64,000 nt of DNA, from NCBI RefSeq assembly GCF_006345805.1, contig NC_042997.1, forward strand, positions 155,682,001-155,746,000, in the 5' to 3' direction. This document shows positions 1 to 64,000 of this stretch, in pieces (positions within the stretch are counted from its first letter, which is position 1; every line of letters starts with the position of its first letter). The stretch comes from Octopus sinensis. Lineage: Eukaryota. Below the pieces are notes generated by a model. That model was not told the DNA's origin. It searched no databases and was given only the letters and a program-made list of their open reading frames with translations. Made by a program: the position numbers and the translations under genes.

Positions 1-211
1 GAAATACCTTAACTCAAAACATATGGCTTCTCAATCTTCTAGATACAGTAATTAACTTACCCTCAATTCACAGCTTACCATCTCAAAGAAACAAAATAAA
101 AAGTGAGAGACAGACAGATAGAGAATCAGCAGTAAACAGAGAACAATGTAGTTCTGAGAGAATAAACAAAATGGTCAAGTACGGAACTCCTTTGATGACT
201 CAATCGTTTAA

Positions 212-434
212 TCCTTTTGCATTCAGATTAGCGTCAAATGTAATGCATATTTATTCACATTCTTTTGAATTAACCTTGCAATATCTTGTAACTTCAAGAT
301 TTTGATGAAGTGATCATTTAATTTTTAGAATGACATTTTGAAATGACATTCTGAGAGACCAGATATGACCAGTTTCGAGCATAAAAATAAAGAATATTTG
401 GACCAGATATGGTTTCGGGTGAAATACTGAAGAG
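212..434. mobile_element. piggyBac-like non-autonomous MITE (degenerate)
   Basis: Bounded by TTAA on both sides (208-211, 435-438) with weak TIRs (tccttttgcatt ... aatactgaagag). A second diverged copy of the same internal sequence (tcaaatgtaatgcatatttattcacat ... tttttagaatgacatt ... gaatatttgg..ccagatatggtt) lies at ~25575-25768. Confidence 0.55.
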
Positions 435-1859
435 TTAAACCTAGATTTAAACAAATTCAACTCAATAAAATGAGAACAAATATAGTAAATCTTTGTAATT
501 TCAAAAGCAAAACACTGCAGTTGCCAAACATGTTTACAAATAAATTGGCATCAATTTTCATACACCAAAAAAAAAAGAACCTTAAACACTAATACTGGCA
601 AAATAGTCACAATGTGTATGTATATATATATATATGAGACATCATATTGATGAATACATTGCTTTGCAGAAATCATTCCAAGTCCAACAAAGATCAAATT
701 TGCCTTTCATCCTTTTGAGCACTGGGATAAATTCTTTCCTTTCTTCAACACCTAACAGTGCTTTTGTTTCCCCTCTTCTGTAAAAAAAATCAGCTATAAT
801 GGAGCGGGATAAATTCGGCCAGATCTTAAAAATGCCCAAGACACTTTATGTCACAACATCACTCCTATAACACCATTCAGGAGTTTGAGAGCCCAAGGCA
901 TATCCATATGTGAGCATGTGTGTACATTGTACATGCATTTATTTTTATATGCATGTGTGTGTATTTATATATATATATATATATATACATACACATACAT
1001 ATACATAAATATATATATATGTATATACATACATATATATTAACACACGCACATATATATAAATAAAGGATTACAGCTGACATAATATAATATAATAATT
1101 AGATAAAACAAATATATTTCCTACATCTTGTTTTGATTCATATCCACTAGTGAATGAATACAAAAAATTCACATTTATGTAAATAAAACTATTGGCTTAC
1201 TTTATTTTCTTCTGTAAAACTAGGTAAAATTTTGATAATTTATTTATTTATATATTATTATCATTTTTATGTAAAAAATAGTATAGTTTATAATAATTGT
1301 AACTTTATACATACATTTAACATCAGTGTATTTAGGAGAAACATTTGAATTAATGAATCGTTGATTAAAAGTTTTTTTTTAATGAATTTTGTGTGTAAAT
1401 AAAATATGCACTTATTTATTTTTTTTGATAATTGTATACAGAAATTGAAAATATATTTCCTACTCCACCTTACTTTTTCCAAAGGCTGAAACAGTTGTAA
1501 GTGATTTTAATGATTTCAATAATCTATATTAAGGTTTTTTAAATTGTATTCTTATCTTATATGTATTGAATTTTAATGTATATATGTATGTTATTATGGT
1601 TCTCGTTTTCTTAGATAAATAAGATAAATTTTAATATCCTGAAGCTGATAAACCAACTAAATTGTTTCTCCATTCTCTTATATGTAATATGAATTAATGG
1701 TAAAATACTTTTTTACCTTCACCCATTTAATACAATAAGTTAATTGCATTGAAATTAAAAACACTTGTGTATTAATAATTTGGGTATTATACCAACAGTA
1801 TATTGGATAAGCATTATCCCTTAGTGGGTTGGATCCACAACCCCTAACTTACTTGGTGT

Positions 1860-3197
1860 TATATATATATATATATATACACACATATATATAAACATAT
1901 ATACATGCACACATACACACACATATATATATACAAGTATATACATATAGATATACAGATAAATTACATATATAAATATATATATACTCATACCATACAT
2001 ATATATAAATAAATATATATATACATATACATACAGATATATTATGATAAAAATATATCATATACATTACATATATATATATAAATATATATATACATAT
2101 ACAATACATATATATATATAAATATATATATCATATACATACATATATATATATAAATATATATATACATATACATACCTATATATATAAATATTATCTA
2201 CCTATCACAGACATCTATATATTATATATAAATCTATATATACATATACATACATATATATATATAAAATATAATATACATATACATACATATTATATAT
2301 AAATATATATATACATTATACATAATATATATATAAATATATAATACATATACTACAGAGATATATAAAATAATAATATATACATATAACATACAGATAT
2401 ATAGATAAATATAGATCATACATATACATACATTATTATATATACATATATATATACATATCCAACATATAATATATAAATATATATATACATATACATA
2501 CATATATATATATAAATATATATATACATATACATACATATATATATAAATAGATATATACATATACATACATATATATATATAATATATATATACATAT
2601 ACATACATATATATATATAAATATATATATACATATACATACATATATATATATAAATATATATATACATATACATACAGATATATATATAAATATATAT
2701 ATACATATACATACATATATATATAAATATATATATACATATACATACATATATATATATAAATATATATATACATATACATACATATAATATATATAAA
2801 TATTATATACATATACATACATATATATATATAAATATATATATACATTTACATACATATATATATAAACATATATATACATATAACATACATATATATA
2901 TATAAATATATATATACATAATACATACATATATATATAAATATATATACATATATATATATAAATATATATATACATATATATATACATATACATACAT
3001 ATAGATATATAAATATATATATACATATATATATATAAATATATATATACATATATATATATAATAATATATACATATATATATATATAGATTATATTAT
3101 ATACATTCTATAATATGATATATATATATGATAGACATACATAATATATATATATATATATATATAGATATATATATAGATATATAATATATATATC

Positions 3198-3237
<40 letters not shown>

Positions 3238-3486
3238 CACTATTATATATATTATACATATATACATCTATACATATATATCTATATATAATATATATAT
3301 ATATCATATATACATATATATATATACGATACATAATATATAACATATAATATATAATACATATATATATATATATATATATAGATATATATATATACAT
3401 ATATATATATTATATATATATCTTATATACCTATATATATTACAGATATCTATATATATATATATTATATATATATACATATATAC

Positions 3487-3538
<52 letters not shown>

Positions 3539-3619
3539 GTATCCATATATACATATATATATATACATATATACATATATATATTATTACATATATACAT
3601 ATATATATATATATATAAT

Positions 3620-3650
<31 letters not shown>

Positions 3651-3751
3651 ACATATATACATATATGTATATATATATATACATATAGATACATAGATAA
3701 TTACATAGATATATATATATATATAATTATATATATATATAGTACATATAC

Positions 3752-3784
<33 letters not shown>

Positions 3785-3838
3785 ATTCGATATATATATA
3801 TATATATATATATACATAATATATATATAGATATACAT

Positions 3839-3892
<54 letters not shown>

Positions 3893-3980
3893 ATATATAT
3901 ATATACATATATATATATAATTACATATATATTATATACATAATATAATATAAATCCATATTATATATATATAACATTAC

Positions 3981-4015
<35 letters not shown>

Positions 4016-4022
4016 CATACAG

Positions 4023-4055
<33 letters not shown>

Positions 4056-4361
4056 AGATACTATATACATTATATATATATGATTGAACCCATATATATA
4101 TATATATATATATATACATACATATATATATATACATACATATCTATATATATATATATACATACATATATATATATATACATACATATATATATATAGA
4201 TACATACATATAGATAATATATACATACATATATATATATACATACATTATATATATATATATATACATACATATATATATATACATACATACATACATA
4301 TATATATATATAACATACATATATATATATATACATACATATATATATATATATTACATAC

Positions 4362-4392
<31 letters not shown>

Positions 4393-4620
4393 CATACATA
4401 TAAGATATATACATACATATATATATATATATACATAACATATTATATTATATACATATATATAATATACATATTATATATATACATATAGATATATATA
4501 TACATACATATATATATACATACATATATATATATCATACATAATATATTATACATACATATATATTATATAGAACATATTATATATATATATATACATA
4601 CATATATATAATAAATACAT

Positions 4621-4652
<32 letters not shown>

Positions 4653-5771
4653 CACACATATATATAAACATATATACATGCACACATACACACACATATA
4701 TATATACAAGTATATACATATATATATACAGATAAATACATATATAAATATATATATACATATACATACATAATATAATAATATATATAACATTATACAC
4801 ATATATATATATAAATATATATACATATACATACATATATATATTATAATATATATATACATACATACTATATATATATAAACTATATATATACATACAT
4901 ATATATATATAAAATATAATATACAATACATACATATATATATATAATATATATATACATATACATACATATATATATATAAATATATATATACATATAC
5001 ATAATATATAGATATAAATATATATATACATATACATACATATATATATATAAATATATATATACATATACATACATATATATATATAAATATATATATA
5101 CATATACATACATATATAATATTAAATATATATATACATATACATACATATATAATATAATATATATATACATATACATACATATATATATATAAATATA
5201 TATATACATATACATACATATATATATATAAATATATATATACATATACATACATATATATATATAAATATATATATACATATACATACATATATATATA
5301 TAAATATATATATACATATACATACATATATATATATAAATATATATATACATATACATACATATATATATATAAATATATATATACATATACATACATA
5401 TATATATATAAATATATATACATATACATACATATATATATACATACATACGTATATATATATAAATATATATACATATACATACATATATATATATAAA
5501 TATATATACATATACATACGTATATATATATAAATATATATACATATACATACATATATATAATATATATATATACATATATACATATTAATTATATATA
5601 AATATATATATACATATACATACAGATATATATATAAATATATACTATACATATACATACATATATATATATAAATATATATATACATATATATATATAA
5701 TATATATATACATATATATATACATATACATTACATATATATATAAATATATATATAATATATATATATAA

Positions 5772-5806
<35 letters not shown>

Positions 5807-5818
5807 CATATATATATA

Positions 5819-5872
<54 letters not shown>

Positions 5873-5927
5873 CATATATATATTATATATATATACATAT
5901 AATATATATATATATATAACACATATA

Positions 5928-5979
<52 letters not shown>

Positions 5980-6220
5980 TATAATATATATATACATATA
6001 TACATATTACATATAGATATATATCATATAATATATATATATATATATACCTATTATATATATATATACATAATTATATACAATATATATATATATATAC
6101 ATATATTATATATATATTATATAGATATATATATATATAGATATATATATACATCTATAATATATATATACATATATAGATATACATATATATTATATAT
6201 ATATATATATATATACATAG

Positions 6221-6259
<39 letters not shown>

Positions 6260-6321
6260 ATATATATATATATATATATAATATATACATATATATATAT
6301 ACAATATAACATTATATATAT

Positions 6322-6364
<43 letters not shown>

Positions 6365-6406
6365 TACATATATATATATATATACATATATACATATATA
6401 TATAAT

Positions 6407-6439
<33 letters not shown>

Positions 6440-6528
6440 CATATATATATATATATTATATATATATATATATATAATATACATATATATTATATATACA
6501 TATATTATATATATATATATAATAATAT

Positions 6529-6584
<56 letters not shown>

Positions 6585-7170
6585 CATATATAATATATAT
6601 AAATATCTATATATAATATATATATATATATATACATCCAATATATGATATATATACCTATATATATATATAGACATATATATATATATAAATATATATA
6701 TATATACATACATTATATATATATACATATATATATATATTATATACATACACTATATATATATACATACATATATATACATCATATATATATATAACAT
6801 ACATATTATATATATGATTGATTACATATTATATTATTTATATATAATACTACATATATATATATAATACATATATATATATATATATATACATACATAT
6901 ATATATATATACATACATATATATCTTATATATACATACATATATATATATATACATACATTATATATATATATCATACATATATCTATACTATATTACA
7001 TACATATATATTATATTACATACATACATAAATATATATATATATATACATACATATATATATATATACATACATATAATATATATATATACATACATAT
7101 ATATATATTACATATATATATATATACATACATATATTATATATACATACATATATATATAATATATACA

Positions 7171-7225
<55 letters not shown>

Positions 7226-7295
7226 CATATAGATATATACATACATATATATATATACATACATATAATATACATACATATATATATATACATAC

Positions 7296-7326
<31 letters not shown>

Positions 7327-7572
7327 ATATACATACATATATATATATACATACATATATATATATAATAACATATAAATATATATACACACATATATAT
7401 ATATATACACATATATATATATATACACATAGTATATATAAACATATATATATATATATATAATAATATATCATATACATATATATATACATATACATAT
7501 ATACATATACATATACATATATACATATATATATACATATATATAATATACATATATATATACATATATACA
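1860..7572. repeat. (TA)n/(TACA)n microsatellite block with 36-bp minisatellite arrays
   Basis: Almost pure TA/CA alternation. The unit catatatatatataaatatatatatacatatacata (36 bp) is tandemly repeated at ~2470-2860 and ~4960-5420, visible as [12 protein letters not shown] periodicity in the spurious ORFs. Confidence 0.95.
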
Positions 7573-9660
7573 TTTTAATGAGACGGCGTACGAAATTTTC
7601 AAATCGCCTAACAAAACATTGAAAGCAGTGAAAAGTCCCGCCTAAAAATAAAACTGTTGGAAATCGAAAAATGTCTGCAACTCTCCCATGAAAAGGAAAG
7701 AGCAGACAGAGAAGCCTGGGCTATAGAAAACATAAAATCTAACCCCAGAGCTTTCTACAGGTATGCCAAAGAAACAGCTACAGTGCACTGTAGAATAGGG
7801 CCACTCCTCGAAAAGGATGGCACACTTACAGGAAAACCAATGAGGGTAAGTGAAATACTGAATGAGCAATTCAGAGTGTTTTCACTCCACCCCTTGGCAT
7901 CTCCAAATCACCAATCCAACTGACTTTTTTAACACTGCAGATATAAAATCAGAGGCGGCGACGATAGATTACATCGATATAAAGGAAGAAGATGTAACCA
8001 AGGCTTATAGATGAAATGAAAACAGACTCAGCTACTGGCCCCGATGGATCCCGGCAATCCTCCTAAAAGCATGTAAGAGAGTCCTAGCAAGACCACTGCA
8101 GTTCCTCTTTCAGAGCTTCCTTGCAGCTGGCAAACTTCCAGGAAAACTGAAGGAGGTAAAATATGCCCCATTCATAAAGGAGGTAGCAGAGCGGAAGCCA
8201 AGAACTATAGACCTATCTCTCTGACCTCACAATCAGCAAGGTCATGGAACGAATAGTCAGAAGGAAGCTGATCACCTTCCTTGAAGAGAATGACTTGCTG
8301 CCCGACACCCAACATGGTTTCCGACAGGGAGAAGCTGTTTAACTCAGCTCTACACACACTATGACTGGTGCTGAAACGGCTGCTCAACCACTCAAATGTG
8401 GAAGTGATATATCTCGACTTTGCAAAGGCCTTTGATAAAGTCGATCATGGAATGATATGTCACAAACTGCGGATCTCAACATAGTTGAAAACTGGGAGAA
8501 TGGTCATGACTTTCTGAAGGATAGAAGTCAGGTGGTAGTAGCCAATGGGGCCACCTCCATTAACACACAAATAGTGAGCGGTGTTCCGCAGGGCACTGTT
8601 CTGGGACCACTACTGTTCATAATGGCCCTCTCAGACATGCCCTCAGCCACGCAGAGAGCCACGATCACAAGTTATGCAGATGATACAAAAGTTTCACAGG
8701 CAATACAGAACCCTGAGGACACTAAACACCTGCAATGTGAGCTGGACGAAATATACAAGTGGGCTGAAAAGAATAGCATGCAGTTCAGTTCAATGCTGGA
8801 AAGTTTCAAGCTTTATACTATCAGCATGCAAAACTGAATGCAATACCCATGAATACACTGGACCCGGAGGGATTGCAATCCCAGAGGCACAATCAGTGCG
8901 TGACCTGGGTATTCACATGAGTGATGACGCGACTTTCATGTAATGTTGCTAAACTGACACTGAAATGTAGACGGCTGGCTGGATGGATTCTTAGAACTTT
9001 AGAACAAGAGAACAAGAAACCATGATGGTCCTCTGGAAGACACTTGTCCTAAGCCACTTTGACTATTGCTCTCAGCTATGGTCACCATCCAGTGTCAAGT
9101 TGATCACAGAACTGAGGCGACCCAACGAAGCTACACAAAGAAGATAGCCTCTATGCAGAATGTAAGCTACTGGGAAAGACTCAAGAGATTTAAATTATAT
9201 TCCCTGAGCGTAGGGGGAAGATATGCCATAATATAATCTGGAGATCTGGAGGAAGTGTTGAACTTTGGCATCGAGAGTTACGCAAATGCCAGAACTGGGC
9301 GCCACTGCGTGGTGCCTAGGACTCCAAACCTGCCATCAAGATGTAGGACAAGATTCTGTGATAGCTGGGCTTCCGAGGCCCACAGCTCTTCAATATCCTC
9401 CCGAAGAACTGAGAGACCTGCATGGGGTGGATACAGATGTCTTTAAAATGAAGCTGGATCTTCCTGTCAGGTGTCCCAGATGAACCAACTTCACGGCAGG
9501 AGGGGCAGATGAGGGCAGCTGCATCGAACTCTCTCATGCACCAAATAGCAGTTGCTAGAAAGCCTCCATGAAGTGAAACCAAGTAGCAACACCAAATGGC
9601 GGTGCCCCAGCATGGCCACGCTCATAAGCTGAAACTAAATCAAAATCAATCAATCAATCA
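7573..9660 (+). mobile_element. 5'-truncated CR1-group LINE, copy 1 (reverse transcriptase region and C-terminus, frameshifted)
   Basis: Fragmentary frames give AKNYRPISLTS, YLDFAKAFDKVDH, SGVPQGTVLGPLLF and SYADDTK. The stop is near 9571, followed by a short 3' UTR and a (TCAA)n tail to 9660. No endonuclease domain is present. Confidence 0.9.
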
Positions 9661-13756
<4,096 letters not shown>

Positions 13757-15862
13757 TTTTAATGAGACGGCGTACGAAATTTTCAAATCGCCTAAACAAA
13801 CAGATTGAAAGCAGTGAAAAGTCCCGCCTAAAAATAAAACTGTTGGAAATCGAAAAATGTCTGCAACTCTCCCATGAAAAGGAAAGAGCAGACAGAGAAG
13901 CCTGGGCTATAGAAAACATAAAATCTAACCCCAGAGCTTTCTACAGGTATGCCAAAGAAACAGCTACAGTGCACTGTAGAATAGGGCCACTCCTCGAAAA
14001 GGATGGCACACTTACAGGAAAACAATGAGGGTAAGTGAAATACTGAATGAGCAATTCAAGAGTGTTTTCACTCCACCCCTTGGGCATCTCCAAATCACCA
14101 ATCCAACTGACTTTTTTAACACTGCAGATATAAAATCAGAGGCGGCGACGATAGATTACATCGATATAAGGAAGAAGATGTAACCAAGGCTATAGATGAA
14201 ATGAAAACAGACTCAGCTACTGGCCCCGATGGATTCCCGGCAATCCTCCTAAAAGCATGTAAGAGAGTCCTAGCAAGACCACTGCAGTTCCTCTTTCAGA
14301 GCTTCCTTGCAGCTGGCAAACTTCCAGAAAACTGAAGGAAGGTAAAATATGCCCCATTCATAAAGGAGGTAGCAGAGCGGAAGCCAAGAACTATAGACCT
14401 ATCTCTCTGACCTCACACATCAGCAAGGTCATGGAACGAATAGTCAGAAGGAAGCTGATCACCTTCCTTGAAGAAATGACTTGCTGCCCGACACCCAACA
14501 TGGTTTCCGACCAGGGAGAAGCTGTTTAACTCAGCTCCTACAACACTATGACTGGTGCTGAAACGGCTGCTCAACCACTCAAATGTGGAAGTGATATATC
14601 TCGACTTTGCAAAGGCCTTTGATAAAGTCGATCATGGAATGATATGTCACAAACTGCGTGATCTCAACATAGTTGGAAAACTGGGAGAATGGCTTCATGA
14701 CTTTCTGAAGGATAGAAGTCAGGTGGTAGTAGCCAATGGGGCCACCTCCATTAACACACAAATAGTGAGCGGTGTTCCGCAGGGCACTGTTCTGGGACCA
14801 CTACTGTTCATAATGGCCCTCTCAGACATGCCCTCAGCCACGCAGAGAGCCACGATCACAAGTTATGCAGATACAAAAAGTTTCACAGGCAATACAGAAC
14901 CCTGAGGACACTAAACACCTGCAATGTGAGCTGGACGAAATATACAAGTGGGCTGAAAAGAATAGCATGCAGTTCAATGCTGGAAAGTTTCAAGCTTTAT
15001 ACTATCAGCATGCAAAACTGAATGCAATACCCAATGAATACACTGACCCGGAGGGATTGCAATCCCAGAGGCACAATCAGTGCGCGTGACTGGTATTCAC
15101 ATGAGTGATGACGCGACCTTCATGTACATGTTGCTAAACTGACACTGAAATGTAGACGGCTGGCTGGTGGATTCTTAGAACCTTTAGAACAAGAGAACAA
15201 GAAACCATGATGGTCCTCTGGAAGACACTTGTCCTAAGCCACTTTGACTATTGCTCTCAGCTATGGTCACCATCCAGTGTCAAGTTGATCACAGAACTTG
15301 AGGCGACCCAACGAAGCTACACAAAGAAGATAGCCTCTATGCAGAATGTAAGCTACTGGGAAAGACTCAAGAGATTAAAATTATATTCCCTGGAGCGTAG
15401 GCGGGAAAGATATGCCATAATATACATCTGGAAGATCCTGGAGGGAAGTGTCCTGAACTTTGGCATCGAGAGTTACGCAAATGCCAGAACTGGGCGCCAC
15501 TGCGTGGTGCCTAGGACTCCAAACCTGCCATCAAGATGTAGGACAAGATTCTGTGATAGCCTGGGCTTCCGAGGCCCACAGCTCTTCAATATCCTCCCGA
15601 AGAACCTGAGAGACCTGCATGGGGTGGATACAGATGTCTTTAAAATGAAGCTGGATCTCTTCCTGTCAGGTGTCCCAGATGAACCAACTTCACGGCAGGA
15701 GGGGCAGATGAGGGCAGCTGCATCGAACTCTCTCATGCACCAAATAGCAGTTGCTAGAAAGCCTCCATGAAGTGAAACCAAGTAGCAACACCAAATGGCG
15801 GTGCCCCAGCATGGCCACAGCTCATAAGCTGAAACTAGAATCAATCAATCATCAATCAATCA
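13757..15862 (+). mobile_element. 5'-truncated CR1-group LINE, copy 2
   Basis: ORFs 13762-14028, 14555-14905 and 15207-15770 contain YLDFAKAFDKVDH, SGVPQGTVLGPLLF, LYSLERRRERYAIIYIWKIL and FKMKLDLFLSGVPDEP. It ends in a (TCAA)n tail and has the same 5' start (cattttaatgagacggcgtacg) as copy 1. Confidence 0.92.
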
Positions 15863-15876
15863 TATATACATATACA

Positions 15877-15967
<91 letters not shown>

Positions 15968-15990
15968 CATATACATATACATATATATAC

Positions 15991-16024
<34 letters not shown>

Positions 16025-16119
16025 ATACATATATATATATATATACTATATATATATATATATACATATATATATACATATACTATATATATTATAATAT
16101 ATATATATAATATATATAC

Positions 16120-16170
<51 letters not shown>

Positions 16171-16178
16171 GATACATA

Positions 16179-16212
<34 letters not shown>

Positions 16213-16235
16213 CATATATATATAATATATATATA

Positions 16236-16326
<91 letters not shown>

Positions 16327-16330
16327 CTAG

Positions 16331-16385
<55 letters not shown>

Positions 16386-16438
16386 CCATATATACATCAT
16401 ATATATATATCATTATACATATATATAATATATATATA

Positions 16439-16472
<34 letters not shown>

Positions 16473-16480
16473 CTATATAT

Positions 16481-16528
<48 letters not shown>

Positions 16529-16541
16529 CAGATATATCATA

Positions 16542-16572
<31 letters not shown>

Positions 16573-16647
16573 CATATATATATACATATATATACATATA
16601 TATATATATACATATACATATATATATACATATATATATATAATATC

Positions 16648-16723
<76 letters not shown>

Positions 16724-16776
16724 ACATATATATATATACAATATATATATATATATACATATATACATATAGATTA

Positions 16777-16808
<32 letters not shown>

Positions 16809-16827
16809 CATATATATATAATATACA

Positions 16828-16858
<31 letters not shown>

Positions 16859-16859
16859 C

Positions 16860-16891
<32 letters not shown>

Positions 16892-17020
16892 CATATATAT
16901 ATACATATAATATATACATATATATATATACATATATATATACATTATATATATATACATATATATATAGATATATACTATATATATAATATACATATAT
17001 ATATATATATCATATATATC

Positions 17021-17052
<32 letters not shown>

Positions 17053-17089
17053 CATATATATATATATACATATATATATCTATATATAC

Positions 17090-17172
<83 letters not shown>

Positions 17173-17325
17173 TATATACATATATACAATACATATATAT
17201 ATATATATATATATACATACATATATATATATATATATACATATATACATACATATATATATATATACATATATACATACATATATATATATACATATAT
17301 ACAGACATATATATATATATCATAT

Positions 17326-17406
<81 letters not shown>

Positions 17407-17458
17407 CATACGTATGTAATATATATATAATATACATATATACATACATATATATATC
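15863..17458. repeat. (TA)n-rich microsatellite block
   Basis: Low-complexity TA/TACA sequence ending in a long pure (TA)n run near 17335-17403. Confidence 0.95.
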
Positions 17459-17707
17459 ACAAATGCAACATAATAGCATCATTGGTTACACATTTCCAAT
17501 ATATCGATATTTCACTTCGCTGCATTTCTGTCAGAAAGACTGACAAGGAAACATCTGTAACTTGATACAGAACAAATATTTCAAGGGCCTGTATTTGAAA
17601 AGCTCCAATTTTAACAGTTTTCTCACAAGAGAATGCATCTCTGACAAATACCAAAGATTATGCCTAAGTATTTAGTCTGGCCAGTGTCTGTCCTGACACA
17701 GTAACTA

Positions 17708-17920
17708 TGGGGTTGGTGCATAATTATTGCGGCTCCTTTTCAACAAAAACATCTTTAAATGACGGTCTGACCATCTGCCAGGCAAATAGAAAGCAGTAAT
17801 TTAAGTAGATAGTGAATATGCTATGGAATAATCATTTAGAGGTGTTTTTGTTACATGTTATTTGTTTTTGTTGAATAAAATTTGTTGAAAAAAAGCCGCA
17901 ATAATTATGCACCAACCCAA
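17708..17920. mobile_element. mariner-derived MITE
   Basis: About 40-bp terminal inverted repeats: gggttggtgcataattattgcggctccttttcaacaaa at left and tttgttgaaaaaaagccgcaataattatgcaccaaccc at right. TA precedes the left end. The TIR resembles the Hsmar1/MADE1-type GGTTGGTGC...ATTGCGG. Confidence 0.8.
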
Positions 17921-18512
17921 AAGGATATTTGTAGTGATTTTCAAGGTAAGATATTGTTGGGGGATATATCACTATGTCATGAAGAAATCTGCCTTGTTTT
18001 GGGTTCAGTCCCACAGTGTAGCATACTGGGTATCTTGTGGTATAGCTTCAGGGCAACAATGTCTGGGGCAACAATGAATTACTTTAGTGAATACAAAACT
18101 GTACGAAGTCTGTCATAAGTATATGCATGTGTGCATGTATGCACATGTGTCTGTGAATATTTACATTCTGAGAGCTTCACATGAAGATCACTGAATAACA
18201 AGCAGCAAAGTCTGTTTTCTTCCACTAGCATTGTACTTTCAGAAATGTAGAATAATGTCTTACTTGAAAAACAGTTAAAGAATAGGAAAAGGAAGTGCAT
18301 TCAATGTAATATGTATTTGTCTAACACATGCAACCATGAGAAAACGGATGTAAAAAAAACCAACAGAGATATGTGTATGTGTGTGTGCATATATATTTCA
18401 AAAATAGGTTATAAATGTGTTTATATGTAAGCATATGTGTGTGTATACACATATATATATATATATACATACATGTACATACATAGACATATATATTCAC
18501 ATACTTCTATAT

Positions 18513-18840
18513 CATCATCGTCATCATTTTAACATCCACTTTTGTTGAGATCTCCTACAGCTAGGTACCCTCACCTGCTTCCAAGAAAGATATTTCCCCA
18601 GATATTTTACAGAGGACTGATAATGAAGAACACTGCTTTTACAGTGACAGTGCTCATTTACAAATAGTATACAATGTCAAGATATAAAGACACAAACACA
18701 CACATACTTCTTTCAGTTTCTGTTTACCAAATCCATTCACAAGAACTTGGTTGGCCCACAGTTAGAGTGGAAGAAACCTGCCAACGATGCCATGGCAGTG
18801 GAATCCAATTCCAGTGGTTGAGGAAGTGAACTTAATTACA
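18513..18840 (-). mobile_element. degenerate SINE-like interspersed repeat
   Basis: (CAT)n tail at left plus the core cttctttcagtttctgtttaccaaatccattcacaag, shared with copies at 23327, 30630, 37500, 43700 and 46090. Confidence 0.6.
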
Positions 18841-19256
18841 GTCGTATCTATTTTCATACATTATGCACATATATACACAGAATCACATATATATATGTGG
18901 GTCTACATACACACATTCGTGTGTGTGTGTGCATATATATAAATATATGAGACCTGTGCATATTGTAATGGAGATATTTAAAGAAAGATTTCTTCTATCT
19001 ATAAGGGTACCTTATAATGCCTTATACCATTTCCCTCCTTAATCATCAACAATATTCACAAACTTTCAACCCAAAGATTTAACATTCAATAGAGAAGTAA
19101 TATGCAAAAAAATAAATATATGTCAATATTTTTTTTATAAATAAATTTATGGCTCAAAATAAACTTTATAGCGTTGATGTTCATTATATATATATATATA
19201 TTATATATATATATATATATATATCAGCAGATATTAAAAAATAGAATGTTCAGTTA

Positions 19257-20231
<975 letters not shown>

Positions 20232-20327
20232 CTAATAAACCGTTGTTAACAGTACTAATGGCGACAACGTGTAAGAAATATAGACAAACTAGCATGTATT
20301 ATATCACATCTACATACCGGATATGTT

Positions 20328-20344
20328 CAGAGTTATCTACCTTG
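20328..20344 (-). promoter_or_regulatory. candidate promoter motif CAAGGTAGATAACTCTG upstream of ZNF330
   Basis: 14/17 identical to CAAGGGGCATAACTCTG at 61253-61269 upstream of PPP6C. Function is inferred only from position. Confidence 0.35.
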
Positions 20345-21009
20345 ACGCATGTCGCGTTTAGGTGAAGATATGAAGTTATGTCCTGGTAGAATAAATACCA
20401 TGCATGATTCAGAAGTCATGATTTCTTCCAAGGGCAGAGGTTTTCAGAGTTTCCAAAGTTACTTCCTCCTACATTTTGAATACCCATTTAGTAACTTTTA
20501 CCTATTATATTTTTACAACGGTAAATATGGAAATAGTATATGAAAACAAGTCTATTAATTGCAATCAAATGAAAAACTAATTATTTATTTCATTGGGTTG
20601 CGAAGTTTCCTCTTGGCTTAATGCCATTTTGTATTGCTATGGTATGTTTCGGAGTAGAAATTGGTCGCATAAGAAATTTTTCCTCAACTTTGACCCAATT
20701 ATAATTGAAGTTGTTAATAAAATATCTGGATAATTTTTGGTGTTTAACAATCAATATTCTTTTCTCTGTTGGATTCCAAGTCAATTTTATCCACACATAC
20801 GTTTAATTTGATAATTTTCAAGTTTCAAATAAATGATGTCTAAAATGGGGTAAAATGAGTAATGACTACTTTCAATAATTTCTTCTCTTTAACTGCATGG
20901 TGTTAAATATATCACAAAGAAAACACTCTAGCAGATCATGAAGTTATAGAGAATATTTTATGCTGAGCGTTTTTTTTTTTATTTAGTCGAGTTCCATTAA
21001 TTTCATATC

Positions 21010-21104
21010 ATTTGTACATTACTGCATATACTTTATACGCACTTTCTGACAAGTTGTGGTGCACCTGAGCACTGTATACAATAATTTCATTATTATTATT
21101 ATTA
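21010..21104 (+). mobile_element. 3' UTR/tail fragment of the CR1-like LINE seen at 25156-25497
   Basis: gcactttctgacaagttgtggtgcacctgagcactgtatacaataatttcattattatt is the reverse complement (near-identical) of 25156-25230 and ends in (ATT)n. Confidence 0.7.
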
Positions 21105-21289
21105 TGTGCCATTTTTTTCTTATCCCCTTTCATTTGACCTTTTAAAATTTTCTTTTTGCATTTCTGATCTTTCTGATGTCTAGGGATGGATATTGATGTG
21201 TATGAATCTGTTTTGGATGGAACTGAAGCAGCAAATTTACATTATCTTGTCTTTTATGTAAACACGCATGGAGAATATAGCAAATATAT

Positions 21290-21702
21290 GGATCTTTTCG
21301 GTTTGAACAGCAGTTTTTAACATAATTTCTAGGTAACTAAAATATTTTAAACTTCGTATACTGGTAGAATGTGTTTATAAAACATCTTTTTCTCTTGGCT
21401 TTATTGAGAAAATTCTATAGTTTGTAAGATATTTGTTGTTTTTTTTCTTCAATTTCTGCAATTTCAACCAATCACTGACGTCTATTGAGGTAAAAAGAAC
21501 ATTCTGTGCCGTATGAATATGTCCCTCGTTTAAGAAACAGATTGGGTTTATTTACATTTCTGAAGAAAAAAAGATACCCTTCCCCCCACCCCTAACCTTA
21601 AAACAGATTGAAATGCAATAGATCGATACTAGGGTCATAATTATGGGTAACAATTTCATATGACACCGCTAGAAAAAACTGCCGTTCAAATCGAAATGAT
21701 CC
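21290..21702. mobile_element. non-autonomous DNA transposon (MITE) with ~28-bp TIRs and 8-bp target-site duplication
   Basis: Left TIR ggatcttttcggtttgaacagcagttttt; right end reverse-complements to ggatcatttcgatttgaacggcagttttt. aaatatat is duplicated at 21282-21289 and 21703-21710. An empty-site paralog lies at ~22062-22218. Confidence 0.85.
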
Positions 21703-22257
21703 AAATATATTTCTCTGAAACATCCTCCCACTTGTAAGATACATATAGTAAAATACAAATAAGATCATAGACATTCTGGTATCAATTTATTTCACTTTCT
21801 GTGTTGAACCAACACTGAAAGCTCGTCAGCCAAACTTACTCCAAAAACTATTTCAAAAAACGTTGTTCAACTGAAGGCCCCGCAACTTTCTAATGAACGT
21901 TAGTGAGCAAGTATAAATTTTAAAATTCAAATAATGATAAAGTGGCCAGCAAACATTATTCAAATGAGCAAAATATATAACAATAAAAAGTCAGGGTATC
22001 ATAAGTAGCTGCTTGCTTTAAAGAAGAGTTAAAACCCTCCAAAACCACACATCTCTCACTATATGTAAACACACATGGAGACTATAGCAAATATATTTCT
22101 CCAAAACAATCTTCCCGCTTGTATCATACAAATACAAATAACACCATAGACATTCTGGTATCAATTGATTTTGCTTTCTGTGTTGAACCAATGCTTAAAG
22201 CTTGTCAGCCAGACTTACAATGTAAACTATGTATATATCATACATATGTATCTATGA

Positions 22258-22803
22258 ATCATCATCATCATTTAACGTCCATTGTCCATGCTGGCATGGG
22301 TTAGGTGGTTTGACTGGGCTGGCATGCTGGAAGGCTGCACCAGACTCCAGTCTGATTTGACATGGTTTTCTACGGCTGGATGCCTTTCCTAACTCCAACT
22401 ACTCTGAGAGTGTAATGGGTGCTTTTTTGTGCCAGTGGCATGTGTGATATTTGCGTAACACTGTGCATTTACATGCCACTGGCATGGGTGCCAATTTAAT
22501 TTACACCAGTATCTGCCATGGCTGCAATTTTGCTTGGCTTGATGGGTTTTCTTCTCAAGCATGACATAATGCCAAAGGTCTTAGTCATTGCCTCCATAAG
22601 GCTCAACACTCAAAAGGAACTCAGCCACTCTGCTTCCATGAGGCCCATTGCTTGAAAGGAACTCAGTCACCTCGCCTCCATGAGGCCCAATGCTTGAGAG
22701 GAACTTAGTCACTTTGCCTGCATGAGGCCCAATGTTCAAAAGTTGATTCTTTATGTGCCACCAGCATAGTATTGGTCACTAGTCATTCCCTCTATGAGGC
22801 TCA
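22258..22803 (-). mobile_element. RTE-type LINE 3' UTR fragment with internal subrepeats
   Basis: (CAT)n tail plus tttaacgtccattgtccatgctggcatgggtt and ggatgcc-ttcctaa. Tandem ~37-bp subrepeats (gcctccatgaggcccaatgcttga..ggaactcag). Same family as the 3' ends attached to RT sequence at 23729-24952 and 49640-50912. Confidence 0.75.
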
Positions 22804-22828
22804 AAGGGACATTAATAATGATCTATCT

Positions 22829-23117
22829 TTAGCAAATTGGTCATCTTTACTTCTTACAGTCGTTTCAAATAATACTCAATAATTTAGTTACAAATTTGTG
22901 CATTAAATTTGCATTTATATGACATGAGCATAATTTCATCAGAGAAAAAGGTAAATCTTGAGATGTTACATGCCGACCTCTCAGTTCATTTCAGCAGACT
23001 GAAATGAACTGATAGACTGGCATGTAACGTCATGTAACATAAATGCACAAATTTATAATTAAATTATTGAGTATTAACTGAAACGGCTGTAAGAAGTAAA
23101 GATAACCAATTTGTTAA
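22829..23117. repeat. ~290-bp foldback (long inverted repeat) element
   Basis: The ~75-bp outer arms (caaattggtcatctttacttcttacagtcgtttca...tttgtgcatt and its reverse complement) enclose an inner hairpin at 22962-23031 centred on tcagttcatttcag-caga-ctgaaatgaactga. Confidence 0.85.
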
Positions 23118-23326
23118 TAATAAATAATTATCAACTTCCTACTCTCCAATTTCTTTTCTTCATTTAACTGGATATAAACTATATCCTTAATATATACCTA
23201 TTCCTTTAAGGGAATTTCATTCCCCAATAATACTAGGTATTAAACTGGTATTTCCTTGGATGTAACCATTTTTTACAAGGTTAACATATCCTCTAATTAA
23301 ATTATATATATTATGTGTGTATGTAT

Positions 23327-23708
23327 GCACAGGTGTGGCTGTATGGTAAGAAGTTTACTTTTTGACCACATGGTTTCAGGTTTGGTCTCACAGTGAGGCC
23401 CCTTATGCAAAACAAAAGTCTTGTGGATGGATTTGATAGATGGAAACTGAAAGGATCCAATTATATGCATGTATGTGTTAACTATCTCCTTGCTCTAACC
23501 TCAAGTGATTGTTGTAAATGACTATCTCTGTCATACAAGCAGTGTCCTTCATTCCCAATCTTCCATGAAAACATGATTGGTCCTAGAGAAATGTTACCTT
23601 AAAGGTGAGGGTTAATAACAGGAAGGGCATCGATCTTAGAAAATCCACTTCAATAAAATAATGAAATTCCAGCTGAACCATGCAAACATGGAATAGTGGA
23701 CATTAAAA
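23327..23708 (+). mobile_element. tRNA-headed SINE, degenerate
   Basis: Head ggtgtggctgtatggtaagaag...ggtttcaggtttggtctcac (A/B-box-like), core ggatttgatagatggaaactgaaag, and 3' end catgcaaacatggaatagtggacattaaa resembling the RTE tail. Confidence 0.65.
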
Positions 23709-23728
23709 TTATATATATATATATATAT

Positions 23729-24952
23729 ATCATCATTTAACATTTGTTGTCCATGCTGGCTTGGTTTGGATGGTTTGACCAGGACTGGCAACCTGGAATG
23801 CTGAACCAGACCCCAGTCTGTTTTGGTAGGTTTTCTACACATAGATGCCCTTCCTAAGGCCAACCACTTTGAGAGTGTAGTGGGTGCTTTTATGTGCCAC
23901 TAGCACGGTTGCCATTTGTGTGATACCTGTATCTGCTATGACTGTGGATTTACTTGGCTTGATGGGTCTTCTTCATAATGCCAAATGGACTTGGTCATTG
24001 TCTCAGTGAGGCTCAACACTTGAAGCCCAGCATAATGCCAAATGGTCTCGGTCCTTGCCTCGATAAGGCCCAACACTTAAAAGGTGCTTTTACATGCTAC
24101 CAGCATGTGTGCAATTTGTTTGACACTGGTATCTGCTATGATTGTGATTTTACTGGGCTTGATAGGTCTTCTTCTCAAGTACAACATAATGCCAAAGGTC
24201 TCAGTCATTGCCTCTGTGAGACCCAACATTCAAAAGGAGCTCAACCGCTTTGCCTCCGTGAGGCAAATACTCGGAAAGTGCTTTTTATGTGCCACCTGTA
24301 TGGGTGCTGGTTACATGACACCAGCATCAGCCATGACTGCAATTTCACTTGGCTTGATGGGTCTTCTCAAGCACAGCATATCGCCAAGTGTTTCAGTCAC
24401 TAGTCATTGGCTCTGTGAGGCCCAAAATTCGGAGATCATGCTTCACCATCACATTGTCCTATATCTTCCTAGGTCTACCTCTACCACAGGTTCCCTCCAC
24501 AATTATGGATCAGCACTTCTTTATACAGCTGTCCTTGTCCATATGCATCACATGACCATACTAGTGCAGTTGTCTCTCTTGCACACCAAATCTGATGCCT
24601 CTTGTGCCTAACTTTTCACTCAAGATGCTTACACTGTCGAACGTGCACATCCAGCGAAGCATACTGGTTTCATTTCTTTCAAGCCTACGCATATGCTTGG
24701 CTATCACAGCCCATGTTTCACTGTCATGTAGCATAGCTGTTCACACACAGACATCATACAATATGCCTTTCACTCTGAAAAGCCCTTTGTTGCCAGCAAA
24801 GGCAGGAGCTCTCTAAACTTTGCCCAGCCTAATCTTATTTTGGTAGTTATACTCTCAGAGCATCCATATCTGCTAACTTGATCACCTAGGTAACGGAAGC
24901 TATCCACTACCTCTAGCTTACCACTCCCATGGCAGTTGATGGAATCTAACAA
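23729..24952 (-). mobile_element. 5'-truncated RTE-type LINE (RT C-terminal part plus 3' UTR)
   Basis: Minus frame KLEVVDSFRYLGDQVS..GCSESITTKIRLGWAKFRELLPLL, homologous to the element at 49640-50912, followed by the long 3' UTR with subrepeats and a (GAT)n tail. Confidence 0.85.
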
Positions 24953-25155
24953 ATTGAAGTTCTTGATATATTTACAATGTATGAAAAGACTTAATTCTAA
25001 AAAATATTGATAGTCCTAATGAATTTAGTTTCAACCTTTATTTCAGCTCTCCAAGTTTTAATACTGTAGTATGGCAGTGATAATACCATACTCTGATGTT
25101 AATGTTATGGTGACTGGATTTGATGGTGGTTATCAGTATTTATTTCTGATCTGCA

Positions 25156-25497
25156 ATAATGAAATTATTGTATAGTGCTCAGGTGCACCACAACTTGTCA
25201 AAAGTGCATATAAAGCATATGCAGTAATTTACAAATGCCTGGAAAGTGAACAGTGTATGAGTCAGATACATGCTTGCGTGTGTATGGAGGGGAGAAAATC
25301 AGGTGTAGTGTTGGCGAATCTCAGGAAGCATGGAAGTTTTGAAGGATGCAGTGCTCCGACAACTAACAACTGATGCCGGCAGTTTGTTCCATGCTTCAGC
25401 AACTCTTAGCATGAAAAAATGTTTCCGAAAGTCATGGGAGCTGTACTGTTTTCTGACTTTGTAAACATGTCCACGGGTGTTAGACAGATGGAGTTTT
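25156..25497 (-). mobile_element. CR1-type LINE 3' end (ORF2 C-terminus plus 3' UTR)
   Basis: Minus-strand translation LHLSNTRGHVYKVRKQYSSHDFRKHFFMLRVAEAWNKLPASVVSCRSTASFK matches the CR1 ORF2 terminal pattern TRGH..K...R..FF..RV...WN.LP..VV. Confidence 0.85.
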
Positions 25498-25574
25498 AGA
25501 ATGAAAATCTTTATAAAATGTTCTTTTCCATTCTACATTCTTCTTCCTTATTTTGAAAAGGAGAAATATTTTAA

Positions 25575-25768
25575 CCATTTAGCATTCAGATTCTCTCAAA
25601 TGTAATGCATATTTATTCACATAGTTTTCAATTAATCATGCATTATCTTGTAGCTTTGAGATTTCAATGATGTGACTTATTTTTAGAATGACATTGCAAG
25701 GTAAGATTGAAAAGCCATATGGACATAAAACAGGTAGAATATTTGGGCCAGATATGGTTGGTTTAATG
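25575..25768. mobile_element. piggyBac-like MITE, second copy (right end eroded)
   Basis: Begins after TTAA with ccatttagcattcagatt and is colinear with 212-434. Confidence 0.55.
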
Positions 25769-28700
25769 TTCACTCCACAAATGTCAAGATATTCACTACA
25801 TGGAGGTATACCTAATAGATTAATCCCTTATGTGTTGTTTACTTGGTTCATTTTGTTCCTGTGTGATTGATTATAATTCTCATTGCACTGCAAGTATGTT
25901 ATGCAGTAAATCAAACTTTTTTTTAATTACAGTTCATATTTTCATCAACTCTGAATAGTTTTCCATTCTTGAATTAGTTCACTCTGTTCAATAAAATCAC
26001 ATATCCCACAAATAGGGTCTTCACATAATTTCTTTTGATGTAAATCTGCCATTTGTTAAGAGACTTTTAAGATTAGGTGACAGTCTCTGACTGAATAATT
26101 TATGACTTTCACTCAGATTTGATAATGGGAGAAGGATTGCAAAATATCATTTAGTGGAATCTAAAATATTGTGGTTTGGGAATTGTAACTACATATGGCA
26201 TATTTCCATTTGTGTCCTCTTCACTGCTAAAGTTTCTTCTTAAATCAGGAATTAAGATTAGTTTTGCATTATTCATGAATTCTTCCTGATATGTTTTGTC
26301 TTTTGATGAACATTTCAATTTCTTTGTTTTCTCTGTCTATTTGAATATCTAACTATGGCACATGTCTCTTTTCTGTTTACAGGATATTTATTTTAGTATG
26401 GAATGGATGGCAAGATCTAAAATCTAATTTCTGACAACTATGTGTTATTTTTATAACACTTGTGATGAGATTTTTAGAATCAAAGAAAATAAATGACATC
26501 CAGTTTAAGATTATTTTTCATAAAAATTGATAACTCATTTAAAGCAAAATTGTAAAAAAATACTTTGAAGTCTGTGTTATATTTTGGAATACAAGTAAGG
26601 AAGAACTTAAAAGATTTCACAAATGGGTCGAAAATATTCATGAATCAATCAGTGAGCCATCAAACTTCTCTTGCCTTAATTATAAACTCCAAATTTAAAA
26701 AAGTTACAATTCAAGTTTACCCCACAAAAAACTCATTACTTAATGTCTTTCATGCAGGCATGGGGTGGATGGCTTAACAGAAACTAGTGAGTTGCAAGGC
26801 TGCATCAAGCTCCAATGTTAGCTTTGGCATAGTTTCTACTGCTAGATGCCCTTTCTAGTGCCTTACAGTATGAACAGGCTGCTTTTTTTCATGCCACCAG
26901 CTCTAGTGAGACTAAGTAACTTGTAAGACAGGAAAAGGAGAAAGCTTCCTTGTTTAAGTGGGCAAGTATTAGAAAAGGGGGAGAGATGGCTTTATACCAG
27001 GTGTTAGGAGGTTAAAGTATGATAGGACAAGCACAGGTGTCTTGTACATAGAATTAAATAAGCACAACTAGACTATACTGAAGTGAGCTTCTACCAGCAC
27101 AAAAATAAGTGGTGTTTTTTTCTTTGCCATAACTTTAGTATTTTGATATCTAAATACATCTATTACATAAAGAGCTGAAGATGTAACCTTGATATCATAG
27201 AGTCATGAAAAACAAAAACTAAAGCAACACAAAAGGTAATCAGATACAGCAATAAACTAAATTAATAAAGAGCTTATCCTTACAAACTTACATCTGTATC
27301 AAAATTTAACAAAAATCTTGTATTACAGCTTGAAGTTAGAGAGAGATTCACAAATTAAAAGGTAACAAGGAAAGAATGAGCATTGCTTGATTAATATTAG
27401 CTGATATGCCAAGGTGGGAAATAATACATCTTTAGCGATATACAAACTGTAAGCTCTATCAACTATAAAAATACAGAAAACATTTCCAATGTTTTTTGTC
27501 TTTTTCTGAATACCTGGTGATTGAAATTTAAAAAAAAAGGAAAGATACTCTACTTGCCATTTCAATTTAGCAATCTAACTGACTTTTCCCATATTTGCTC
27601 ACTTACATACTCCATTTTTATAATTTTTTCATGCTAACATAGGTTAGACAGCAGTGTCTCACTCCTAATCGAGACACCTCATCATCTGATATGTACAACA
27701 GAGAAAACATTCAATCTTTGTAGTTCTGTATCACACATTTTGAGATGAACCAAGTGAAGTTGTCTGGTACAGGTGAGATCTTAGTTATCAAGGACAGCCA
27801 AATGTTACTTTTATGTAATTTTATATTACAATTGACAATCTTTTGAAACTTTTCAACTTTAAAATATATGCTAGTCATTTTTTAAATTTCATTTTTAGAC
27901 TGTAGCAATATTTTCAAACAATATTTAAATTTCAGAATCCAGAATTTCACTGTAATTTGGATTACATACAAGCAACCTATAGGGAAATGAGGAATAAGAG
28001 AAATTTTACTAATTGTATACTGAAGTAAATCACTATTATTCGAGCTAACAAAAGCCTTTAAATGGTTGTTAGGCCAACTAGAAATAGCAGGCTATTATAT
28101 TACAGTAGTGATTCTAAAATATTTATAAACATCTCTTTGGCCTCCATCGGTTATTAATGACCATGGACGAAGGTTCTAGTTGTCCACCCTACAGGTCTCT
28201 GTAACACTTGTGGGCTGTTCCAGCACTGCTTGGGATGTATTAGTTCTTTTTCTCTAGTACAAGGTGTTCAATAGAATTCAAGCCTGGGCAATACGGTACA
28301 GAGAACAGATTGTTGCCAAAGTGTTGTGTCCCCCTTCTTCACATCATTGATGGATCCAAAGGAACAGCAGAGCCATTACAATTTGGTACCAACACCATCA
28401 TAGGAACTGCTAGAATGACGTTCTAGACAACATTGAACTGCTCAGACTCCTAATTTTTCCTCGGGGCTTACTCCCAAAACCTTTCCCATGGTTGAGTATG
28501 GCCACAAAACAGTGGAGTTTTGAAATCAAGGTTTTCCTTCACCTTGATGGGTTATCCCCTACCCAAGTTGCTAATTAACCCACACCTGGAACCCTGATAG
28601 ATGCTACTACTCCCAGTCAGAATAGACCCGTGAACAATAGTGGCTAAGAGATGGTTCCACACCCCTCAAAATCTGAGAACTCCTGAACCACTACAGGATG

Positions 28701-29383
28701 AAGTTTAAAGTTTACTAAAATTAAAAGACAGGTAAATACTGCAAAGTGTTTCATCTGGTATTCTACAAAATCTGCCAGTTTATCACTCTCTTTAGACCAA
28801 ATAATTCTTTTTTTAAATGCTGAAATATAAAATATCACAGAGAAAAAAAATATTTTGTCAGGCTCTTCATACTCCTTCACCAGCAAATTCACAAATTAAA
28901 TAGTAAATCATATTTTATTATTAGTATTTCTTTTTTAACTTGACAAACAAATAAATGAGAACAAATATGACTTTTTTTCCTTCCAAATTGATTTTTCTTT
29001 TATAGATCACAGTTTCAGCAATAAAAATACATCTTTTGACAATTGTCTGGTTGGGTTTTGTTCAATATAGATGTAACTTGATACTGTCCAAGTTTACATA
29101 AATTAATGAAGTAGAGAGGGGAATTATTTATTAGGGGTGAGTTAAAGTTTACTTATGAATGTAGAAAGAAAGAATTAGTTAGGTATGTATAGGAGAGTGT
29201 ATATGCACTTTGTAAAGGGAAGTATGTATAAATGTACAGGAATGTTTTTGTGTGATTGGTGTGCAAAAATGTATAACAAGTACTGATGACACAATGAGAT
29301 TGTTACTTAAGAACAGATAATAGTTGTTTAGTTGAACTGGTAAATCACATTTACTAAGTTTTATAAAATTCCATTGCAAACTC

Positions 29384-29427
<44 letters not shown>

Positions 29428-30627
29428 AAACGTTCATGTATGCGTAAATACACATAAACATACATATATATACACATGTATGTCTATACATACACACATA
29501 TATGTATGCATGCATATATATATATGTATATGTATGTATTATATATACGCACATGTATGCATATACATCTTTATACCAATTCACACATACAAAGCAACAT
29601 AAAAACACTTTTGTTGTAACTGATCTCAAATGAAAAAAATTGTAATAATTTAAGAAAAAAACTATTACAAGAAAGTTAAAAAAAAAAGAAAAAATCTTCA
29701 AAATAGAAATATTGAGTATTCTTCAAGAACTGCTACTTTTGTTTTGAAAATGGTGGGGCATACTGATCAGTATAAGGAATATCCAAATACTAATGATTCA
29801 GCATGTCAAAGAGTAAAAAAAAAAACTTATTTCTGTTGGTCTTTAAATGTGTGCACATTAGGTATGTTATATAACAATTAACACCAATTAGGTTTCTAAG
29901 AAATTTCCTGATAAAATTATATTTTTTGAATAGCACCAAGAACATCACGTTTCAAAAAGCTGCTGTAAAATCTGATTGGGTGAGAAAGATAGATAGACAG
30001 AAAAAGATTGAGAGAGAGAGACAGGAGGAGGAATAATAATAATAATAATAAAAATTAAAAAATCACATCTAACACCATAACAAAATCACAAAAAGAAAAA
30101 CAACTTCCAAAATAAAAAATTGGTTCTAAGAAGTCAGGAAAAGAAAGACAGGAACATAAACATAAAAATAGAGATGTGTGAAGAGAGAAAACATATTTGG
30201 AGAAAGACAGAAACAAGGAATGGAAGAGTTGCCAGCTACAGGCACAGCAAGCAACTATTAAGGATTTCTAAACACAAAGTTCAGTTTAATAATGAAACTA
30301 AATTTCTTTCCATAATTGAAACAGTTAATCTAACACAGAACAAAGCCAATGAAGTGTTAATTCAGTTACCATTATGTACACACTTATATTCATGCATGCA
30401 AACATACATACAGGCACACACACACAAACATATTTTACATACTATATGCACTTAACTGTCAGTTTGACAAAGGGAAAATACTGCAATCATTGGATGTGTT
30501 TGTCTGGATCTGAAATACCTTGAAAATATGAGGCAGTGGAGGAGCCATACTCAATCATATTCACATACACATATCTGCACCCAAACACACACAAATATAT
30601 ATTTAAAATATATATATATATACACCC

Positions 30628-30955
30628 TCATCATCATTTAAGATCCACTTTTGTATGCTTGCAAGGATCAGACAGAATTTGTTGAGGCAGGCTTACTATG
30701 CCTAGATGCTCTCATTGAAGCCAACCCTCATCTGTTACCAAGCAAACTAATATTTCCCCATGGCTAGACATGTTTTTCATGGAAGACTAGAAACAAATAA
30801 CACTACTTGTATGCCAGTGATGCCTATTTACAACCATCACATGATTTCAAGACAAGGGTACACACATGCACATGTATATATATATATACAATGGGCCTCC
30901 TTTGGTTTCCATATACTAAATCGATTCACAAAGTTTTGGTTGGCCCAAGGCTATA
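30628..30955 (-). mobile_element. degenerate SINE-like repeat
   Basis: (CAT)n tail, aatatttccccatggctagacatg, and attcacaaagttttggttggcccaaggctat, shared with the 18513 and 37500 copies. Confidence 0.55.
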
Positions 30956-31066
30956 TATAGATATATATATAGTCTTGGGCCAGTGTACATACATATATGT
31001 ATACATACATATATATGTTTACATACATACAGATATACACATACATAGATATATATATACATATGT

Positions 31067-31101
<35 letters not shown>

Positions 31102-31623
31102 CACATACATATCTATACATACATATACATATCTATAAATGAATATATATATATATATATACATACTCATATATATATATACATACTCACATACATATAT
31201 ACATATGTATGTGTGTATATAAATACACACACATGTATGGGCACACATTTTATAATGACTGAGAAGACAAAGTGTCTCTAGCACTAGCAGTAGGGAGTAT
31301 TCTTACATTGAAAACCTGGCAGAAATGCATGCACCAGAATGGATTCTGACAAAGAACACAATGACCAAATGATGGTGCTAAACCGGGCAGATAGATTATC
31401 CACGCATACACTATATACACACACAAACATATATACATATGTACATCTATGCCAGTCGCCTTGAAAAATGTAAAAGAAATTTTTTAAAAGAACAGGCCAG
31501 ACTATCAATAGAGCTTAGCTAAATTTATGAGTACATGAATTACTATTGTATGTATTGAGTACATTTATCTCTCATTTGTTTACCAAAATGAATAAATATA
31601 TTACACACACATACATTTATAAC

Positions 31624-31657
<34 letters not shown>

Positions 31658-32899
31658 ATATATATGTCAATGTATTATGAAAAAAATTTGTAATCCAGTT
31701 ACAACCAGCTAGTAATTACAGCTGAATATTAATGCACATACATGCACACACACATACAAACACAAAACGTGTAAAAATAACTGTTTCTACAGTTTACTAG
31801 AATGAAACTAGTGAAAAAATATGGTGGGAAAAGGTTTTTTTCTTTTTTCAAACATAATTACTGAAATTTTGTATTTTAAAAATAGAGAAACTCAATAAGA
31901 TATTTAAAAAAAAAAAAAAGTGTGGGTTCTAGAAGTTTATAAATTTGAGTAAGAAAATATTACTGTCCTATACATACAGAGGTTAGTCAATAAATAGGTA
32001 GTATGTCTTATGACATAAATACATACATACATAGGTATGTATATACATAGACACAAAGACACTTGGAAGTGAATGTAATCTTCATGGGGGCTTATGCTTG
32101 GGCTACCTTGTAGACTACAACATACTGAAATTGTCACATTCTATCATTCAAAATTTTCAGTGGGAATATTTGCTATGCCTTTTAAGCTTTAATTTGGTCG
32201 GCCCTTTTTGCCTGAAAGTTAAAATTGTCAGTGTCTATGTTAGAAAGGAAAGTATTTTAAATACAGAATCAATTTTAGTTGGGCAATAAACAATATATAT
32301 TCTAGTTGGTATAAGATTTAACAGAAATAAAACAGTCAACTAATCTATCTGGGATTATATATGTATAAAAAAAATAATTTTTTTTTTTTTAAATGAAAAG
32401 AGGATAGGGTTTCCCTGAATTTTCAGCATCACAGACAATTTGGAAACTTATGACATGATCAATGCAATAAGACAAAAAGAGATGATACTATGCTTGAGTC
32501 TGACTTATTCCGTCAAACAACGAAGAAACCCAAACTACAGCCATCCATTCTGTTGTGATGTGGTAAGAACACATAGCAAATGGTTTGAAGTATTTTGAGT
32601 AGCAGACAGAAAGTGACAAGTTAAATATAATTATCAGTTGGTAGTCCAGATATTGTGTACATGACATGATTATTCTCCTCACAAATTAATACATATCCAC
32701 AATGTAATTATAAAATCCTGGTTCTTTATCAACCCACCCGCATAAGTATACATACATACATATTTTTATATATACATATATATATATAGATAGATATTCT
32801 GTAAGAAGCCTGCAAAACTAAGTTGCATAGAGCCAAATCAAACTGTTTTGAATAATAATACATATATATATGTTTATATACACGTTTATATATACATAT

Positions 32900-32936
<37 letters not shown>

Positions 32937-33068
32937 TGTTTATATGTATGTATATATATATAGATATATATATATATACATGTTTATATGTGTATATATA
33001 TGTGTGTGTGTGTGTGTACATATACATATAAATGTAGATATATACACACACACACACATATATGTATA

Positions 33069-33935
33069 TGATGGGGCACCCAAAAGATACTGGAATTTTG
33101 CAATATTATTTTATTCACTTAATTTTATATGTTTACCCTTTTATCTCCTTGGAAGCATTCTCCATTTGAAGCAAAGCATCAGTCCAGGCATGTTTTCCGC
33201 TATACGAAGCAGTGCTGGAACTCTTGCGAAGAGATGCCTTTTACTGCCTCCGTTGTATTATTCTTCACCGCTTCCACATCTGCAAATTCCATAGCATCAG
33301 TTTTCCTCACCAGTGACGACCTTTGAAAAAAATGTCCAGATCAACTTCCAGCTATTCTTTCAGTTCACGACTGCTTTTGATCTTCCACGAGCAAGCGAAG
33401 CACAAATTTTGCTGCAACTCTTTTCATTCACGATTCCTCACTCAAATTTCATTGGCAGGAGCTCCAGGATACACCAGTCATATCAACAAGTTCGTCAATT
33501 GTTTAGTGACGGTCCTCCAAGATCACTTCATGAATTTTCCTGTTGTTTTCATTCGTCCGGGAGGTTGACAGTCATCCTGAACAAGGTTGGTCTTCAAGCA
33601 ACAAGTAACTGTCCCTAAAGCATGGAAATCACCCGTAAACTTGTGTTTTACTCACGGCAGTGTCCTTGCAAGCTGTTTCAGCCACCGTTTACCCCAGCAA
33701 GAAACAGAATTACATGGAAGTGCACAGTTAACTTCATTTCAGCCATTGCAAAAATCAACAAACGGGGAAGCACTGCAAAACAAAGACACACCATGTGGCA
33801 GTATGGTCTAACTGGGTGCCATTTGTCGACAGACTGATGCCTGAGGGTCACAAGTGGCTTCTAGCAGCAGTAACCTGAACTATAACAGGTTTGTCCCACA
33901 GAGAATGTTTCTGGTTACTTTTGGGTACCCCGTCA
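33069..33935 (-). mobile_element. internally deleted mariner element with transposase remnants
   Basis: TIRs tgatggggcacccaaaagatactggaa (left) and tgacggggtacccaaaagtaaccagaa (right, reverse complement), both flanked by TA. Minus-strand remnants STSRTNEN and SKVVTGEE correspond to the mariner GRPST and VTGDETW motifs. Confidence 0.75.
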
Positions 33936-34507
33936 TATATATATATATATATATACACACAATATATAAAATATACATATGAATAATATGTATATATGTA
34001 TATCTATGCAAGTAATATACAGTATTGTCACTTTTCGGCATATGTTGTATATAATGATGCCAAGGCAGGAAAAGTAGAAAGAAACTCATAGAGTCCCTTC
34101 CTTTTACAGCTGAACTTTTTCACTTTTCATTGTTTGGTTGTTTTTTTTGCCATTTTTCTTTTTTTTTTTTACAGAAAGAGATAACAAATTAAAACTTTTA
34201 TGAAAGGAGCATGAGAAATGCAGAACATACAAGGTAGGGTATTAAAGAGAATTAGCCTAATATTTTTCTTATCTTTTCGAATGTTTGATAAAATATGAAC
34301 ATTCCATTCTTTTAATTATTTCAAATTATTTAAGAGTTTCCTTTGTCTTTTTCACTAAAAAAAAAATTGTGAGGAATGGGTGTCTTTCCATTTTTTTTTT
34401 AAATTTCAAATATATCATCATCATCTTCATCATCCTCATCACCTGATTAAAGATCAATGGGGAAAGTGAGGAAGTATACATTTATTTACACATTCATGAA
34501 AAATTTG

Positions 34508-34698
34508 TCAGAGAAAATAGGGGGTAGTTGATCGAGTAGGGATGACTCTCTCGTTGTCTGGGACAGCATCAAACAACATGGCTTCCTTGTTATTGCAGTC
34601 TGTAAACGATAGCACTGCCGCCACATTGCCACATCGGTAGCAATAATTTGGAGCAGACCAGACAGTCACCAATTTCTCATCAAACATGTACCGGTAAC
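34508..34698 (-). CDS. PPP6C: PPP6C exon 10 (terminal)
   Basis: (G)[62 protein letters not shown]; AG acceptor at 34699-34700. Confidence 0.97.
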
Positions 34699-37600
34699 CT
34701 GAGGAAAGAATGTAAAAAAAAAAACAAATATATATATAAGACATCTTGAAAATAAAGTAGACTTGAAATAGAAACAGGATCAATTTGAAACAAAACTAGA
34801 TGGAAGATGAATTCAAAGAATTAAAAATTTTAAAAGAGCACAAAAATTCAAATTCATTTTCTTTTTAATATGAGTACTGTTTTAGAAATGTGTCAGCTCA
34901 GAAATCTCATTACAGACTGATGTGACTTGCTACAGTGCCATGTAATCCAGTACTAATTGTTCCATGGTTAAGCAGTTAGCAACAACATTAAAGTTGTTAT
35001 ATTTTGTAGATTATTCTTTCTCAAAATGAAATTCTTTTAATATTTATGTAACACACTTCAAAAAACATTTTATAAAGCTTAAGACTTACCTTCATGTACT
35101 AATTGATGAGCCCGACATATTAATTTTAGATTATTGATATGAACAAACTAAAAAGGAAAAAAAAATGTTGAGAAAAATCAATGACAAAAATTAAAAGAAA
35201 GAACAGAAATAATAGTTATAACTTAGTCAGAAGATGGACGGGTAGCTCTGATGATCATTTCCAAAGTCTCCAAGACTGGAAGGAGAAAAGGGAAGAAGGT
35301 AGGACTTATGGGAAGTTTATAGTATGAAACAGTAACTACATAATGCACCAAGGTGATTAGTCTTCCTTAGACAAGATACCTAGCTAAGTGCTTTTACAGA
35401 GTGGATTAGAATGGCACCCAAGAACATAGGTGACTACATTCATGACTAAAAGAAAGTCATGAATTTAATTAACCACAAGAACAGCAACAGTCCATCTGAC
35501 AAACTTCAGCACCATTTCTATCAAACCAATTTCAATCATAAGGCTTGGATGATTCTAAGGCTATGTTCTGTGAAGTAGTATCCGACCCAAAACCATATAT
35601 TTGTGAAACAAACATTTTAACCAAACAGCCATGCTTGCAATCAACATGGCTTGGTGTAGTGAAGATTTTCTTGTAATCAGGAGAAATGACAGTGAAATTG
35701 GTGGAATTATAAATTCTTACTTGCAACCATTTCAATTCACTTTTTAATGTACTTTTGAGAAATATCTGAATCTCAGACATTCAGAAATCAATAAGGGAGC
35801 TTCTTTTTGTCACTCCATCTACTAGAAATGGCAGACAAATTTCTCTTAAATTACTCTCTACCCTCTTGATTAAGGAAAGAACATGAGATAATGCAGTCAT
35901 GTACATCTCTAAAAACAAAAGATGACCATGGCCAATATGCCTTTGATCTTAGATCTATTTGGTCAGGGTTGATTGGTTAGGATTGACCAAGGTGTAAACA
36001 AGAGGTGGTGATTCAGCAGTCTTTAACACAGCATAAAGAACGCTGCATGGCATTTGTTCCAAATCTTTGCATTTAAGTTCAAATTCTGCTGAGGTTAACT
36101 TTGCCTTTCAACCTTTTGGGGTTCAATAAAAAAATTTTTTTTAAAGTACCAATCCATGGTAATTAATTGATAGAACTGCAAGAACACTGGTTTCAAACTT
36201 TGGCACAAGGTCAACAATTTTGGGGTGGTGGTGGTGGGGGAGTTACACTGACCCAGTGCTCAATTGGTATTCATTATATTAACTCTGAAATGGTAAGAAC
36301 ATTAAACTAGAGATCTTGTGGTATTTGTTTCAGCTCTTTGTATTCTGAATTGAAATCCCGCTACAACCTACTTGGGAGTTAGACTTAATTCACTGCCTGG
36401 TTAACACCATCACCTGGTACCTGGAGTGTTTTGTTCATTTTGTTGCAAGCATTTGGACCAAGTCTTCATTTTCAAGATACCTTCCACCCACCTTTCCATC
36501 CATCTCAAAGGCCCTGTAAAAGGTCATGGGCAACTCCTCCCTCCTGACTTAAAGATAAAAATAAAAACAACAGCATTCATAAATTCCCATCTCTCTAATA
36601 AATCTGACAATGCTCAAACCATTATTTTTTGTTTTAGAGGGAGTTATTTTTCTGTAATTCAAAAATGCATCGACTAATTTGCAGTAAATTTACCAGTTAT
36701 TTTCCAGCAATAAAAACAAAATTTTAACAAGTCAAACCTAAAAGCCATATATTGCAAATAACAGTAACTCACACTTCCAATAATTTTTGTTGTGTAACTG
36801 AATTCCTTTTATTTTCCAGCATGAATCATTGAAATTATGAAGGAGGAAAAGAAATAAAAAATTTGGCCAATTTTTTCAAGAATATGAACATAGCAAAGCC
36901 AACAAGGAATCTTTTACATTAGGCATGGGTAACCTTTTCCAAGAAGAAGGCTGCATGAGACATGGATCGTCATCAGGCAGACTGCCTTACTAAAAAAAAT
37001 TCATGGAAATTTTTCTTTAGGAGTTATTAGGTGCCAGAAAGTCCCACAGGCTACAGTTTACTCATAACAGTTCTACATGGTTGCTCAACCTGCTAGAAAG
37101 AGTAGCTAAATCTCCCTAAATAATGCAATAATATCTTTAAAAGGGACACTGGATATGGAAGCATAAGATACAAGAGGACTGAAAAGAGAGAGAAAGAAAA
37201 TAGCCATATCCTGAACACCTTAGGTGTTAGGCCATCTTGGTTAGGTTAACATGGGGGTAAAAAAAACATTAGCACAGTATAAAAATTGAATTTAGAATGT
37301 ACAACAACAAGATTATTCTTAAGATACAGTAATGTATTTACCTCGTTAGTAACCATTGCTCCAAATAACCAACCAGCACCACGCGGACTAATTGTCCAAC
37401 TTTCCACATCTTCAGGATCAGACCAAACAAGATTTGAATACAGTTAAAGAAAAAAAAATTGTCAAAAGAAAATACTTTACAATACATGTAAACCTACATA
37501 TTCTTTTACACGTTTAAGTCATTTGACTGCAGCCATGATAGAGCACTGCCCTAAAGGGTTTTAGTTGAAGAAATCAACCCTTTCATAAGCCTAGTAATTA

Positions 37601-40600
37601 ATCTGTTGTTCTCTTTTGCTGAACCGTTACGTTATGGGAACATAAACAGTGTCATTGGTTGTCAAGTGATGGTGAGGAGGACAAACAGACACAGGCACAT
37701 ACACACACATAAATATACGAACAACAAGCTTCTTTCAGTTTCCGTCTACCAAATCCACTCACAAGGCTTTGGTCAGCCTGAGGCTATAGTAGAAGACACT
37801 TGCCCAGAACAATGTGGTCGGGAAGCTTCTTACCATACAGCCACACCTACGCTATTTAACTTATTTCTCCACAGATTGAAGAAAGTGATGAAGAGCCCTA
37901 ATCAATTTCCTACCCTTCATGAGCTCTCATTAAAGATATCAACATCATTTGATCAATCCTAGAGAAACAAGTAGCCATTCTGTTTATATATACATCAAAT
38001 CTAGTAGCCTCAGATAACTGGAGCTGTACTCAACTAGATACAATACCATAAGTAATTAAATAATTTCTTTATTAATTGCTGGATTGAGAGGAAGGGACAA
38101 TGCCCATCATAGCAGGCCTTCCTAGACAGGTGAGAGTAATTCCACCAATGTTCCTCTTAAACCTATGTAAGTCAACACCTGCCAGAAAGAAATGATCAGA
38201 GAGGAAATACCAAAGTCGCCAGTGTTCAAACAGCCATGCCCAATCAACTCATTCCACTGCTTTGGTAATTTATAATACAGATGTTGCTAAATAATACACA
38301 TCAAGCTATTCAGAAATTACAATTAGCTAAAAGATTGATAATTCTTAAAAGGATATCACAAAAGGCTCCCTTGTGTGGAATTTCTTGATTTCTGTCAATT
38401 GTCCGGATCTGATCAATGGTTTTGATATCAGGAGATAATCCTCCATGTACACACAAGATACATTCATCAATAATCTATCAAATCAGAAGAGAAAAAAATA
38501 TAGAAAATATATAAATAAAAACAACAGTATTGAAGTAATCAATATAGTAATATAATTATCAGTCAGCTACAATATTATCAATCATCAAATAAATATAAAC
38601 AAGATATAATATTTGTTTAATATTTTTTATGCTTGTTAAAAGAGAAAAGAAGTCATTTTTGGAGTTTTGATTTAGCTAAAACTGTTACAATAATTGAGAG
38701 TTAAATTAGTGTTTAGCAAATGGTGTTCCAACACTTTCCAAACATAGTATATGTAAAACTACTTTGAAAAATATTCATTTTTTTAAAACAGTAGGGTGAG
38801 TTGTGAGGGATATTTGATTTCTATTTCAGCAGGTTAAAAGACCAATCAGAGATTTTTTTAAGATTTAGCTAAGCTAGTGAGGGATGTAAAACTAAGTTAG
38901 CTTTGAGACAAAACTATGTAAACAAAAAGAAGTGCCAATCACTTAAAATGTATGGAAATTGTGGAAAGAGGGTGGCCCAGAAAGACACAGGACAAAGTAC
39001 TGAAGGCTGACCTCAGGACACTGAGCCTTATAGAGGAGATGACAAAAGGCTGAAGTATCTGGTACCTTGCTGCACTCAAGAAGACCCATCCTCCACAGCA
39101 GAATTGTTAATGCCCTACTCCCAGGGGAAGTGGTTTTTGCCTGCAAGAGCTCCATGCCGGTGCCACATAAAAGCACCCGTGTTACTGCCACATAAAATTA
39201 CCTGTGCTGGTACCAAGTAAACAGTATTGGTTTTGCATGGGATGCAATAGAGGAGATCTGCCCAAGGTGTCACACTGTGGGAGTGAACCTATAAAGCACT
39301 TGGCAACAGAGCAAACTTCTTAGCAAATGGCCAAGCCTATGTTACTCTGTATGAATGTATGTAAGACCAGACAAGAAGGTCAAAACAGCACTTAATACCA
39401 ACTGGAGAGATGTGAAGTGCCAGCAGTTATAAACATAAGTGTGTGTGCGCGCGCCCATCTCAGAAAATCACTCAGCTATGATATGGGCAGTGATATTGCT
39501 GTCATTTCCCATGTCAACGGTTTCTATGTTGCCTTTGTACCTTTAAAAACGTGTGCATTACTGTATTCCTTACTTGAAAAACAGACAAGGGTTAGCAGCA
39601 AGAAAGGCTGGTGACATTTTTCTAATTATATTTGCCAGGCTCATGCTAGCATGGAAACAAATGTAAACACAAATGAAACAAAATGAATATAGGATGAATT
39701 CTCATAAGATAACAGCATCTTGCAGAATATTAATTGTAAAATGGCACATAGTATCTATGTATGCTAAATCACTGCACAATATGTGTAAGGTTAAACTGTG
39801 TGACAACTAATCACATAAAAAGTTCAAAGTTCAGTTTACAGTTAATATTTTGTATCCATGAGCAAGTTATGTACTTTTGTTTGCTTAACTAAATGAAAAT
39901 ACAAGCTCTACTGCCTACTTCACAGTTGAATGGTTAGTAGTAGAAAGGACATCCAGCTGTAAAAATGCAGTTGATCTAACATGTAACTTATCCTACCTAT
40001 AATTATGACACAAAGGCTGTTACAAAAGCTAAAAATCTAAAATATAGTTAGCACTATAGATCTAGTGGTTAGTTACTTATTTCTTTATTGCCCACAAGGG
40101 GCTAAACATAGAGGGGACAAACAAGGACAGACAAACGGATTAAGTCGATTACATCGACCCCAGTGCGTAACTGGTACTTAATTTATCAATCCCGAAAGTA
40201 TGAAAGGCAAAGTCGACCTCGGCAGAATTTGAACTCAGAATGTAAAGACAGACGAAAAACTGCTAAGCATTTCGCCCAGCATGCTAACATTTCTGCCAGC
40301 TTACCGCCTTGTGGTTAGTTACTGGTAAGTAGATGCCATATTTGATGACATAAAAATGCACAGAATATCAGACACAGCCCAATTTAAGCAGTTTAGTACA
40401 TTAAAGCTTATGCAAGGCCCAACTTTACATATAGTACATGAGATGATTTTTTTGAGATATTTTCATGTTTCGAGGAAAACATGGATCTTTAATGCTGTCA
40501 AATACAGTATATATTTTTAATGGCTTAGTCATTAAATCCTTTGTTGAAGCTAGCAACAAACTGTTTATACAAGAAATATGCTGAAGTACTTACAGCAGCA

Positions 40601-43600
40601 ATTGTCAGAAGATCAAAGACTTTACAACAATATCGCCATGCATTGGCATTGCCATATTTTGTTTGACACTCATCTGAAAGTAAAGATTAATTTAGGAAAT
40701 TGGGAAAACAAAAAAATATTTAAAAAAAAAAACAATAATAATCCAATCTTAATACATATCAAACAACAAGGATTAACAAAATTAGAATAAAATTATATTT
40801 TCTTCATTCCTTTTAACCCTTTATCTGCAAAATTAAATTTCATGGTTATCCCAATACTGATGGTAAATATCTAATAAAAAAAAAAATTGATTGAGATTTT
40901 CTGCACGTCACATTACCTCAATAAACTTGACATGTCTCAACAGAATACAGTGTCAAACATGACAAAGTAGATTGATATAAAAGTGCTTTTTGCAATTAAA
41001 GGTAATGACTTTTTGAGTGGATATATTTGATTTCTGCAGTAAAGGGGTTAACCAATTCCAAAGCAGAGAAGAGATTGCGTAAAATATAAAACATGTTAAT
41101 TATGCTTAAGTATATTGAATGCAAATGTATTTCACAGCAATATTAACAGATGACTATTTTGTACAAGTGAAAATAGTTAATTCCTTTAATACTGGACAGT
41201 TAGAGAACTTACCATAAAATCCATAGATTTGTGTAATTTGTCTACTTTCATGGTTTCCCCTGAGTAAAACAATTTTATCAGGCCACCTAAAGGAAAAATT
41301 GAACAATTATTTATCAATTTTGAAGTAAAATGATAAAAAGGAATATATATATATATTAATATATACCAATACCAGTCTGAATGTTAAACAACCTCTTAAT
41401 GCTAGTGGCATGATAAAAAAGAGCCTAGCCTATACTGTCAAGTGGTTGGTAGATGATGATGGTGAGTGACTAAAAAAAATCTTACTAAAAATGTGACATA
41501 TACTACAACAAGGAGTAACAATTCTCTCTGCTGTTATATGCATTAGGAATTGGAGGGAACATAAGACAGTGTTGGGGCAGACCCAATCAACTCATGCCAA
41601 CATAAAAAACAAAAGACATGGACGACAACAAGGAGGGTGGAGTGGTGGTGGTGGTGATGATTAAAATGATGATGATGATGATGATAAGGAGGGATTAACA
41701 ACTACTGATAGTAAAAATAATTTTGGTCATAATTCAAATGAGCAAAGGAGAATTACTGATTAGGTCAAATATTTTTTTTCATCTGATTTTAGAAATATTT
41801 CAAAGCAAAGTTGTTTCAGTTACTACAGTAAAAACAGAAAAATAGTTGTTGCTTAAAAATGAAATATCTATGAATGAACATATCTCTGTAGCAGTGGTGC
41901 TATTAAAACATTGCAATTGTGAAGATCAAGAAAGGCTGCTTCAATCTCAACAAGTAATTAAGACTCTTTATATTATAATAATCATCATCATCATCATCGT
42001 TTAACATCCGTTTTCCATGCTAGCATGGGTTGGACGGTTCAAGTGGGGTCTGGGAAGCCAGAAGGCTGCGCCAGGCCCAGTTTGATCTGGCAGAGTTTCT
42101 ACAGCTGGATGCCCTTCCTAACGCCAACCACTCCGTGAATGTAGTGGGTGCTTTTTACATGCCACCTGCACAGGTGCCAGACGAGGCTGGCAAACGGCCA
42201 TGAGATTCCAAAATGCTTCATAAAAAAAAAGTTACAATGCACCTAAAAATATTCATTAGTATTGATAACATTTTAAAGTGGAGTTTGAACTCACTGCTCA
42301 AATTCCTTCTGATAAAGCTAACTTTGATTTCAAGTTAACAATTAAGATGCTTTCCTTCTTTTACATTTGATTATTTGAAGAGAAGCAACAGTTCCTATAT
42401 ATGTGTCATTCCTACTAGATTTAGGAGAGCTTAAGTAGAATTAGTGAGGTTATTTTGATTGCTATAAGGTAATGTTTAGAGTTAAAACATTAACCAGATT
42501 TTCATGTTCAAGAGTAAAGCAATTCTTGATTGAGATGATTGAGACCAACAAATTTCTTATTCCCATAACTCTAGCCCAAAATATTTTTCTCTCTCATCAA
42601 TACTTGATCCTTGCAATTTCTATAAAAGCTAAGATAATATGGATAACATTTGGACTCACAAAGTTTAATGCAATTAAACTAGGAAATGTAGAAAACAAAA
42701 CATAACTTTACACCCATTTTCAAAGTCACAAAATCTATTTATTTGACTAGTTTCCTACTAAACCAACAAAGACAACAGACCAATGAAAAGTAAAATTAAC
42801 TTACTTTGCTTTTAAAGTTAATAACAATGTGAATGTCTCCAAACTGTAGTATCCTCGGTCCACAAAATCTCCCTGGAAAATATCAGTTAATTGTTTAAAA
42901 AAAAATCATTTATTGCATTCATTCTCTTATTCTTTTACTTGTTTCAGTCATATTTAAAAGTTCTTCATTCATGGTAGCTGTGTCCAGTTACATAATATGA
43001 ACTTTGTTTATATTTACTGTGCTCAAACAAAGCAATTAAAATATATCTAGTCTTTTCTCTAAAATAGAGAGATCACATCTTTTAGCCACCATTTAAATAA
43101 GGCCTATATTTTTCAGTAAAACTCCAATTCAAGTAGCTTGCAGTTTTAACTTCTAAAAATCAAATCTAACTTGAGAGCCTTATTAGATTTCATTCATCTA
43201 TGTTCCTGAAAGAAGAGGAGTGATTGTGAAATCTCTTCTTGTACGTTCCTTCTGTCATACTAATAAAGCACTTTAGAGGTCACAAAGGTTGGGCCTGTTG
43301 ATTTAACATATCCATTGCAGGATATGTTCTGTGGGAATGTACCATTGTTTCTATATTAGTAACAGACTTCAGTAGTTGTTGTAAATTTATGGAATAAACT
43401 TGTATTTGTTGAATAGTTCCTGCATCTATGGTTAGTGAGAAAGAGCTTCTTGGGAAGACTTTTACTATGATTTAACCTTTACAGAGTAAGGAGTGTAAAC
43501 TAAATGATATCATGGCTTTTTTTTTCAAAGGTATGTACCTAACTTTATCTTTGAGTCTACTCACTTCTTGTACAACCTCATAGTTAAGGGTTGCTCTATC

Positions 43601-46600
43601 AAAGAACTCTTTACTACAGAACAGATTCAACATCCTTTTACATATATTATTGATTAGGTTTTGGAACACAAAAGACAGATGTCATGAACCAATAACTAAG
43701 TCACTGTAGTAGATTTGGCAGATGGAAACTGAAAGAAACTTATCATGTACATGCATGAGTGAATTTATATGTGAATCTTACTAGTTTTGCCATTGTGTGA
43801 TCATTGTGAAAGAATGTATATTTCCAATCTTCTGTGAAAAACATGTCTGACCTGGAGAGATATTACTTTGCTTGGGGACAGATGAGTGTTGGTGACAAGG
43901 AAAAGCAGCCAGCTACAGAAAATCTGCCTCAATGAATTCATTGTGACCCATGCAAGCATGGAAAAGTGGACATTAGAATGATGATGATGATGAGTGAAAC
44001 GAGTAAATGTAAGAATTTAATATTCTTTTACTGGTTTCATTCACTGGACTGTGGCCATACTAGAGCACTGTTTTCAAGGTTTTAACTGGTCCTGTCAACT
44101 CCAGTACTTAATTCAGTCTGTTCTCTATCAAACAGCGAAGTTGTAAGACATAAAGGATTTTTATTCTGAACAACATAAACTTAGACACATTTACTCTCTC
44201 ACACACACATGCATACAGCTAACTTCTGTGTAATTTCTGTGTACCAAATTTCATTCACAAAATATTGGTTAACCCAAGGCTATGATAGAAGAGACCAGCT
44301 CTGCATATAACAGTGATTGAACTTGGAATCATGTGATCATGAAGTAAACTTCATAACCATGCAACTATACCTGTGGTTATATAACATATTTAGCTTGTAA
44401 ACGTTTTATGCCAAGTAGATTGTTGTGAAGTGGAATAAGCTCTAAATACTTACCATAAATACATAATGTTTATCTGGCATTTCACCACCAGTACGGAAAA
44501 GGGCCATTAAATCATAAAACTGGAAAAAAAAAAGAAAATATAGAATAGTGGTAAGAAAAAAATCTTCCAAATATGGAAATCAAGTTAATGCAAAAAAAAA
44601 AAAACATTAATATTTTCTATTACTAAAAGTTAATTAAAACCAAAATAATTAAATATATTGGCAATTATGTATACAAAAACTTAAATGTATACTGAAGTTA
44701 TTTTAATAGAACATTTGTAATTTGGTCAGAGGAGATCAGATGGCACCCATGAAGCTTTGCAGAGTCTCTGAGAATGGTGGGGATTAAAGGGGTAAGAGAG
44801 AAACTATGATGGTGCCAATAAAATGAGTACCAGTGGCTCTTGTGCCAGTGACACATAAAAAGCACCACCCAAATGAGGTCGATGCCAGTTTCACCTGACT
44901 GGCTCCTGTGCCAGTGGCATGTAAAAAGCACCATCCAAACGTGGTAAATGCCAGTGTCCCCTGACTGGTTCCTGTGCCAGTGGCACGTAAAATGCACTAT
45001 CCGAACATCATCAATGCCAGGCCCGTCTGAGTGGATCCTGTGCCGGTGGCATGTAAAAAGCAACCACGATACTCTCAGAGTGGTTGGCGTTAGGAAGGGC
45101 ATCCAGCTGTAGAAACATTGCCAGATTAGATAGGAGCCTGGTGCAGCCGCTGGCTTTCCAGATCTCAGTCAAACCATCTAACCCATGCCAGTGTGGAAAA
45201 CGGATGTTAAACAATGATGATGATGATGATGACTGAACCAACTATATCCCTCTTCCAGAAAGTGGAGCTTTGTGCCTAGGTTAGAAACCATCACCATTAT
45301 CATTTTATGTCCACTTCCCATACTGACATGGGCTGGTTGTCACAAACCAAGTCAGTTCTTATTCAGAATTACTGCCCTCGTGGATGGGTTAGAAGACCCC
45401 ATTTCTCTAGTACATTCAATTTTGGCTTGGTTTCTGTGGCTGGGTGCTCTTCCTAATGTCAATCAATTACAGAATGCACTTAGTGCATTCTATCATGGCA
45501 CCAACACTAGAGAAACTGTTATGTATGTGACTGAACAAAACTAAAGGGTTCTCTCGACTCTGGAAGAGACAATACAAAGGGATGAATAGAAAAACAGTAT
45601 AAGAGAGAGAGAGAGTGGTGGTAGGTACATGTTTACTGCTAAGAGAGGATGCAAGTGATAGATAATCATAGATATGGATAATAGTAAGAGAAATCAGTGG
45701 CTAGTAATACAGAAGAGCAATGGTTGAGTGTACTGGACATGAACAAGCTTGATATACTCTTGTATTATCCAAGTGTTATAATGGGAGTCAGAGAGTGATG
45801 GAGATGGTGGAAGGAGGGAGTGGAGTAATTGAGTATGGACAGATCCTATGCCAATCATTATAATTATAAAAATAATCTCAAACACAGAAGAAATCGTCAT
45901 CAACGTTATTACCATCATCATATGACTGGTGAAAAATCCCTGGATTTAAATCATTTTTCATCAAAGGAAATCTGCTATTTATTTGGAAATATGGACATAC
46001 ACAGATGCCCAACTTAAAAGCTATTAAATTCTTCTGACAGTGATTAGAACTCTTTTCACTTATAATTAAAAGAGCATTATCTTTATCATTGATCTTTTAC
46101 TTGTTCTAGTCATTGGATTGCAGCAATGCTAGGGAACCATTTTGAATGGCTTTTAATCAAACTAATTGATCCCCAGCACTTGTGTTTTAAAAAGTCTGGT
46201 ACTTATTTTATTGGTCACTTTTGCCAAAACACTAAGAGTTGTTAAGTGGGTGAAGGGAGAAACACACTGTATCTACCAATTTCACTCACAAGGCATTAGC
46301 CAGCTTGAGGCTATAGTAGAAGATACTTGCCCAAGGTGCCTTGCAATAGTACTGAACCTGAAAACATGTGGTTGCAAAGAGAGCTTCTTAACCACACAGC
46401 CATGCCTGTGTCAATGGAGAAGAAATTTCCATTGTTTTTATGGTGATGTTGATACAACAGAGTAATTACCCAAGTCAGCATTTAATAAATGTTAATAGTC
46501 AACTTGAATTATTGGGATATTAAATATATAGAAAGCACAAGTGGAATAGTACACTTACCTGTCCATGAATATCTCCACATACAATAACTGGTGTTGACAC

Positions 46601-49600
46601 TGGCTGTACATTGGATTCTTCCAGTAAAAGTTCACATACTAGTTCACATAGTTTCTATAATGAAAGAGAAAAAAATCAATAGATGATTTAAAGTTCTGTC
46701 TTACTTATAATTAAAATAAATACTACTCCAAATTATTAATGTTTCAGTTTTTTTTTATCAATCAGGAAAGAAAAATATATTTAGTTAAATATTAAGCTGG
46801 AAGTTAGAGAAATTTAACAGGGAAAATGTTTTTAAGGTCAAACAAATTTAAAACATACAATCAGAATTTCTTTTTTACAGAATGAAATATTGTTTAGCCC
46901 CATTGTGGCTCTGGTCCAGCAGATTTATGACCCAAAGCCTTTCAGCCATGACCATCCCATCCATTCCTCAGTCATGAATCTAGTGTTACTTTCTAAAGAT
47001 GGAGTAGGGGGAGTTGAAGGAGATTTGGCTATTTTTAACAGGTTGAGAGACCACATGAATGCACAAGAGGTGTAGAAAGATTGTAGAAATGTAGACAAGA
47101 AATAAACATTTTGAGTATCTTATTCCCTAGCTGAAGTTGTCTCTATGTTTAGCAGCAAAGCACTGAAGATGCAACTCCAGTGCTTTTCTGAAAACAATAG
47201 ATAGGGTCTTTCATTAAAAGAACAAAATGATTAAAGTGATTCATGACAGTGACAAGTCAAAATTGTGATAAAGTATGGAAAAAAAAAGACTTGTGGCAGT
47301 AACTTAATCACATACAACATCTTTCATTAATATGAGCCAATGAGAGAACCTCTATGTGGTATCAAAAAGTTCCCGGACTAGTTAATGTCCTGCCTCAAAC
47401 GCTTCAAAACATCGTTGATTGTCCTCCAACAATCCTCATGCACAAGCTGATGAATTTAGGGGGTGATGCTCATGGCAGGTCTTCTAGGGACGTTCTTCGA
47501 CTTTTGAGGTGCCCATGCCACTGGAAACATTGCATATGTCCTATTGCCTTGTCGCCGTAAGCTTGCCGAAGCATGCTCAATGTCTCTGTAGCAGACTTCC
47601 CAAGTTTAACACAAAATTTTATGTTGGCTCTTTGTCCCGTCTTCCTGTCCATGAAAAAATCGCAGACTACGGTATACACATGATTACAAAATTTCCCAAA
47701 TTTCAAAACTTGCAAAGTAAACACAGTCACTACTAGCTCTCACTGTGCATACAACTGTGTGCTGCCATCTGTTGGCGTGCTACGGAACTAGTCCAGGAAG
47801 GTTTCGATACCACCTTGTATATTGCTATTAATATGAAAGAAAAAAAAACCAAATCTCCTTCAAATCACAATCTACTGCTTAAAAGACAAAAATAGGAAGG
47901 CCACTTCAGATTTGATAGTGCAATCCTAGATACAGTATTCCTGAAAAAACAAAGATTGGACAGTAATTGCTGAGATACCTTTATTTATAGGCATGCTTAA
48001 TCAGAATTCAGAAAGAGCTAAACATCATAATCACTAATATAATAGAAAATAACCATAGATAATCATCTATCCAACATCAAGCTTCTCCTTCTCCTCTCTG
48101 TAATTGTAAGTATAGGTTCAACAAAGTCAGATCCACTGAAAATCTATCCTGTGTTACAGATCAGGGATACTGCTGTTGCAAACTTGGGAAAAAAACGAAA
48201 ATATTGCTATTCAAATCACCAAAATTTTTTAGTATACTAGACATGAGAATCCCAAACCAGGTTACCAATGAATGAGTGTTGTCTATCATGAGTAAAGAAG
48301 ACCAACAGTTTCTAGCCAAGATGAGTAGCTTGTATGGAAAGGATTCCTTCCAAGCTACAATTGATTTGACATTTGACAAACAGTGACTGTAAAGTATTGA
48401 TAGTTTGAATTAGTTCAATACCATTGTAACTCAGATGCTGCCTATTTTGTGGAAATCTCACTACTGACTCTGTATCCTCTTTATTCACAAATGATACATG
48501 GTTCAAACCATCTCACTTCTTACATTTTCTAGATTTGACAATTACAAACAATTTCTTCTGAAATCTTCACATACTTCAAGACAAAAAGCCAATCACTTAA
48601 CCATGAACAGCTCCTAACCTTTACAAAAACCAGATATCTCTGTACTATAAAAGTTATCACATATCATACATTTAAGATAATACACTCACAATATATATAG
48701 TGTCCTCCCTTACACACACACAAATAAATAAAAAAAACCTCATCTAACTGATAGACAAAGCTTCATTTATATACAACCATTAGCTCACAACTTAAATCTT
48801 TCATATTTAATATTGCTTTTTATTCAGTTTTCCAGGTTTTGCATATTTTTATTGCTTTTTTTATACCTATTTTAAATAATCTCTGAAAATTTACATAACT
48901 TAGCTATTGGTGTGCAGCTTGTAATACAATGATTTATTCTGAGAAGAATTAACTGGTTACTAATCCCTTTTCAATTCATCAAATCAACCAGCCTCATTAA
49001 AATCCAATAGGTCACTTACGTTTCCACTTCTATGCCGAAAGCTATTATATAAAATGAAAACTATCAAATTTCTTTCTGAAGACATTAATAATTTTATCTG
49101 AATCTATTAAGATCTTTAGACACTAGTCATTAAGTCTATGAGCTTAAACTATTTTGCATTATTTACAACAATTTAGATACCTGAAAATATGAGCAAAATG
49201 ACGAGCTAAATATAGAGTTTATATGAATCATGGAGAAAATACTAAAAGCTCATGTAATTAGTTCATGGAATTATTGTATTAATGAAAAATAAAAAGGACA
49301 CAAGAATGACTGAACTGAGAACTAGTTCTTCAGTTTAAAAATAGACATTTGTTTACTAAACAGTAAACCAGTCACGACAGCAAATATATATTTTATACTC
49401 TCTGTATAAGAAAAGGAAAAACAGAAAAAAAAAAAATGGATGTACATTTTACAAAATTTTTGCAACAAAATGAAAAGAATTATATACCAGACTTGAGAAT
49501 CCCAAACCAGGTTACCAGTGAATGAATGTTATCTGTAGACCAATCATTTCTGACCCAGTTGTATATCTCCTGTGGACAGGGCTCCCTCCAAATTACAAGC

Positions 49601-52600
49601 AATCTGATTTTTCTAAGATTTTACACATGAAACAAATAACATCAATGCAGAAACTAGGAATAGATGAGTGGTTGGTGAAAGCTGTACAAGCCATGTGCAG
49701 AGATGCTGTCAGTAAGGTGAGGATTGGCAACGAGTATAGAGAAGAATTCCAGGTAGAAATAGGAGTTCACCAAGGATCAGTCCTCAGCCCCCTCTTGTTC
49801 ATCATAGTCCTCGAGACAATAACAGAAGGATTCAAGACAGGCTGCCCTCGGGAGCTCCTCTATGCTGATGACCTTGCCCTAATAGCTGAGTCACAACCAG
49901 AACTAGAGAAAATGTTTCAGGTGTGTTCTGAGAGCATAGCTGCTAGAATAAGAATAACCTGGGCAAAGTTCAGAGAGACCCTACCTCTGCTAGTAACAAA
50001 GGGCCTCTCACTCAGAGTGCAAGGTAGACTGTATGATGCATGTGTGCGAACAGCCATGCCACACGGCAGTAAAACATGGGCTGTGATTGCTGAGGCTTGA
50101 AAGAAATGAAGCTAGTATGTTCCTCTGGATATGTAATGTCAGTGTGCATACACAACAGAGTATAAGCGCCCTGCGAGAAAAGTTAGACATAAGAAGCATC
50201 AGATGAGGTGTGCAAGAGAGACGACTACACTGGTATGGTCATGTGTTTCATAAGGATGAGGATAGTTGCATGAAGAAGTGTCACATCCTAACAGTGGAGG
50301 GACTCTGTGGAAGAGGTAGACCCAGGAAAACATGGAATAAGGTAGTGAAGCATGACCTACAAATGTTGGGACTCACAGAGGCAATGACAAGAGACGGAGA
50401 TCTTTGGAGATATGCTGTGATTGAGAAGACCCGGCAAACCAAGTGAGATCATAGCAGTGGCCGATACCAGTGTCGCATAACTGGTCCATTTAAAAGTACC
50501 TTTCAATATGCTGTGCTTGAGAAGACCTGTTGAGTCAAATGAAATCGTAATTGTGGCCAATGCCAGTGCTACTTGACTAGCACCCATGCCGGTGGCACGT
50601 AAAAAGCACACTCTCTCTCTTGAATATGGTCGATGCCAGTGCCAGCTGACTGGCTCCTGTGCTGGTGGCACATAAAAAGCACCATCCGAGCATGGTTGAT
50701 GCCGGTGCCACCTGACTGGGCCCCATGCTTGTGGCATGTAAAAAGCACCCACTACACTCTTGGAATGTCTGGCGTTAGGAAGGGCATCCAGCTGTAGAAA
50801 CTTTGCCAGATCAGATTAAAGCCTGGTGCAGCCTCCTGGCTTGCCAGTCCTCAGCCAAACCATCCAACCCATGCCAGCATGGAAAGCAGACGTTAAACGC
50901 TGATGATGATGATTATAATGATGGTGTGTGTGTGTTAATGTCCTCCTAACTTAGTGGTTTGGCAAAAGAGAACAGCAGAATAAGTACCAGTACTGCAGTC
51001 AATTCATTTGACTAAAAATTCTTCAAGACTGCAGTGTAATAACTGAAACAAGTAAAAGATAAAAGATGTATATGCATGTGTATGCACATAAGTGAATGCA
51101 TGGTTGTATGGTTAAGAAGTTCATGTGGTTTCAAGTTCTACCCATATCCTGGCATCTTTTGCAAGTGTCTACTATAGCTTAGGGTCACCCAATGCCATAT
51201 GAGTGAAAATTTGGTAGATACATATTCTTGTTCGCTGTTGTATTGTCTATCTGTCCAGATGTTTTATTGTCCTCTATTGCATTTTTATTCCATTTTATAT
51301 ATTATATATATATATATACACACACGTATGGATATACACACAGGGAGATAGTAGAAATTTTCTGTTCGGTTACCTAGGTAATCTAATTAGCAGTAAAGGA
51401 GGATGTTCTAAAAGTATAGTAGCTAGAAAAGACAAGTTGGAGAAAATTCAGAGAAGTAGTATTGCTGTTGATGAAAAACATTCCTCTCTCAGAGTGAAAG
51501 GCAGATGTATGATGCTCATGTATGTACTGCAATGCTACATGGTAGTGAGATGTGGGCCTTGAATGCGGAGGACTTGTGAAGACTAGAAAGAAATGAAGTA
51601 GCATGCTCTGCTAGATGTGCAACACCAGAATGCTTGAATGATGAAGTAGAAAGACATTGAGAGAAAAACTGAGCAAAAGAGGCATCATGTGGAATGTACA
51701 AGAGAGAAGGCTGCATTGCTTTGGACATGATGCATATAGATGAGGACTGCTGCATAAAGAATGCCAAGTGCTTAGTGTGAATGGGGCATGAGGAAGAGGG
51801 TTGCTCAGGAAAACATGGGACAAAGTAGTGAAGGCTGATCTCAGGATTTTGAGCCTCATGGAGATGACAAAGGACCAAGATGGTTGGTGATAAAACCTGC
51901 CCATCATAGTGAAACTGAGATCCTGGAAGCATGATGTGTTTACACACAACTGGATCCTCTTAACCAATTTGTTCCAGTCAAACCTTCTCCCAGACACCCA
52001 TTCATCTTATTACTGATCCCTTTACCATTCTCCAAACTACTGTAGCATTCTGCTGCTGTATTTGACCTTTTTGCTCCCCAGTACCACCTCCTTTGACATC
52101 CATCTTTCATTCTTAAAAACTACCCCTCCCAACTCACATTTTGCATTGATCACCCTTTTTATACTACCAGTTATTGTTCCGTCCCCTGAACCAATTCCTG
52201 TTAGCTTACCTCTGCATACCTCTGACCTCTTCCAGTCTCACTCCCTACACACACACACACTTGCAACCTACCCACTCACCATCCACCCCATCATCTCCCT
52301 CTCTCTCTCATCCTTCCCCTATTTGCTGCTCTTCACCCTTTCTGTATTGCTAGTCATTACCTCCTTTTCAACTTTCCCTTTAACCCATATTATCAACAAC
52401 CCCTTTACCCTTTTTTCATAATTCACCCCTCCCACCCTATTCCCCTATCTCTAATTATCCGTTACACTCTCCCCCACCCTTTCTACTCACTTTCCTGTAC
52501 CTTGAAGACACACTCTAACATCTTGTCACTATTATCAATCTCTTTTCCAGCTCCACTGATTACTCTCACCCATTCTTAGATAGCAAGAAGCTTGTTCCTG

Positions 52601-53023
52601 TTCTTTCTTTAATATTTTAACCATTCAACACTTAGTATAAAGCTATCTCCCTCTCTGTCATACTTACTGAAGAGGACTCTTTAGTGATGCAAATTACATG
52701 GCAATCTTAGAATGGTGCCATGAATAAAAAGCATCCAGTATACACAGTAAAATGACCAATGTTAAGAAAGACTTCCAGCCACAGAAACCAAATCAAAACA
52801 GACATCGAGGCACAATGCATCCCTCCAACTCAGATTTTATCAAGTCATCCAACCCATGCCAGCATAGAAAACAAACATTAAATGCATATATATCGACACA
52901 CACACTTGAAAAACAGCAGGCAGGTAAGAGGATCTGGTTGTAAAATAAGCCTTCTATAGTTATTTCTTCGACTCATGCTAGAACAAATATATTCATATGC
53001 ACACACATGCATCTGTACTAGCC

Positions 53024-53102
<79 letters not shown>

Positions 53103-56100
53103 TGAAGAAAAGCTTGAACAAGGAACTGGTGTTAAGGCTGAAATGAGTGGCATATAAATAAAGATATATATTCGAAGGACTGGTAATGAAGCTAATCTCC
53201 ATTAATGTAAAAGATTCATGGTGCATTAAGATGTCAAGAATAAATATTTATTAATTAATTTCAGAATGAAACAAGATTGCAATTAACTAATTGCAATTTG
53301 TTTCATTCTGATGAACCTGTTAAACAAAGAACACAATAGATTGTATTTTATCATGAATCATCGTTGGTATTTTAACATCCACTTTTCTCGTGCTAGCATA
53401 GGTCAGATGAAATAAGTTGGGGTAGATTTTCTACAGGTAGATGCTCTTTCTGACACTAATCCTCCCTCACTTGCTTTAAGAAAAAAAAAGTCCTAGTCTT
53501 CTGAACATGAACAGACAATGTTTTCATGGAAGACTGTAAACAAATATCCCTCATGTGAGTGTTGTATTTACAGTTAGCAAGGACACACACATACACATGT
53601 TTAATGATTATTTTAATTCAGAGATTAGGAAAACTAGACATGTAAAAAAGAGACTCAATACATTTTAATGTAGTTAGATATTCTATTATACAAGCAGGGT
53701 CAAGTATCCAATATTATTTGTATAATAAAATATACATGTACACATACACATTTAATAAGCTAAAAAAAAAACGCAGTAGTAACTGCACAGATACAATAAG
53801 TACCAAGAGCACATGCAAAATAGATTCTGTCCACTGTATAGTTGCTTTCTAATAGTTTTGAGAATGTCTTTTATCTGGGGGGTCCTAATTAGCAGTTGCC
53901 GTAGTAGTTCAGAAAGCACATTTATAGAACTCATTGGAAAAAGTTCAAGAAGTTATTACTACTGCTGGCAACAAAGGGCTTTCCTTCAGAGTGAAAGGGC
54001 AGATTGTGTGATGCTAGTGAATGGTGTGTGATTCTGTATAGGTCTTGAATGCAGAAGACTAGAAAGAAAGCAAGTGACCAAGCTTCATTGGATGTGTAAT
54101 ATTAATATGCATGATAAAAAGTATCCAGTACTCTGTTAAATTTGAGGTTGAGAAGACTCATGTTTTATCAAAGATGTGACAACCTCCTAGTACACCCAGT
54201 TAAATGGTCAGTATCAGGAAGAGTATCCAGCCATAGAAACCAAGTCAAAAATTAAACTTGAATGCAATGTGATCCCCTAACACAGAGCTGACCAACCTGA
54301 GGCTCACAGACTTTTATATTGCAGCCCACTTGATACTTTCATGAAGTATTGTGTTTAATTTCAAAATGAAATTGTTTGTGTAAAACATCTGTTTCAAGAC
54401 AAATTTTAAATTTATAAGTGGCAACAAAGCAATAGCCTACAATTTTATAATTTTAAATGAACAAAAAGTATGGAGAATTCTTGATTCTGTAATTTGATTA
54501 TTTGACTATTAGTGCATCAAGTATACAGGCAGCTCTCAAAATACTTTCTCTGATTCAAGTGTCCTGCAATGTAATTCAAGTTGGCCAAGCCTGCTCTAAC
54601 ATATTCCGTAGAGCCCAAGCCAGCATGGAAAGTGAACATAGAATAATGATGATGATGATGATTGTTATATTAGAAAAGGCAAAGAGAAGACACGGGTAAA
54701 AAGAATGGGCAAATGATATGTGTTGCTGGTAAGTTTATTGAGTGTGCTATTATTTGTGTAAAAGAATGACTACATACAGATTAAGAAAGGTTTTAGGTGA
54801 TATAAGGAGATGAGCTAAATACAATGTTCTAGACATGAAATGCAAATAAATGCCTAAATTGAGGGCAGAAAGTGTTCAATGAAGAAATAGACCAGATTAG
54901 AAAATAGTGAACCTCACAAACAAGATGTGCTTGAGAGAGTTGCCATTCATTTCCTGATCAAAATTAAACAGATGGACCTTTTTTTTACCTTGGTAGCAGT
55001 TGTTGATGATAATGATGATGCTATAGCAGTCATTAAGAAGAATATTTTTAACACTGATTACCTGAGTTAATTTCTGACGAAGGGAGGCCCTGAGCAAGCA
55101 TTAAATATCACTAGCTCTTTATAACATGCTAATGAAACTCTTATTCTATGTTTCACTTCAAGGTGGAACACGATACTTGTCAAGTAAATTCCTTCTCTCA
55201 TATTCTTTCTAAGCCTGTCCTACCAATGTTACCTATAACATTACTCAGTGGCTTCCAGTAAGTTCTCTAACAAATGACCAGCTCTCCTCTCTCACTACAT
55301 ACATTTCCCATCACTATCTAACTACTCAAACATCCGTTTGCTGAGTGAAAGCTGACCTTCACAAAGACATTTTTCAAGCCTCAACACATTCCTTTCTTTT
55401 TTAATGGCTCTTCTATCTACATTCATAGTTCAAAGAGTGCCTCTATGCAAGCCAACAAAGGAAACTATAAGGTCACTCAACCTGCTAGAAATAATAGCCA
55501 ATTTCCTACATCTGCTAAATGTAAGGAGATTGATTAACTGTTCATTATCAATTTGTTTGCTTTTATTAGTCTAAATGAAGTTGATTGGTTTTTAGCTCCA
55601 ACTGGTTGGTTGTTAACCAATTGGCATGTTTGTTGTTGACCAGTTAGTTAGTTGGCTGTTAACCAGTTGGCTAGCTTTTCAAAGCATATATAATATATTG
55701 TATGTTTTAATTACACCACACAAATCTGTATTCCTTCATCATTTCAAATATCAAAGCTGTAGTTGCTATCTAGTATGTCCATCTTGATACTTCCCAAAAT
55801 GATGATTAATATCCCTTGCCACAATTATGATATCCTTGTTAGTTTTTTTTCTTTTTACAAGACCTTGTAGAACTGGTCTCTCTGCTCATTTGTTAATTCT
55901 ATTCATCGTCATCATCATCATTTAATGCCCACTTTCTATGCTGTCATGGATTGGATGGTTTGACAGGAGTTGGTTAGACAGAAGACTGCACTATGCTTCG
56001 CTGTCTGTTTTGACATGGTTATGGTTGGATGCCCTTTTTAACACCAACCACTCCGCAAAGTGGACTGAGTGCTTTTTATGAGGCACCAAGACAGGTGAGG

Positions 56101-59100
56101 TCAGTTTTGGCATGGTTTATTTTTACACCTGGATACCTTTCCATATGCCAACCACTTTACAGTGTGGACTGGATGCTTCTTATGTGGCACCAGCATTGGC
56201 AGGGTCACCAAGTAACTTGCAAAATAAAGGTCCTTTGAGAAGGGATGTGGCATTGGAGGAGGTGATTTTGTGTCAGATGATGAAAGGTGTCTTTCTGTAG
56301 AGGGGATACATGGTTACCTGGTCAGAGAGAGAAAATACAATAGCCATTGTTGTCAATCACTAGATTAAGCTAGTTCATTATTTTTATCACTCCCTCTGAC
56401 TAAATTCAATTCAGCAAGCCAAAGACAGAAAGCCTATATGGCCATGTGATCTTCTAGAAATAGCAAACAAATCTCTCTCTTCTTAAAAAAAAGAAAGGAT
56501 ACATTATAGTGAATGTAGTTCTTGATATACTATGCTTGGAAAAAGGACAGGACTGTCACAGCTGGAACATATCCGATCATAAGTCTGCTAGATCAAGGTT
56601 GATCCAAGATTCAACAACATCAGCAACATAAAGTTCACTATCTAATCCTTCATCTCCTAAAAGTATATCTTCCCATAAGACAACTCTGCCTAATTCTGAA
56701 TTTATACAAAGCTCACTGGAAACCAATTTTTAAAAAAATTGGGTGGGAGAATCTGCAAGGTGAACTAACACAGAATTCTCTGTAGAAGACAGTGTTAGGA
56801 AATTGAAACATGTTATATGCAAGCTACAAACATTAGCTATAATAGAGAGGAAGGCCAATTTCAAAGAAGTATGATTTCCAGAAATACAAACATTTATCCT
56901 GTGAGAATGAACAAATACTGCAAAATATTTAAATGGACAAATAACTGACAGGAGGAGGAAACTTTAGGGCACCACTCGGAGAAATTGAAAAAGCAGTAAA
57001 GGAAACTAAGCCTTTAAAAACAAAAGCTAATTCAAAAGTCTCCTACAGGTTTGTGGGGGGGAAAAAAAGTTACTGAACAGAACCATTATTTGAATGAAAT
57101 GCCCCTTTTATTACAGACCCTTAAAAGGTAGCTAAAATACTGAATAACTGTGTTCACAGGGCTTCACAACCCCACTAGAACAAATAGCTGAACCAGTGAA
57201 GTTCTTCAATACTGCAACTTCCCATAGAAAAATTACATAAGATGTGATAATATGTTTGAAGTTATGTGAACCCAGCGTAGTTACAAAACTAAGAGAATAG
57301 CTGTATAACTTTTTAAGAGACAGAATTATTACAGCAATTAATAAAATAATAATCAACAGTTCATAGAGGATTGTTTCAAGGAGCTACCCTGAGTACCTAG
57401 TGACTTGTACTAGCACGTTCAGACATGTTATGACAATGATTCCAAAATCTTATAGACAATTAAAGGAGCAAATGGTGCTTCTTAAAGGAAAAATGCAGAA
57501 CTTTGATACATGAAAATCACTGATGAAAATTTTACCAAGTATTCCACTCAACACAACATGAACACACCAAGCCAGAAGTAATTCAATCCCAGAGAAGTGG
57601 GAGTAAAAATGAGTTATGATGTAATAATTAGGAACAAATTATTAAAATGAGACCAACATGAAAACTGAAGTTTCAGAACATTTACAAGTCAAGATATATT
57701 ACAAATTTTTTTTCATATGAATTATATAAGGAAGATCAGCATTATTGGTCTTTATTGGGGTGGTTTCCATGACTGGTGTGAAGAAGGGAGAAGGTTATCC
57801 TCAGACAGAGGGACATCTAAAATGCTTGCAACAGAGTAGTGGTGTTAAACCAAGTGACAAATTAAGCCTTTCACTCAAGAACAAGAACAGCTCTTCAGAC
57901 AAACTTCCATTTTCTCTACCACATTCTATTCACAATGCTTTGGTTGACTCAATGCCACAGTAGAAGATATGTTCAAGGCAACACAATGTGAAATAGAACC
58001 CAAAATCATCTAACAGGAAAGCAAAACCACAAGGCTATGCCATTGGTTTTTAGTCCTCTAAATTATTGCTCTTAAGTATGAATCTTCTTGTAGAGTCAAG
58101 CTCAGTAATGTATTGGACACAGTCCAAAAGTCCTATATAAAGATTGTTTCTGTACAAGCTTATTTGCAGCAATTAAACTACTGAGAGTGATTGAAACTTC
58201 ATTACTTTACTTTTTGAAGTAGAAAAGTGGGGTAGACAGTAATTTATATCTAGAATATCTAAGGACTTACATTAAACTTTTATATTAAAAGTTGCACAAA
58301 ACTCTGAACTGGGGCACCATTGCATTATGTCGAAAGTGCTGCATTCCCACCTCAGGTTAGGACATGGTTACTTCAGGTTCAAAGGACTGCAGCTCCTCAA
58401 TAAGGAGATTTGCATGACATACATATTAATGCTAAGCACAGCACAAAAAAATTAGTGGAACAGGATTGATGGTAGTCTAGTGTGGCCACAGGCTAATTGC
58501 TGGAACCAGTAAACAAGAATTATCTAGAAGTTACCCCCCCCCCCAAGCACCTCACTGCCCCATACAAAACACAAACCAAACACATTATGTTCCATACACT
58601 CATACACATGTGCTATGAGCTGAACTACATGGCATTTTGTTAAATCTACCTAATGATGATTCCAGATAATAGATTTCAATTCAAAGTCCAATAGGAACTT
58701 TGGTGGCTCATTATCAGTATTATAATAAACATAAAAATCAGTATTAAAATTAAAACAAAACAATATTCCACTGGAATAAAATCCTAAGCCAAGAATCTGC
58801 ATTCTACTGGATCATGGAAATTGCAAACAGTATGAGCAGAGAATCACTTTAGTTGCATAGTCCTTGGCAACTGGACCACAAAACTCTTGTGCTGTCTCCC
58901 ATAGTCAAATGTTTGTTATAACCATAAGAGAACACCCATAACGAAAATGGGAGTAAATATTTTACTGATGGTATCAAATGTTTATGAATTAGAATACTTC
59001 AGAATATTACCTATTCTAATACTAATAAAGCACACATTAGATGAATTCGATACTTCACGTAATACAATGATTGCAACAGTGATAAGGATACGTTTGAATT

Positions 59101-61221
59101 TTACATTTTCGAGAAAGAAATACAAAAAAGAATTGATAAAAGATAAACCTTGTAACATCTAAAACAATTTTTAAAAATCTGAACACGGACTATCCGATTA
59201 TAAGTTGCTATTTGTGGCCGTGATAGTTGTGTAGATATATTAGTAATCTCTCGGCATATCATCCTCACCAACATAACTTCTCTATTCATTAAAATACGTC
59301 AACTATCATTTCTGAAAGGGGCTCTCTCCCACAGGCTATGAGTAATGGATTTTCTCCAGAAACATAGATAAGAAATAACAAATTCTCCAGGCTATATGAT
59401 CTGATCAGACGTAAAGTAAGAACATCGTGAAAGAAGCAAAGCAACTCGGCCGATATATAGTTCACTCAACCAAATCTAGAACTTAAAAAAGAAAATTAAA
59501 AAAAAAAAAGCTTTCTGGCATTTGTCTTTACTCAATAACGATACTTCCTGTTATCATTACCTTCAATGCAGATGTTCATTTGTTCTTAGGTTTCATTGAA
59601 TTAATTCTCACTATCTTAAAAGTGGCATTCATTTGAACACGATGTTGTTTGTAGTTTACATTACAAACCTAGTTATCCATTAAATTCTGCTTTTCCTCCT
59701 TCCTAGAAGATATAACGCTTGGGGAGTTTTACAAATTACAAGTATAAAATAAACCCCAGAAAAAGGAAGACTACTTAAAAATAAGCTAATAATAATTAAC
59801 ATTTTAAATCACAGGTCATAATTCATTTTTACTTAATGTGAAACACAAAGAATTGCTATAGGGATACGGAACATAAATCACAGCCGCGGTGACAATTACA
59901 TTTCCTTTAACCAAAACTGATTATAAGGGTGGTGTTTTTTTTTTATTCATTTTTTTTATTTCTGGGGGTTGGGGCAGTCGAAAAGAGAATCAAGTTTGAA
60001 AATCGTTGAAGAAACTTCTATCAAATATCGATAACGGCGAAAATATTTAAAAAGCATAACAGTGAGGGGAGGATGAATATCGAAAACAAACAAAATCATA
60101 AAGTAACGATTTTCTCTTTGGTTTCCTTTCTGCGATTTAATTAGTTTTTGATCTGTGTCACGAACCAACAAGTATATAATTGCCCGAGGTACAAGAAAAT
60201 ATTGGACGGAGTTGTTTAAAACTATTGTTTCTAAAAAGTACACTTGTTAAGTAGCGCCATCGGAACTGAATCGGTTAACAGCAAAGCTGTAAGATATCGC
60301 AGAAGAAAAACAATCGGAAAGACGTCATCCCGTCCCCCATCCCCACATTTTCTCGCAAATCATTGTTTTTTAAAATTTTTTTGCCAAAAACCCAAGTTTT
60401 CGGGAAAGACCTCATCCCTTTCCCCTCCCCCCATTTTCTCGCAAATTATTATTTATTAAATTTTTTTTTTTTTTTGTCAAAAACCCATTTTTTCGGATAC
60501 GGAAATTCGGGGGGTACAAAAAGAAATCTTGCCGAACAATCTATTAATGAGTGATTATAAAAATGTCCGGTAGTTTTAGATACCTATAAGAAACATTTTG
60601 AGGAACTTGACAGAACTTTTCCCTCTCTCACTATATATATATATAATATTAACGGAACTTACTTTATATAATCTATGTAAAGGTAAGCTGAATAGAGAGT
60701 AAGAGAAATAACATGAAAAAGTAACGGATACATATAAAGATGAAAACTATATGAGAAAAGAGTTTCAGGTGAATAGACTTAACAAGGAATATTTATATAT
60801 TAAAAAACAAACAAAAAGCATTAATCAGTAAAAGATATGGTAGAGCTTTGTGACAGTTGGAGACGTTATCAGAGATAATACATAATAGAAACAGTTTTTT
60901 AAAGTATGTTTCAAATGAAAGTGAGACTTAATTGAGGTTAAATACAAACAAGAACATAATAAATCAGTTGATAAATTAAAGGAGAGATTTTTATAAGTAA
61001 ACGAACTAATTAATGAACCCTCACTTGATGACCATCTTCTACTAAAATTGATTGATGACACATAAACTGAATATTAAAAGTGATAGGTCATAAATTTCCC
61101 TATTAAATGTAGTTTTCCCTAATATTTACAAATAATAAATATGTACCTTTAGATCATTTTCCGGAAGATATTTGCATTCTTTTGCAATTTCTATCCACTT
61201 GTCAACACATTCGTCCGCCAT
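34508..61221 (-). CDS. PPP6C: Serine/threonine-protein phosphatase 6 catalytic subunit, 10 coding exons, 305 aa (overall span)
   Basis: join(61147-61221,46559-46654,44454-44519,42805-42872,41213-41286,40594-40673,38357-38474,37342-37433,35090-35147,34508-34698) = 918 nt with all phases consistent. It contains the PPP motifs [25 protein letters not shown] and SAPNY, PP6-type N-terminus KYLPENDLK and C-terminus TTPYFL. Confidence 0.97.
35090..35147 (-). CDS. PPP6C: PPP6C exon 9
   Basis: [19 protein letters not shown](G); 58 nt; AG acceptor and GTAAGT donor. Confidence 0.96.
36920..37070. mobile_element. hAT-like MITE (degenerate) in PPP6C intron 8
   Basis: Starts taggcatgggtaacc with an eroded right TIR. 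The 8-bp flanks ttttacat and ttctacat (7/8) are consistent with a TSD. Confidence 0.45.
37342..37433 (-). CDS. PPP6C: PPP6C exon 8
   Basis: (D)[30 protein letters not shown]; 92 nt; GTAAAT donor. The upstream acceptor is non-canonical (AA). Confidence 0.95.
37434..38356 (-). other. U12-type (minor spliceosome) intron with AT-AA termini, PPP6C intron 7, 923 nt
   Basis: The 5' end reads ATATCCTTTT (U12 consensus RTATCCTTT). A branch-site-like TTCTTTAAC (37451-37443) is followed by only tgtattcaa before the exon. There is no AG nearby, and this join restores the conserved GAFCDLVWSDP. Confidence 0.85.
37501..37852 (-). mobile_element. tRNA-headed SINE inside PPP6C intron 7
   Basis: Reverse complement begins gcgtaggtgtggctgtatggtaagaagcttccc and contains gggcaagtgtcttctactatagcctcagg and gtgagtggatttggtagacggaaactgaaagaagc. 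Confidence 0.75.
38357..38474 (-). CDS. PPP6C: PPP6C exon 7
   Basis: [39 protein letters not shown](D); 118 nt; AG acceptor; followed by ATATCCTTTT. Confidence 0.96.
40078..40310 (-). mobile_element. full-length tRNA-derived SINE with 13-bp target-site duplication
   Basis: Reverse complement starts ggcggtaagctggcagaaatgttagc (A-box-like), then gagttcaaattc (B-box-like) and the core gactttgcctttcat...gataaattaagtaccagt. gtggttagttact is duplicated at 40065-40077 and 40311-40323. Confidence 0.85.
40594..40673 (-). CDS. PPP6C: PPP6C exon 6
   Basis: (D)[26 protein letters not shown]; 80 nt; AG/GTAAGT. Confidence 0.96.
40817..41047. mobile_element. piggyBac-like MITE in PPP6C intron 5
   Basis: TTAA on both sides (40813-40816, 41048-41051), CCC...GGG ends, and TIRs ccctttatctgcaaaattaaat vs cccctttactgcagaaatcaaat. 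Confidence 0.7.
41213..41286 (-). CDS. PPP6C: PPP6C exon 5
   Basis: (K)[24 protein letters not shown]; 74 nt; AG/GTAAGT. Confidence 0.96.
41983..42200 (-). mobile_element. RTE LINE 3' tail fragment in PPP6C intron 4
   Basis: (CAT)n + tttaacatccgttttccatgctagcatgggtt + gtttctacagctggatgcccttcctaacgccaaccactc. Confidence 0.8.
42805..42872 (-). CDS. PPP6C: PPP6C exon 4
   Basis: [22 protein letters not shown](K); 68 nt; AG/GTAAGT. Confidence 0.96.
44454..44519 (-). CDS. PPP6C: PPP6C exon 3
   Basis: [22 protein letters not shown]; 66 nt; AG/GTAAGT. Confidence 0.96.
44810..45232 (+). mobile_element. RTE LINE 3' tail with four ~65-bp subrepeats, in PPP6C intron 2
   Basis: Four copies of ctgtgccagtggca.gtaaaaagcacc, then ggcgttaggaagggcatccagctgtagaaac and a (GAT)n tail. 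Confidence 0.8.
46088..46410 (-). mobile_element. tRNA-headed SINE, degenerate
   Basis: gaggctatagtagaagatacttgcccaaggtgcc...cttcttaaccacacagccatgcctg, colinear with 37501-37852. Confidence 0.65.
46559..46654 (-). CDS. PPP6C: PPP6C exon 2
   Basis: [32 protein letters not shown]; 96 nt; AG/GTAAGT. Confidence 0.97.
47353..47819 (-). mobile_element. internally deleted mariner element retaining the transposase N-terminal HTH
   Basis: TIRs gtggtatcaaaaagttcccggactagtt and gtggtatcgaaaccttcctggactagtt (reverse complement). ORF 47470-47730 encodes [43 protein letters not shown], typical of the mariner DNA-binding domain. Confidence 0.88.
49640..50912 (+). mobile_element. 5'-truncated, internally deleted RTE-type LINE in PPP6C intron 1
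   Basis: [41 protein letters not shown] and GRGRPRKTW; 3' UTR with subrepeats and a (GAT)n tail at ~50901-50912. Confidence 0.92.
51365..51890 (+). mobile_element. older degenerate RTE LINE fragment
   Basis: [28 protein letters not shown] and downstream sequence colinear with 49925-50410, with many stops. Confidence 0.75.
53024..53099. repeat. (TG)n(GA)n compound microsatellite
   Basis: Direct reading: tgtgtgtg followed by about 30 GA units. Confidence 0.95.
54283..54593. mobile_element. hAT-like MITE
   Basis: TIRs cagagctgaccaacctga and caggcttggccaacttga (reverse complement), CAG...CTG ends, and 8-bp flanks ccctaaca and ctctaaca (7/8). Confidence 0.65.
55903..56230 (-). mobile_element. 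degenerate RTE-tail repeat
   Basis: (CAT)n + tttaatgcccactttctatgctgtcatggattggatggtttgac + ggatgccctt..taacaccaaccactc. Confidence 0.65.
60315..60497. repeat. imperfect two-unit tandem duplication (~87-95 bp)
   Basis: ggaaagac.tcatccc...cattttctcgcaaat.att...aaattttttt..caaaaaccca..ttttcgg occurs twice in succession. Confidence 0.8.
61147..61221 (-). CDS. PPP6C: PPP6C exon 1 (start codon)
   Basis: [25 protein letters not shown]; 75 nt; context gaaATGGCG; GTACAT donor; followed by a 14.5-kb intron 1. Confidence 0.95.
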
Positions 61222-61252
61222 TTCTGATAACCTTTATTTTAGAAAAGCTCAA

Positions 61253-61269
61253 CAAGGGGCATAACTCTG
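61253..61269 (+). promoter_or_regulatory. candidate promoter motif CAAGGGGCATAACTCTG just upstream of the PPP6C ATG
   Basis: 14/17 match to the motif upstream of ZNF330. A partial copy (aaggtcataact) lies at 61485-61496. Confidence 0.35.
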
Positions 61270-62472
61270 GATCATTATCTGCACACGCTAAACTTGATTG
61301 AACTAGATGCATTCTTACAAAAAATTCTATGTTTAAGTGACATATTTACATAAAGCTTTCTGTTTTGAAGAAAGATAAGGCATCATTTAATAATATGATC
61401 TTTTTTGAAAATTACTATCCGCTACACTAGAGTATTTAAATTTTAATGAAGGTATATTTCAGCACGCAACTTGACATATTTGCTAAGGTCATAACTGGCT
61501 AGTTATTCGCAAGTTGATAAACGATACCTAGAGTGGAGATTATATTCCTGTAGGCCTGCAATAGATACCTTATGACTCACTTAGAAAGAGAACTTTTAAT
61601 ATGTCTAAAGTAAATAAATACTAATGGAAAAGGGGATAAGATAACCATATCCAAGACACTGCACTGCAATATAGTTTTTAAAAATCAGTCGTGTAGTTCG
61701 AAAGGAAAAAAAAAGAACATAAACGACACTTTTGAAAATATGATACCCTAGTAGCGCAGCTGAATAAATAAATATCTACCTTGTAGAAATAGTAATATTG
61801 TGGTTATAAACTTATATATGCGAAGTGTGGAATCTAACAGGGGAAACATGAGTATTGGATGTGGTGGGGGTACAGCGAAGCCAAGAGACGTAAACGTACA
61901 CATATACGATGTACCTATATTATATAAGCATACACACATGCACGCAGTTGTTAGAGCATCGGGGCAAGATGGCTTATTTATTCTGACACCTTGCGTTCTC
62001 TATTCAAATTCCGCCATGTCCCATCATAACAACATCACCTGGCTCTTGGGTGCCTTTAACTGAATCCATTGTTTTGCAAGCATTCGCACAAGGTGTGTCC
62101 GATACGGGGGATATTTTCGTTTCAGTCACAGAGGCTCTGTAACTAGTCATGGGCACAGCCTTTCATTTCTGATAAAAAGAAATAAAAAGTTTAGAACTAG
62201 AATTTCAGATGAGTGTTGGAATGAAGGATGAAGTTCACATGAATGTGTGTGTATGACAGAGAGTGCGTGTGTGTGTGACAGAGAGTGCGCGTGCGCGTTA
62301 ACCCTTAAGTTGAAACCAGTTTGATAATTGCTAAAGCACGAAACTCTCGACCCTTGAGTCGCTCTGCCATTTTAGCCGATTATTAATAAAAAAAAAGTGT
62401 GTGTGTAATTTTAATAAAAGTATTTATATACTCATATCTTGAGTTCTATTTTACCTGCTTGCATCCCCATAT

Positions 62473-62859
62473 ATTGAGGCGAGGAAGACCATAATTCATC
62501 ACCAGGGAAAATTTTGGACAAGATAGGACACACCAGATTGCTTTGATATACGAATGGGCACGCAAGATTCAGCCGAAGTCACAAACTTAGTCGGAATTTA
62601 TTTACTACACCTGCTCCATAAAGAACTCCCAGAATTTGAAGGTGGTCACTATAGGGACGATGCTCTGTTTGTAGTTTGAAATGCCTCCAACCGTAAAATC
62701 GAAATATATCAGAAGAGATTACATAAATTTTTCAAAAGCCATGGACTTACCATCACCATTGAGCAGGATCACACTTCTGTGAACTTCTTGGATGCACATT
62801 TTAACCTCTTTACTTCAGCTTACCGACCATACCATAAACCTAATAGCAATATTACTTAC
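62473..62859 (+). mobile_element. Penelope-like element reverse transcriptase fragment (pseudogenised)
   Basis: One frame with two stops: ARKTIIHHQGKFWTR*DTPDCFDIRMGTQDSAEVTNLVGIYLL...GHYRDDALFVV*...HGLTITIE...VNFLDAHFNLFTSAYRPYHKPNSNITY. This matches the PLE pattern FD..MGS.DGAEV.ELVG.Y / YRDDGL / VNFLD / Y.PY.KPN. Confidence 0.8.
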
Positions 62860-63960
62860 TAGCAGATACATAAAAGTATGGGATACATAAAAGATGTGCA
62901 TTATAATGAGCATTATAAAAGGTGAGCAGATACCTGGCGTTGTCCTTGTTACATGCAATCGAAGAATTAGACTTTTCTGTTATATTTTCTGTAATGAACT
63001 GGAATACCTATGTTTCGAATTTCATCAAAATTGCAGATGAGGGTTATTTCCCTCTTTACATACCCTAAAAAAATTGTAATCGTGCCGCATGTATCCCATT
63101 CTACTGATTTTTATGCGCATATTCAAAAATTCCAGTCTTATAGAACCTGTTGAAAAGATTTTGCTCCTGAAAAATGGAGGTCAGACACACACAGACAGAC
63201 AGACACACATGTAATACTGAAATAGTGGAGAAGATATGATATTGCCGTGGGCTCACACTAGGCAAGAAGTTAAAAACTTTGGGGGCCTATGACATTACAT
63301 GGACCATAAGTAAGGCATGTGTAAAATTTGAATGAAATTGGTTGTGTAGTTCTCAAGTTTTAGGGATTCGCACAGACAGACACACATTCTCATCTTTATA
63401 TATATATAGACTAGTTTAAGGTGACCCGCTCTATGTGCAGGTGAGGGTGCGGTTGTTACTTTCTGTTGCTTCCTTTCTGTTTCTTATTGCCACATTCTCC
63501 ATCTTTGTTTCTCTCTCCTTTCTCTCTCACTTTCCACTCTCTTACTCTTCCTTTCTCTCGGTCTCTCCCTAGCTTTCTCTTACTCTTTCTCTTTCTCTTT
63601 CTATCTCTCTCCCATTTATAAAAAATTAGATTTCCAAGCTTAAATGACAAATCCGCTTCCACTTTACCATGTTGAAAATTTGATTGAAATCGGGCAAAAG
63701 GTGTCCAATCTAGACCCCCAAGTGTCCCCAAAAATTAATAAAATCCCCATTTTCACACCAAAGCAGCCACTGTAGCATCCCAAAACATCTCCCAATCAAT
63801 TTCTCACCTCAAGTTACCCACTCCTGTAAATTTTAATCCCCTTCCAGCCCCCTTTTGATCCCTTTTTACATAAAAATCCAATTTGTATCAACGTTCGACT
63901 TCTTCATTTTATAGATTAGATGGCCAGATATACCTGCCCTTGCTAGGGATTAAAATAGTA
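62860..63960 (-). mobile_element. possible cluster of non-autonomous Helitron-like elements
   Basis: On the minus strand: TC-starting TCTATATATATATAAAG (63410) and TCTAATCTATAAAATG (~63919), (GTCT)n subterminal microsatellites, and a small hairpin acctgc-acataga-gcgggt about 10 nt before CTAG at 63411-63414. No Rep/Hel coding sequence is visible. Confidence 0.4.
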
Positions 63961-64000
63961 TGTTATTGTTTTACTTGTTTTGGTATTATAACCCGATTTC

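What the first reader, a model, noticed from the sequence alone, without database searches (positions are those of the whole stretch)
37434..38356. PPP6C intron 7 appears to be a minor-spliceosome (U12) intron with rare AT-AA termini
Seen: exon 7 ends ...GCC TTT TGT G and is followed by ATATCCTTTT. Exon 8 begins AT CTT GTT TGG TCT GAT and is preceded by ttttTTCTTTAACtgtattcAA, with no AG available. Only this join restores the conserved GAFCDLVWSDP and the 305-aa length; the other eight introns are GT-AG. Established: RTATCCTTT and a TTCCTTAAC-like branch site about 10-20 nt from the 3' end define U12 introns; AT-AC and GT-AG are the usual ends, AT-AA is a rare variant, and U12 introns can be rate-limiting for expression. 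Inference: PP6 output here depends on the minor spliceosome, and GT-AG gene predictors will mis-model this gene. Caveat: the junction can slide by 1-2 nt (AT repeat) with the same mRNA, and AA could be a base-call error for AC.
Basis: partly seen in the sequence, partly recalled or inferred. Interest (0 to 1): 0.75.

Follow-up and report, generated by a model that had tools for sequence, protein, structure and literature searches.

The report
Octopus PP6 minor intron ending AA
An octopus gene for protein phosphatase 6 has one old intron that starts with AT and ends with AA, is cut out exactly there in transcript assemblies, and is likely removed by the rare minor spliceosome; this is a known, tolerated variant that likely arose by a single base change and that two public octopus protein records have mis-drawn.

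Summary
Confirmed, and ordinary in kind. PPP6C has 10 exons on the minus strand (305 aa, identical to RefSeq octopus PP6c). Intron 7 (38356-37434, 923 nt) reads ATATCCTTT...TTCTTTAAC-TGTATTCAA. The 923-nt skip appears in 4 of 4 likely-RNA contig sets (3 studies). The AA is unchanged in 4 of 4 DNA contig sets, so it is not a base-call error. U11, U12, U4atac, U6atac and CENATAC-like exons are in the genome. The same intron sits at the same codon in 11 metagenome PP6 loci, 5 of them cnidarian-like. Of the 8 complete ones, 7 are AT-AC and 1 is U12-type GT-AG, so AA is likely a derived octopus change. Vertebrate-like fragments lack the intron. A co-assembled tiny-intron animal (likely a dicyemid) has a 25-nt GT-AG intron there without U12 motifs. 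Only 2 of 35 nearby GT-AG pairings keep the frame, and both exist as database proteins (296 and 309 aa); RefSeq is right. AT-AA is the commonest non-canonical minor subtype (823 introns, 1.1% in animals). Rate limitation was not measurable. The scan noted the same intron earlier in another octopus genome (e1-9569396).

The parts
37434..38356 (-). PPP6C intron 7, 923 nt, phase 1 (inside the Asp codon of GAFC-D-LVWSDP), U12-type, AT-AA
   Evidence: skip of 923 nt in 4 of 4 likely-RNA contig sets
38348..38356 (-). U12-type 5' splice site ATATCCTTT
   Evidence: best U11 (-8.5) and U6atac (-7.2 kcal/mol) duplex of the 9 introns; same donor in 11 orthologous loci
37443..37451 (-). U12-type branch box TTCTTTAAC (one C-to-T change from the recalled consensus TTCCTTAAC; its two A's lie 12 and 11 nt from the 3' end)
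   Evidence: 9 nt between box and intron end, as in 6 of 8 complete orthologues (read)
37434..37435 (-). terminal AA (AC in 7 of 8 complete orthologues, AG in 1)
   Evidence: no difference listed in 4 of 4 DNA contig sets
37410..37411 (-). AG inside exon 8 used as acceptor by both database mis-models
38358..38359 (-). GT inside exon 7 used as donor by the 296-aa mis-model (P0002)
38319..38320 (-). intronic GT used as donor by the 309-aa mis-model (P0121)
61147..61221 (-). PPP6C coding exon 1 (75 nt)
46559..46654 (-). exon 2 (96 nt)
44454..44519 (-). exon 3 (66 nt)
42805..42872 (-). exon 4 (68 nt)
41213..41286 (-). exon 5 (74 nt)
40594..40673 (-). exon 6 (80 nt)
38357..38474 (-). exon 7 (118 nt)
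37342..37433 (-). exon 8 (92 nt)
35090..35147 (-). exon 9 (58 nt)
34508..34698 (-). exon 10, coding part (191 nt with stop)

Best explanation
Intron 7 of this octopus PPP6C gene is cut out at 38356/37434 in transcript contigs and is likely removed by the minor (U12) spliceosome, and its terminal AA likely arose from an ancestral AC by one base change in the octopus lineage. Mechanism: U11, then U6atac, would pair with ATATCCTTT (predicted; best duplexes of the nine introns). U12 would pair with TTCTTTAAC through one G-U wobble (predicted). The 3' cut would be set by its distance from the branch A (11-12 nt, inside the published optimum of 11-13 nt) rather than by an AG, so AA is tolerated (established for the class, inferred here). 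Shown: the sequence, the spliced join, the AA in independent DNA, the snRNA genes, the orthologous introns. Inferred: which spliceosome acts, the exact register of the cut, the direction AC to AA, and that the change is near neutral. Full-length PP6c needs this intron removed, since retention stops the frame at codon 208.
For: Gene model and identity with RefSeq PP6c. Join 37431/38355 with 2-nt slide in 4 of 4 contig sets, 3 studies; in X18 and X20 one contig carries exons 7, 8 and 10 with 0 other letters. AA unchanged in X1, X7, X11, X14 (4 studies, 4 organism labels; X1 may be the source sample, leaving 3). U12 126.6 bits, U6atac 96.9, U11 94.5, U4atac 83.8, all over cut-off and on chromosome-scale contigs; CCDC84/CENATAC exons over cut-off. 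U11 duplex -8.5 vs -3.3 or weaker for the other 8 introns; U6atac -7.2 vs -5.9 or weaker. 11 PP6 loci among 120 pattern hits carry a U12 donor at the same codon; of 8 complete, 7 AT-AC and 1 GT-AG; 5 group with Nematostella at 95/90. ORFs that read through the intron's 3' end give D (13) or H (2, plus 1 missed by the first pattern) before LVWSDP and never N, among 66 proteins. AT-AA minor introns and AC/AA switches between orthologues are documented (PMC1557818 Tables 2-3; PMC10639083 Table S1).
Against: All transcript evidence is assembled contigs from runs only guessed to be RNA; no raw reads and no lariats. The mRNA cannot fix the register (AT-AA, TA-AA and AT-AT cuts give the same product). 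The branch box deviates from consensus, and its U12 duplex (-6.8) is no better than those of the other introns' 3' ends (-5.6 to -9.1). Neither motif is enriched in the window by itself. Major-spliceosome AT-AC introns exist (PMC8280824 passage). The metagenome pattern required a U12 donor, so it could not find orthologues that had lost it. No squid or cuttlefish locus was seen, so the AC-to-AA change is not dated. The Haliotis rubra record P0017 has N before LVWSDP, which could be an independent AA or a model artefact (unresolved).
Confidence: 0.92

Rival explanations
1. The AA is an assembly or base-call error for AC, so this is an ordinary AT-AC minor intron.
For: 7 of 8 complete orthologues end in AC.
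Against: Contigs of 4 runs, 4 studies and 4 organism labels span 37434-37435 with no difference listed there, while differences are listed at nearby places. X7 and X14 have 10 and 7 other letters, of which only 4 and 5 are listed. At 37434 their contigs make up over half the depth, so a change there should have been listed (inference).
Confidence: 0.01
2. The gene is mainly spliced by the major spliceosome at GT-AG sites, giving the 296-aa or 309-aa proteins found in databases.
For: Both proteins exist: P0002 (UniRef A0A0L8IH57, O. bimaculoides) and P0121 (CAI9716164.1, O. vulgaris).
Against: They are exactly the only 2 in-frame pairs of 35 GT/GC-AG pairs near the junction, as a gene finder would choose. 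Both remove the conserved DLVWSDP motif and score lower on PF00149 (135.1 and 141.4 vs 148.2 bits). Neither join is among the joints shown (12 weaker joints were not shown), and RefSeq gives the 305-aa form for the same species as P0002. Contigs drop rare variants, so low-level cryptic use is not excluded.
Confidence: 0.02
3. The join is right but is made by the major spliceosome or in another register (AT-AT, two bases further on).
For: The mRNA is the same for three registers; read laying itself printed AT..AT ends; a run of 10 T lies just upstream of the branch box.
Against: Only register 0 gives RTATCCTT. The GT-AG orthologue L110 and the orthologue L088 (exon starting AC) cannot slide two bases forward, which fixes the homologous register (read). 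Box-to-end spacing equals that of 6 of 8 orthologues only in register 0. The donor does not resemble the GT donors of the other 8 introns (GTAAGT in 6, GTACAT and GTAAAT in 1 each).
Confidence: 0.03
4. The AA is not neutral: it weakens or blurs the acceptor (a second AA and an AT follow at +1 and +2) and was kept as a throttle that ties octopus PP6 dosage to minor-spliceosome or CENATAC activity.
For: AA is shared by 4 organism labels. [quoted passage not shown] Non-canonical termini often splice with reduced efficiency (PMC3584512 passage). Retention or a 1-2 nt slip would break the frame.
Against: No 1-2 nt slip form is listed in any of the 4 contig sets (weak, since rare forms are dropped). 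The organisms compared differ by only a few percent here, so sharing is expected without selection. A pan-eukaryote survey argues in its title that neutral processes may explain much of minor-intron evolution (PMC10639083).
Confidence: 0.1

Closest known systems
Non-canonical AT-AA U12-type introns (human RASGRP4, FLJ21106, MSH3; PMC1557818 Tables 2-3; 823 conserved animal cases, 1.117%, PMC10639083 Table S1)
   Same: RTATCCTT donor, branch box close to the 3' end, AA terminus. MSH3 is AT-AA in human and AT-AC in mouse, the same switch as seen here between octopus and other animals.
   Different: Different gene and phylum. I found no paper describing this intron, but two Octopus species were in the PMC10639083 survey, so it may well be in that survey's per-species tables, which I could not see.
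A-type (AT-AN) minor introns dependent on CENATAC/CCDC84 (PMC8280824)
   Same: AT-AA is named as an A-type terminus; CCDC84-family exons are present in this genome.
   Different: Dependence and raised retention were shown in human cells and are untested here.
Orthologous PPP6C intron of other animals (loci L048, L054, L056, L061, L082, L088, L090 AT-AC; L110 GT-AG)
   Same: Same codon, same phase, U12 donor, branch box 8-10 nt before the end.
   Different: Last base C or G rather than A; their box keeps CCTT where this one has CTTT.
Human PPP6C entry in the minor-intron list of PMC6717393 (614 nt, human only)
   Same: Same gene name.
   Different: Its donor context is CGG-GTATCCAGT, not TGTG-RTATCCTT, and it is listed at over 95% mis-splicing index; likely a different intron. 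Vertebrate-like genomic ORFs lack the intron studied here.
RefSeq octopus PP6c XP_029640369.1 / XP_052827323.1
   Same: Identical 305-aa protein, so the junction is already modelled correctly there.
   Different: None at protein level.

Membership tests
U12-type (minor) intron | 5' splice site RTATCCTT | tested here: met
   ATATCCTTT at 38356-38348
U12-type (minor) intron | Branch box close to TTCCTTAAC | tested here: met
   TTCTTTAAC, one change
U12-type (minor) intron | Short branch-to-3'-end distance (optimum 11-13 nt, PMC3584512) with no pyrimidine tract in between | tested here: met
   A's at -12 and -11; 9 mixed bases follow the box
U12-type (minor) intron | Donor pairs with the genome's own U11 and U6atac better than major donors do | tested here: met
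   best of 9 introns for both
U12-type (minor) intron | Branch box pairs distinctively with the genome's own U12 | tested here: inconclusive
   -6.8 kcal/mol, within the range of the other 8 introns' 3' ends
U12-type (minor) intron | Host encodes U11, U12, U4atac, U6atac | tested here: met
U12-type (minor) intron | Excised from transcripts at these ends | tested here: met
   923-nt skip in 4 of 4 contig sets; register ambiguous by 2 nt
U12-type (minor) intron | Conserved position with minor-type orthologues | tested here: met
   11 loci
U12-type (minor) intron | Splicing needs minor-spliceosome components | not testable with these tools
   needs a knock-down or minigene
U12-type (minor) intron | intronIC minor-intron score above threshold | not testable with these tools
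   intronIC is not among the installed programs
AT-AA subtype | Genomic termini AT and AA | tested here: met
   register by homology
CENATAC-dependent A-type intron | Raised basal retention, retention on CENATAC loss | not testable with these tools
   only contigs were served; depth cannot rank parts of a gene
PP6 catalytic subunit (PPP6C) | Identity with annotated PP6c, metallophosphoesterase domain, groups apart from PP2A/PP4-like sequences | tested here: met
   identical to P0124; PF00149 148.2 bits; tree

The most novel reading that the evidence does not exclude
One base change turned an intron at least as old as the cnidarian-bilaterian split into an AAAT-ended, slip-prone acceptor that makes octopus PP6 dosage a read-out of minor-spliceosome (CENATAC) activity. 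This single site then shows every fate of a minor intron side by side: AT-AC, AT-AA, U12 GT-AG, conversion to a 25-nt major-type micro-intron in a likely dicyemid parasite of the same host, and loss in vertebrates.
Probability: 0.1. Interest if true: 0.5.

Novelty: new member of a known kind. Interest (0 to 1): 0.2.

Why it matters
Practically, it shows a real annotation trap: two public octopus PP6c records lack the conserved DLVWSDP motif because a GT-AG model was forced over this intron. For evolution, it is a tidy single-site series of minor-intron fates and a natural AC/AA pair for testing how the minor spliceosome picks its 3' site. It does not change what is known about minor introns: AT-AA is the commonest non-canonical subtype in animals and plants.

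Tried and rejected
No run is on record as RNA (no RNA holder listed); the four laid are guesses, accepted as spliced because single contigs join several exons. Retention: intronic contigs exist near intron 7 and intron 8 alike (X18 record 13, X8 record 27, X20 record 15). None bridges a junction by 31 letters, and contig depth cannot rank them, so there is no verdict. U12 duplex energy did not separate intron 7 from the others. Window-wide motif counts are at chance. 109 of the 120 metagenome pattern hits were not PP6 and were dropped; 3 of the 11 PP6 loci (L012, L049, L050) end before exon 8. The viral-contig search did not run because the exon-8 query was too short. PDB gave only PP2A/PP5/PP3 relatives. 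Host PP2A-like paralogues L141 and L142, and L143, show no break in CDLLWSDP, nor does L140 in SDLLWSDP, so the intron is not shared with them; L144 was not interpretable there. I considered that the donor arose by duplication of coding sequence, since G-ATATCCTT reads D-I-L; its age and the GT-type orthologue give no support. A processed retrocopy as source of the spliced contigs is unlikely: the exon-10 search found one 100% match in the genome. The paper on U12 terminal-dinucleotide mutants was not held under the id I recalled. Taxa of L012, L048 and L110 were not resolved. The insect U12 paper had no PP6 mention in its text; only 2 of 8 'phosphatase' places in its supplement were seen. No structure prediction or complex job was run, as none bears on the question.
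Full report
Observation. Ten coding exons from 61221 to 34508 give 918 nt and a 305-aa protein; introns 1-6, 8 and 9 are GT-AG, and intron 7 runs from 38356 (ATATCCTTTT) to 37434 (TTCTTTAAC-TGTATTCAA), 923 nt, phase 1. The translation is identical to P0124, which carries RefSeq labels for PP6c of two Octopus species, and it matches PF00149 at 148.2 bits. The exon-10 search of the genome gave 8 matches, only one at 100%, the window's own. Neither motif is enriched in the window on its own (3 vs 2.89 and 2 vs 1.56 expected); their position at the exon edges is what counts.

Is it spliced there? No run was on record as RNA. I laid 4 of the runs guessed to be RNA (3 studies). All 4 show a joint 37431/38355 that skips 923 nt and can slide by 2, which includes the proposed cut. 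In X18 and X20 one contig carries exons 7, 8 and 10 with no other letters. The two GT-AG alternatives are not among the joints shown, but 12 weaker joints were not shown and contigs drop rare forms. The mRNA cannot fix the register: cuts at 0, +1 and +2 give the same product.

Is the AA real? Contigs from X1, X7, X11 and X14 (4 studies, organism labels A, B, D, E) span 37434-37435 with no difference listed, while differences are listed at nine nearby places. X1 may be the source sample; the other three are independent. X7 and X14 have more other letters than the table lists. At this place their contigs hold over half of the depth, so I infer that a change would have been listed.

Machinery. 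U12 (126.6 bits), U6atac (96.9), U11 (94.5) and U4atac (83.8) all pass their cut-offs on chromosome-scale contigs, and CCDC84/CENATAC exons are present. With the genome's own snRNAs, the intron-7 donor gives the best duplex of the nine introns with U11 (-8.5 vs -3.3 or weaker) and U6atac (-7.2 vs -5.9 or weaker). The branch-box duplex with U12 (-6.8) does not stand out from the others (-5.6 to -9.1). The two branch A's lie 12 and 11 nt from the end, inside the 11-13 nt optimum given in PMC3584512 (passages).

History of the intron. Eight reach exon 8: seven are AT-AC and one is GT-AG, all at the same codon with a CCTT(A/G)(A/G)(C/T)-type box, six of them with the same 9-nt spacing as here. In a protein tree five of the 11 group with Nematostella (95/90), three fall weakly among molluscs, and three are unresolved. 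This scan could only find introns that keep a U12 donor. A second, donor-independent survey used predicted ORFs covering exon 8 (66 proteins). 34 are genomic fragments with exons 7 and 8 contiguous, so without the intron; in a recount of 35, 29 match named vertebrate proteins best. 13 read through an intron ending in G, 2 (plus one missed by the first pattern) through an intron ending in C, and none through one ending in A. 10 lack a break here but have another structure, and 7 were not classed. The simplest reading is an AT-AC minor intron at least as old as the cnidarian-bilaterian split, switched to GT-AG or lost many times, and changed to AA in octopuses. One exception is unresolved: the Haliotis rubra record P0017 has N before LVWSDP. 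On contig C2502 of the same assembly, a divergent PP6 gene with introns of about 24-28 nt has a 25-nt GT-AG intron at the same codon with no U12 motif. Such short introns are reported in animals only for dicyemids and myxobolids (PMC13644364, passages), so this is likely a co-assembled dicyemid and a U12-to-U2 conversion. Earlier scan notes suggest that this organism keeps some minor introns (unchecked).

Annotation. Of 35 GT/GC-AG pairs within 60 nt of the junction, 2 keep the frame, giving 296 and 309 aa. Both are in the databases: P0002 (UniRef A0A0L8IH57, O. bimaculoides) and P0121 (CAI9716164.1, O. vulgaris), otherwise identical to the 305-aa protein. The insert in P0121 is the translation of this intron's first bases, so O. 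vulgaris likely has the same donor.

How it works. Shown: sequence, join, AA, snRNA genes, orthologues. Inferred: U11/U12 recognise donor and branch box, U6atac takes over the donor, and the 3' cut is placed by distance, so the last base is flexible. Retention would stop the frame at codon 208, before the RGAG, RAHQ and SAPNY motifs, so full-length PP6c needs this step. Whether the step is rate-limiting, or worse with AA than with AC, was not measurable: only contigs were served.

Comparison with what is known. AT-AA is the commonest non-canonical minor terminus: 823 conserved animal introns, 1.117% (PMC10639083; passages; supplement part 8). PMC1557818 (Tables 2-3) lists human AT-AA introns and an AA/AC switch in MSH3. 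PMC8280824 (passages) shows that A-type introns are spliced less efficiently and need CENATAC. The human PPP6C entry in the PMC6717393 supplements (rows) has another donor context and is likely a different intron. Searches for PPP6C with 'minor intron', 'protein phosphatase 6' with 'U12-type', and 'cephalopod' with 'minor spliceosome' found no paper; the 15 listed of 313 papers had no PPP6C mention; the PMC11347168 supplement has none. Searches were seen as search listings only. Subscription papers and the per-species intron tables of the large surveys, which included two Octopus species, were not visible and may already list this intron. The scan recorded the same intron earlier in another octopus genome, 2460 letters long there (e1-9569396; unchecked AI note). 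I saw it after reaching my reading.

Verdict. Real, well supported, a new member of a known kind. Interest 0.2.

Noticed in passing
G000:C2502 (L132, L133, L139), also C9497 (L140), C8907 (L143), C8460 (L144): Unplaced contigs carry PPP-family genes with very short introns (about 24-28 nt in L132), likely a co-assembled dicyemid parasite. Its PP6 gene is present twice about 28 kb apart in near-identical copies and appears to share 7 of the 9 octopus intron positions, with a 25-nt GT-AG intron in place of the U12 intron.
   Followed up: partly
genome-wide: 43 U6atac-like matches over the family cut-off on many contigs, against 2-5 matches for U11, U12 and U4atac; the three loci read have unrelated flanks. 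Possibly an expansion of retrocopies or pseudogenes.
   Followed up: no
window 20192-19257, minus strand: Intronless 311-aa ZNF330/NOA36 open reading frame (PF06524, 484 bits) downstream of PPP6C; intron loss or retrocopy not examined.
   Followed up: partly
G000:C18:12.40-12.58 Mb (L147-L149): CCDC84/CENATAC exons appear twice about 144 kb apart with equal scores: a tandem duplication or an assembly duplicate.
   Followed up: no
P0017 (Haliotis rubra RefSeq XP_046555159.1): Reads GPLCNLVWSDP where other molluscs read GAFCDLVWSDP, at the position of this intron; it could reflect an independent AA end, a mis-model or a sequence error.
   Followed up: no
P0025, P0035, P0043, P0044, P0015, P0019 (spider, snail, tick, sea anemone records): Several other invertebrate PP6c models are broken or truncated around exons 7-8; the spider record P0025 reads through an intron end that implies AC.
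   Followed up: partly
window 2001-18000: Long extremely AT-rich stretches (GC 0.07-0.15) with strong negative GC skew, interrupted by two blocks at GC 0.40-0.44; not examined.
   Followed up: no
window about 37500-37810 and 36070-36360: Introns 7 and 8 carry fragments of very abundant interspersed repeats (depths in the tens to hundreds of thousands), the first beginning about 65 nt upstream of the intron-7 acceptor.
   Followed up: no
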